Source: a virus. Taken from it: a stretch of DNA of 44,128 nucleotides. The translations under genes were made by a program, and so were the position numbers. Under the pieces are notes generated by a model that ran no database searches, was not told the origin of the DNA, and worked only from the letters and a program-made list of their open reading frames with translations. The stretch lies in the UHGV virus genome UHGV-0019911; one strand, written 5' to 3'. Below, piece after piece: positions 1 through 44,128 of this stretch (its first letter is position 1; the number at the start of each line of letters is the position of its first letter).

Positions 1-40
1 CGATAATGACAACAACTCCTATATTTGATATTTTAGGTAG

Positions 41-1579
41 GTGAAGGACAAAGTGAGTAAACGTAAGAATAAAAAATATAAAGCACCTACTGAAACTGTA
101 GGTTTTGTAAATACAGCTAATGATGCAATAAATGTACATAGAGCATTGGATGCTTATCAGAATTTACCTGCTAACTTAGGTGCGGGTGCTAATAACCTTG
201 TGCAAACGGCTAACTATGTGATGGAACGTTTCACATGGGATTATATGACACTCAATATTCTGTTTAGAGATAACTGGATTGCTAAAGCTATTATAGAGAA
301 ACCTGCAAATGAAATGCTTAAAAATGGTTTTACAATTCAAAGCCAGATTGACCCTGATAAAATCCAAGATATTATGCAAGCGTGGACAAGAACAAAAACA
401 AAAGATAAGTTTCTTAAATGCTTAAAGTGGGCGAGGCTATATGGTGGTTGTTTGCTAATTCCTATGTTAGCTAATCAAGGAAATATGTCGGAGCCCCTTG
501 ACTATGATACAATTCTCCCTGATAGTTATAAAGGTTGTTTTACTGTTGATAGATGGTCTGGTGTAAGCCCTTCGCTTGAAGTTGTAGATGACATAAATGA
601 TCCTGATTTTGGGCAGCCTAAGTACTATGATGTAAGCAATAATGCTACTGGAGAAACAATCAGAATCCACCATAGCAGAGTTATTAAAATGATCGGTAGA
701 GAAATGCCGTACTGGGAAGAGCTTGCTGAAACATATTGGGGAGCTTCTGAACTTGAGCATGTGTATACAGAACTTAAAAAGCGTGATGATACTTCAGCAA
801 ACATTAGTTTTCTTATTTTCCTTGCTAATATTCGTGTTTTTAAGATGGAAGGCCTTGGTCGAATGATTAGTATGGGAGATCAAGAAAGTGCACAAAGAGT
901 GTATGAAACAATGAAAAGTATGAATCACCTTATGTGCAATACAGGCACGATGGCAGTAGATAAGGATGATAGCTTTGAAGAGCATCAATATTCTTTCACT
1001 GGAATCAATGATGTGTATGAAAGCTTTATGCTTGATATCTCAGGTGCAGCCGAAATTCCTATTGATAAGTTATTTGGACGTTCTCCTTCTGGCTTTAATT
1101 CAGGAGCAGAAACATTACAAAACTATTATGACACAATAGATGAAAAAAGAGAAACATATGTTAGAGATCCTTTGGAAAAGTTACTCAAGATGATAACTAT
1201 GAGTACGTTAGGTGAAATCCCTGATGATATGGAAATTGTCTTCAATCCTGTTAGAAGGCCGAGTGATTTAGAAAAGAGTGATCTTGCTCAGAAGTATGCA
1301 CAACCTATCATGGATGCATATGCAGGGGGTCTAATAGGCAAGGGTACGGCATTGAGAGAGCTTAAGCAGCAAAGTACATTAACTGGTATATGGACAAACA
1401 TTACAGATGAGATGATACAAGAAGCTCAGGAAGATGAGAAGAAAGCTGCTGAGGAAGAAAGCAATATCAAGAATGAATTGCTAAATGCAGCTAGAAACGG
1501 AGGTAAAAATGAAACTACTACAGAATCTACGAAAGAAACGCCATTTGATGAAAGCAATCAAAACGCTGGATTCAAGTAA
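41..1579 (+). CDS. Phage portal protein (GTG start). If the genome is circular, the start overlaps the wrapped TerL stop as GTGA
   Basis: 512-aa ORF lying directly after the terminase large subunit by wrap-around, and before head morphogenesis. Size and position are typical of a portal; DUF1073-like portal sequence character. Confidence 0.6.
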   Translation: MKDKVSKRKNKKYKAPTETVGFVNTANDAINVHRALDAYQNLPANLGAGANNLVQTANYVMERFTWDYMTLNILFRDNWIAKAIIEKPANEMLKNGFTIQSQIDPDKIQDIMQAWTRTKTKDKFLKCLKWARLYGGCLLIPMLANQGNMSEPLDYDTILPDSYKGCFTVDRWSGVSPSLEVVDDINDPDFGQPKYYDVSNNATGETIRIHHSRVIKMIGREMPYWEELAETYWGASELEHVYTELKKRDDTSANISFLIFLANIRVFKMEGLGRMISMGDQESAQRVYETMKSMNHLMCNTGTMAVDKDDSFEEHQYSFTGINDVYESFMLDISGAAEIPIDKLFGRSPSGFNSGAETLQNYYDTIDEKRETYVRDPLEKLLKMITMSTLGEIPDDMEIVFNPVRRPSDLEKSDLAQKYAQPIMDAYAGGLIGKGTALRELKQQSTLTGIWTNITDEMIQEAQEDEKKAAEEESNIKNELLNAARNGGKNETTTESTKETPFDESNQNAGFK

Positions 1580-1760
1580 TGTCTGGTTTATCGAATACGT
1601 TAACAATAACGGTGATACACGTAGTATGCAGTTAGTAGCTGAAAACTCTAAGGATGCAAAAGGTAAAGCCATTAAAATGCTTTCTGAAATGAACATGAAT
1701 GAAAAATCCATTATTTCTGTTTCTTGTTTATAAATATCTAAAATATTTTTAATTTTCCTA

Positions 1761-1789
1761 TTTACAAATACTTATATCTATGGTATAAT
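1761..1789 (+). promoter_or_regulatory. sigma-A-type promoter, -35 TTTACA (1761-1766), 17-nt spacer, extended -10 TGGTATAAT (1781-1789)
   Basis: Member of a repeated promoter motif family seen 8 times in the window. Confidence 0.6.
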
Positions 1790-1837
1790 AACAATATACC
1801 AATAATTGGTAAATAAAATACAAGGTAGGTACAAATT

Positions 1838-2026
1838 ATGAAAATGTTTGAACATGGTGCGCAGGTCAGAGATTATATCAATTGGGAATATCTTATTCAA
1901 AATGGAAAATGTATTCCAAGTCATGAATTTGAATTGCTCCAACCGTATGAAATAGAAATTCTTTTAAGGACTTATGTTGTTGATGAAATAGATTTCGGAA
2001 GAATTCTGATCTTAGAAAATAAATAA
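1838..2026 (+). CDS. hypothetical small protein (62 aa)
   Basis: ORF with RBS AAGGTAGG 8 nt upstream, immediately downstream of the promoter at 1761. Confidence 0.4.
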   Translation: MKMFEHGAQVRDYINWEYLIQNGKCIPSHEFELLQPYEIEILLRTYVVDEIDFGRILILENK

Positions 2027-2061
2027 TTCAAAAGCTGTCCTATCGGCTATACGGGGAATCT

Positions 2062-2135
2062 GCTCCTTTAGCTCAGTTGGTCAGAGCATCTGGCTCATAA
2101 CCGGACGGTCCAGGGTTCAAATCCCCGAAGGAGCA
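2062..2135 (+). tRNA. tRNA with CAT anticodon (elongator Met, or Ile2 if lysidinylated). Genomically encoded CCA at 2136-2138
   Basis: Manual cloverleaf: 7-bp acceptor GCTCCTT/AAGGAGC, D-arm GCTC..GAGC with a GG loop, anticodon stem TCTGG/CCGGA with loop CTCATAA, T-loop TTCAAAT. 1:72 is a G-C pair, so this is not an initiator. Confidence 0.8.
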
Positions 2136-2141
2136 CCATAT

Positions 2142-2225
2142 GCAGGAATGGTGGAACAGGTAGACACAAGGGCCTTAAAATCCCTCAGCCAAAAAGCTAT
2201 ACGGGTTCGATTCCCGTTTCCTGCA
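2142..2225 (+). tRNA. tRNA-Leu (anticodon TAA), type II with a long variable arm. Encoded CCA at 2226-2228
   Basis: Acceptor GCAGGAA/TTCCTGC, anticodon loop CTTAAAA (U33 followed by TAA), T-arm ACGGG-TTCGATT-CCCGT, 84 nt. Confidence 0.75.
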
Positions 2226-2257
2226 CCATTTATAAATGTTAGAAAGGAACGTGCAAA

Positions 2258-2824
2258 ATGGAAATTAGAAAAACAACTGGTGAAGAACTTCTGAGATATG
2301 GTAAATTCTTTGTTGACAATACATATGCGACGCCCTTCGGAATTTATCGAATTCACATAGTACTATATCATGAAAACTTATTCTTTGTTAAAATGAAGAA
2401 CGGTGAATTCACAGAAGTAACTAACTTAAGTAAAAAGCAAAAGCAGTTAAGAGATCCTAAAAAATTTATTGATGAAACAATTCTGAATATTCTTACTGAA
2501 TTAAGAATCAATCCAAAATACAAGGGTTATGCTTACATTGTGTTTGCAATTAAGAAAGCATTGGATGAGCCTGAATGTTTATATTTTTCAAAATATCAAG
2601 GCTATAAGATCTACGAATATATTCAGAAAGAGTTCAATGTAGAAAAAAGAAATACAATGAGAGTAGCTATTCAGATCGCTATCAATAATTCGTTAAACGG
2701 TGCTAATTATAGTACAATTTGTAAATATTTTGGCGATACAGAAAAAGTTGCTAATGGAAATATGACTCCGATTGAATTTATAGCTGCAATTACAAATTAC
2801 ATAAAAGTTGAGGTATTGAGATGA
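2258..2824 (+). CDS. hypothetical protein (188 aa)
   Basis: ORF with RBS AAAGGA; no recognisable motif. Confidence 0.45.
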   Translation: MEIRKTTGEELLRYGKFFVDNTYATPFGIYRIHIVLYHENLFFVKMKNGEFTEVTNLSKKQKQLRDPKKFIDETILNILTELRINPKYKGYAYIVFAIKKALDEPECLYFSKYQGYKIYEYIQKEFNVEKRNTMRVAIQIAINNSLNGANYSTICKYFGDTEKVANGNMTPIEFIAAITNYIKVEVLR

Positions 2825-3342
2825 AACTTTATAATCGTATTCGTTTGATAATTCTCCTTTCTTGTGTTGCAAGTATGTTGATCATAGCTTGTATCAATAA
2901 TGCTTATGCTGATGATATTGAGGTTGTCCAGGAGGTCGCTGGACCTTGCACAGTCGATATGAACTATATGATCAATATGAATACATATGAAATCGATCAA
3001 GTCGACCAGGCGTCATCTATCGTCCAACCTGAGTATATAGAATTCATTGCCACTGCTTATTGTAGTTGTTCAAAGTGTTGTGGAGTATGGGCAAATAATC
3101 GACCTAACGGTATTGTGTATGGTTCTACAGGAAGAGAACTGATTGAGCAATATAGTATTGCAGTTGATCCCAATGTGATTCCTTATGGTTCTTATGTTGA
3201 AACTGATACTGGTATGAAGTATAGAGCGGATGATTGTGGAGGAGCTATTAAGGGAAATCACATTGATATTTACTTTGTAGACCATGAGAAAGCTTTAGAA
3301 TGGGGAAAGCAAACTATTAAGTTAAGAATTATCGAGGGCTAA
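2821..3342 (+). CDS. secreted 3D-domain protein (MltA/YuiC-like cell-wall-binding or lytic transglycosylase-like) with an N-terminal signal peptide
   Basis: N-terminal hydrophobic signal ending AYA|DD. C-terminal region TAYCSCSKCCG...DPNVIPYGS...DDCGGAIKGNHIDIY is typical of the 3D (Asp-Asp-Asp) domain. Confidence 0.6.
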   Translation: MKLYNRIRLIILLSCVASMLIIACINNAYADDIEVVQEVAGPCTVDMNYMINMNTYEIDQVDQASSIVQPEYIEFIATAYCSCSKCCGVWANNRPNGIVYGSTGRELIEQYSIAVDPNVIPYGSYVETDTGMKYRADDCGGAIKGNHIDIYFVDHEKALEWGKQTIKLRIIEG

Positions 3343-3344
3343 TA

Positions 3345-4181
3345 ATGGAAAATGAAAAGTGGAAAACAGGTTTGAATATTGAACTTGACTTTCTGAGAAG
3401 CTTAAAAACCCTAGTATCTACTTTTACACAAATAGCGCAGGAAACAAACGGTGATATAAATGAATACAAACAGAGGATGCAAGCTTTACAGAATTCTACA
3501 GAGTATGCAAACTATATTGATAATTCTGTTAGAAGAATGGTTACGCCTTTAGCTGTTCAGAACATGGCCACATGGAGAAAGGCAGCTAAAAAGGCAAGCA
3601 AAAATCCTCTGTTTTATTTTATGTTGATGCGTGAATTGAATGATGGGTTAAAGCTAGATATCGAAAGTCAAGTAAAAGAAAATGCAGAGTTAATAAAAAC
3701 ATTACCCATTGATACTGCCAATAAGGTTGTATTTGATATCGAGAAATATACTTTTGAGGGTATACGAGCAGAAGAAATTGCAAATAAGATCACAAAGTAT
3801 ACAGATAAACATGCAAGAGCTAGTGCAAGGCTAATTGCAAGAACCGAAGTTAGTAAGACAACAACAGCATTAACAAGAGCTAGAAGTGAGAACTTAGGGC
3901 TGAATTGGTATATATGGAGAACTGCCCTTGATGGAGATCGTGTTAGAAAATCACATAGAAATATGGAAGGAGTGTTAGTAAATTGGAGTGAACCGCCCTC
4001 ACCCGAAAAGCTAGTTGGCGAAAAGGATGTAGGAAACTATCATGCAGGGAATATCTGGAACTGCCGTTGCTATCCTGAACCTATAGTTGATGAAGATGAT
4101 ATTCCACAAAATCCTAAGGTTTATACACAAGGGAAAATTGAGAGAATGTCAAAAACAAAATTTATAAAAGAATTTATGTAA
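3345..4181 (+). CDS. head morphogenesis protein (SPP1 gp7 / Mu gpF family)
   Basis: C-terminal motif block ARTEVSKTTT...WRTALDGDRVRKSHRNMEG...HAGNIWNCRCY is characteristic of Phage_Mu_F. Confidence 0.8.
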   Translation: MENEKWKTGLNIELDFLRSLKTLVSTFTQIAQETNGDINEYKQRMQALQNSTEYANYIDNSVRRMVTPLAVQNMATWRKAAKKASKNPLFYFMLMRELNDGLKLDIESQVKENAELIKTLPIDTANKVVFDIEKYTFEGIRAEEIANKITKYTDKHARASARLIARTEVSKTTTALTRARSENLGLNWYIWRTALDGDRVRKSHRNMEGVLVNWSEPPSPEKLVGEKDVGNYHAGNIWNCRCYPEPIVDEDDIPQNPKVYTQGKIERMSKTKFIKEFM

Positions 4182-4196
4182 AAAGTATTTACTTTT

Positions 4197-4226
4197 GTTT
4201 TAATATATAGTATAATATAATCATAA
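4197..4226 (+). promoter_or_regulatory. promoter (AAAAGTATTTAC -35 region; -10 TATAAT at 4221-4226, 18-nt spacer)
   Basis: Same motif family as 1761, 6317, 24110 and others. Confidence 0.5.
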
Positions 4227-4246
4227 AATCAATGGAGGTGTGTAAA

Positions 4247-4487
4247 GTGAGTATCAAGAGAACTTTAGACAAAGCAATTAGAAATTGTGATGAAGAAAAA
4301 TATTATGAATTTACTTTTTTCTGATGGAAGTAAATATTATGGAAGTGAAAATGATTTAAGAGATTTTGTTTCTCATTTAACTTTTTCTGAAAAGAAAGAA
4401 TTTGGGAATGTTAAAAGTAAAGTAGAAAAATCAAAAGAATTTGTTGAAAGATGGCGTTCAAAAGCTATGTCTAAGCTTGGTATCTAA
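4247..4487 (+). pseudogene. frameshifted member of the 'LDKAI' small-protein family, paralogous to 5492..5806. GTG start at 4247 with RBS GGAGGTG; frame changes +1 near the A5/T6 runs at 4300-4318
   Basis: Frame 1 encodes SIKRTLDKAIRNCDEEKYYEFTFF then a stop. The overlapping +1 frame (4287..4487) continues ...SDGSKYYGSENDLRDFVSHLTFSEKKE, which aligns to NCHVSDANINVDYSSSDFVERVKSYKKE of the 5492 gene. There is no RBS for an independent start at 4287. Confidence 0.45.
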
Positions 4488-4499
4488 AAGGAGTAACTG

Positions 4500-4715
4500 A
4501 TGAAAGTTCTTGATAAAGCTGTTAAAATCATTGATTCTCCGTTTATTAAAAAGAAAGTTATAAATTCGCTTATAGATGATTTAGAAAACTTGGCTTCAAG
4601 AATTCAGACTGCTTCTGATAATATGGATGACAAGGATTCCGCTTCTCTTCGTAGATCAGCTGAGGATGTTAAAAAGATAGCTAATCATTTGAAGCTATAT
4701 GCTAAGCAGAAGTAA
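4500..4715 (+). CDS. hypothetical small protein, LDKAI family (MKVLDKAVKI...)
   Basis: ORF with an RBS; shares the N-terminal xLDKA[IV] motif. Confidence 0.5.
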   Translation: MKVLDKAVKIIDSPFIKKKVINSLIDDLENLASRIQTASDNMDDKDSASLRRSAEDVKKIANHLKLYAKQK

Positions 4716-4750
4716 TCATTTGTTAAATGTAATTTGTTGGAGTGTTAAGC

Positions 4751-4825
4751 AATGAATGCTATTGATAAAGCTGAAAGATATGCTATTATTTTAATAAACA
4801 AGAGAGGTAATCGAAATGCATTATG
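4751..4825 (+). CDS. mini-ORF (24 aa, MNAIDKAERY...), LDKAI-like N-terminus; overlaps the start of the next gene
   Basis: RBS GGAGTG 7 nt upstream. Second case of a DKA-motif mini-ORF followed by a longer ORF in another frame. Confidence 0.3.
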
Positions 4826-5208
4826 ATACTGTTATGTGTATGATGGTAGAAGATAAGGTAAAGACAAAAGATACAGTTCCTAATGGGTGGAGAGTCACAG
4901 TAGAACAGAATCTTAAAAAGTATTATGTATATTCAAAAGCGTTGTCTGAAAGTGGTGCAAAGCTTGAAGCAATAAAGGAGTATCCTAATGCTACAGTTTT
5001 GAATGTTGAAAGATGTAATGTAAAAGATTCTGATAAAAAGACTATTGATAAAGCAATTAGAACGTGTGATAGCATGTATTCTGATCTCAAAGAAGTTTAT
5101 AATATTCTTGCTGAAGCTTTGAGAAATAGTTCGAATTCAGATAAGATGGTTCAGCTTGTTTCCAAAGCACAAGGAAAAATTCTTGAGTTGGCAGCTAAAT
5201 CAAGATGA
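4816..5208 (+). CDS. hypothetical protein (130 aa) carrying an internal TIDKAIRTCDS motif
   Basis: ORF with RBS GAGAGG; internal copy of the family motif. Confidence 0.5.
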   Translation: MHYDTVMCMMVEDKVKTKDTVPNGWRVTVEQNLKKYYVYSKALSESGAKLEAIKEYPNATVLNVERCNVKDSDKKTIDKAIRTCDSMYSDLKEVYNILAEALRNSSNSDKMVQLVSKAQGKILELAAKSR

Positions 5209-5217
5209 GGTATACAT

Positions 5218-5508
5218 ATGAATACGCTTGATAAAGCTATTGAAATAGTTACATATAATGAAAAATATGATAAGTTTAGACTTGCAATAGCAATCAGAGA
5301 AAAGATAAACGAAGAGAATGATGCTATCAATAGTTATTTATCTCTTGTTTCTCATATTGATGATTATAAAATTGTGAATATCATCAAAGATATTGCAAAT
5401 GAAGAGAAAGTTCATGTTGGAGAGTTACAAGAAATTCTTTATTCTCTTGATCCTGATGAGTTGAAGAAAGAAAAGGAAGGACGTAGAGAAAATGAAAACA
5501 TTAGATAA
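5218..5508 (+). CDS. hypothetical small protein, LDKAI family (MNTLDKAIEIV...)
   Basis: RBS GAGGT; N-terminal family motif. Confidence 0.55.
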   Translation: MNTLDKAIEIVTYNEKYDKFRLAIAIREKINEENDAINSYLSLVSHIDDYKIVNIIKDIANEEKVHVGELQEILYSLDPDELKKEKEGRRENENIR

Positions 5509-5806
5509 GGCTATTCGTAATTGCCATGTAAGTGATGCAAACATAAATGTTGACTATTCTTCATCTGATTTTGTTGAAAGAGTAAAATCTTATAAAAAAG
5601 AAATTATGCAAGTTAAAACACAAAGTGAACTTACAAATAAATTGAGTGAAGCAGCACGTTATATAAATAAATACGTTGCTAATTGGCAAAAACAAAGCAA
5701 GAAAATAACTGAATCAATTTATAAGGTTGATAATGAAATTTCAAAGACTATAAGTGATTATAAAATGCAAGTTTCAAAAGCTGAGCATAGATTTTTAGAT
5801 AAGTAA
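5492..5806 (+). CDS. hypothetical small protein, LDKAI family (MKTLDKAIRNCH...); overlaps the upstream gene by 17 nt
   Basis: N-terminal motif shared with the 4253 peptide at protein level but not at DNA level. Confidence 0.5.
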   Translation: MKTLDKAIRNCHVSDANINVDYSSSDFVERVKSYKKEIMQVKTQSELTNKLSEAARYINKYVANWQKQSKKITESIYKVDNEISKTISDYKMQVSKAEHRFLDK

Positions 5807-5817
5807 GAGGTGATAAT

Positions 5818-5919
5818 ATGCCTGAAGATAAGTTACCTGAAGATTTTGAAAGTATTAAGCCAAGAATTCCTGATTGTTGGGAAGCTGAACCTGTTGTTAT
5901 TAAACAGCAAGGTAAATGA
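5818..5919 (+). CDS. mini-ORF (33 aa) with a strong RBS AGAGGTG
   Basis: Good SD spacing; sits between two annotated ORFs. Confidence 0.3.
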   Translation: MPEDKLPEDFESIKPRIPDCWEAEPVVIKQQGK

Positions 5920-5929
5920 GGTGTGAGCT

Positions 5930-6292
5930 ATGAATATCATTAAAGCAGATTGTGGTTTTGATCCTGCAACTATTGAAAAGTTTGAAGAGGTTACAGTAGA
6001 GCTTTTGAATGATCCCGCAGGATTTGACTTGACTGGTCATAGGAATATGCATGTTAGCCTTGCTTCTGAAAGTTCTGATGTTTCAATTGAGGATTTTGAA
6101 TGTATGCAGCAGGGCGTAGACTATACTATCGTAGCAGCTAATGGTGCAGGTACTAAGAATCAGCTTATATTCCCTGCTAACTCAACTCTTTATTCTGGTG
6201 ATACTATTACACCTGCAAATGGTATGACTATTGTTTATGAGTTCTTTACAGACGGTTACAATATTTACTGTGATAGAAGAATTTACAAATAA
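5930..6292 (+). CDS. hypothetical protein (120 aa)
   Basis: ORF with RBS GAGG. Confidence 0.45.
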   Translation: MNIIKADCGFDPATIEKFEEVTVELLNDPAGFDLTGHRNMHVSLASESSDVSIEDFECMQQGVDYTIVAANGAGTKNQLIFPANSTLYSGDTITPANGMTIVYEFFTDGYNIYCDRRIYK

Positions 6293-6316
6293 TTTGAAAA
6301 AAGTTTCAAAAAAGTA

Positions 6317-6345
6317 TTTACAAACTAAAAAGTTTGTGATATAAT
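6317..6345 (+). promoter_or_regulatory. promoter, -35 TTTACA (6317-6322), 17-nt spacer, extended -10 TGATATAAT (6337-6345)
   Basis: Conserved AAAAAGTATTTACAAA motif family. Confidence 0.6.
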
Positions 6346-6348
6346 AAT

Positions 6349-6440
6349 AAAAATGGGATTGGGGCTACCTCCAACTTTGGTTATTGGGAATCTCCTCATT
6401 CTGTCTCCTTACTTTTCATCATTGCTCCAGTCCCATTTTT
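6349..6440 (+). other. structured 5' leader: 17-bp stem (6349-6365 pairing with 6424-6440, two G-U pairs) enclosing a 58-nt CU-rich loop
   Basis: Arms AAAAATGGGATTGGGGC and GCTCCAGTCCCATTTTT are complementary, lie immediately downstream of the promoter -10 and immediately upstream of the RBS of the 6457 gene. Confidence 0.4.
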
Positions 6441-6456
6441 CATAAGGGTGGTGGAT

Positions 6457-7053
6457 ATGGCTAGTAGATGTTACTATGGATCTAAGATTACAGAACATTT
6501 AGTAAAGTTAGACAATGGATGCTTGCTTTGTGTTGATGTTCCAATTGCTAGAACAGGAACTTATAAGTATTTAAGAGAAGAACTGGGGCTTGATGGTTCT
6601 GGTATCGTTGAAGTTTATAGGGAGCCTGAAGAGGTATTTTCAAACAAAACTTTAGCAAGCTTTAACGGTATGGCTTTCACGGATACTCATCCTGCAGAAG
6701 ATGTAACAAGCGATAACTGGGGCATGTATGCAAAGGGTGAAATCACTAATGCTCATCAGGGCGCTGGTGTAAATGATATTTATCTAATGGTTGACATACT
6801 CGTTAGAGATCCCATTGTAATCAATGAAATAATCAGTGGAGCAAAAAGAGAAATCTCTGCAGGTTATGATTGTGATTATATAGAAAAAGATGGTAAAATT
6901 TATCAGACAAACATTAGGGGAAATCATGCTGCTTTAGTACAATGTGGAAGAGCAGGAAATAAAGTTCGTATAAATGATGATGCAGATAAAATAAAAAACA
7001 ATAAATATAAGTTCGTAAAAGCATTAAGCAAAGCTATCAAAAATGTAAAGTGA
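6457..7053 (+). CDS. putative prohead protease or scaffold-associated protein (DUF2213/XkdF-like). Alternative GTG start at 6448
   Basis: Position between the morphogenesis and scaffold/capsid genes. Family assignment by sequence character only. Confidence 0.35.
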   Translation: MASRCYYGSKITEHLVKLDNGCLLCVDVPIARTGTYKYLREELGLDGSGIVEVYREPEEVFSNKTLASFNGMAFTDTHPAEDVTSDNWGMYAKGEITNAHQGAGVNDIYLMVDILVRDPIVINEIISGAKREISAGYDCDYIEKDGKIYQTNIRGNHAALVQCGRAGNKVRINDDADKIKNNKYKFVKALSKAIKNVK

Positions 7054-7098
7054 TGGTTTTGCTTTTGTTATTATTTATCAAAATGGAGGTATGACAAA

Positions 7099-7767
7099 GT
7101 GGCAAATAAGTATGAATCCACTAAAAAGGTCAGAGATTCTATCAAGACATTTCTGGAGAAGATGAAAGCTTTAGATGAGGACTTGCCTGAAGATCTGGCT
7201 GAAGATGCACTGGAAATGACTGAGGAAGTCAAGGATGCATTAGAAGAGATCGAAACTTGTGATGAAGAGGTTGATCCTCTGGAAATTACTAAAGATGAAG
7301 ATCCCAAGGAAGAAGATATCGAAAAGAAAGTTGAAGATGCTTTTGTTCGTGTTATGCGTAAGTATGGCATGATTACAGATTCTTCCATGAGAGCATTGGA
7401 CGAGCTTGAAGAAAAGATCGAAACTGAAGATGGTTGCGAAGTTATAGATGAGAGTAACGAGGAAGCTGTTACTGTAGATCCTGAAAAGATTAACGATTCC
7501 GCTGCTGAGTTGAAGAAGTTCATTCGTAGCATTAAGCCTGTAATTGCTTCTGTTAAGGATTCTGCACAACGTAAAGCTTTATCTGAAAGCATTGCTAAGT
7601 TTGCGGGTATGTCTGCTAAGGATAACTATTATGCAGTTCTGAAAGCTGCTAAGAGTTCCGCAAAGGATAGTATGCAGAGTTCCGCTAAGAAGATGGCTGA
7701 TGCAGATTATAATTTTGGTATGGAGATTGCAAAGAAGTTCAATCCCCATTATAACAAGGAGGGTTAA
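7099..7767 (+). CDS. putative scaffolding protein (highly acidic, helical). GTG start with RBS GGAGG
   Basis: Glu/Asp/Lys-rich 222-aa protein directly upstream of the capsid genes. Confidence 0.5.
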   Translation: MANKYESTKKVRDSIKTFLEKMKALDEDLPEDLAEDALEMTEEVKDALEEIETCDEEVDPLEITKDEDPKEEDIEKKVEDAFVRVMRKYGMITDSSMRALDELEEKIETEDGCEVIDESNEEAVTVDPEKINDSAAELKKFIRSIKPVIASVKDSAQRKALSESIAKFAGMSAKDNYYAVLKAAKSSAKDSMQSSAKKMADADYNFGMEIAKKFNPHYNKEG

Positions 7768-7771
7768 ACAA

Positions 7772-8278
7772 ATGCCGGGTAAAACTATTGGTATTTCTCT
7801 GTTAAATGGTTATGCAGGTACTCAGAGTCGTACTGCTGATGCTATTATTCAGAATCGTATTGCAAAAGATGTTATTAAGTTTGGTATGGCAGTTACTTTA
7901 ACGCAGGATAATAAATGGGCACTTGTTGTTGACTCTACAACTGCTGCTGATATTGCAGGTGTGGCAGTTCGCGAGGTTGTTCAGGCTAATACTTTTGATC
8001 CCCAGAGCAATCCTGATTATATGCCTAATCAGCCTTGTGATGTAATGGTTAGAGGTAACTGCACTGTTCATTGTCAGCGTGGTGTTCCTAAGTCTGGTTC
8101 TGCTGTTCATGTTCGTATTAAGAAGAACGAAACTTATAAGGATTGTGTTGTTGGTGGGTTTGAGGCAACTGCTGATGATGCGAATACTATTGAAGTAACT
8201 AATATTGAGTGGACTACAGGTGTAATTGATGCTAATGGTATGGCTGAGATCACTATTAAGTCTAGAGCTAAGGGTTAA
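7772..8278 (+). CDS. putative capsid decoration or head-associated protein (DUF2190-like)
   Basis: 168-aa ORF with RBS AAGGAGGGT, lying between the scaffold and the major capsid protein. The upstream in-frame ATG at 7700 was rejected because it overlaps the scaffold gene. Confidence 0.4.
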   Translation: MPGKTIGISLLNGYAGTQSRTADAIIQNRIAKDVIKFGMAVTLTQDNKWALVVDSTTAADIAGVAVREVVQANTFDPQSNPDYMPNQPCDVMVRGNCTVHCQRGVPKSGSAVHVRIKKNETYKDCVVGGFEATADDANTIEVTNIEWTTGVIDANGMAEITIKSRAKG

Positions 8279-8295
8279 TAAGGGAGCGTGATAAA

Positions 8296-9342
8296 ATGGC
8301 TAATATCGTAAGTGCAAATGGTGGTGCTTCTTTCGGCACTAATAATAATGTTAAGGTATTCTCCGATAGTTCTTTAGGTTCTGGTATTCGTACCATGGAT
8401 GCAGCAGGCATTACGACTGGTATGGCTTTCTTGGAGGGAGAACTGGAAAAGCGTGATCCTAAGATCCGTGAGCCTTTGACCTCTGTTACTTGGCCCAGAG
8501 ATATCGTTGCAGAAACTGGTGGTGGATGGGTTGATTTCACTTCCACTATGAATGTTGACTATGCTACTTCTGGTGCTAATGAGGGTTCTTTAGTTGGCGG
8601 TGCAACTGATGTTATTTCTACTGTTCAGGCAAATGTAAACAAGGATATTTACAAGGTATTCACTTGGGCGCAGGGTATGAAGATTCCCTTTGTTGATTCT
8701 CAGAAGTTTCAGACTATCGGTCGTTCTATTGATTCTATTTTGGATCGTGGTATTCGTCTGAATTATAACAAGAGCATTGATCAGTTAGTTTACCGTGGCT
8801 TCTCTTCTGTTGGTGTTACTGGCTTAGTAAACGATCATAACATTGTTTCTTCTGTTGCCCCCAACGGTGCTGCTGGTACTCCCGGTTGGACTACTAAGAC
8901 TGTTGATGAAATTTTATGGGATGTTAATAAGCTGTTGACAGAAGCATGGGCGGCTTCTGAGTATGATGAGAGTGCAATTCCTAATCATCTGTTGTTACCG
9001 CCTTCTAAGTATGCTTATATTATGAGCACTAGAATTGGTACTTCCGGTGATGAAAGCATCCTGAGTTACCTGAAGAAGAATAACCTTGCTGTTGCGCAAG
9101 GTGGTTCTTTGGAGATTGTTCCTTGCCGTTGGTGTGCAGGTGCAGGTACTGGTCAGACTGACAGAATGGTTGCGTATGTTAATGACAAGGATAAGGTCTA
9201 CTTTGATCTGCCTGTTCCCCTGACTAGAGCAATGACTCAGCCTGTCGCTTTGCAGTTCTCTTATATCACTATTTTTGCTGCCCAGATGGGTCAGGTTAAA
9301 TTCCTGTATACTCAACCTGCACGTTATATGGATAGCATTTAA
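8296..9342 (+). CDS. major capsid protein (DUF2184-type, HK97 fold)
   Basis: 348 aa, positioned after the scaffold and decoration genes; Gly/Thr/Ser-rich N-terminus typical of this MCP family. Confidence 0.6.
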   Translation: MANIVSANGGASFGTNNNVKVFSDSSLGSGIRTMDAAGITTGMAFLEGELEKRDPKIREPLTSVTWPRDIVAETGGGWVDFTSTMNVDYATSGANEGSLVGGATDVISTVQANVNKDIYKVFTWAQGMKIPFVDSQKFQTIGRSIDSILDRGIRLNYNKSIDQLVYRGFSSVGVTGLVNDHNIVSSVAPNGAAGTPGWTTKTVDEILWDVNKLLTEAWAASEYDESAIPNHLLLPPSKYAYIMSTRIGTSGDESILSYLKKNNLAVAQGGSLEIVPCRWCAGAGTGQTDRMVAYVNDKDKVYFDLPVPLTRAMTQPVALQFSYITIFAAQMGQVKFLYTQPARYMDSI

Positions 9343-9370
9343 TAAATTAGGAAAGAGGTAGTTAAACAGC

Positions 9371-9769
9371 ATGAAAATTTTTAGCAAAAAGGCTTTTGCC
9401 ATTGGTGAAGGCGCAAAGCGTAATTCTGATATTATCGATTTGTTTGTAACTGTTCCTTTGAGTTTTCAGGAAATGCCTGATAAGTATGCTGACGATCCTA
9501 CTTTTAAGTTGGCGGTTGCAGCAGGTGAAATCACTATCGTAAATGGCAACGAGGAAAAGGTTAAGGCCATTGAAAATGGTGAATTTGCTGATGTTCCCGA
9601 AGAAGTTCCAGTAATGAGTGAGACTGAAGCTTTTTACGAAGAGCTGAAAGGAATGAACAGAGAGGAAACTCTTACTCTTGCTGAAAAGTACAATGTAACT
9701 TTTAACAATAACGATAAGTTAGGACAGATTAAGAAGCGTGTATTTGAAGCATACAAATTGAATAAGTAA
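9371..9769 (+). CDS. hypothetical head-associated protein (132 aa)
   Basis: ORF in the structural operon. Confidence 0.4.
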   Translation: MKIFSKKAFAIGEGAKRNSDIIDLFVTVPLSFQEMPDKYADDPTFKLAVAAGEITIVNGNEEKVKAIENGEFADVPEEVPVMSETEAFYEELKGMNREETLTLAEKYNVTFNNNDKLGQIKKRVFEAYKLNK

Positions 9770-9784
9770 GGGAGGAAATACCCG

Positions 9785-10321
9785 GTGAGTGCTTTTGTTG
9801 ATTTGTGGTCTATGCTTGGATATACCAATAATGCTAAGATTTTTCAAGAAGCATTTACCGGGTATTCCAACATTATTCTAACAGATAATCCTGAATTTAC
9901 ATTAAATGATTTCACAAGTGTTTTTCCTGTTTTCAAAATAACTGACGAAATAGTAGAAGATGAAATAAATATTCCGACAGCTTTCTTCAACTTAATTCTT
10001 GCAATGGCTAATAAGTGTATTAAATATGATAGATACCATGGTATGTGGAAATACCTAATGTGTTTGTTTATAGCCCACCATTGTGCTTTATATTTGCAAT
10101 CACAAAAAGGGGATGCTAACTCTCAGGCAGCTTTGCAAGGTTCTATGCCAACTGGGGTTGCTACTTCTAAGAGTGTTGACGGCTTGAGTATTAGCTATGA
10201 TTTACAGGGCGTTGCAGATGATTTACAAGGATACGGTACATGGAAATATACAATTTATGGACAGCAACTTGCAACTCTTACTAAGCCTTATGGGGGAGCG
10301 GGGATGTGGGTTAATGGATGA
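9785..10321 (+). CDS. putative head-tail connector or DNA-packaging protein (GTG start)
   Basis: Position; RBS GGGAGG. Confidence 0.35.
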
Positions 10322-10844
10322 AGTAATTGTAGAGCTTAAGGAATACGGAAAGAATTTTGATAGTTTACTTAAAACGTTAAAATACACACAAGATAATTAC
10401 ATTCTTGTTGGAATTCCACAAAAAAGCAGTAGCAGAGAAAAGTTAAAAGCTTCTACAAAAAGTAATAAGGTTACTAATGCAGAGCTTATGTATATACATA
10501 CAAATGGCAGTCCTGCTAATAATATTCCTGCTAGACCTGTTATAGAACCTGCTATAGAGGATAATAAGGAACAGATAGCGAAGTACTTACATAAAGCTTT
10601 TGAAGCTATGTGTGAGGGTAATGAAGATGTTGCTGATAGAGAGTTACACAAAGCAGGTACAAAGGCTTATAAAGCTTGTAGAGCATGGTTTGTTAACCCT
10701 AAGAATGGATGGAAGCCTAACTCACCTGCTGTTATTGCAGCAAAGCTTAAGAAAGGTTCTACAGATCCTAAACCCTTAATTGACACAGGCGATTTGCGTA
10801 AGAGCATAACCTATGTTCTTGTTAAAAAGGGAGTGAGGCAGTAA
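10314..10844 (+). CDS. HK97 gp10-like head-tail joining or tail-completion protein
   Basis: C-terminal [14 protein letters not shown] matches the gp10-family IDTGNLRRSI motif. Start trimmed to the ATG at 10314, which overlaps the upstream stop. Confidence 0.5.
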
Positions 10845-11227
10845 TGATAAATGTAACTGAGCTAATTGGTGATCCTGATTTTACACAGCCTAATGGCGTT
10901 TCTGTAATTCGTAGAAAAGCTACAGTCGTAAATCACGTACAACAGATTGTACAAACTGAATTTAGACTAACTGGTATAATCACTATCGCACAAGATATCG
11001 AGCTAAAAATGGAAAATACAGGCGATACAAACTATGAAGCAATTTATGTGTTTACAAGGAAACCTTTGTTTACTACAGGTAGAAAAGATGAGAATAGCAA
11101 CGGTGACTATTTATCTGATTTAGTTACTTGGCAGGGAAATACATACAAGGTTATGGATTGTAAAGATGATGGGCAGTATGGCTTTTATCGAAGTACAGCT
11201 GTTAAACTATCAAGGATTGTGATGTAA
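10844..11227 (+). CDS. hypothetical virion protein (127 aa)
   Basis: ORF with a coupled ATGA overlap. Confidence 0.4.
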   Translation: MINVTELIGDPDFTQPNGVSVIRRKATVVNHVQQIVQTEFRLTGIITIAQDIELKMENTGDTNYEAIYVFTRKPLFTTGRKDENSNGDYLSDLVTWQGNTYKVMDCKDDGQYGFYRSTAVKLSRIVM

Positions 11228-11775
11228 TGTTAGTTGATGAAACCAAAACCTTAGAAGAGATAAGATTGTTTGTTGCTGATATTGTTTGTGATATTCTTGG
11301 GTTGAAACAAGATAAAGTATTATTACAATATAGAGCAGAGGGGCAACCAATGCCTAAGTTTGGTGAGGATGTAGTTTTTGTTAACGTACAACCTGCACCT
11401 GATGAAAGGGATATCTATAAGAATAGGTTTACAAAATATAATGCTGAAAATGATAACTTTGAATATATCCAAAAAAGTCAAAGAACGTTAACTGTACAAC
11501 TTGTGTTTTATGGGAACCATAGTTCTGAGTATGCAAAACTTTTGTATGAAAGTGTTTATTCCCCCGTACATGAATATGAGTTTAACAATTTTGGTTTATG
11601 TTTAGTTCCTGATAGAACTATGGGTGTACAATATGTACCTGAGCTTGTTAATAGTAGATGGTGGGAAAGAGCAGATTTACAACTCATGTTTTATTCCCCT
11701 GTATGCATTAAAGATACCATTGAAAGAATTAAGGATGTTGATATTAAGATTGAAACGGAGGATGGAAGTGTATGA
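11227..11775 (+). CDS. hypothetical virion/tail protein (182 aa)
   Basis: ORF with a coupled overlap. Confidence 0.4.
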   Translation: MLVDETKTLEEIRLFVADIVCDILGLKQDKVLLQYRAEGQPMPKFGEDVVFVNVQPAPDERDIYKNRFTKYNAENDNFEYIQKSQRTLTVQLVFYGNHSSEYAKLLYESVYSPVHEYEFNNFGLCLVPDRTMGVQYVPELVNSRWWERADLQLMFYSPVCIKDTIERIKDVDIKIETEDGSV

Positions 11776-12884
11776 GCATTTCTTTGAACAACATTGTAGA
11801 TATTGATGTTGAAGTTAGTAATCCGTCGGTCATCAGTTCTGATTTTAATTTAGGTTTGATTATCGGTAACGGAGCTGTTCTAAAAGCTGACGAAAGAATT
11901 AAAATTTATAGCTATAACACTTACAAAACAGCAATGGTAGCAGATGGTTTTACTACTGCTAGTGCAGAATATAAAGCAGTTACAGCTTATTTCACCCAAA
12001 ACCCTGTAGCGCAGAGAGTTGCAGTTGGTGTAAAGCTTACAGACGAAACTGAAATACAGGCGGTTGTAAATAGCAGAGCTGCTAATGAAAATTGGTATGT
12101 TGTGAGTTTTGCTTATGCTTTAACTGACAGTAATGTTGATGGTATTGCTGCGGCAGTTGAAGCATTTGATATTCCTACTATTTTCATTCACCAAACTAAG
12201 GATGCAAAGTGTTTACAGGCTAGCACAACGAATATTTGTAAAACTTTGCAGGATAAAAGATATACAAGAACTGCAGTATTCTATAGTACTCAGGATAATT
12301 TTTCCAATGCTGTTACTGGCTTAATTTGTGGCTTGAATAGCATGGAGAACAATTCTGCTTATACATTAGCATATAAATCTGTTGTCGGTTTTACGCCTGA
12401 AAGTTTGGATGACATTCAGTATGATAATTTGAAGAGCTACAACGGAAATACTTATGCGGAGTTCGGAAGAAGATATAGCTTTATCTTCCAAGGTGTAACA
12501 GCTTCCGGTGCACATGTCGATGAAATTTATTTATTGGATGCAGCTAAGTTTTTGTTACAGCAGAATATTATTTCTGGTTTAGTTGGTGAAAGAACTATTC
12601 CTCAGACTAATTCTGGTGTTAACAAAATAATCAGCTTTTGTACCAATGCTTGTGAGAGAATGTTAGCTATTGGAATTATTGCTTCTGGTATCTGGCAAGG
12701 CGGTGATGTGCTTAATTTGAATACTGGTGATGCAATTCCTAGTGGTTATTACATTCAGGCAGGTAGCTTATCTGAACAGCCTGCAAGTGATCGTAAGGCT
12801 AGAAAATCGCCGCCTATTTATGTTTGCTTAAAGGCAGCAGGTGTTATTGAATTTGTTGTCGTTAAGGTATTTGTAAATCAGTAA
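11772..12884 (+). CDS. putative tail sheath protein
   Basis: 370 aa, immediately upstream of the tube, chaperone and TMP genes in myovirus order. Confidence 0.5.
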   Translation: MSISLNNIVDIDVEVSNPSVISSDFNLGLIIGNGAVLKADERIKIYSYNTYKTAMVADGFTTASAEYKAVTAYFTQNPVAQRVAVGVKLTDETEIQAVVNSRAANENWYVVSFAYALTDSNVDGIAAAVEAFDIPTIFIHQTKDAKCLQASTTNICKTLQDKRYTRTAVFYSTQDNFSNAVTGLICGLNSMENNSAYTLAYKSVVGFTPESLDDIQYDNLKSYNGNTYAEFGRRYSFIFQGVTASGAHVDEIYLLDAAKFLLQQNIISGLVGERTIPQTNSGVNKIISFCTNACERMLAIGIIASGIWQGGDVLNLNTGDAIPSGYYIQAGSLSEQPASDRKARKSPPIYVCLKAAGVIEFVVVKVFVNQ

Positions 12885-12899
12885 GTGAGGTGAATATAA

Positions 12900-13334
12900 A
12901 TGTCTGCTTTTTATACTTATTCGTTTGAAGATACTACTGTAACTATTTCGCATCCAGCTATTGGCAGTTATAGTGCTTATGGTACTGGTATCGGGCAGGT
13001 TACATTAAGTATGAGCAATGATATTACAATGCATGATGTTGCCGCAGATATGGCTGTTGTGGTTAGTAAGATCCCTAAAAATAATGGTACGGTTAATTTT
13101 GAAGTTTTACAGAGTTCTGATTTTAATGTCTGGTTGAAGAAATTCTATAATTATCTTATGAATTCTGATACTTCTCAGTTTGCTCTTGCTACTATTGTTA
13201 TCACAAATAGTAGTACCGGAGATCATTATACTTGTACTGGTGTTTCTCCTCAGAAGATGCCTGATAATAATTTCCAGTCTCAAGCACAGAACAGAACATG
13301 GACAATGATGTGTGCTCATATTGATACTAAATAA
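12900..13334 (+). CDS. putative tail tube protein (XkdM-like)
   Basis: 144 aa, between the sheath and chaperone genes. Confidence 0.5.
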   Translation: MSAFYTYSFEDTTVTISHPAIGSYSAYGTGIGQVTLSMSNDITMHDVAADMAVVVSKIPKNNGTVNFEVLQSSDFNVWLKKFYNYLMNSDTSQFALATIVITNSSTGDHYTCTGVSPQKMPDNNFQSQAQNRTWTMMCAHIDTK

Positions 13335-13354
13335 TTAGAAAGGTGGAAACAGTA

Positions 13355-13801
13355 ATGGAAAACAGCTTTGATAATATCAAAAAGAGAAAAGTAACTGATG
13401 AACTTGTCTTAGAGGGTAGAACTTTTAAGTTGAAGAAGTTTGATCCTCTTACTGGCAATTATATCCTTATGCAGATCATAACTCTTGTTTTACCGTTAGG
13501 AATTGGAGATATGCTTAATGGTGAAATGGGTACAGAAATGCTTCCTAAAAAAAGTAGTAATGCCCAGATGATGGGAAAGAAAGAATTCATTGAGCTGCAG
13601 AAAGATATTTTAACCAATGTTTATGAAGTACTTCCTGCAGGTGAAACACAGGTAGTTAGAGAAAATGGAACTTACGGTGTAGAGAATTTTACTGGTACTA
13701 TTTGTTTGCAGCTTTTAATTGCATGTTTAGCTTTTAATTTTGCTGATTTTTTCGCAGACGGGGTATTAGGTTCTTTAACCACAAGCAGCCTGAATTCTTA
13801 A
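13355..13801 (+). CDS. tail assembly chaperone (gpG/XkdN-like), frame 0 product
   Basis: Position before the TMP; contains a slippery heptamer near its 3' end. A GTG alternative start lies at 13343. Confidence 0.5.
   Translation: MENSFDNIKKRKVTDELVLEGRTFKLKKFDPLTGNYILMQIITLVLPLGIGDMLNGEMGTEMLPKKSSNAQMMGKKEFIELQKDILTNVYEVLPAGETQVVRENGTYGVENFTGTICLQLLIACLAFNFADFFADGVLGSLTTSSLNS
13747..13753 (+). other. -1 programmed ribosomal frameshift slippery heptamer T TTT TTC
   Basis: X XXY YYZ motif in frame 0 (GAT TTT TTC). The -1 frame is closed by a TGA at 13744-13746 and then stays open from 13747 to 13992. Confidence 0.55.
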
Positions 13802-13992
13802 TTTGTAATTATGAAAATATAAATCCCCGGCTATTTTTACCAGTTATGAATGGCTTGTGGAAACAGCATGAATTATGGGATGGAACTTATACTTTTGATG
13901 ATTGGTTAGATATTGTTGAGCTGTTAGAAGTAAAGATGGAGAATGAGCAAAGAGCAAGTGAGTATTACGAAAGCAAAACAGAAATGAGGTGA
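13753..13992 (+). CDS. T-extension of the tail assembly chaperone (gpGT-like), reached by a -1 frameshift. Ends with a stop overlapping the TMP start
   Basis: 80-codon open -1 frame with no usable SD for independent initiation; this is the classic G/GT arrangement upstream of the TMP. Confidence 0.5.
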   Translation, partial: RRRGIRFFNHKQPEFLICNYENINPRLFLPVMNGLWKQHELWDGTYTFDDWLDIVELLEVKMENEQRASEYYESKTEMR

Positions 13993-15473
13993 ATAAAGTG
14001 GCTTTTAATTCCTTGAAGGAATATCTTGTAAATATTGGATGGAAATCTGATAAAGTAGCTTTTAATAGAGTAATGGGAGATATTACAAAACTTAGAAAGA
14101 ACTTATTAAGCTTAAGTGTTAAAAGTTTTGCAGGAATATCCACTTTATTTACGGGTGCTGTTTCTGCTATCTGGAATGTAGTTGATGGAGTTGCAGAAGC
14201 TGATCTGAGTGCTAGAAGATTTGCTAGAAGCATGTGGACTTCTGTTGAAGCCGCTAGAAGTTTTCAAGATGCTTCTGAATTAACTGGGCTTACTTGGGAA
14301 AGTTTATTTTATGCAACGGGTGAGGAAGTAAAGCATTTTATAGAACTCAAAAATTTATCTACTGCTATAAACACTCCACCTGCTTTGAATGAGGGATTGA
14401 AACTTATAAGAAGTATAAACTATGAAGTAGATAAGCTAAAGTTAATTTTGAAGCAAGCAACAAGGTGGATAGCATACTACTTTTTACAGCTTAATAGTAG
14501 GGATATAACAGATCTTAGAAATGAATTTAGAAAGTTTAATGAGTGGCTAATAAATAAAATACCGATAGTAACGCAAAAGATAGCAATATTATTTACTTTT
14601 GTTTTGAAGTTGGGAAAAGCATTTATAACGCTACTTAAGGTAGGAAAACGCATAATAGAGGACTTCTTTAGTGCATTTGATAAGAGATCAGTAGTAACAG
14701 CAGGTGCTTTAGGAGCTTTGTTCGCAGTAATAAAATCCGGGCCAATTGGGTGGATTATTGCAGCTCTTACTACAATTCTTTTGTTGATAGATGATTATGC
14801 TACATGGGCAAGGGGTGGACATTCCACATTAGGTATTGTCTGGGAACAGCTAGATTCTCTTAACGATCTACTAGATACAAACATTATAACTTTGTTTGGG
14901 GAATCAGTTGATGGTTTAATTGGAATATTTATTGAACTTGCTAAGGCTGTTGCTGATTTAGTTTACCAGTATGTAAAATGGTTGGATAAGATTGGTTTAT
15001 TTGATGCTATTAAAGATACTTTTACTAAAATGTTAGAAGATTGGACAAAGCGTTTGCAAGATATAGCAGATATTATTTCTTTGATTAAAGGTGATTTTAG
15101 TGAAATATCTGAAAATGGTATTGTAAAAAAAGTGTTCAAAATTGATGATAAAGAGGGAATAAAAGGGCTAAATGGAAATATTGGAATTAACCCTATTTTA
15201 CAAGGATTGAATAGAATACTTTCTGTTTCGCCTAATAAACCTCTTGGCGGTTTGTATGATAATTTCAATAAAAGTATTTTTAACTACTTGATAAGAGGTA
15301 AAAAAGCTGAATATCCGCCTCATAGAGGTGGCGGTTTTGGCGGTGATACAAACAGCTATTCTCAGCAGAATAATATAACTATTGATGTTTATGGTAATGC
15401 TGATGCCGATAATATAGCTGACACCGTTGCAGGTAGAATAAATAACTATGGTTTGAAATTTGCTTTGAAGTGA
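13989..15473 (+). CDS. tail tape measure protein (GTG start)
   Basis: 494 aa, helical, with hydrophobic segments; lies after the G/GT chaperone. Confidence 0.65.
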   Translation: MNKVAFNSLKEYLVNIGWKSDKVAFNRVMGDITKLRKNLLSLSVKSFAGISTLFTGAVSAIWNVVDGVAEADLSARRFARSMWTSVEAARSFQDASELTGLTWESLFYATGEEVKHFIELKNLSTAINTPPALNEGLKLIRSINYEVDKLKLILKQATRWIAYYFLQLNSRDITDLRNEFRKFNEWLINKIPIVTQKIAILFTFVLKLGKAFITLLKVGKRIIEDFFSAFDKRSVVTAGALGALFAVIKSGPIGWIIAALTTILLLIDDYATWARGGHSTLGIVWEQLDSLNDLLDTNIITLFGESVDGLIGIFIELAKAVADLVYQYVKWLDKIGLFDAIKDTFTKMLEDWTKRLQDIADIISLIKGDFSEISENGIVKKVFKIDDKEGIKGLNGNIGINPILQGLNRILSVSPNKPLGGLYDNFNKSIFNYLIRGKKAEYPPHRGGGFGGDTNSYSQQNNITIDVYGNADADNIADTVAGRINNYGLKFALK

Positions 15474-15486
15474 GGTGTAATATAAT

Positions 15487-16092
15487 ATGGCAAATGGTTA
15501 CTTAAGCAAAAGTGCTACAAATACAGATGGTATGAGTTACAATGCTATGTTATATTGCAAGACAAACATAGGTGGATATTTCTTTGATGGATTCATGAAA
15601 GTGACAGTAAGTAGTGAGTTACAGGTAACTTCTAATCCTGTTGAAACCGGTGCTTCTGTTGTTGATAATGCCTATGTTAAACCTCAAGAGATACAAATGA
15701 CTATAAAGATGAGTGATTGCTTGCAGTCATTAGTTAGCGGGCAGTTTACAGGCGGTTGGAGTAGAAGTATAAATGCTTATAATGTTCTTAAGAAGATACA
15801 GCAAGATAGAATTCCTGTTGCTGTTCTTTGCAGGTTAGGTCTATATAATAACATGTTGCTTACTAAGATAACTGCAAATGATGATAGTGAAACATATAGA
15901 AGTTTGAACTGTGATGTAACATTAACTGAGATCCCGGTTGCTAGAGTAAAGACTGTTGAAATCAGTAGTGCTAGCCAACAAACTATAAATACAGAAATGG
16001 GAAAGCTTAATGCTTTATATACTACAGATGTCCAAGATAGAAGCATACTGAATATGATAACGGGCATAGAAACAGGAAGCAGAGCTAGTTAA
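15487..16092 (+). CDS. tail/baseplate protein (201 aa)
   Basis: Position downstream of the TMP. Confidence 0.4.
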   Translation: MANGYLSKSATNTDGMSYNAMLYCKTNIGGYFFDGFMKVTVSSELQVTSNPVETGASVVDNAYVKPQEIQMTIKMSDCLQSLVSGQFTGGWSRSINAYNVLKKIQQDRIPVAVLCRLGLYNNMLLTKITANDDSETYRSLNCDVTLTEIPVARVKTVEISSASQQTINTEMGKLNALYTTDVQDRSILNMITGIETGSRAS

Positions 16093-16108
16093 AAGGTGGT
16101 GCTAAGAA

Positions 16109-16477
16109 ATGTATAATATTCCTGTTACAAACTATCCTAACCAAACATTTCAATGCACTATTCCGGTTAATGGTGAAAATAAAGAATTCATAATGAAGCT
16201 TAACTATAATCCTATTGCTGAGTATTGGAGTTTAACTTTAATAGATAGCATAACAGAAAAAGAAATATTTTCTCAGTTACCTTTGTTAACAACCTTGTAC
16301 CAATTTTGGAGCAATATAGGTTTTCAGCTAACTTATAAAGAGTTCGGAGAAATTTATGTAGTTCCTATTGGAGATGATACGAAAGCAAGTATGCCTAACT
16401 CTGACAACCTTGGGAAAACCTATTGCATGCTGTGGGGAGATAACCAATGGCTGCCGGGTGGGAAAGAGGTGTACTAA
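16109..16477 (+). CDS. tail/baseplate protein (122 aa)
   Basis: Position. Confidence 0.4.
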   Translation: MYNIPVTNYPNQTFQCTIPVNGENKEFIMKLNYNPIAEYWSLTLIDSITEKEIFSQLPLLTTLYQFWSNIGFQLTYKEFGEIYVVPIGDDTKASMPNSDNLGKTYCMLWGDNQWLPGGKEVY

Positions 16478-18025
16478 ATGGAGCACAAATTCGCTGTTGC
16501 TTATCCGTATAGAGGAAAGTTCAAAGTTAATTCTCTGTTTGGAAAGAGAAAAGCACCTGCAACTAAAAATGGTAAGCATGGATCTTCATATCATACCGGA
16601 ATGGATTTAGGCAGCTTAACAAGTGATAAAACAATACTTTCTATTTCCGCAGGAAAGGTTACTAGAACAGCTTATCAAAGTGGTTATGGGAACTATGTAT
16701 GGGTAGCTCAGAGTGACGGTTATGGTGTTGTTTATGGGCATCTAGATAAGGTTCTTGTTAAGCAAGGTGAACATGTGAACTGTAGGCAGCCTATAGGAAT
16801 ACAAGGGAATACAGGTAATTCTAGTGGTTCACATTTGCATATAGGTATTTCTAATAGTACAGACTATTCAAAAACTCATGCAGATAAATATAATATGTTT
16901 ATAAATCCCGCTATATATTTCAATATGCAAAACATAAGTACATTAAAAGGTAAAGTGTTCGATGGGGGTTTAGCTCCTAATGGGAATACCTCATCTGAAA
17001 ACAGCACAGATAATAATTATGAGGTTGTTAGCTCTAGCTCTTATTCTAGCTATTTTAATAGCAATGAGCTTACTGCTAGTGGTGAATATTACAAAGTTAC
17101 TAATTTTGTTGGTACCTTAGGTGATTGGTTATATGGTAGAAGATACAGAGTGCTAGTTGATTTAGGCAATAATAAAGCCTTAGATGTTTCTCAGCTTAGG
17201 TGTTCTTTTACTGTTAACCATAGTGTACAAAATCCAACTCAGACGAGTAAAGTTACAATTTACAATCTTACGCCTAATGATGAGAATAAGATCATTAAAG
17301 AGGGGCAGAGGATTGTAATTGAAGCAGGATACACCGGAAGCCAATACGGAATGATCTTTATTGGTAATATTATACAGCCGATAAGAAGTAAGGAAAATGG
17401 AACAGATTATACTTTAACTCTTGTTTGTATGGATTGTGATAGGTATACTACTTACGGTTTGATAAACACAACTATTACAGCGGAACAGACGATGAGATCC
17501 GCAGTTAATTGTTTAACTACTAAGAGTTCTCAGAGTGTAGGTGCTGGATATTTAGTTGATTCTGATATTAAATACCCTAGAGGGAAAGTAATGTTTGGGA
17601 TGAGCAGAGATTTTCTAAATCAGATAGCTAGAAGTAATAACGCACAGTATTACACGGAGAATGGCAAAGTGAATATAGTTACTGCTTCTGGATTCAAGAA
17701 AGGTAGTATACTTGCTTTTGGGCCTAAGACAGGATTGATAAATGCACCCCAGCAAACGCAAATTGGCATTACATGTTCTGTTCTGTTAAATCCTAATGTG
17801 AGTTTAAACACTTTATTTTATGTTGATAATAAGAAAGTAACTGCTAATGAGTATAGCCCAGGTACGCCTAACAGGTATTTAGATTCTGAGGGCATATATA
17901 GAGCTATAAGCATTACGCATTCAGGTGATACTCATAGTGATGAATGGAAAACTGAGATAGAAGCTATAACACAGGCAGGTGCTCTACCTGCTATGAATGT
18001 TTCTCAGCTTATGTATGGTTGGTAA
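16478..18025 (+). CDS. tail-associated lysin: N-terminal peptidase M23 (LytM) domain fused to a baseplate-hub-like (XkdQ/gpP-like) region
   Basis: HTGMDL...GYGNYVWV...GHLDKV...GQ.IG..GNTGNSSGSHLHIG matches the M23 metallopeptidase signature; 515 aa in the baseplate cluster. Confidence 0.7.
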   Translation: MEHKFAVAYPYRGKFKVNSLFGKRKAPATKNGKHGSSYHTGMDLGSLTSDKTILSISAGKVTRTAYQSGYGNYVWVAQSDGYGVVYGHLDKVLVKQGEHVNCRQPIGIQGNTGNSSGSHLHIGISNSTDYSKTHADKYNMFINPAIYFNMQNISTLKGKVFDGGLAPNGNTSSENSTDNNYEVVSSSSYSSYFNSNELTASGEYYKVTNFVGTLGDWLYGRRYRVLVDLGNNKALDVSQLRCSFTVNHSVQNPTQTSKVTIYNLTPNDENKIIKEGQRIVIEAGYTGSQYGMIFIGNIIQPIRSKENGTDYTLTLVCMDCDRYTTYGLINTTITAEQTMRSAVNCLTTKSSQSVGAGYLVDSDIKYPRGKVMFGMSRDFLNQIARSNNAQYYTENGKVNIVTASGFKKGSILAFGPKTGLINAPQQTQIGITCSVLLNPNVSLNTLFYVDNKKVTANEYSPGTPNRYLDSEGIYRAISITHSGDTHSDEWKTEIEAITQAGALPAMNVSQLMYGW

Positions 18026-18037
18026 AGGTGGTGTAAT

Positions 18038-18637
18038 ATGGCTATTAGTATAAGCGACATTATAGGATCTGAGGATGAACGCATAAACAGATTATTACAA
18101 GCAGAACGATTCAATACTCATGTTGCACTTCCTTGTGTTGTACAGAGTTTTGATCACAATAAAAGAACAGTAGAATGTCAGCCTACTATTAGAGAAAGGT
18201 TCATTGATGAAAATAATAGAATATCTTATATTAACTATCCTGTTTTAATAAATGTGCCTATTTGTTTCCCACAGTGTACTTCTGGTGGCATTACATTTCC
18301 TATAAATCGTGGTGATGAATGTATAGTACTGTTTCAAGATGGGAGTATAGATAACTGGTTATTGAAAGGAAATATACAAAACCCAGTAGAGCAGCGTAGG
18401 CATGACCTTTCAGATGGTATAGCTATTTTTGGTGTTAATAATCAAAGTAAAAAACAAATACCTTATGATAAAAGTGCGTTAATTTTAAGTTATAAAAATA
18501 CTACAGTAAAAATTACAGAGTATGATGTGCTTATAAATGGTAAAAGCATGAATGAAGTTTTTGAGTTGTTAGAACAGTATAAAGTACATGCACACTATTT
18601 AGGGACTGAGAAAACAGGTTTGCCTGTAAAAGGATAA
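18038..18637 (+). CDS. baseplate spike or assembly protein V-like (gpV/gp45 N-terminal OB-fold)
   Basis: ALPCVVQSFD...VECQP...PINRGDECIVLFQDGS resembles the Phage_base_V pattern. Confidence 0.45.
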   Translation: MAISISDIIGSEDERINRLLQAERFNTHVALPCVVQSFDHNKRTVECQPTIRERFIDENNRISYINYPVLINVPICFPQCTSGGITFPINRGDECIVLFQDGSIDNWLLKGNIQNPVEQRRHDLSDGIAIFGVNNQSKKQIPYDKSALILSYKNTTVKITEYDVLINGKSMNEVFELLEQYKVHAHYLGTEKTGLPVKG

Positions 18638-18652
18638 GGTGGTGAGAAACAT

Positions 18653-19003
18653 TTGAAAACACGCATGCTTGATAAAAACAGTGATTATAGTTTTGGACAA
18701 AACATAAGAGATTATGCAACAGGTATAAATGCTATTGCTCAGAATATAAAAACAAAGGTTAGCCTATTTCAAGGTGAATGGTGGGAAAGTTTAGGTACTG
18801 GTATTCCTATGTTTCAAAGTATCGTAGGTGAAATGAATCCAGAAGCATTGAAAATAAGTAGTTCTTTGTTAATAGCTCAGAGAATTAAAGAGGTAGAACA
18901 AGTACAAAGTGTTGAGGATGTGGAGCCAATTAGAGTTGGTAGAAAATTGCTTTTCAATATAACTGCTAATACTACAGAGGGTAAAGTTGAGGTGAAAATT
19001 TGA
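18653..19003 (+). CDS. baseplate wedge protein W/gp25-like (XkdS/DUF2634-like). TTG start
   Basis: 116 aa, directly upstream of the baseplate J gene; RBS GGTGGTGAG. Confidence 0.45.
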   Translation: MKTRMLDKNSDYSFGQNIRDYATGINAIAQNIKTKVSLFQGEWWESLGTGIPMFQSIVGEMNPEALKISSSLLIAQRIKEVEQVQSVEDVEPIRVGRKLLFNITANTTEGKVEVKI

Positions 19004-20199
19004 TGGCTTATACAGCACCTTACATAGATGAAACCGGATTGCATATCCCTTTATATACTGACATTCGTGATGAACTTATTTCACAAATGAAAAGTATTTT
19101 CGGAGAGGATATTTATATCGATAACGATAGTATGGACTATCAGCAAATTAGCATTTTTGCCAGAAAGATATTTGAAACTAATGCTCTTTTGCAGCTTGTA
19201 TATAATAATCGTACACCTATTACGGCTACTGGTGTTGGTTTGGATAACATTTGTGTTTTAGGTAATATTCAAAGAAAACCAGCTACAAGAAGTACAGTAC
19301 AGCTTACAATTACGGGTGAGCCTAGCACAGTAATAAATAAAGGTGAATGTTCTGACGGAGTGAATGATTGGATTTTACCTGATGTTGTTACTATCCCCGA
19401 TTCTGGTACTATTGTTGTTGAAGCTACCAGCAAGAAAGAAGGGAATATTCCTGCTTTACCTAACACTATAGTTCAGATACTTTCCCCTGTTTACGGTTGG
19501 TATAGTGTAACTAATAACTATGCAGCACAGGCGGGTACTGATGTTGAGAGTGATGCTAGTTTGCGTGGCAGGTACAGTTTAGGAACTCGCGGAACAAGTG
19601 CTACAGTATTCGAGGGTATACTCAGTAAGGTAGATGCAAACGCCGGTGTAACACGCTTAAAAGGCTATGAGAACGATACCGGAAATACAAGCACTGAGAG
19701 TGAACCGGGTAACATTCCCGCAGGTTTACCGCCTCACAGTATTACACTTGTGGTAGAGGGTGGTGACGACCATGAGATAGCGGAAAGTATTTATACTAAT
19801 AAAACTCCCGGCTGCTATATAAATGGAACTACTTCTGTTGAACTTATTTCTGATACGGGTAATGTAAATATAATTCGTTTTTACAGACCTACTTATAAGA
19901 CAGTCTATGTAAAGGTTAGTGTAAAGAAGCTTTCAGGTTGGAACGATGAATATAAAGAAAAGATAAAGCAAGCTATAAGCGACTACATTCAAAACATGAG
20001 CATAGCAGAGAATGTGTATCGATCTGTTATTTGGAGTGTAGGTACTCAGGCTATGGTAGATATAAATAACCCTGCTTATTCTATTCAGGATATCCAGTTC
20101 AGCACAGATAATGTTACATTTAGTCCTGCTGATATTATAGAGGATTTTAACAATGCTGCACAGACTACAGTAGATATGATAACTATAGTAGAGGTGTAA
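19000..20199 (+). CDS. baseplate J-like protein (XkdT/gp47 family)
   Basis: 399 aa with N-terminal Baseplate_J-like features, in order W-J-I. Confidence 0.65.
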   Translation: MMAYTAPYIDETGLHIPLYTDIRDELISQMKSIFGEDIYIDNDSMDYQQISIFARKIFETNALLQLVYNNRTPITATGVGLDNICVLGNIQRKPATRSTVQLTITGEPSTVINKGECSDGVNDWILPDVVTIPDSGTIVVEATSKKEGNIPALPNTIVQILSPVYGWYSVTNNYAAQAGTDVESDASLRGRYSLGTRGTSATVFEGILSKVDANAGVTRLKGYENDTGNTSTESEPGNIPAGLPPHSITLVVEGGDDHEIAESIYTNKTPGCYINGTTSVELISDTGNVNIIRFYRPTYKTVYVKVSVKKLSGWNDEYKEKIKQAISDYIQNMSIAENVYRSVIWSVGTQAMVDINNPAYSIQDIQFSTDNVTFSPADIIEDFNNAAQTTVDMITIVEV

Positions 20200-20202
20200 G
20201 CA

Positions 20203-20781
20203 ATGGGAAAGCTATTTACAAATGAGGAATATTTACGACTAATAACAAGTGAATATGCTGATAAACCTAAGTTCAATGCTTATGTTGAAGCTTTTCTGAA
20301 AATGCTTGATCCCGCTGTTAGTTGTGCTGAAAGTTTTAATAGTATTTTTAACTTAGAGAATGCAGTTGGAGATCAATTAGACAAAATAGGTTCTTTACTT
20401 AGTTTAGGCAGGGAACTTCCTTTTGTTGATCCTGATATCCCTAGTGTACTTCCTGACAGGTACTATAGGATGGTATTAAAGGGAAGAGTATACAGTAACC
20501 ATTGGGACGGCACTATGCAAGGCTTAGCTAACATAATTCATACTATTTATCCTGATGCAGCTTTCAATATTGTTGACGGGCAAAATATGAGTTATCAAGT
20601 CGTTATAATTGAGCCGGGTTCTGACTTAACACTATCTGCTTTAATGTTTCATGGGTATATAATTCCCAAACCGTCTGGTGTAAGAGTAAACTATACAATA
20701 CTAGAGCGACCTTTGTTTGGATATGATTCAAATACTTCCTTTGTTAAAGGTTGGGACTATGGTAGTTGGAGTAATGAATAA
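20203..20781 (+). CDS. tail protein I-like (XkdU/YmfQ DUF2313)
   Basis: 192 aa following the baseplate J gene. Confidence 0.5.
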   Translation: MGKLFTNEEYLRLITSEYADKPKFNAYVEAFLKMLDPAVSCAESFNSIFNLENAVGDQLDKIGSLLSLGRELPFVDPDIPSVLPDRYYRMVLKGRVYSNHWDGTMQGLANIIHTIYPDAAFNIVDGQNMSYQVVIIEPGSDLTLSALMFHGYIIPKPSGVRVNYTILERPLFGYDSNTSFVKGWDYGSWSNE

Positions 20782-20793
20782 GAGGTGTAAAAT

Positions 20794-21000
20794 ATGGCTG
20801 CAATGAATGTAAATAATTTATTTGTAAATGTTTTTAAGGATACTTTACTTGGCTATGTTAGAGTGATACAAATTGGTGAGGGTGGAAATGCTTCTGAAAG
20901 AACTTGTGAAACTTTAACTTCAAGTGAGATAAGTATTTTATTAAATAAAGAAGCTAAAGCATGGTATAAAATCGGTGAATACTGGTATGTTGTTGTTTGA
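20794..21000 (+). CDS. hypothetical small protein (68 aa)
   Basis: ORF with RBS GAGGTG. Confidence 0.4.
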   Translation: MAAMNVNNLFVNVFKDTLLGYVRVIQIGEGGNASERTCETLTSSEISILLNKEAKAWYKIGEYWYVVV

Positions 21001-21019
21001 AAGTGAGGTGTTATAAGTA

Positions 21020-22774
21020 ATGGCAAGTAATAATATAAAGTTGTTTGATGAGAACAAAACAAATATGCTGTCAGATAGTGAGTATAGCACTAACACTCAA
21101 AGAGTAAACGGTGTGCAGTCTGGTATAGCTAGTTCTAAGCTTAATAATAAGGCTATGTACCAGGTTAGCTTAGTTGCTTATGCTATTGGGCAGCTTATGG
21201 CAGCTAATGGCAAGGATGCAAATGATGCTGATGCAGTTAGTACATTTGTTGCTAATATGGATGCCACCATGGTGCAGAAAGTAAAAGATATAGCAAGCAG
21301 TGAAGAAGCTAAAGCAGGTATAAATACTTCACATTACATGACTCCATACACTACTAAGGTAGCTATAGAAGAGTTTTATAATAAGAGTATAAAACCTGAA
21401 ATAAGTAGTTTATATAAAATAGGTGATATAAAGCAAACGGTTAGCTCTAATATTCCTGAAAATTGGCTTAGGTGTAATGGAGCAAAAATAGATAAAGAAC
21501 AATATAGTGAATTATGGAATATGACAAAAGAAACAATAACTAACTTTGATAATTACCTAAGTATTACAGTAACTAGCAATTTCCAAGAGACTTTTCAAAG
21601 AAGTTATAAATATTTTTACTTCAATGAGCATAATGTTAGTATTGTATTCTATAATGGTAGAATACAATATATTTATTCAAACGATAATTTTGCACACTAC
21701 ACAAGAAGTGAGCTGATAACAACAATAATACCAACTAATATATTGAGTGTATATGCAACTAATTTTGTTATATACAAAAATTATGCTTCTTGCATATTAG
21801 TTTATCAGGAACAATCGACTAGAAATTATATTTATTCAGAATTTAGAATTTATAATGATTGGACTTATAAGAATATAAGTATTGGTAATAAGTCTTATGA
21901 ATTTATTGTAAATAATTATGTATACAAAGATCGTGTAGGATCTTATTCTTTAGTTGCAAATGCTAAAAGTGACGTATCAGGTATAGCTCAAATTTTATAT
22001 ACTTTGTATAAACAAGAAAACTCAGATATAATAGAACTTCATAATACTGGTATAGAAATTCCATCACAGTCAGAATCAAAGATTAGAATACAAAATGGGA
22101 TATTTACTTATGAAGATGGATTTTATTTTACGCTATCTACAGTAGATTTTTATACTGATCCCAAAATTCAAGTATACAGAAGTGAAACTGTAAATGGTAG
22201 ATATACACTAATAAAAACATTAAATAGGAATGATATTATAGATGGTAGTGGTGTTTTGAGTAATAATGCAAGAGTATTTACATTATTAGATCAACAAATA
22301 GAAATAGAAGATGAAAATATAAAAAATTTGCTATACATATATTATGAAGCAGGCGGGAAGCCTTATATGTTTGGATTAAATTTAGTTACAAATGAAAAAA
22401 CATATGTTTATAATCCTAAATACATAAATAACTTAGTAAAAGACCCATGGAATCACCTAACTTATAAGAATGGTGTATTTTATTCTCTTCGTACTATTTC
22501 AGATACTTATAAATTATATGCATATGAAAATAAAGAAAGTAGCCAAGTATTATATGATTTGGGTTTTTTAGTACGCCCTAATACCTCTGGTACAAAGTTA
22601 AGTATAAATAACGGGATGTCGTGTCTATACGCTTATTCAAATGTGAGTGGTTCATCAAATCTTATTTTCGCTAGTTTTCAAATAGTATTTTCTAAAAATT
22701 TACCAATGATACCAGAAGAGCAAATAAACAATAACTATTATGCTTTAATAAAAGCAAAAGAGGATACAGTTTAA
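21020..22774 (+). CDS. tail fibre / receptor-binding protein. Constant N-terminal part to about 21326, variable C-terminal part Sv from 21373
   Basis: 584 aa. The N-terminal region is conserved tail-fibre-like; the C-terminal part is Tyr/Asn-rich. Contains the left 46-bp inverted repeat at 21327-21372. Confidence 0.7.
   Translation: MASNNIKLFDENKTNMLSDSEYSTNTQRVNGVQSGIASSKLNNKAMYQVSLVAYAIGQLMAANGKDANDADAVSTFVANMDATMVQKVKDIASSEEAKAGINTSHYMTPYTTKVAIEEFYNKSIKPEISSLYKIGDIKQTVSSNIPENWLRCNGAKIDKEQYSELWNMTKETITNFDNYLSITVTSNFQETFQRSYKYFYFNEHNVSIVFYNGRIQYIYSNDNFAHYTRSELITTIIPTNILSVYATNFVIYKNYASCILVYQEQSTRNYIYSEFRIYNDWTYKNISIGNKSYEFIVNNYVYKDRVGSYSLVANAKSDVSGIAQILYTLYKQENSDIIELHNTGIEIPSQSESKIRIQNGIFTYEDGFYFTLSTVDFYTDPKIQVYRSETVNGRYTLIKTLNRNDIIDGSGVLSNNARVFTLLDQQIEIEDENIKNLLYIYYEAGGKPYMFGLNLVTNEKTYVYNPKYINNLVKDPWNHLTYKNGVFYSLRTISDTYKLYAYENKESSQVLYDLGFLVRPNTSGTKLSINNGMSCLYAYSNVSGSSNLIFASFQIVFSKNLPMIPEEQINNNYYALIKAKEDTV
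21327..21372. repeat. IR-L: 46-bp perfect inverted repeat inside the tail-fibre gene (CTTCACATTACATGACTCCATACACTACTAAGGTAGCTATAGAAGA)
   Basis: Exact reverse complement is found at 23999-24044. Confidence 0.9.
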
Positions 22775-24057
22775 CTCATTTTACTTTCTTCTAAGTAAGT
22801 ATATGTATAAATTCTATACTCCATTGTCTCTGATTCTATTTGTATTTTATGCGAAGAACAAATAACAACTCCATCTGGAATATTATCATTATCACAATTA
22901 ACTGTTTTTAATATATAACCATTATCAAGCTTTATATTCTTTATTTTTTTTCTTTCGGGAATGTTATAACATAATAATATTTTTTTATAATCTAAACTTT
23001 GTTTGAGTGCTATATTTATAGCACCATAATAAATATCTGTACTACATAAATATGCAATATTATTTGCCTTATCAAACTTATAATTTTTTATTATACCGTT
23101 ATAACGTGATGACGTAGAAGCTATATATAAGTTATTTCCTTGTTGTATAATACGACCAACACCACCTGATTCTTCTGTTATAGATACTATTTGTACTTTT
23201 TTATTATATATACCTATTGTAACTAATCTAAAATCACTCAAAATATAACATACAAAATTTGCTATAACATATCCGTATGCGAAGCTAGAACCATAATTAG
23301 ATAAGTATATGTTTAAACTTACAGAAGTAGGTGAAGTTGTTTTATAATTACTTATTTTAGATAATTGTAAGTTAGGATCCACAAAATATATATTATCTAC
23401 ATCAGGGTCACATGCTAGTACATTATTTCCATGATAAACTGTTACATTAACATCAGGAGTTATTCTACTTAGGCGTTCAGCTCCATTTGTTCCGTTAAAT
23501 ATATAACTATCTCTAGCTTGTGATTCAGTTGAAAAGGTAACAACAAGATAATTTTCATCGTTCATCCTATTAACATTAACATTAACTATACTGCTGAATG
23601 ATGAATATTGAGATGCAACACTTTTGAATATTTTATTTTCTTCATCAAGTTTATAAACAGTTAAAGAGTTTCCACTTATATGCATTGAAAGTAATTTCCC
23701 TGAACATTCAATTAAAGAGTTATTAGTGATTATATTACTATTGGTTAATGTTACATCATAAAGCGTTACTTCTTCTGAATTTTCTAAATTCACTTTTACA
23801 ATAACTACATCTTGTGCACTACTACTAGAAGTAGCATAGCATACTCCCCAAAAATATCTTCTGCCTATTGTTTGTCCCATAATGCTAAATTGATTATATT
23901 CTGGTTTTCTATCTAATATTTTTTTTTGAATATAATTTATATTATAGTCTACTATTTCAGTTTCCTCGTATTGTGAAGAAAGTTTAGGTAACAATATATC
24001 TTCTATAGCTACCTTAGTAGTGTATGGAGTCATGTAATGTGAAGAGTAATTAAACAT
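22771..24057 (-). CDS. alternative tail-fibre C-terminal cassette (Sv'), silent in this orientation. Lacks an RBS; would fuse in frame to the constant N-terminus after inversion
   Basis: The only long - strand ORF. Its N-terminus SSHYMTPYTTKVAIE is identical to residues around 107-120 of the + strand fibre because it is encoded by the inverted repeat. The stop codon overlaps the + gene stop as TTAA. Confidence 0.6.
   Translation of the reverse strand: MFNYSSHYMTPYTTKVAIEDILLPKLSSQYEETEIVDYNINYIQKKILDRKPEYNQFSIMGQTIGRRYFWGVCYATSSSSAQDVVIVKVNLENSEEVTLYDVTLTNSNIITNNSLIECSGKLLSMHISGNSLTVYKLDEENKIFKSVASQYSSFSSIVNVNVNRMNDENYLVVTFSTESQARDSYIFNGTNGAERLSRITPDVNVTVYHGNNVLACDPDVDNIYFVDPNLQLSKISNYKTTSPTSVSLNIYLSNYGSSFAYGYVIANFVCYILSDFRLVTIGIYNKKVQIVSITEESGGVGRIIQQGNNLYIASTSSRYNGIIKNYKFDKANNIAYLCSTDIYYGAINIALKQSLDYKKILLCYNIPERKKIKNIKLDNGYILKTVNCDNDNIPDGVVICSSHKIQIESETMEYRIYTYTYLEESKMS
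23999..24044. repeat. IR-R: 46-bp inverted repeat partner
   Basis: Reverse complement of 21327-21372. Confidence 0.9.
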
Positions 24058-24109
24058 TCTGATAGAAAAAATAAGTCATAAAAAATATAAAATATTTTGC
24101 AAAAAAGTA

Positions 24110-24138
24110 TTTACAAGTTCAAAGTTCTATGGTATAAT
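24110..24138 (+). promoter_or_regulatory. promoter, -35 TTTACA, 17-nt spacer, TGGTATAAT
   Basis: AAAAAAGTATTTACAAG...TGGTATAAT motif family. Confidence 0.6.
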
Positions 24139-24173
24139 GGAACTATAAACAAAGGAACTACAAAACAATATAA

Positions 24174-24377
24174 ATGGAGGAAATGGTTATGAAGTACACT
24201 GTTAAACAGCTCTGGGATTTTGTTAATCGTATTGAAGTTGATGATCCTAATGTTACAAGAGATCGTGCACAAACTGCCATTGAGTTTCTTGACAATATTG
24301 TTGGTTTGGATATTTATGTTTATAATGATATGATGGATGCAATCGCTTATATCGTTCGTGAAAGCTACCATAGATAA
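24174..24377 (+). CDS. hypothetical small protein (67 aa)
   Basis: RBS AAATGGAGGAAATGG; downstream of the promoter. Confidence 0.45.
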   Translation: MEEMVMKYTVKQLWDFVNRIEVDDPNVTRDRAQTAIEFLDNIVGLDIYVYNDMMDAIAYIVRESYHR

Positions 24378-24384
24378 TAACCCT

Positions 24385-24420
24385 ATGTTTACCCGCCCCG
24401 GAGGTTACGAGGGTAGCAGT
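24385..24420 (+). terminator. GC-rich hairpin (GGGTA-GCAG-TACCC core within CCCGCCCCGGAGG...), candidate terminator or RNA element
   Basis: Conspicuous GC-rich segment in an AT-rich intergenic region; no clean T-tract. Confidence 0.3.
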
Positions 24421-24466
24421 ACCCCTTAAAATTGTAAATGGTATATATTTAGAAAGGAAGCTAAAA

Positions 24467-24868
24467 ATGGCATTTTGTAAATATTGTTTTGGTCTGGGAG
24501 AAAAATATTATTGTTCAGGGCAAAAAGCAACACCAGAATGTTATTATCATGGAACACCTGATACCGGAAAATGTAAGTTATATAAGCCTTTCAGCTTATT
24601 TGATTTTCATAACAGAAGTGAAAAACCTGATCCTAATTCTGTTGTTAATAGTAGTTCTAAGGATGAATCTGCTAACCCTTACTGGGAGCGTATAGAAGCA
24701 CTTTCTAAGGCTCAGAGAGATAAGGGTATAGAAAAATATGAGCAAGGGTTGGAAGTCAATACAACACATTCTATTGTTGAAAGGCTGACCTATATTGAAG
24801 AGGAACTTATTGATGCACTTATGTACATTGAGTGGGTAAAAGATGGTTTAGCAGGGAAAGGAAAATAA
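24467..24868 (+). CDS. hypothetical Cys-rich protein (133 aa)
   Basis: ORF with RBS AAAGGAAG; N-terminal CxxC...C...C cluster. Confidence 0.45.
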   Translation: MAFCKYCFGLGEKYYCSGQKATPECYYHGTPDTGKCKLYKPFSLFDFHNRSEKPDPNSVVNSSSKDESANPYWERIEALSKAQRDKGIEKYEQGLEVNTTHSIVERLTYIEEELIDALMYIEWVKDGLAGKGK

Positions 24869-24870
24869 AA

Positions 24871-25173
24871 ATGGATGTAATTGAATTTGTAAAAACATTG
24901 CAGAGAATTGCTAAAAAGAATAATAAAACAGAATATAATATTGCTATAAATGATAATCCTAATATATTAGTTGAAATGGTTAAAGAATGGGCAAAAGAAA
25001 ATCCTGTAAAAACCAGACAAGACGAATTTCTAAAGTTGTTTCCCAATGCTCCATTTGATAATCATGGAGTTATTCTAATTTGTCCATATGATATTGATAA
25101 AAATTTCAAATGTTGTGATAGTAATTCTTGCGTCGATTGCACTCGTGATTATTGGATGCAAGGGGTAGAGTAA
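24871..25173 (+). CDS. hypothetical Cys-rich protein (100 aa)
   Basis: RBS GGAAAGGAAAA. Start trimmed to the ATG at 24871. Confidence 0.45.
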   Translation: MDVIEFVKTLQRIAKKNNKTEYNIAINDNPNILVEMVKEWAKENPVKTRQDEFLKLFPNAPFDNHGVILICPYDIDKNFKCCDSNSCVDCTRDYWMQGVE

Positions 25174-25349
25174 TGGATTTAGAAAACAAGCATTTGGCGG
25201 CCGGGTTAATCTGTGAAAAGATGTTTGATCCGATTGAGACAACGTGCGATATGTCGCTTTTCTCTGCCGATGAGTGCCGTTTGATTGAAACAATCGTAGA
25301 AAGTATTATGAAGAATATGGACGGATGTGCTGACCATGAGATTGATTGA
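25173..25349 (+). CDS. hypothetical small protein inside the GC-rich islet (58 aa)
   Basis: TAATG-coupled start; markedly higher GC and rare codons. Confidence 0.35.
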   Translation: MDLENKHLAAGLICEKMFDPIETTCDMSLFSADECRLIETIVESIMKNMDGCADHEID

Positions 25350-25581
25350 TGCAGACAATTTGAACGCAAGACTTAGCAGCAACGGAACGCCGTATTATAC
25401 AGTACCGGATATAGAAAATGCCCCCACTGTGAATGCCGTGCCTGTGGTACATGGGCGGTGGATCGAAGGCAAATACGACTCGGAAACCGGAGATTATATG
25501 GAAAAGTGCTCTCATTGCGGTGTGTTTTCAAGAGAATATTGGAAGTCATACTGTTCTGAGTGTGGTGCTAAGATGGATTGA
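25336..25581 (+). CDS. hypothetical protein with a C-terminal zinc ribbon (CSHCG...CSECG), GC-rich islet
   Basis: ORF starting at ATG 25336 (alternative GTG at 25327). Confidence 0.4.
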   Translation: MRLIDADNLNARLSSNGTPYYTVPDIENAPTVNAVPVVHGRWIEGKYDSETGDYMEKCSHCGVFSREYWKSYCSECGAKMD

Positions 25582-25592
25582 GGTGATAACAT

Positions 25593-25925
25593 GTGAATGA
25601 ATGTAGTTTATGTAATAATTGTCCATATCGTACAGACTTTTCATTGTTAGAAGCTAGAATAAAGCAATTAGAAGAGGATAGCGAAAGTGAACATAGCTTC
25701 CATGAGAAGTATTATGCAGACCAAAGAGAAAGAATTAAAAGAGATGCAGAAATAGACTTAACTTTGAAACATGTTGACGAAAAGTTAGATAAGTTACTTA
25801 ACTGGAAAGAAGAGCAAGTAGCTAAACCTGCAAAAAGGATGGATAGTTTACTTGATAAAATACTCTTATCTGGTGTAGGTGCAGCAGTTGGCTATATAAT
25901 TGCTATACTTTTTGGAACTATGTAA
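25593..25925 (+). CDS. XhlA-like lysis-associated membrane protein: coiled-coil plus a C-terminal transmembrane helix. GTG start
   Basis: RBS GAGGTG. C-terminal LLSGVGAAVGYIIAILFG is a TM segment; lies upstream of the holin and endolysin. Confidence 0.4.
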   Translation: MNECSLCNNCPYRTDFSLLEARIKQLEEDSESEHSFHEKYYADQRERIKRDAEIDLTLKHVDEKLDKLLNWKEEQVAKPAKRMDSLLDKILLSGVGAAVGYIIAILFGTM

Positions 25926-25934
25926 TTTGTTAAT

Positions 25935-26072
25935 AAAACAAGTAAGAAGTATAAAAAGTTTAATATAAGCAATAAGTATAAAATGTATTTACAGTCCCTC
26001 ATAAAGCTAATACTAATACTTTGCTTATTATAACTACCTTATCCGGATAGGAATACGCTTCTTACTTGTTTT
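25935..26072. promoter_or_regulatory. lysis-module control region: 15-bp perfect inverted repeats (AAAACAAGTAAGAAG at 25935-25949 and CTTCTTACTTGTTTT at 26058-26072) flanking a weak promoter-like TTTACA and a 10-bp palindrome TATCCGGATA (26038-26047)
   Basis: Read directly from the sequence. Confidence 0.35.
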
Positions 26073-26098
26073 AATTTTATTTATGGAGGTTTATAATT

Positions 26099-26440
26099 AT
26101 GTACGGAACTATTGATGAGGTTATGAAAGCTTATACCAAAGGTTTTATCGGTTTGGAAGATGCTAACCGTATGTTAAAAGAGCTTGGTAGTCCTGTAAAG
26201 ATTGATCCTTACAAGAATGTTATTACAGCTAATGAGTACAAAGAAACTACTTCTGATGGTACTGCCAAGGGCACTACTGGTTATGGTTTCATGAACCATG
26301 GTGTAGGTAACCCTGAAAAGATGTATGTAAAAGATGGTAAGTTTGAGTATGATACTGGTTTTGATGCTGACCACCTTGTAGTCCTTTACATTGCAGGTAA
26401 GAAATTCAAGGTTGTGAATGATCACATTGAGGATATGTAA
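26099..26440 (+). CDS. hypothetical protein (113 aa) in the lysis region
   Basis: RBS GGAGG. Confidence 0.45.
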   Translation: MYGTIDEVMKAYTKGFIGLEDANRMLKELGSPVKIDPYKNVITANEYKETTSDGTAKGTTGYGFMNHGVGNPEKMYVKDGKFEYDTGFDADHLVVLYIAGKKFKVVNDHIEDM

Positions 26441-26442
26441 TC

Positions 26443-26712
26443 ATGAGTAAGGTAAACATACCTGTACGTCTTAAGAACCCGTGGTTTTGGGTTGGTGTAC
26501 TGTCTGTTATTATTACCTCTATAGGTATAGATCCTAGTACTATGACAACTTGGTGTTCAGTATTAGATGCTATCGATGCAGTGTTAAGAAATCCTGTACA
26601 ACTTATAACTGCCATTCTTGCTGTCCTTGCTATATTTGTTGATCCGACTACAGCAGGCTTTACAGATAGTGCAAGAGCTTTAGGCTATAAATGTCCTAAC
26701 AAGAATAAGTAA
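26443..26712 (+). CDS. holin (phi-LC3 family-like, two transmembrane domains)
   Basis: Two hydrophobic helices (WFWVGVLSVIITSIGI; LITAILAVLAIFV) followed by a DPTTAGFTDS motif and a charged C-terminus; directly upstream of the endolysin. Confidence 0.75.
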   Translation: MSKVNIPVRLKNPWFWVGVLSVIITSIGIDPSTMTTWCSVLDAIDAVLRNPVQLITAILAVLAIFVDPTTAGFTDSARALGYKCPNKNK

Positions 26713-26719
26713 TCTAACA

Positions 26720-26759
26720 AATTGCCCTGTACTTAACCGTATGGGGCAATTCTTTTATT
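26720..26759 (+). terminator. hairpin (8-bp stem AATTGCCC/GGGCAATT, 16-nt loop) followed by CTTTTATT, between holin and endolysin
   Basis: Stem-loop plus T-rich tract. Confidence 0.4.
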
Positions 26760-26772
26760 AGGAGATGCATAT

Positions 26773-27399
26773 ATGGTAATACAATTCATAAACTGTAATT
26801 TAGGAAACTATGAGCAAGTAAAAAGTAAAAAGAAATTTATAGCTTTACATTATACAGGAAATAGAAATGATACAGCTAGAAGTAATGCCAGATATTTCCA
26901 TAATACAGTAACTAAGACCTCTGCACATTATTTTGTTGATGAGAATGAGATCTACCAAAGTGTACCTGATTTTTATAAAGCTTGGGCAATAGGATCTTAT
27001 ACAAATGAATACTATCATCCAAAAGCTAGAAATGTAAATACAATCAATATAGAAATGTGCAACAGTGTAGATGGAATTCCAGAAAAAACTAAGCAGAATA
27101 CTTTCTGGTTAATTAAGTTGCTTATGGAGCGTTACAATATTCCTATAGAAAATGTAATTCGGCATTATGATGTTACACACAAATTATGCCCCAAACCACT
27201 TGTTTCTGAGATCGCTTGGAGCAAATTTAAGCAGGAATTGAAATTATATTTAAGTAAAGGAGAAACTACTATGACAGTTGAAGAAGCGAAGAAAATACTT
27301 ATTGAGAAAGTTGGATTAAGTAAAACTACAATAGATTGGTTAAGTTACTATAAATACTCTGATAGTTTGTTTATTAAATTAGCGCAGAACGTAAAATAA
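26773..27399 (+). CDS. endolysin, N-acetylmuramoyl-L-alanine amidase (Amidase_2/PGRP fold) with a short C-terminal domain
   Basis: HYTGN...AHYFVD...NTINIEMCN...RHYDVTHKLCP are Amidase_2 hallmarks. Confidence 0.85.
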   Translation: MVIQFINCNLGNYEQVKSKKKFIALHYTGNRNDTARSNARYFHNTVTKTSAHYFVDENEIYQSVPDFYKAWAIGSYTNEYYHPKARNVNTINIEMCNSVDGIPEKTKQNTFWLIKLLMERYNIPIENVIRHYDVTHKLCPKPLVSEIAWSKFKQELKLYLSKGETTMTVEEAKKILIEKVGLSKTTIDWLSYYKYSDSLFIKLAQNVK

Positions 27400-27405
27400 T
27401 AAGTA

Positions 27406-27434
27406 TTTACAAAACAATAAAAGTATGGTATAAT
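27406..27434 (+). promoter_or_regulatory. promoter, -35 TTTACA, 17-nt spacer, TGGTATAAT
   Basis: Motif family. Confidence 0.6.
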
Positions 27435-27454
27435 ATATAAAGGAGGTGTAAAGC

Positions 27455-27739
27455 TTGTCTCATAAGGTGAAAGCTAAGGAACAAATATTAGACTCAATTC
27501 AAGTGGGCTCAATTATTGCTTTTACAGTTAAAAGCTATTCTAGTGTTATTATGCTATCAGGTAAAGTACAGGAGCTAACTTATGATGAAGATGGTTTGAC
27601 TTATATAACCCAAACTCATAATGGTTCTTTATTCTATGTCAAAAGGTCCTCTGTGGTTTGGCTTAAAATGGGATCCAGATGGCCCCAGGGCATATATAAC
27701 GCATTAAAATTTGGGAAAATTAGCTCTGGAGCAAAGTAA
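27455..27739 (+). CDS. hypothetical protein (94 aa). TTG start with RBS AAGGAGGTG
   Basis: First gene after the promoter. Confidence 0.45.
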   Translation: MSHKVKAKEQILDSIQVGSIIAFTVKSYSSVIMLSGKVQELTYDEDGLTYITQTHNGSLFYVKRSSVVWLKMGSRWPQGIYNALKFGKISSGAK

Positions 27740-27813
27740 ACCAAATTTCCAAATAGTAATTCATACCCTAAACTTCTGTTAGCTCCAGAACCAAATTTCA
27801 TAAGGAGGAAATT

Positions 27814-28329
27814 ATGCCTAAAATTTCTGTTGATAACCTGATGCAAGAAATAGTATCCATAAATAATCAGATCACTGGCATGAAGATGCTTTTAGATCAT
27901 AAGAAGAAAATTATGGCTAAATATTTTGATAGCTCAGGTCATAAATCACTTACAAATGATGAAGCTACAGTATACGTACAAGAAAGAACTTCAATACAAT
28001 ATGATATAGCAGAATTAGAACAACATTTATCCAAGGGGATATTGTCGCAATTTGTAGAAAGCACTTATAAGATAAAAAACTGGCATAAGTTCGTTAAGTT
28101 TTGTAAGGCCAAGGGGATAAAAGCTCAAGAACTAAAAGAATTTATTTCTGTTGAAAAGAAAGTTGACCAAGATAAACTTACAAAACTTTATGAAAGGGGA
28201 GTAGTAGAGCCAGCAGAACTTACTGGCTGTTATACTTGCACAGTTAAGAAGAACATAGCTCTACGCATGAAGAATGTTGATGCAACAATCCCTATCACCA
28301 AGCCAGGAGAAGTTCATAGCTCTACTTAA
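27814..28329 (+). CDS. hypothetical protein, possibly a Mu-Gam-like DNA-end-binding protein
   Basis: N-terminal coiled-coil then a central block reminiscent of the Gam family; low certainty. Confidence 0.3.
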   Translation: MPKISVDNLMQEIVSINNQITGMKMLLDHKKKIMAKYFDSSGHKSLTNDEATVYVQERTSIQYDIAELEQHLSKGILSQFVESTYKIKNWHKFVKFCKAKGIKAQELKEFISVEKKVDQDKLTKLYERGVVEPAELTGCYTCTVKKNIALRMKNVDATIPITKPGEVHSST

Positions 28330-29353
28330 GTATTATAACTTATACGAACCAAGTGAACTATACAAAGTTATTTGCCCTTTTCACCCTGATAAAAATGCTA
28401 GTATGCAAATAAACCTAACTAATTCTTTCTTCTATTGTTATGGATGTGGTTGTAAAGGTAGTACTTTTGAACTTTATAAATACTTTCAACAAAAAGAAAA
28501 GAATAATAAAGGGGCGAATATAAGGGCTAAGAAAACTGATGATTTACAATTAAGAATTTCACTTAATAAGTTACTAAGTAATATATATAATAAAAGAAAA
28601 TATATAAAAGAAAATTCTAATTCTTTTGTTAATACTAATTCTTTTGTTGAAATTGAAAATAAACTAAACTACAAAGCTGGTATAAAACTTGCTAGAAATT
28701 ATTACAACAATTTGCCTACACCTAACTGGTATAAACCTTCTCGTAATCCTTCTGTTGAAGAAGAAACGAGGTTATGTTTACAGTACATGAAACAACGTGG
28801 CTTTACTCCACATACACTTTCAAAGTTTGGAGCTAAACCTTCTCTGAATAAATACTATCCTATCTGCATTCCTTTGTTAGAAAATGGATTGCTTAGAGGA
28901 TACGTAATGAGAACATTCGATAAAGAAATTGAACAACAAAGAAAATACATGTATAATCGTGGATTCAAACGTGAACTAATTCTACCAGGAACTTATGTAC
29001 AGAACGAACCCATTGTTCTTGTTGAAGGGTATATTGATTTTCTAAAAGCAAAGCAAATAGGAATTAAGAACTGTGCAGCTTTACTTGGTTGGAAGATAAG
29101 TTCACACCAACTACAAAAACTTAAAGAGAAAGGAATCACAAATATACTTTGTGCATTAGATAACGATGAAGCTGGGAATAAAGGTTATCGTTACTTAAAA
29201 CGTTTAGAAAAAGCTAAAATGTTAAATTCTGTTAAAAGAATACATTATCCAAAGAATTGTAAAGATATGGGTGATATTGCTAAAGGTTCTGAAGAGGCTG
29301 ATAAAATTCTACAGCAAATTGCCTATTTACAAACTAAGTTTTCTATGGTATAA
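28274..29353 (+). CDS. DNA primase (DnaG-like: CHC2 zinc finger plus TOPRIM)
   Basis: CPFHPDKNASMQIN...FYCYGCGCKG zinc finger; TOPRIM VLVEGYIDFL...ALDNDEAGNKG. Confidence 0.8.
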   Translation: MLMQQSLSPSQEKFIALLKYYNLYEPSELYKVICPFHPDKNASMQINLTNSFFYCYGCGCKGSTFELYKYFQQKEKNNKGANIRAKKTDDLQLRISLNKLLSNIYNKRKYIKENSNSFVNTNSFVEIENKLNYKAGIKLARNYYNNLPTPNWYKPSRNPSVEEETRLCLQYMKQRGFTPHTLSKFGAKPSLNKYYPICIPLLENGLLRGYVMRTFDKEIEQQRKYMYNRGFKRELILPGTYVQNEPIVLVEGYIDFLKAKQIGIKNCAALLGWKISSHQLQKLKEKGITNILCALDNDEAGNKGYRYLKRLEKAKMLNSVKRIHYPKNCKDMGDIAKGSEEADKILQQIAYLQTKFSMV

Positions 29354-29354
29354 T
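29326..29354 (+). promoter_or_regulatory. promoter, -35 TTTACA, 17-nt spacer, TGGTATAAT, embedded in the last codons of the primase gene
   Basis: Motif family. Confidence 0.55.
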
Positions 29355-29392
29355 ATTAACATACCACAAATAACTGATTGGAGGAAAAGAAA

Positions 29393-30202
29393 ATGGCAAA
29401 CTTGATTAAAATGATGAAAACACAAATTGCCAAGAGTGGTTCAAGTAAGAAAGAAATTATTTATTTTGCAAAGGACTCTGTTCATAGAGTTCGTTTCTTG
29501 CAGGAACTTGATCATGGTTATGAATTTGAATTTCATAATGACTGGGACACTAAAATTTTTGAATTGTGCAAGGATCCCGAGGACCATGAAAACTGCAAAC
29601 TTTGCAATGATGGTATTGCTATTCAGCAAAACTTTGTTTGGTGTGTTTGGGACTACGACAGTTCTTCTGTTAAACTCATTCAGTTCAAAGCAACTGGAGT
29701 TTCTCCCATTCCTGCTTTGATTGAGATGTATGAAGAATACGGTACGATTATGGATCGTGACTATAAGATTAAGAAAGTAGGCCAGGGACAAGGTTCTTCT
29801 TTCTCTGTTACTCCTCTTGATAAAGAACGTTTCTCAAATAGTAAAGCTAAACCTCTAAACCGTATGCAGGTTAAGGAAATTTTGGAGAAAGCTTGGACTT
29901 CTTCTAAGGTTGAAGATGAAGATATTGAGGAAGAAGAGGATGAGGAAATTGAGGAAGTAAAAACTTCCAAGAAAACTAAGAAAGCTAGAAAGCATAAGAA
30001 AACCATTCAGGATAAGTTGATGGAGCTTGAGCTTTCCGAAATTAAAGAAATTGCAAAGTTACTTGGTATGAGTAAGAAAGAGCTTAGGCAGTTTGATGAT
30101 GAAGAGGAACTGGTTGAGGAACTCACTGATAATTACGAGGATGAAGATCTGGAAGACTGCTATACTGAGTACATTGAAGATGGAGAGGACGATGATGATT
30201 GA
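29393..30202 (+). CDS. putative ssDNA-binding protein with a zinc-binding segment and a long acidic C-terminal tail
   Basis: C..H..C..C cluster and extremely acidic C-terminus (...EDGEDDDD), adjacent to the primase/polymerase genes; no fold is recognisable by eye. Confidence 0.35.
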   Translation: MANLIKMMKTQIAKSGSSKKEIIYFAKDSVHRVRFLQELDHGYEFEFHNDWDTKIFELCKDPEDHENCKLCNDGIAIQQNFVWCVWDYDSSSVKLIQFKATGVSPIPALIEMYEEYGTIMDRDYKIKKVGQGQGSSFSVTPLDKERFSNSKAKPLNRMQVKEILEKAWTSSKVEDEDIEEEEDEEIEEVKTSKKTKKARKHKKTIQDKLMELELSEIKEIAKLLGMSKKELRQFDDEEELVEELTDNYEDEDLEDCYTEYIEDGEDDDD

Positions 30203-30522
30203 TGTTGTATCAAATGTTCTCAATGCAAAAACGTTTACAAAAACTGATAACCAATACAGAAACTCCTTGTGACAATATTGATCAGTTCCATTATTCTGTT
30301 ACCGCTCTTGTTTGTGAATTAGGTGAGGTACTCCAAGCTGATAAGAGATGGAAAAATAATGGTAGAAATGATCATTATGATCGAGATGAAAAGCTTGAAG
30401 AGTTGGTTGATTGCTTTGCATTTCTGATAAATGCTTGCTTATACTCTGGTTTTACTTCAAGAGATATTTACCTTGCTTTTGTTAAAAAGTTTAATACTAA
30501 TGTAGAAAGGACAATGAAATAA
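30199..30522 (+). CDS. MazG-like / dimeric dUTPase-like all-alpha NTP pyrophosphohydrolase
   Basis: ALVCELGEVLQ...W...EELVDCFAFLI pattern of the MazG/dUTPase_2 EExxE family. Confidence 0.5.
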   Translation: MMLYQMFSMQKRLQKLITNTETPCDNIDQFHYSVTALVCELGEVLQADKRWKNNGRNDHYDRDEKLEELVDCFAFLINACLYSGFTSRDIYLAFVKKFNTNVERTMK

Positions 30523-31052
30523 TGGTTGTTATACTGGAAGGAATGAAGAGGTCTGGAAAAACTACATATGCTAATATTCTGAAGGATTATTCATCCCTTC
30601 CAGTATACTACTTAAATGACAGGACTCTACTGGAAAATGTGGATAACACTTCAATTAAAGATACAGTATATGGTTCTTGCCACACTATGGTTCAAATGGC
30701 AAAGATAATAGAAAAAACTACAAAAGGTAACTGTTTAATTATTTTTGATCGTTTGCATTTGAGTGAGCTAGTATATGGCTTAAGGCATAGAAACTATGAT
30801 GCAGATGGAATGTGGGAAATAGATAAGCAAGTAAGAGCTTTATGTCCTTATTGTTTATTGTTTAGTTCAGATACAGCAAATGAACGAACTGAAATAAATA
30901 GTTATAAAGAGGATTTTGAAACTTACTCAAATAAAAGTTGCTTAAATTGGATACATATTTCTTTAGATGGAACCAATGGTAAAGTAACACACAAACAGTT
31001 AAACTTAGTATTGCAAGATTATGACTTAAAATATAGTTTTGTTGGAGGGTAA
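30522..31052 (+). CDS. dNMP / thymidylate kinase-like P-loop kinase
   Basis: N-terminal VVILEGMKRSGKTT (Tmk-type Walker A) plus a DR...E motif. Confidence 0.55.
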   Translation: MVVILEGMKRSGKTTYANILKDYSSLPVYYLNDRTLLENVDNTSIKDTVYGSCHTMVQMAKIIEKTTKGNCLIIFDRLHLSELVYGLRHRNYDADGMWEIDKQVRALCPYCLLFSSDTANERTEINSYKEDFETYSNKSCLNWIHISLDGTNGKVTHKQLNLVLQDYDLKYSFVGG

Positions 31053-31054
31053 AG

Positions 31055-31978
31055 ATGGAAATTAAAAAGTTTGTAAAAGGGAAAAATGTTCTAATGATTC
31101 CTATTTTTTCCATGAGAAGTTATGAGACAGGTTTATATAATTTGGCTGCAGATGGAAATATGGCTAGAATTCTTTCTTTCTTGTTGGATGCTGATTTTAG
31201 ATCAGCTACAGTTCTTATTCCAGAAAATTCAATTGGTATTATGGAAGTAAGAGCTTTGTTAAATAGGCGCCATATTGATAATGTATTTTTCTATGCTACA
31301 GATGCATATGGTAAAAATGCAAAACAAACAAGAGATGAAATTGATAAGTTTGCAAGCTTACTTACTAATGAAGCTATGCTAAAGGTATATGATATAGTTA
31401 TTTCTGAGCCCAACTACTTAACTTATTATTTAGCATATAGATACCCTAAAAAAGTTATTTATTGGAATGTTGCTTCTGTTACAGACAAGGGAACACCTTG
31501 GTTTGTAAAAGAATATGAAACGATTGATCGCAAGATTGTTAAACTAGTTCCAACGGCTTGTGCAACTATTTCCCAGGTTAAGGAACTTGGTTATAATACT
31601 TTTGTTGGAGAATTTTATAATCCTGCATTATTTGACTTCAAGGTAGTTTACTTTCCCTTTAGGTTGACTGATGAAAATTATAAAGCAAAAGAATTCGCAG
31701 CTTTCATTAAAAACCTTTATGATAATGGAGTTAGGAACTTTAAAGTATTGTACACTGATGTAAACGATTCTTGTATTTTTGAAAGCAAAGATCCGTTCGT
31801 TAAAGTTTCGTCTGATAAAGTTTCTTATATTTCTGTTTTGAAGGGAAAACCAATTATTCCTTATTTTGATGATAGTGAAGTTCTAATGCACATTTCTTAC
31901 AAAGAGTTTGAATATTATGGTTGTAAGATTGTTCGTAACTTTAGTGATCTGGAAAGGATGATTCTAAGTGATGAATAA
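31055..31978 (+). CDS. hypothetical alpha/beta protein (307 aa), unknown enzyme, possibly a transferase
   Basis: No recognisable motif; embedded between the kinase and the U32-like gene. Confidence 0.4.
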   Translation: MEIKKFVKGKNVLMIPIFSMRSYETGLYNLAADGNMARILSFLLDADFRSATVLIPENSIGIMEVRALLNRRHIDNVFFYATDAYGKNAKQTRDEIDKFASLLTNEAMLKVYDIVISEPNYLTYYLAYRYPKKVIYWNVASVTDKGTPWFVKEYETIDRKIVKLVPTACATISQVKELGYNTFVGEFYNPALFDFKVVYFPFRLTDENYKAKEFAAFIKNLYDNGVRNFKVLYTDVNDSCIFESKDPFVKVSSDKVSYISVLKGKPIIPYFDDSEVLMHISYKEFEYYGCKIVRNFSDLERMILSDE

Positions 31979-33059
31979 CTTTAAGGTTGGAGTAAATTTT
32001 GATGAAGAACTTCTTGATTCTATCATTGAAATAAATGAAAAGTTCAAAGGAACTGGCAGTACAATATCTGAACTTTATGGTTCTATCAGACAACATGCTA
32101 ATCTTGCAGCTAGACCTTCTTTTAGGTTGCCTGATAAAAAAATGAGTGAATTGGAAAGTTATGTGAAGAAAGCAAGCAATAATGGGATTAGGTTCAACTA
32201 TACATTAAATTCTATTGCTCCATATGAAAGTAAAAAGGGACTGGCTAGCCGCCTAAACTTTATTGAATCTGTTGTAAATTATTTACTTGATATTGGAGTT
32301 TACAGAATCACAATTGCTAATCCCATTATGCTTGAAATATTCAAACATTTACAGAAGAATGTAAAAGTAGAACTTTCAACAATTGCACACATTGATACTA
32401 TTACACAGATTAAGTATTATCACGAAGAATATGGAGTAGATAAAATCTGTTGTAATTTATTAAAGAATAGAGACTTTAATTGGTTAGAAAAAGCTGCACA
32501 ATATTGTAATGATAATGATATTATTCTTGAGTTAATGGTAAATGAATTTTGTGGAGTAGGTGGAAAAACTTACGGTACACATTGTATTTATAGAGATAGC
32601 TGCTACATTTGCCATGCTACTAACCATACATTAAATGATGCTAATTTGCTTTGGGAATATCCTATGAATTTCTGTACACAAAGTAGAAATAAGAATCCTG
32701 CAAATTGGCTTCGTATGTGTTGGATCCGTCCAGACGATATTCATTATTACAATGAAATTGGTATCAACAACTTTAAGATAACTGGTAGAACTGGTACTAC
32801 TAACTATATTAAGAAAACACTTGAAGCTTACATGAGCCAACACTTTGAAGGTAACTTACTTTCTTTGTGGAAGCCATTAGAAAGCATCAAAGATAATGAA
32901 CTTGAAAATATTCATTCAACTTATATTGATTCTCAAAGCTTAAATGGATTTATTGAGAATTGGTCTTGTAATAGAAAGAACTGTGCAAATGAAGTATGTG
33001 GTGAAACATGTACTTACTGTCAAGACTTTTACAATGAATGCATAGCTAGAAAGGAATAA
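31968..33059 (+). CDS. peptidase-U32-family-like protein (RlhA/TrhP-type putative Fe-S hydroxylase fold)
   Basis: Blocks FNYTLNS, GVYRITIANP...ELSTIAH, DIILELMVNEFC with a downstream Cys cluster align by eye to the U32 TIM-barrel core. Confidence 0.45.
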   Translation: MMNNFKVGVNFDEELLDSIIEINEKFKGTGSTISELYGSIRQHANLAARPSFRLPDKKMSELESYVKKASNNGIRFNYTLNSIAPYESKKGLASRLNFIESVVNYLLDIGVYRITIANPIMLEIFKHLQKNVKVELSTIAHIDTITQIKYYHEEYGVDKICCNLLKNRDFNWLEKAAQYCNDNDIILELMVNEFCGVGGKTYGTHCIYRDSCYICHATNHTLNDANLLWEYPMNFCTQSRNKNPANWLRMCWIRPDDIHYYNEIGINNFKITGRTGTTNYIKKTLEAYMSQHFEGNLLSLWKPLESIKDNELENIHSTYIDSQSLNGFIENWSCNRKNCANEVCGETCTYCQDFYNECIARKE

Positions 33060-33062
33060 AAT

Positions 33063-35762
33063 ATGTTTGATGCGCATAGACATGATGAATACTCTTTCTT
33101 CGATGGGTCAGGAAAAGCTATTGAGCTTGCAACTTTAGCCAAGAAGAAAGGGTATACAGCTTTAGGCTTAACTAATCATGGAAATACTTCAGGTTTAGTA
33201 CAACATTATGATGCTTGTAAAGCTGTTGGTATTAAGCCCATAATGGGAGTTGAAGCTTATTTCTTGCCTAAGTATAAGGAAAATAAACGTGGTTTTCATC
33301 TTTGTTTGTTTGCAAAGAACTTAGAAGGATATAAAAACATAAATGAAATACAAAGCAAAGGTGAACTTCAAAAGTATTATAATCCTATTATTACATTTGA
33401 TATTCTCAAGGAACATAGTGAAGGCGTAATTTGTTCAACTGCTTGTGTAGCAGGTTTTCTTGCACAATGCATTATAAACAAGAAGTACTTACAGGCAAAG
33501 AAATTCATTAAGAAAATGAAAAGCATTTTTGGTGAAGATTTCTATATTGAAATTCAGCCATATAAAGTTTCTGAACCTGGTTTACAAGAGAAAGTTAATA
33601 TTGAATGTATTAAGCTTGCGAAAGAGTTTAATGTAAAATGTATTTTAACTTCTGATTCACATAGAGGTAAAAAGGAAGATCTTGAAAGTTATATAGCTAT
33701 GCACAGATTGAAAAATAATACAGAAGAATATATAAAGCACATATACGAAACTTATAAAGATCGATATATGCCTGATGTAAATGAAATGCAAAGGCGTTTT
33801 GTAAAAATGCATGAGAAAGATTTTGGGTTAAAGAAAGCTAAACTCTTAGCAAATGAAATGGAAGAAAACCTTGATGAAATTGAGGAAAAGGTTGATGGCG
33901 ATATAATCGATGAACTTGCTGAAATTCCAGCACTTCCTAAGTTTGATGAAAATCAAGATTCTTTTAATTTGTTAAAAGCTAAAGTTAAGCAAGGTTTGAA
34001 GGAACGTAAGGTATACAATGAGGAATATTTGAAAAGAGCTGCAGATGAGTTAAAGGTTATTAAATCTAACTCATTTGAAGACTATTTCTTAATTGTGCAA
34101 GATTATGTCTTATGGGCCAAAAATAATGGAATCGCAGTAGGTCCCGGACGCGGTTCTGGTTGTAACTGCTTAATTAACTATGCATTAGGAATAACTGATG
34201 TGGATCCTATATTTTTTGACTTAGATTACAAAAGATTTATTCGTGAAGATAAAAAACAACTTCCCGATATTGATGTTGACTTTGAAACTTCTCGTAGAGC
34301 AGAAGTTATTGAATACATGGTAAATAAATATAAAGGATATGCAGTTCAAATTGCATCATATGGAATGTACAAAGTAGATAATCTTGTAAATGATATTGTA
34401 AAACTTTATGAAGATATGGAGCAAGATGATATAAAGAAAATTAAAAAACTTATAAACGATAATAAGGATAGCGAAAAACAGGTTGACATTGAGCAACTTA
34501 AAATGAATCAAATGGCGCAAAAATTTAATGCAAAATATGAAGGACTAATTGATAATTTCTGTTTCTTGTATAATAAAGTTAAATATTTAGGTACTCATGC
34601 TGCTGGTGTAGCAATTTCTAATAAATCAATCTATTATTATACTGCGGTTAGATTTGATAAGAAGGAAGGAAAATATTTTTCAAGCTATAACTTGGTTGAC
34701 CTTGAAAGATGTGGAATCATTAAATATGATATGCTTGGACTTAGTACATTAAGTTCTTTGCAGGATTGCAGAAATTTGATTAAAGATAAACCAAGCATCA
34801 AAAAGATGATAAGAGATGAAAAAGTTCTTGATTCATTTGCTAAAGGAAATTCAAATGGAGTATTTCAGTTTGATTCAGAGGCTGCACAAAATATCTTAAG
34901 GGAGATACATGTAGATAATTTTACTGATGTTGTTGCAGCAAATGCAATGGATAGACCTGGTCCTCTTTCATTAGGTATTCCAGAGAAGTATGCATCAGCA
35001 AAAGAATATTGGAATGATAGAGAAGATAAACCTATCTATGCTAAGTATATCAATGATACTTATGGATGTATTTTGTATCAGGAGCAAGTTAATTCTATTG
35101 CTGTTGAATATGGTGGCTTAAGTTGGAACCAGGCTGACAAGTTAAGAAAGATGGATGATCCCGCATCACTTAAATCACGCAAATTACTTGAGCAATATCA
35201 TGATGAATTTCTTGATATTTTTGTTAAAGGATTGAAGAGATACAATGTTGGTAGAAATGAAGCTAGTCAACTGTTTGAAAACTTTCTTAATTATACGTTT
35301 AACAAAGGACATGCAGTTGGTTATGTTTTAATATCATTTGAAGAAATGTATTACAAAACTTATTATCAAACAATTTTTTGGTCAGTGAAGCTAAACTACT
35401 GTACTGAGAAGAATGAATGGAAGTTCCAGAATTTAGCTGCAAAGGATGGAGCTTTAATGCTTACTCCTCATGTAAATGGAACCGCAGGTTATTCTATTTG
35501 TGATGTTGATGGAGAGCAATGTATTCTAATCGGATTAAGTTCAATTAAGGGCATTGGTGAAAAAGTTGCTAAATCAATAGAAGAAGAAAGAATCACAAAT
35601 GGTGACTATACTGATATCGATGATCTTTGTGATAGACTTCCTAAACGTATTATTACAAGCAAAGTTAAAGAACTTCTTAAGGAAGCGGGAGCTTGTATAT
35701 TTGATAAGAAACGATATTTCAATCATGTAATGCAATATAACATGGATTTAGTTTCGAGGTGA
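33063..35762 (+). CDS. DNA polymerase III alpha subunit (DnaE-like, PHP domain N-terminus)
   Basis: PHP motifs FDAHRHDEYSFFDGSG, GLTNHGNTSG, GIKPIMGVEAY; 899 aa. Confidence 0.85.
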   Translation: MFDAHRHDEYSFFDGSGKAIELATLAKKKGYTALGLTNHGNTSGLVQHYDACKAVGIKPIMGVEAYFLPKYKENKRGFHLCLFAKNLEGYKNINEIQSKGELQKYYNPIITFDILKEHSEGVICSTACVAGFLAQCIINKKYLQAKKFIKKMKSIFGEDFYIEIQPYKVSEPGLQEKVNIECIKLAKEFNVKCILTSDSHRGKKEDLESYIAMHRLKNNTEEYIKHIYETYKDRYMPDVNEMQRRFVKMHEKDFGLKKAKLLANEMEENLDEIEEKVDGDIIDELAEIPALPKFDENQDSFNLLKAKVKQGLKERKVYNEEYLKRAADELKVIKSNSFEDYFLIVQDYVLWAKNNGIAVGPGRGSGCNCLINYALGITDVDPIFFDLDYKRFIREDKKQLPDIDVDFETSRRAEVIEYMVNKYKGYAVQIASYGMYKVDNLVNDIVKLYEDMEQDDIKKIKKLINDNKDSEKQVDIEQLKMNQMAQKFNAKYEGLIDNFCFLYNKVKYLGTHAAGVAISNKSIYYYTAVRFDKKEGKYFSSYNLVDLERCGIIKYDMLGLSTLSSLQDCRNLIKDKPSIKKMIRDEKVLDSFAKGNSNGVFQFDSEAAQNILREIHVDNFTDVVAANAMDRPGPLSLGIPEKYASAKEYWNDREDKPIYAKYINDTYGCILYQEQVNSIAVEYGGLSWNQADKLRKMDDPASLKSRKLLEQYHDEFLDIFVKGLKRYNVGRNEASQLFENFLNYTFNKGHAVGYVLISFEEMYYKTYYQTIFWSVKLNYCTEKNEWKFQNLAAKDGALMLTPHVNGTAGYSICDVDGEQCILIGLSSIKGIGEKVAKSIEEERITNGDYTDIDDLCDRLPKRIITSKVKELLKEAGACIFDKKRYFNHVMQYNMDLVSR

Positions 35763-35767
35763 AAATA

Positions 35768-36655
35768 GTGGATTTGAAAGAGATTCAAGGTATATGTAAA
35801 GACCTTGAAAAAAAGTCAGGAAAGGGTTCAATTTTCCTAACTGGTAAAAATACAGCATTACAAATTCCAAGATGGAGTACTTCAATTGAAGCTTTAGATT
35901 CTTTAATTGGGGGAGGAATGCCTAAGGGTAGAATAATTGAAATCTTTGGTCCTGAAAGTTCTGGTAAAACTTCTCTTGTTTATTGGTTAATGAGTTTGCA
36001 TCAGTTGGGAGTTTATATTCCCATCGAAGGAACTTATGACGAAGCAAGAGCAAAAAGCATTGGTGTGAAGTCTAAACAAATGATTGTGTATAGGGCTAAC
36101 TATGGTGAGGAAGCTTTGAATGCAATTATTAAGTTTGCAAAAGCGGGAGTGCCTATTATCGCATTGGATAGTGTTCCTGCTTGTCAGCCTAAGGATGATG
36201 TAGATAAGATCGAAAAGGATTCACAAAATGAAATGAAGATAGGAGGAGTGGCTAGATTATTCTCCAAAACACTTCCTTCTATCGTTAGAATTTGTGAAGA
36301 AACAGGTACAACTTTAATTCTTGTTAATCAGGTTAGAGATAAGATGAATGCTATGCTTTTTGGTGAGAAGGAAGACACACCGGGTGGCAGAGCTATTAAG
36401 TTCTATAGTTCGATTAGAATTAAAGTTGCTAGAAGAGCGTGGATTGAAATCCCTAATAGAAATCCTGCACTAAGTGCTGATAACGAAAAAGTTGGTATCA
36501 TAATGAAAGCTAAAATCAGTAAATCAAAGGTATCAAATCCGTTTGGTGAAGCTGAACTTCCATTTTTCTTTGATCGTGGTTTTGTTTCATATGATGATAT
36601 CAAGCACATAAGAACAGAGCTAATGAAGCTTAGAAAGGAACAGTTCAATGTCTGA
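35768..36655 (+). CDS. RecA-family recombinase. Alternative GTG start at 35759
   Basis: LDSLIGGGMPKGRIIEIFGPESSGKTSL is a near-canonical RecA Walker A region. Confidence 0.75.
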   Translation: MDLKEIQGICKDLEKKSGKGSIFLTGKNTALQIPRWSTSIEALDSLIGGGMPKGRIIEIFGPESSGKTSLVYWLMSLHQLGVYIPIEGTYDEARAKSIGVKSKQMIVYRANYGEEALNAIIKFAKAGVPIIALDSVPACQPKDDVDKIEKDSQNEMKIGGVARLFSKTLPSIVRICEETGTTLILVNQVRDKMNAMLFGEKEDTPGGRAIKFYSSIRIKVARRAWIEIPNRNPALSADNEKVGIIMKAKISKSKVSNPFGEAELPFFFDRGFVSYDDIKHIRTELMKLRKEQFNV

Positions 36656-37451
36656 CTTAAAGAAAGCTTTGCAAGCACAGCAAAGTGAAGATAGCAATTC
36701 TATTGAAGCTTTAATGTATAAGCAAAAATTGGAAAAGTTATTTATAGATGTATTAAAAACTGAACAGCATGAAGAAAGATATGGTTTACATGCATCAGCT
36801 ATTCTTGCATCTGATAATGAGTTTTGTTATAGAGAACAGCTTTTATCTTTATTCTTTAAGATGAATCAAGGAGAAAATCTTCCTATCAAAACATTAAAGA
36901 TCTTTGCTCAAGGAAATGCAATGCATGAAAAATGGTATCGAATGTTTAGAGCATGCGGAATTGATGTTGCTATTGAAAGAACATTATTTCTTCCACAATA
37001 TGATCTTAATTTTACTATTGATGCATTGCTTAACTTTAAGAAATCTGGGGATCCTAAGGATGAGCTTATAATTGATGTAAAATCACAAAGTACTTTTGCT
37101 TTCAAAAAGCAAAAAGGTCATCCTTCTGGAGAAAAACAAATTAACTTTTATATGTGGGCATTATCAAAATATACAGGAATTCCCCATAAAAATGGTTTTG
37201 TTCTTGTTGATAGCAAGGATGATCAGGAAATCAAACCTGTTCCTGTACATTATAATAAGGAAAAGAATAAACCTTATATTGCAAGGCTAGAACAGATTCA
37301 GGAAGATAAGAAAGTATTCATTAAAGATCATATTGCTCCTAAGAGAAAATGTGGCAATCCTGATTGTAAACGTGCTAAGGAATGTGGTATGAGAGATGCA
37401 TGTTGGAATATAGGAATCGGTAGAAAGAGGTTGAAAACTAATGCCTACTAA
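36648..37451 (+). CDS. PD-(D/E)XK Cas4/RecB-like exonuclease with an Fe-S Cys cluster
   Basis: IDVKS core; one N-terminal Cys plus a C-terminal CGNPDCKRAKECGMRDAC cluster. Confidence 0.55.
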   Translation: MSDLKKALQAQQSEDSNSIEALMYKQKLEKLFIDVLKTEQHEERYGLHASAILASDNEFCYREQLLSLFFKMNQGENLPIKTLKIFAQGNAMHEKWYRMFRACGIDVAIERTLFLPQYDLNFTIDALLNFKKSGDPKDELIIDVKSQSTFAFKKQKGHPSGEKQINFYMWALSKYTGIPHKNGFVLVDSKDDQEIKPVPVHYNKEKNKPYIARLEQIQEDKKVFIKDHIAPKRKCGNPDCKRAKECGMRDACWNIGIGRKRLKTNAY

Positions 37452-38091
37452 AATTGGCAAAGGTAATAAGGGTTGGCAAAAATCTGAAAAGAAGCCTAAG
37501 GAACGAATGAAAGATAAACAGTGTATAATTGGTGTTGATCAAAGTTATACACGAACTGGAGTATCAATTGCGATAAAGGGTGAATTAGTAAAAGTAACAA
37601 GTATAAATCTTACAAAGATAAAAACAAAGACAATGAAAAGAAGAGCTGCTACAGATTTTGTAGAGAAAGCAGTAAAGGCTTGCTTAAGAAAATATGAACC
37701 TGATAATATAGCAATTATTTGTGAAAGAGTAAGAACTTTTACAAGCGGAGAAGATCTTAGGCCCAATGTTATAAAACCATTTGCAGCAATGACATGTTGT
37801 TTTGTTGATATGGCCTTTGATTATGGAGTTGAAGTTTGGTCAGTAGATACAAGAGCTTGGAAAAATGCTATTCTTGGAACAACAAAGCTAATATTCGAAC
37901 CGATTGAAGGAGTATCAAATATTCAAAAGTTTGGTTCTGTTAGAAGGGTCATCGACCTTGGATTTTATGATTCACTTGTAAGAGAGGGAAGGCATGGGGC
38001 TCATTATACACTTGATGATGATGCAGCTGATTCAGCATGTATAGCTCTTTATGGATTTACAAAGGATAGAAAGCTTCAAAAAGAATTATAA
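37441..38091 (+). CDS. RuvC-like Holliday junction resolvase. Alternative start at 37507
   Basis: IIGVDQSYTRTGVSI, AIICERV, DDDAADSACIAL align with the RuvC catalytic blocks. Confidence 0.75.
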   Translation: MPTKIGKGNKGWQKSEKKPKERMKDKQCIIGVDQSYTRTGVSIAIKGELVKVTSINLTKIKTKTMKRRAATDFVEKAVKACLRKYEPDNIAIICERVRTFTSGEDLRPNVIKPFAAMTCCFVDMAFDYGVEVWSVDTRAWKNAILGTTKLIFEPIEGVSNIQKFGSVRRVIDLGFYDSLVREGRHGAHYTLDDDAADSACIALYGFTKDRKLQKEL

Positions 38092-38109
38092 AAAAAATTG
38101 AAAAAAGTA

Positions 38110-38138
38110 TTTACAAATGAAATGTAATGTGGTATAAT
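38110..38138 (+). promoter_or_regulatory. promoter, -35 TTTACA, 17-nt spacer, TGGTATAAT
   Basis: Motif family. Confidence 0.6.
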
Positions 38139-38187
38139 AATACCATAAACAAAGGAACAATAAAGCTAATACAAGGAGGATATAAAA

Positions 38188-38322
38188 ATGTTCAAATTTG
38201 CTATTCATATTACAGGTCTTCAGGTAACTGGTATTTCTGCATTGGATATTATTGGTAAAGCTGCTATCTTGGATAACAATCCTCATCATTGGAGATTTAC
38301 AAATGAAGCGCTCTGGTAAATT
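38188..38322 (+). CDS. mini-ORF (44 aa) with a strong RBS AAGGAGGA, overlapping the start of the next gene
   Basis: Best SD in the region; overlaps the 38303 start by 20 nt in another frame. Confidence 0.35.
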
Positions 38323-38755
38323 CTACTATCGTAATGAGAAAGAGACATTGACTAAGCTTGGATTCAAACCTGTTCCAATGTCTGGATCAGGTTGGATTGA
38401 TAAGGAAGATGGTGAATCTGATATAGCACTTGTACAGCTTAAAAGTACTGACGCTAATAGCTATACATTGAAAATGCAAGATATGAAAGAACTTGAGTAT
38501 CACGCAGATGTATCTCATAAACTTCCAATATTTCTTGTACAATTTCTAAAGCAAGATAAAATCTATGCTATTGTTGATGTTAATAATATCAATGATTTAT
38601 CTGACGCAATTAAATTAGGCGAAGTTAAAGAGCATATACAAATTCCTTTACAAGATGAAGTAGAAAATGTAGGTAGAAGAATGATAAAATCAAGTTCGAA
38701 TGCTAGAAAAAGTTTTTTCGATGAAAGGGATAAAAAGTATGGCAAAAGAAAGTGA
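38303..38755 (+). CDS. Hjc-type (archaeal-like) Holliday junction resolvase homologue, PD-(D/E)XK fold, with Gln in place of the E of the EVK motif
   Basis: LTKLGFKPVPMSGSG...ESDIALVQLKS aligns to Hjc GF.vvRSAGS...DlvA...IEVK. Confidence 0.4.
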   Translation: MKRSGKFYYRNEKETLTKLGFKPVPMSGSGWIDKEDGESDIALVQLKSTDANSYTLKMQDMKELEYHADVSHKLPIFLVQFLKQDKIYAIVDVNNINDLSDAIKLGEVKEHIQIPLQDEVENVGRRMIKSSSNARKSFFDERDKKYGKRK

Positions 38756-39089
38756 GTTTAATGCTGTAGGTCTTTATGAAGGACATTCAATTAAAAACAA
38801 TTATAATATTGAATTGAAGTTACTTTTTACTGAACAGCATATAAATGAGGCAATTCAGTTTTTGGCTGGATTCGCAAAATATATGAGAATTATCTGTAAG
38901 AAAAATGAAGAAAAGCTCAATCTCGGTACATGGTCTGTTTATAGACTTTCTGTAGATAAGAATCTTCAAACTAAGATTGTTCTTAGAACAACATACGAAA
39001 ATGTAAACCTTGAGCATCTCAACAAACTTGCTGGAAATATTGATGATGAGATTGGTGAAATCATTTTCAAGGCTAAAATTGTTGATTAA
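38739..39089 (+). CDS. hypothetical protein (116 aa)
   Basis: ORF; start trimmed to the ATG at 38739. Confidence 0.4.
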   Translation: MAKESEFNAVGLYEGHSIKNNYNIELKLLFTEQHINEAIQFLAGFAKYMRIICKKNEEKLNLGTWSVYRLSVDKNLQTKIVLRTTYENVNLEHLNKLAGNIDDEIGEIIFKAKIVD

Positions 39090-39132
39090 GCAGTTTGCTT
39101 AAAAATATTTTATTAAAAAAGGAGTAATTAAA

Positions 39133-39675
39133 ATGGCTAAGAATTGGAAGGTAGCAGAAGCAGTGATCGCAATTAAGAATGGTGACAAGGATGCAATTAT
39201 GGACATTGGTCGTCGTTTCCCTTTGTTTGCAGTGAATGCAGCTAAGTGTGAAGAGGGCGCAATGGGTATCATCAATGCAATTCCTGATTTTATCACTGTC
39301 CGTAAGATTGAAAGTATTCTGAAGTCTGGTGTTAATGAAGATGTTGATGATATCGATTCTGAAGATGATGTCGAGGAAGTAATTGATGAAAAGCATATTA
39401 AGAAGGCAGCAATGAAGCCCAAGAAGGTTGTTGAAGAGCCCGAAGATGAAGACGATGACGATGATGATGAAGAGGAAGTAAAGCCTACCAAGAAGCGTGG
39501 TCGTAAGCCTGCAAAGAAGGTAGATGAAGAGGATGATGAGGACGAGGATGAAGAGGAAGTAAAGCCCGTCAAGAAGTCCAAGAAGGAAAAGCCCGTCAAG
39601 AAGTCCAAGAAGCCTAAGAAGGTTATCGAGGAAGATGATGAAGACGATGACGATGATGATTTTGACTTTGACTAA
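39133..39675 (+). CDS. highly charged low-complexity protein: poly-acidic tracts, EEEVKP[TV]KK repeats, an AT-hook-like KRGRKPAKK, and an SSB-like C-terminal DDDDDDFDFD
   Basis: Read directly from the translation; RBS AAGGAG. Confidence 0.5.
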   Translation: MAKNWKVAEAVIAIKNGDKDAIMDIGRRFPLFAVNAAKCEEGAMGIINAIPDFITVRKIESILKSGVNEDVDDIDSEDDVEEVIDEKHIKKAAMKPKKVVEEPEDEDDDDDDEEEVKPTKKRGRKPAKKVDEEDDEDEDEEEVKPVKKSKKEKPVKKSKKPKKVIEEDDEDDDDDDFDFD

Positions 39676-39691
39676 TATCTAAAATACTTAA

Positions 39692-39736
39692 ATTGCCGGG
39701 GTAATAATAGTAATAAACTAAAGTTACCCCGGCAAT
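39692..39736 (+). terminator. 13-bp perfect inverted repeat ATTGCCGGGGTAA / TTACCCCGGCAAT with a 19-nt loop; candidate terminator or protein-binding site
   Basis: GC-rich palindrome in an AT-rich spacer. Confidence 0.4.
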
Positions 39737-39751
39737 CGATAGAGGTGGGCA

Positions 39752-40066
39752 ATGGAAATATATCAGATTGAAAACTTAGATTGTAAGAAAAAAGAAAATA
39801 GAATAAAGTTAGTAAAAGCAGTTAACAAAATTATTAAAAACGAAGGAAAGCCATCAATTAAGCTTTTAGAAAAATGCTATAAATCACTTTCAAAAAAGTA
39901 TAAAATGCCTGCAAATATATTTGAAGTATCAAAATACGGAATATCATTAAACATAAATGTATATGGAAAGTTTTCATATTCAACGATGAGATGCAAAACT
40001 TATTATGAAGCACTATGTAAATACATTCTTTTTGTTTATGTGATGCAGAAAAGAGGTAAAAAATGA
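39752..40066 (+). CDS. hypothetical protein (104 aa)
   Basis: ORF. Confidence 0.4.
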   Translation: MEIYQIENLDCKKKENRIKLVKAVNKIIKNEGKPSIKLLEKCYKSLSKKYKMPANIFEVSKYGISLNINVYGKFSYSTMRCKTYYEALCKYILFVYVMQKRGKK

Positions 40067-40554
40067 ATGCACTAATTTATACAGATGGAGCTTGTTCTGG
40101 AAATCCTGGACCAGGTGGTTGGGCATATACAGTAAAGATCCTTAATAATAAATTTAATTCGTCAGGATGTAAAAAGAAAACCACTAATAATGCAATGGAA
40201 CTTACAGCTATTACTAAAGCTATTGAATATATTGTTGTTTATTCTGAAAGATGGGGAAATCCTATTGAAAATGTAACTTTAAGATCTGATTCTGCATATT
40301 GCTTAAATGCAATAAATAATAAGTGGTATAAATCTTGGAAAGCAAACAATTGGAAAACTAAAGACAACAAGGATGTAAAGAATAAAGAGCTTTGGGAAAA
40401 GCTTGATGAATTACTTGATATTTGTAAAGAAGAAAATATAAATATTATATTTGAGAAAGTTAAAGGTCACAATGGTGATCTCGAAAATGAATATGTTGAT
40501 GAACTTGCTAAATCTGCTATCTTAAGACTTGAAAGTTTTAACTTTACCAAGTAA
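40063..40554 (+). CDS. rnhA: ribonuclease HI
   Basis: IYTDGACSGNPGPGGWAY and downstream acidic catalytic residues are canonical RNase H1. Confidence 0.85.
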   Translation: MNALIYTDGACSGNPGPGGWAYTVKILNNKFNSSGCKKKTTNNAMELTAITKAIEYIVVYSERWGNPIENVTLRSDSAYCLNAINNKWYKSWKANNWKTKDNKDVKNKELWEKLDELLDICKEENINIIFEKVKGHNGDLENEYVDELAKSAILRLESFNFTK

Positions 40555-40567
40555 AGGATGATCTGAA

Positions 40568-40924
40568 ATGTTGTATTCAGTAAAAATAAAAAGCCTGAAG
40601 TTTACAGGTGAATCTAAACAGGAAGCCTATTTGAAAGGCTGTAAAAAATTGGCTAAATTTATTGTTAATCCCGAAAATGTTACTGTTAAAATAGATAACG
40701 ATCCTGAAGATAAGAACGTGGTAATATTTACACTATTTGCTTCTATTGCTCTAAATTCAGAGATCAGTAACTATTGTAAAATGTGTAAAGAATTTCATTG
40801 TTCTTTTTATGTTAATGAAGAATATAATTGCAATACATGTAACTTAAAGAATTGTATGAATCGTACAAAACAGAAAGCAGGTATAACTAAATTGTATTAT
40901 AAACATAAGTTTGCAAAGGAGTAA
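40568..40924 (+). CDS. hypothetical Cys-rich protein (118 aa)
   Basis: ORF; C-terminal CxxC...CxxC...C. Confidence 0.4.
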   Translation: MLYSVKIKSLKFTGESKQEAYLKGCKKLAKFIVNPENVTVKIDNDPEDKNVVIFTLFASIALNSEISNYCKMCKEFHCSFYVNEEYNCNTCNLKNCMNRTKQKAGITKLYYKHKFAKE

Positions 40925-40929
40925 TTCTC

Positions 40930-41583
40930 GTGGGACGTAAAGCAATAAACTACGATGCTTATACCACGGAAGAGTTGCTTGAAATGTCCCATGAGGAAGC
41001 CGTTGATGGCTTATCCGATAAGCAAATAAGATTCTGTGAATACTACGTTCAAAACTACAATATCGGTATTTCTTTAATAAAAGCGGGATATGAAAGTGCT
41101 ACTTCCGGTGCATCATATAGAATTAGGCAAAAGCCTGGATGCAGAAGATATATTCAGTGGTTAAAAGCAAGAATGTTAAGTGAAACATTGGTATCGGGCA
41201 AAGATATTATAAACCAATGGGTCAAGATAGCTTTTGCTGATATGACTGATTTTGTTAATGTTAATAGATACGGTATAACATTAAAACCTGTAAGAGAAAT
41301 GGACGGACAATTGGTTAAGTCCATTAAATCAGGGAGAGATGGAATCAGTATCGAGTTGTATGATAAACTTAAGGCTCTTGACAGTCTTGCAAAGTATACA
41401 GCTGATATGCCGAAGGATTATAAACAAATTCTTGAAGAGCGTAAGCAAGAAATCATTGAACAGGAATTCGAACTCAAAAAAGCCATTTATGATATGGATA
41501 ATAAAAATGATGATGACGATGGATTCATTGAAGCTTTGAAAGAATCTGCAGAGGCTGTATGGGAAAGCAATTCAGAAGTCTAA
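40930..41583 (+). CDS. terminase small subunit (Terminase_2/XtmA-like). GTG start
   Basis: LSDKQIRFCEYYV....AGYES motif; RBS AAGGAG. Confidence 0.65.
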   Translation: MGRKAINYDAYTTEELLEMSHEEAVDGLSDKQIRFCEYYVQNYNIGISLIKAGYESATSGASYRIRQKPGCRRYIQWLKARMLSETLVSGKDIINQWVKIAFADMTDFVNVNRYGITLKPVREMDGQLVKSIKSGRDGISIELYDKLKALDSLAKYTADMPKDYKQILEERKQEIIEQEFELKKAIYDMDNKNDDDDGFIEALKESAEAVWESNSEV

Positions 41584-41592
41584 AAATAACTG

Positions 41593-41621
41593 TTTACATT
41601 TTGTGTGTTATATGATATAAT
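41593..41621 (+). promoter_or_regulatory. promoter, -35 TTTACA, 17-nt spacer, TGATATAAT
   Basis: Motif family. Confidence 0.55.
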
Positions 41622-41654
41622 AATATCATAAATTATGAAAGGTTGGTACAAATT

Positions 41655-42209
41655 ATGAAAACTGCCAAAACAATGAAAGAAGTATACATGGATGCAAGAG
41701 TATCTTTGCTTAAAACAAATGCAGAAATTGCAAGAAGATATGGAGTAAAAGAGGCCACTGTTAGAAAAGCTATTGGTAGTGATAAAAAGTTTTTCAAAGA
41801 ATTATATGAGGAGGAAAACAATAAAATGGCAGAAAATAAAGAATTTGCTTTTACTGATGAAAATGATGAAGTGATTGAAAACAAAGAAGTTAATAATCAT
41901 GGCAACGATGATGGTACTATTTTTTGTGATTGCGTAAGTTGTGGTAATCGTTACGCAATCCAATTAACTGAACAGGACTTCTTCAATAAACTCGGATATC
42001 CTCTTCCCAAGAGATGTCATGAATGTAGAAAGAGCAGAAGCAATTTCAAGGAATTTACTTGCGAAGATTGTGGTACGACTTTTACAATGAGTGAGAATGA
42101 AATCAATTTCTACAACAGAAATAATTTGTTCTTGCCAAAGAGATGTGCTACTTGTAGAAAGAAGCGTAAAGATCATTTAGAAGAACTGAAAAAGAAATAT
42201 TCTAAATAA
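41655..42209 (+). CDS. HTH DNA-binding protein with two C-terminal zinc ribbons (candidate late regulator). Alternative TTG start at 41643
   Basis: TNAEIARRYGVKEATVRKAI helix-turn-helix; CDCVSCG...CHECRK and CEDCG...CATCRK. Confidence 0.45.
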   Translation: MKTAKTMKEVYMDARVSLLKTNAEIARRYGVKEATVRKAIGSDKKFFKELYEEENNKMAENKEFAFTDENDEVIENKEVNNHGNDDGTIFCDCVSCGNRYAIQLTEQDFFNKLGYPLPKRCHECRKSRSNFKEFTCEDCGTTFTMSENEINFYNRNNLFLPKRCATCRKKRKDHLEELKKKYSK

Positions 42210-42215
42210 GGGAAG

Positions 42216-42232
42216 GCCGGGGTACTCCCGGC
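42216..42232 (+). terminator. GC hairpin GCCGGG-GTACT-CCCGGC
   Basis: 6-bp GC stem just after the stop of the 41655 gene; no T-tract. Confidence 0.35.
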
Positions 42233-42337
42233 TAAGCCCATATATGAAGGAAGTGATAAGATGTATGATATTGATGAAATGATTTTTAACGATCCTATTG
42301 ATCGCAAAGAACATAGTACAAAGTAAGAAGGGAAACT

Positions 42338-42532
42338 ATGATTGTCATAAAATGGTGGAAAATAAATCTACAAATAGAAGAACAAAAAATAATATTATAT
42401 GTACAAACAACAAATAAAGTTGAAGCATTAAAGGAAGCCATAAAACAATGCACTGAATTCATTTCAGAAGAAATATCCTTTGTTAAAATATTAAATTGTG
42501 AAGAGCATTATGCAAAGGATGATATATACTAA
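42338..42532 (+). CDS. hypothetical small protein (64 aa)
   Basis: ORF. Confidence 0.35.
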   Translation: MIVIKWWKINLQIEEQKIILYVQTTNKVEALKEAIKQCTEFISEEISFVKILNCEEHYAKDDIY

Positions 42533-42563
42533 GCAAAATATAAGGTGATAGAGGTAAAGTAAT

Positions 42564-42791
42564 ATGAGATATAAATATTTAGTTGTTATTTATTATAAAG
42601 TAAAGGGCGATGGAATTAGTTCTTATATTGAATTCTTTGAAAGCTTTGAAGATGATGCTGATTATGCTTTGAGAGAATATATTGAATGTATAAATAGGTT
42701 AGGTTTTGCAATTATAAAAGAAAAAGACAAAACAGGATATAAAGCAATAAATAAAAGTGCTATAGTTGAGATAACAATCAGTTCTTGTTAA
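42564..42791 (+). CDS. hypothetical small protein (75 aa)
   Basis: ORF with RBS GGTGATAGAGG. Confidence 0.4.
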   Translation: MRYKYLVVIYYKVKGDGISSYIEFFESFEDDADYALREYIECINRLGFAIIKEKDKTGYKAINKSAIVEITISSC

Positions 42792-42888
42792 GCGAAAAGC
42801 TAATACCAATAAAAGCCACAAAAGTATAAGTATTTATCCTGTTAAGTAGTATAAATAAAATGGTAAAAAGTGAGGTGAGAATTTGAGT

Positions 42889-44128
42889 ATGAAATATAAA
42901 CCATTTAGTAAGAAGCAATTACAGTTGCTTACTTGGTGGTTACCTGAAAGTCCTTATAATGATTATAATGGAGTTATTGCAGAAGGTGCAGTAAGAGCGG
43001 GAAAAACAGTTGTTATGGGACTAAGCTTTATCTTATGGAGTATGCAAAAAGATAATTATATAAATTATGCTATATGTGGAAAAACTGTTTCAAGTACTCG
43101 AAGAAATATAATTGAACCTCTTATGGATATGTTAAGACAAAGAAAATATAAAGTTATAGATAGAAGAACAGAAGGAAAGATTTTAATAAATAAGAATGGA
43201 GTTACCAATACATATTATGTGTTTGGTGGTAAAGATGAAAGAAGTGCTTCACTAATTCAAGGTATTACATTAGGTGGAATACTGTTAGATGAAGTAGCTT
43301 TAATGCCAAGAAGTTTTGTTGAACAAGCTATGGCACGTTGTTCTATAGATGGAAGTAAGTATTGGTTTAACTGCAACCCAGAAGGACCGCAACATTGGTT
43401 TTATTTAGAACATGTCCTAAAATGTAAAGAGCGTAAATACTTGCGCCTTCATTTTTGTTTAGAAGATAATCCTTCATTAAGTAAAGAAATAATAAATAGA
43501 TATAAGTCAATGTATACAGGCATATTCTACAAAAGGTTTATTCAGGGTATATGGGCTTTTGCAGATGGTATAGTCTATGATATGGTAACAGATGAGAATT
43601 ATTATAATAATAATACAAAAAATAAAGTAGTTCCTATCAAGATATTAGAGGGAGATATCAGTCCCATTTATGGAGTAGACTTTGGTACTGCTAATCCCCA
43701 GGTCTATCTGGAAGTGTTTTCCTACAGAGATTTAGAGAAAAAGGAAACTCACTTCTACGTAGAAAGGGAATGGGTTTGGAATAGTAGGAAGCAGTTAAGG
43801 CAGAGAACTCCTGAAGAATATGTAAATGAGTTTGATAAGTGGAAGAAAGAAGAATATAGGTTCTTATGTATAGATCCAAGTGCTACTCCATTAAAGGCAG
43901 CTCATATGAAGGCAGGCCATAAGTTTATGAATGCTAAGAATGATGTGATGGAGGGCATAGCTTGTTTGAGTGTTTTATTTGCTCAAAATAGAATCCATAT
44001 CAATGAAGATAATTGTCCTACTCTTTGTTCAGAGTTAGGTTTATATAAATGGAATGAAAGAAAAGTAGATGCAGGAAAAGATGAAGTGTTAAAGGAAAAT
44101 GACCATTGTTGTGATGCTTTAAGATATA
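42889..44128 (+). CDS. terminase large subunit (PBSX XtmB-like), 3'-truncated by the window edge; continues in frame into positions 1-44
   Basis: Walker A GAVRAGKT, Walker B ILLDE, WFNCNP nuclease-domain motifs. No stop codon before the window end. Joining the window end to its start gives ...DALRYTIMTTTPIFDILGR and a stop at 42-44. Confidence 0.85.
   Translation, partial: MKYKPFSKKQLQLLTWWLPESPYNDYNGVIAEGAVRAGKTVVMGLSFILWSMQKDNYINYAICGKTVSSTRRNIIEPLMDMLRQRKYKVIDRRTEGKILINKNGVTNTYYVFGGKDERSASLIQGITLGGILLDEVALMPRSFVEQAMARCSIDGSKYWFNCNPEGPQHWFYLEHVLKCKERKYLRLHFCLEDNPSLSKEIINRYKSMYTGIFYKRFIQGIWAFADGIVYDMVTDENYYNNNTKNKVVPIKILEGDISPIYGVDFGTANPQVYLEVFSYRDLEKKETHFYVEREWVWNSRKQLRQRTPEEYVNEFDKWKKEEYRFLCIDPSATPLKAAHMKAGHKFMNAKNDVMEGIACLSVLFAQNRIHINEDNCPTLCSELGLYKWNERKVDAGKDEVLKENDHCCDALRY

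What the first reader, a model, noticed from the sequence alone, without database searches (positions are those of the whole stretch)
30199..33059. Candidate novel nucleotide/DNA modification cluster upstream of the polymerase: MazG-like, dNMP kinase, unknown 307-aa protein, U32-family putative hydroxylase
Four contiguous, translationally coupled genes sit between the SSB-like gene and the Pol III alpha gene. The first is a MazG/dimeric-dUTPase-like NTP pyrophosphohydrolase, of the kind that excludes a canonical dNTP. The second is a Tmk-like dNMP kinase (GMKRSGKTT), which would phosphorylate a modified dNMP. The third is an unrecognisable 307-aa alpha/beta protein. The fourth is a 363-aa protein whose conserved blocks align to the peptidase-U32 family. 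By established knowledge, characterised U32 members (TrhP, RlhA) are prephenate-dependent C5-pyrimidine hydroxylases of RNA. Their co-location with a dNTP pyrophosphatase and a dNMP kinase parallels T4/SPO1 hypermodification logic. This suggests a pathway making a 5-hydroxy-pyrimidine deoxynucleotide, possibly further decorated by the 307-aa protein. I do not recall such a pathway having been described for phage DNA.
Basis: inference. Interest (0 to 1): 0.8.

Follow-up and report, generated by a model that had tools for sequence, protein, structure and literature searches.

The report
Oxygen-free phage DNA sugar-tagging cassette
A phage of strictly anaerobic gut bacteria carries four adjacent genes that most likely replace cytosine in its DNA with a sugar-bearing 5-hydroxycytosine, using an iron-sulfur 'U32' enzyme in place of the oxygen-requiring enzyme known from phage RB69; I found no description of this route, and it can be tested directly.

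Summary
The four tightly packed genes exist as described. Their products are a dUTPase_2/MazG-type NTP pyrophosphatase, a Tmk-like kinase, a 307-aa GT-B glycosyltransferase and a U32-family protein. Each falls in the same PHROG family as a protein of RB69-type T4-like phages: gp56 dCTPase, gp45, the first DNA glycosyltransferase (RB69 gp46:47) and gp50.

That pathway makes glycosylated 5-hydroxycytosine and was published in 2025-26. There, the hydroxyl is installed by an O2- and flavin-dependent ThyA homolog. This near-complete 44-kb genome has no ThyA homolog and no sugar-activation genes.

- Across 66 loci, the phage U32 gene co-occurs with this glycosyltransferase in 49 and with chorismate mutase, the prephenate-making enzyme, in 22. 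A ThyA homolog is present in only 17.
- In the syntenic Agathobaculum phage, the same slot holds a dCMP-type ThyA module that shares the pyrophosphatase and kinase.
- GT1-carrying phages of strict aerobes appear to lack U32.

Best reading: U32 is a prephenate-dependent, O2-independent (d)CMP C5-hydroxylase that feeds DNA glycosylation. This is a new variant of a known kind, and no experiment yet supports it.

The parts
30199..30522 (+). All-alpha NTP pyrophosphohydrolase of the dimeric dUTPase/MazG type (106-107 aa; likely start ATG 30202). Proposed dCTPase that supplies dCMP and removes dCTP from the pool.
   Evidence: Pfam dUTPase_2 1.2e-11, 45.6 bits. phrog_173 at 1.7e-16, the same PHROG as RB69 gp56 dCTPase. 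ExxE (residue 40) and ExxD (residue 68) motifs. 46% identical to the equivalent gene of Agathobaculum phage AB434P2, which accompanies a dCMP-type ThyA homolog.
30522..31052 (+). Tmk-like P-loop nucleotide kinase (176 aa). Proposed 5-hydroxy-dCMP kinase.
   Evidence: Pfam Thymidylate_kin 37 bits, cutoff 27. It does not reach the NCBIfam dTMP-kinase equivalog cutoff (39.9 vs 83.25). phrog_761, the same as RB69 gp45. hhalign probability 97.9% to the T4-like gp45 family. P-loop GMKRSGKT and DRL motif.
31055..31978 (+). GT-B fold glycosyltransferase (307 aa). Proposed transferase that puts the first sugar on 5-hydroxycytosine in DNA.
31968..33059 (+). U32-family Fe-S protein (362-363 aa; likely start ATG 31971). 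Proposed prephenate-dependent, O2-independent C5-hydroxylase of dCMP.
29326..29354 (+). Promoter-like site (TTTACA-17-TATAAT with TG) upstream of the SSB gene. It may drive SSB, the cassette and the Pol III/RecA/Cas4/RuvC genes as one unit.
   Evidence: 11 of 12 consensus match. Identical sites occur at 27406 and 38110, and there is no convincing terminator between 29500 and 33400. This is a consensus match only; the total count of promoter-like sites is not above chance.
29378..30202 (+). SSB-like protein; left border of the variable modification slot.
   Evidence: SSB PHROGs 1607/14578/9721. Homologous to the AB434P2 and CS266P3 genes that border the same slot.
33063..35762 (+). DNA polymerase III alpha; right border of the slot. 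This polymerase would have to accept the modified dNTP.
   Evidence: Pfam PHP, DNA_pol3_alpha, finger and HHH_6 domains. 53% identical to the AB434P2 polymerase.

Best explanation
The cassette is a minimal, oxygen-independent pathway that replaces cytosine in the phage DNA with glycosylated 5-hydroxycytosine. The proposed steps are listed below, with what is shown and what is inferred.

1. The dUTPase_2/MazG-type enzyme hydrolyses dCTP to dCMP, removing the canonical nucleotide and supplying substrate. Family and motifs are shown; dCTP specificity is inferred from the shared PHROG with T4-type gp56 and from the sister phage.
2. The U32 Fe-S protein hydroxylates C5 of dCMP. The oxygen comes from prephenate made by the host's shikimate pathway, not from O2. 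Fold, motif and genomic associations are shown; the activity is inferred.
3. The Tmk-like kinase makes 5-hydroxy-dCDP, host NDP kinase makes the triphosphate, and the phage Pol III alpha incorporates it. All of this is inferred.
4. The GT-B glycosyltransferase adds a sugar from a host NDP-sugar to the 5-hydroxyl in DNA. The phage has no sugar-activation genes, so the sugar's identity is unknown. Fold and homology to the first glycosyltransferase of RB69-type phages are shown; acceptor and donor are inferred.

The result would be DNA resistant to restriction and CRISPR nucleases.

In enterobacterial T4-like phages, the orthologous U32 (RB69 gp50) would be the anaerobic counterpart of the O2/flavin-dependent ThyA-like 5hodCMP synthase. 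In many of them it sits next to a chorismate mutase. This mirrors the TrhO/TrhP and UbiI-H-F/UbiU-V pairs.
For: **Family**
- hhalign 97.9% to E. coli TrhP/RlhA/UbiU/UbiV. The residues essential in TrhP/RlhA (PMC6599085) align to E188 (70 of 71 sequences), C206 and C212 (71 of 71).
- Characterised U32 proteins are required for O2-independent, prephenate-dependent hydroxylation, two of them at pyrimidine C5 (PMC6599085, PMC10990095).

**Pathway homology**
- All four proteins share PHROGs with RB69 gp56, gp45 and gp50 and with the T4-like (Klebsiella phage) counterpart of RB69 gp46:47. These lie in or next to the cluster that makes arabinosyl-5hoC (PMC13326640).

**Missing alternative**
- The window is a near-complete genome: TerS and TerL at the 3' end, portal at 41, and public contigs of 44,183-44,269 bp.
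- It has no ThyA-like sequence by tblastn (best E 0.94) or by six-frame HMM (none at E<=1). It also has no chorismate mutase or arabinose genes.

**Guilt by association over 66 loci**
- GT1 near U32 in 49 loci; GT1 without ThyA in 32; ThyA in 17.
- An NMP kinase in 35.
- Chorismate mutase in 22, in two independent architectures: stand-alone CM_2 and DAHP-synthase-CM_2 fusions, Pfam-verified.
- U32 also occurs with galactofuranose-type clusters (GLF, TAGT) and with a kinase-methyltransferase fusion. It therefore tracks the hydroxyl acceptor, not one sugar.

**Module swap**
- In the syntenic Agathobaculum phage AB434P2, the SSB-Pol III slot holds the same pyrophosphatase (46% id) and kinase (32% id) plus a ThyA homolog that keeps D169 and has N177D, the dCMP type. 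Clostridium phage CS266P3 has an empty slot.

**Ecology**
- The nearest cultured relatives infect strict anaerobes.
- Non-T4 U32 loci are binned to Oscillospiraceae, Erysipelotrichales, Romboutsia, Gastranaerophilaceae, Tannerella and Phocaeicola.
- Among cultured phages, GT1 occurs in 57 Acinetobacter and 17 Rhizobium phages. Neither genus appears in the U32 top-10 tally, whose smallest count is 3, nor in the listed rows, which are Enterobacterales and Shewanella.
- The ThyA-type enzyme uses O2 (18O2 labelling).
Against: - There are no experimental data for this phage or for any phage U32.
- Even for TrhP, RlhA and UbiU/V, direct hydroxylase activity has not been reconstituted in vitro (PMC10990095, PMC6599085).
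- The literal PROSITE U32 pattern is not matched: there is a 10-residue insertion, and the spacing is Cx5C rather than Cx6C.
- Sequence similarity to E. coli U32 proteins is remote. The NCBIfam UbiU and TrhP hits are around E 1e-3, far below their cutoffs.
- In RB69-type phages the ThyA homolog alone suffices to make 5hodC in E. coli. U32 is therefore dispensable there in air, and its role is unproven.
- RB69's own gp49 does not match the CM profile.
- The window phage has no chorismate mutase of its own.
- The host-aerobiosis pattern rests on only a few independent phage lineages. The tallies show only the top 10 genera, so a few Acinetobacter or Rhizobium records with U32 cannot be excluded.
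- ThyA absence in the larger contigs was checked only within +-8-10 kb.
- Cytosine rather than uracil as the target, the mononucleotide as substrate, and the sugar's identity are all inferred.
Confidence: 0.6

Rival explanations
1. The chemistry is the same, but it acts on the polymer. U32 hydroxylates cytosine already in phage DNA, as RlhA and TrhP act on folded RNA and as TET/JBP act on DNA. The glycosyltransferase then decorates it. The pyrophosphatase and kinase serve only general pool management.
For: The characterised pyrimidine-directed U32 proteins act on RNA polymers, not nucleotides (PMC6599085). One related locus pairs U32 with a TAGT-family (TET-associated) glycosyltransferase. The phage protein has an extra, invariant C-terminal Cys cluster of unknown role.
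Against: An NMP kinase accompanies U32 in 35 of 66 loci, in three unrelated forms: two Tmk-like families and a guanylate-kinase fusion. In the sister phage, the same pyrophosphatase and kinase serve a ThyA homolog, which by family definition acts on mononucleotides. The phage protein lacks the C-terminal extensions of TrhP and RlhA (363 aa against 453 and 653 aa).
Confidence: 0.15
2. The target is uracil/thymine rather than cytosine. U32 makes 5-hydroxy-dUMP, as TrhP makes ho5U. This replaces thymine and is then glycosylated.
For: TrhP hydroxylates uridine (PMC6599085). The first gene belongs to a family named for dUTPases. Several related loci carry a trimeric dUTPase/DCD-type gene next to the cluster. 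The genome is AT-rich, so thymine modification would protect more sites.
Against: The U32 is 50% identical to orthologs in phages whose only reported modified base is 5hoC (PMC13326640). The glycosyltransferase belongs to the family assigned to 5hoC. The pyrophosphatase shares its PHROG with gp56 dCTPase. The sister phage's ThyA homolog has the dCMP-specific N177D residue.
Confidence: 0.1
3. U32 acts on RNA. It is a phage copy of a TrhP/RlhA-type tRNA or rRNA hydroxylase that tunes translation. The neighbouring glycosyltransferase is unrelated or acts on another substrate.
For: This is the only demonstrated biology of pyrimidine-directed U32 proteins (PMC6599085). The phage encodes two tRNAs.
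Against: The gene is persistently adjacent to the DNA glycosyltransferase family and to nucleotide kinases, across phages with unrelated replication and structural modules. It lies inside the replication operon. It stands in for a ThyA module in the sister phage. Without a hydroxylase, the glycosyltransferase in this genome would have no acceptor.
Confidence: 0.07
4. U32 works on the sugar, not the base. This matches existing labels: a 'sugar or heterocycle reductase' (PMC13326640, Table 1) or a 'putative enzyme involved in UDP-arabinose biosynthesis' (GenBank annotation of phage AlbertHofmann).
For: In T4-like and many jumbo phages it sits among arabinose-5-phosphate isomerase, kinase/pyrophosphorylase and phosphatase genes. 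See also the annotation.
Against: The window genome and its relatives keep U32 with GT1 but have no arabinose genes at all. Other loci pair U32 with galactofuranose genes or with a methyltransferase. Per the citing paper, UDP-arabinose synthesis was attributed to AfhE and AfhF acting on arabinose 5-phosphate, with no step assigned to a U32 protein. No U32 protein is known to act on sugars. The chorismate mutase linkage has no sugar rationale.
Confidence: 0.05
5. This is an ordinary nucleotide-pool module (dUTPase plus thymidylate kinase) followed by a genuine U32 peptidase and a glycosyltransferase that modifies the host envelope. There is no DNA modification.
For: The names attached to these families in databases.
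Against: The kinase does not reach the dTMP-kinase equivalog cutoff. Protease activity is not the accepted function of the characterised U32 members (PMC10990095). All four genes have counterparts in a proven DNA-modification cluster. The slot is a variable modification site in related phages.
Confidence: 0.03

Closest known systems
Glycosylated 5-hydroxycytosine pathway of Escherichia phage RB69, Acinetobacter phage DLP3 and Rhizobium phage RL38J1 (Lee et al., NAR 2026, PMC13326640; also He et al. 2026 and Mahler et al. 2025, neither read)
   Same: dCTPase-type pyrophosphatase, Tmk-like 'nucleotide kinase' and a homologous first GT-B glycosyltransferase, in the same gene neighbourhood logic (kinase, GT1, base-modifying enzyme). 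The U32 ortholog (RB69 gp50, 50% identical) lies in the RB69 cluster.
   Different: There is no ThyA-like, flavin- and O2-dependent 5hodCMP synthase, which is the defining enzyme of that pathway. There are no arabinose or galactofuranose activation genes, no second or third glycosyltransferase and no T4 gp1-type dNMP kinase. The genome is a 44-kb myovirus with Pol III alpha from an anaerobic Firmicute setting, not a Straboviridae or Pootjesviridae phage.
TrhP (YegQ) and RlhA (YdcP): U32 proteins required for prephenate-dependent ho5U34 in tRNA and ho5C2501 in 23S rRNA (PMC6599085)
   Same: Same family and fold. The essential Glu and two Cys align to conserved residues. The predicted chemistry is the same: C5 hydroxylation of a pyrimidine without O2. 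The pairing with an O2-dependent alternative enzyme follows the same logic as TrhO/TrhP.
   Different: The relationship is remote (NCBIfam E about 1e-3). There is a 10-residue insertion in the motif. The RNA-directed C-terminal domains are missing, and there is an extra CX4CX3CX2C cluster. The proposed substrate is a deoxynucleotide for DNA, not RNA.
UbiU/UbiV: U32 Fe-S proteins of O2-independent ubiquinone biosynthesis, with prephenate as O donor (PMC10990095)
   Same: U32 family, Cys-ligated Fe-S cluster and dependence on chorismate mutase activity. The linkage of the phage U32 to chorismate mutase genes parallels the genetic requirement for PheA/TyrA chorismate mutase.
   Different: UbiU/V form a heterodimer acting on a prenylated phenol with the accessory protein UbiT. 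The phage encodes a single U32 protein and no UbiT-like partner was detected.
T4 hydroxymethylcytosine glucosylation (gp56 dCTPase, gp42 dCMP hydroxymethylase, gp1 kinase, alpha/beta-glucosyltransferases)
   Same: Overall strategy: destroy dCTP, modify dCMP, re-phosphorylate, incorporate, then glycosylate in DNA using a host NDP-sugar.
   Different: The modification is a hydroxyl attached directly to C5 (ether-linked sugar) rather than a hydroxymethyl. The base-modifying enzyme is not of the ThyA superfamily. The kinase and transferase families also differ.
Agathobaculum phage AB434P2 modification slot (uncharacterised)
   Same: Syntenic replication module: SSB, the same pyrophosphatase and Tmk-like kinase, then Pol III, RecA, Cas4-like nuclease and RuvC.
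   Different: It carries a dCMP-type ThyA homolog with a choline-kinase-like protein, a cytidylyltransferase and two unknown proteins, instead of GT1 and U32.

Membership tests
Peptidase U32 family (Pfam PF01136), now regarded as prephenate-dependent hydroxylases | Match to the family profile above the curated threshold | tested here: met
   PF01136 36 bits against a cutoff of 22.4, in two stretches. The precomputed Pfam hit is present on nearly all of the 120 listed homologs.
Peptidase U32 family (Pfam PF01136), now regarded as prephenate-dependent hydroxylases | U32-type TIM-barrel fold | tested here: met
Peptidase U32 family (Pfam PF01136), now regarded as prephenate-dependent hydroxylases | U32 signature motif with the Glu and two Cys essential in TrhP (E162, C170, C177) and RlhA | tested here: inconclusive
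   The profile-profile alignment places E188, C206 and C212 at these positions, conserved in 70, 71 and 71 of 71 sequences. The literal PROSITE-type pattern does not match, because of a 10-residue insertion and Cx5C spacing.
Peptidase U32 family (Pfam PF01136), now regarded as prephenate-dependent hydroxylases | [4Fe-4S] cluster bound by four conserved Cys | not testable with these tools
   Ten invariant Cys are available: 161, 180, 195, 206, 212, 236, 339, 344, 348 and 351. Which of them bind metal cannot be decided from sequence.
Peptidase U32 family (Pfam PF01136), now regarded as prephenate-dependent hydroxylases | Prephenate-dependent, O2-independent hydroxylation | not testable with these tools
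   Indirect only. Chorismate mutase genes lie next to the phage U32 gene in 22 of 66 loci, and the host distribution is skewed to anaerobes and facultative anaerobes.
RB69-type glycosyl-5-hydroxycytosine pathway (PMC13326640) | ThyA-homolog 5hodCMP synthase with the D169N signature | tested here: not met
   No ThyA-like sequence in the window: tblastn best E 0.94 and six-frame HMM none at E<=1.
RB69-type glycosyl-5-hydroxycytosine pathway (PMC13326640) | First DNA glycosyltransferase of the gp46:47 / DLP3 gp79 family | tested here: met
RB69-type glycosyl-5-hydroxycytosine pathway (PMC13326640) | dCTP-removing pyrophosphatase (gp56 type) | tested here: inconclusive
   Same PHROG (173) and superfamily motifs. 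The protein is 107 aa against 173 aa, and its substrate specificity cannot be read from sequence.
RB69-type glycosyl-5-hydroxycytosine pathway (PMC13326640) | Phage-encoded NDP-sugar (arabinose or galactofuranose) synthesis genes | tested here: not met
   No arabinose-5-phosphate isomerase, AfhE-like or HAD phosphatase homolog in six frames. No nucleotidyltransferase or mutase domain in the ORFs scanned.
RB69-type glycosyl-5-hydroxycytosine pathway (PMC13326640) | Virion DNA containing glycosylated 5hoC | not testable with these tools
   Requires LC-MS/NMR of virion DNA. The phage is known only from metagenome assemblies.
GT-B glycosyltransferases | Two Rossmann-like domains of the GT-B fold | tested here: met
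Thymidylate kinase (dTMP kinase) family | P-loop plus DR motif, and a score above the equivalog threshold | tested here: not met
   The P-loop, the DRL motif and the Pfam hit (37 bits) are present. TIGR00041 scores 39.9 against a cutoff of 83.25. It is Tmk-like, not a bona fide dTMP kinase ortholog.
Dimeric dUTPase / MazG all-alpha NTP pyrophosphohydrolases | Family profile match and acidic metal-binding motifs (ExxE ... ExxD) | tested here: met
   PF08761 45.6 bits against 22.9. ELGE at residue 40, ELVD at residue 68.

The most novel reading that the evidence does not exclude
Phage U32 proteins (phrog_5757, including RB69 gp50) would be the first known O2-independent, prephenate-dependent hydroxylases acting on DNA precursors.

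They would define a widespread 'anaerobic' route to 5-oxy-pyrimidine DNA in phages of gut and other anoxic habitats. The hydroxyl would then be glycosylated (GT1 contexts) or perhaps O-methylated (kinase-methyltransferase contexts).

Phages would boost the oxygen donor by encoding chorismate mutase, and even DAHP synthase.

In enteric T4-like phages, the U32 and ThyA-type enzymes would form an anaerobic/aerobic pair, so the genome stays fully modified in the gut and outside it.
Probability: 0.5. Interest if true: 0.88.

Novelty: new variant of a known kind. Interest (0 to 1): 0.8.

Why it matters
**Explaining unexplained genes.** If correct, it explains conserved but unassigned genes in hundreds of sequenced T4-like phages: the 'peptidase' gp50 and the small chorismate mutase next to it.

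**Extending U32 chemistry.** It would extend U32/prephenate hydroxylation from RNA and quinones to DNA precursors. It would also supply a soluble single-protein U32 with a small-molecule substrate. That could finally allow the in vitro reconstitution that has eluded the TrhP/RlhA/UbiUV field.

**Ecology of DNA hypermodification.** It shows how strictly anaerobic phage-host systems can make a modification whose known synthesis needs O2. It predicts that hypermodified DNA is common in gut phages. This bears on restriction and CRISPR evasion, on phage therapy, and on sequencing and cloning biases in gut viromes.

**Testability.** It makes a concrete prediction in a model phage: RB69 DNA modification should depend on gp48 in air and on gp50 without air.

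Tried and rejected
- **Near-identical DNA in cultured phages:** none found.
- **Direct sequence search of the four proteins against PDB:** no useful hits. Structure prediction was needed.
- **hmmsearch of the phage U32 profile against E. coli U32 proteins:** only fragmentary matches to TrhP. Profile-profile alignment was required.
- **AFDB fold search:** not available.
- **Attempts to read Mahler et al. 2025 and He et al. 2026:** failed.
- **Literature searches** combining U32, prephenate or chorismate mutase with phage DNA modification: nothing relevant.
- **RB69 gp49 as a chorismate mutase:** not supported by Pfam or by my profile, although the equivalent gene is CM_2 in 14 of 17 T4-like loci.
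- **The ~200-aa family next to U32 in jumbo phages as a kinase:** rejected. It is HAD-phosphatase-like.
- **U32 as an arabinose-pathway enzyme:** rejected, because U32 persists without arabinose genes.
- **Cluster look-up of the window proteins:** returned no names or accessions.
- **Not used:** the representative-library search and the third homolog search. The family was already well sampled.

Full report
**1. The observation**

The four ORFs are present at the stated coordinates on the + strand, between an SSB-like gene and Pol III alpha. They are packed with one-base stop/start overlaps (TGATG, TAATG), gaps of 2 and 3 nt, and an 8-11-nt overlap.

| ORF | Pfam result |
|---|---|
| 107 aa | dUTPase_2, 45.6 bits (cutoff 22.9) |
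| 176 aa | Thymidylate_kin, 37 bits (cutoff 27) |
| 307 aa | nothing significant |
| 363 aa | Peptidase_U32, 36 bits (cutoff 22.4) |

PHROGs gives families 173, 761, 3891 (function unknown) and 5757 ('peptidase', E 1e-129). The acidic ExxE/ExxD motifs of the pyrophosphatase and the P-loop and DR motifs of the kinase can be read directly from the sequence.

**2. What the genome is**

The window begins 40 nt before a portal gene and ends inside the terminase large subunit, preceded by the small subunit. Public assemblies of the same phage are 44,183-44,269 bp. The window is therefore essentially the whole, circularly permuted genome.

- Genes from 6.4 to 22.8 kb encode a myovirus head, sheath, baseplate and fibres.
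- The rest is lysis, replication and recombination.
- The nearest cultured relatives are Agathobaculum phages AB434P2/P3 (portal 74%, polymerase 53% identical) and gut Clostridium phages. From my own knowledge, these hosts are strict anaerobes.
- A Spo0A_C-domain protein also points to a spore-forming Firmicute setting.

**3. The link to a known pathway**

The U32 protein has about 50% identical orthologs in 222 cultured phages, all T4-like. There it lies between the DNA polymerase and uvsX genes, together with arabinose-phosphate genes, a 'thymidylate kinase', a 'thymidylate synthase' and a ~300-aa hypothetical protein.

This is the cluster shown in 2025-26 to make arabinosylated 5-hydroxycytosine in RB69 and relatives (PMC13326640).

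- A ThyA homolog (RB69 gp48) converts dCMP to 5-hydroxy-dCMP using a flavin and O2, shown by 18O2 labelling.
- After incorporation into DNA, glycosyltransferases add sugars.
- The trio 'Tmk-like kinase, first glycosyltransferase, ThyA homolog' recurs in RB69, DLP3 and RL38J1.
- RB69 gp50, the U32 protein, appears only in a table as a 'sugar or heterocycle reductase' and is not discussed. The words chorismate, shikimate and gp49 do not occur in the paper.
- The discussion notes the tRNA hydroxylation pathways but does not connect them with gp50.

**4. The four window proteins against that cluster**

- The 307-aa protein matches the T4-like first glycosyltransferase over its full length (E 6e-13 and 1e-11). 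It matches both halves of the split RB69 gp47/gp46 and belongs to the same PHROG.
- The kinase matches the gp45 family (hhalign 97.9%; same PHROG).
- The pyrophosphatase shares phrog_173 with RB69 gp56 dCTPase.
- The U32 protein is 50% identical to gp50.

What is missing is the ThyA homolog. There is no match by tblastn (best E 0.94) or by a six-frame HMM search. There are also no sugar-activation genes.

**5. Is it really a U32 hydroxylase-type protein?**

- A profile-profile alignment with E. coli TrhP, RlhA, UbiU and UbiV gives 97.9% probability. It aligns TrhP E162/C170/C177, which are essential for hydroxylation (PMC6599085), with E188/C206/C212. These are conserved in 70, 71 and 71 of 71 family members.
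- The literal PROSITE pattern fails because of a 10-residue insertion and one fewer residue between the two Cys.
- Ten Cys are invariant, including a C-terminal CX4CX3CX2C group.
- Characterised U32 proteins are Fe-S proteins required for O2-independent hydroxylation with prephenate as oxygen donor (PMC10990095).

**6. Comparative genomics**

I assembled 66 loci carrying this U32 clade, from cultured phages, IMG/VR, metagenome assemblies and GTDB genomes. I classified the neighbouring genes with profiles built from gene clusters.

| Gene family within +-8-10 kb of U32 | Loci (of 66) |
|---|---|
| First glycosyltransferase (GT1) | 49 |
| GT1 with no ThyA homolog | 32 |
| ThyA homolog (all T4-like) | 17 |
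| Any NMP kinase | 35 |
| Chorismate mutase | 22 |

The chorismate mutase occurs in two architectures. It is a stand-alone CM_2 protein of 81-132 aa next to U32 in 14 of the 17 T4-like loci. It is a DAHP-synthase-CM_2 fusion next to U32 in jumbo and other phages. Both were Pfam-verified; the remainder were assigned by profile. Chorismate mutase makes prephenate, and DAHP synthase is the first shikimate-pathway step. I can think of no reason for a phage to place these next to a U32 gene other than to feed a prephenate-dependent reaction.

U32 is not tied to one sugar.
- Window-like phages have no sugar genes.
- Two loci have a UDP-galactopyranose mutase plus a TAGT-family and a DXD glycosyltransferase.
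- Five loci replace the glycosyltransferase with a guanylate-kinase/SAM-methyltransferase fusion.

The common denominator is a nucleotide kinase plus an enzyme that decorates a hydroxyl group.

**7. A natural module swap**

- In Agathobaculum phage AB434P2, the syntenic slot between SSB and Pol III contains the same pyrophosphatase (46% id) and Tmk-like kinase (32% id). These are followed by a choline-kinase-like protein, a cytidylyltransferase, two unknown proteins and a ThyA homolog.
- Using the signature positions given in PMC13326640, this ThyA homolog keeps D169, so it is not the O2-dependent hydroxylase type. It has N177D, so it is dCMP-specific.
- Clostridium phage CS266P3 has nothing between SSB and the polymerase.

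The slot is therefore a variable DNA-modification site. In the window, GT1 and U32 take the place of a ThyA-based cytosine-modification module that uses the same pyrophosphatase and kinase. This is the main reason I favour a mononucleotide substrate and cytosine as the base.

**8. The oxygen logic**

- The ThyA-type 5hodCMP synthase needs O2.
- The window phage and the non-T4 loci come from anaerobe settings.
- Among cultured phages, the GT1 family is found in 370 records, including 57 Acinetobacter and 17 Rhizobium phages, whose hosts are strict aerobes.
- The U32 family has 222 records. Neither of those genera appears in its top-10 tally (smallest count 3) or in the listed rows, which are Enterobacterales and Shewanella, facultative anaerobes.
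- DLP3 and RL38J1 have no U32 in their published clusters.

This fits an aerobic/anaerobic enzyme pair like TrhO/TrhP. However, it rests on few independent lineages, and the tallies do not list every genus.

**9. Transcription**

Three near-consensus promoter-like sites with identical hexamers lie at 27406, 29326 (upstream of SSB) and 38110. No convincing terminator lies within the cassette. This is consistent with co-expression of the cassette with the replication genes. It is weak evidence, because the total count of promoter-like sites is not above chance.

**10. Conclusion and limits**

The most likely mechanism is this. A dCTPase-type enzyme supplies dCMP. U32 hydroxylates C5 using prephenate. 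The Tmk-like kinase and host enzymes produce the triphosphate. Pol III alpha incorporates it. The GT-B enzyme then glycosylates 5hoC in DNA from a host NDP-sugar.

- **Shown here:** gene order, family and fold assignments, homology to the RB69 cluster, absence of a ThyA homolog, the associations with GT1, kinases and chorismate mutase, and the module swap.
- **Inferred:** every catalytic activity, the base, the level (nucleotide or DNA) and the sugar.

I found no paper that assigns this role to a phage U32. GenBank annotations call it peptidase, protease, hypothetical or 'UDP-arabinose biosynthesis'. Two relevant papers could not be read. I rate it a new variant of a known kind: a known product class, made by a different enzyme family using a different oxygen donor.

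Noticed in passing
L001:7158-7403, L002:7391-7648, L014:11393-11791; L005:5764-6819, L030:11079-12197 (also L012, L033, L034, L039, L063, L064): Chorismate mutase (Pfam CM_2) genes lie immediately next to the phage U32 gene. In T4-like phages they are stand-alone 81-132-aa proteins (phrog_10027, 'unknown function'). In jumbo and other phages they are DAHP-synthase-CM_2 fusions. The papers I could read do not mention this. RB69's own gp49 does not match the profile.
   Followed up: yes
L045:7162-11092, L071:5186-9080, L072:3044-7137 (also L065, L070): A further conserved context for the same U32 clade: a GP88-family phage protein, a guanylate-kinase/SAM-methyltransferase fusion (~430 aa), a ~265-aa unknown protein, then U32. 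This suggests hydroxylation followed by O-methylation (a 5-methoxy-pyrimidine in DNA?), by analogy with ho5U to mo5U in tRNA.
   Followed up: partly
L061:416-5582 (Agathobaculum phage AB434P2): An apparently undescribed cytosine hypermodification cluster: dUTPase_2-like, Tmk-like, choline-kinase-like (366 aa), cytidylyltransferase-like (151 aa), a 328-aa unknown, a dCMP-type ThyA homolog (D169 kept, N177D) and a 361-aa unknown. It sits in the slot occupied by GT1 and U32 in the window.
   Followed up: partly
L004:7777-16179 and the syntenic L010: The U32 cluster here combines a DXD-type glycosyltransferase, a Tmk-like kinase, GT1, U32, a TAGT-family (TET-associated) glycosyltransferase, a trimeric dUTPase/DCD gene and a UDP-galactopyranose mutase. 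It is a candidate galactofuranosyl-5-hydroxypyrimidine system with no ThyA homolog nearby.
   Followed up: partly
window 2062-2824: tRNA-Met (CAT) and tRNA-Leu (TAA) are followed by a 188-aa protein with a Spo0A C-terminal DNA-binding domain (Pfam 1.4e-12). A phage-encoded Spo0A-like effector domain could interfere with host sporulation control.
   Followed up: no
window 22771-24371 (minus strand): The only sizeable leftward genes of the genome (428 aa and 86 aa) lie in the lowest-GC stretch (0.265, with reversed GC skew) and have no significant family hit. They may be a moron or host-interaction gene acquired horizontally.
   Followed up: no
window 27406-27434, 29326-29354, 38110-38138: Three promoter-like sites with identical hexamers (TTTACA, 17 nt, TATAAT, with an extended -10 TG) sit in intergenic positions. 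They may be the phage's early/middle promoters.
   Followed up: no
L062:5989-9555 (Clostridium phage CS266P3): The Pol III alpha gene is split into two ORFs by an inserted I-HmuI-like HNH endonuclease gene.
   Followed up: no
window 16478-18025: The baseplate-hub protein carries an N-terminal metallo-endopeptidase/endolysin-like domain (PHROG hits). It is probably a tail-associated cell-wall hydrolase.
   Followed up: no
H173 (MZ501047.1, Escherichia phage AlbertHofmann), record 97347-98432: The U32 ortholog is annotated 'putative enzyme involved in UDP-arabinose biosynthesis'. This does not fit the presence of U32 in phages that lack arabinose genes.
   Followed up: partly
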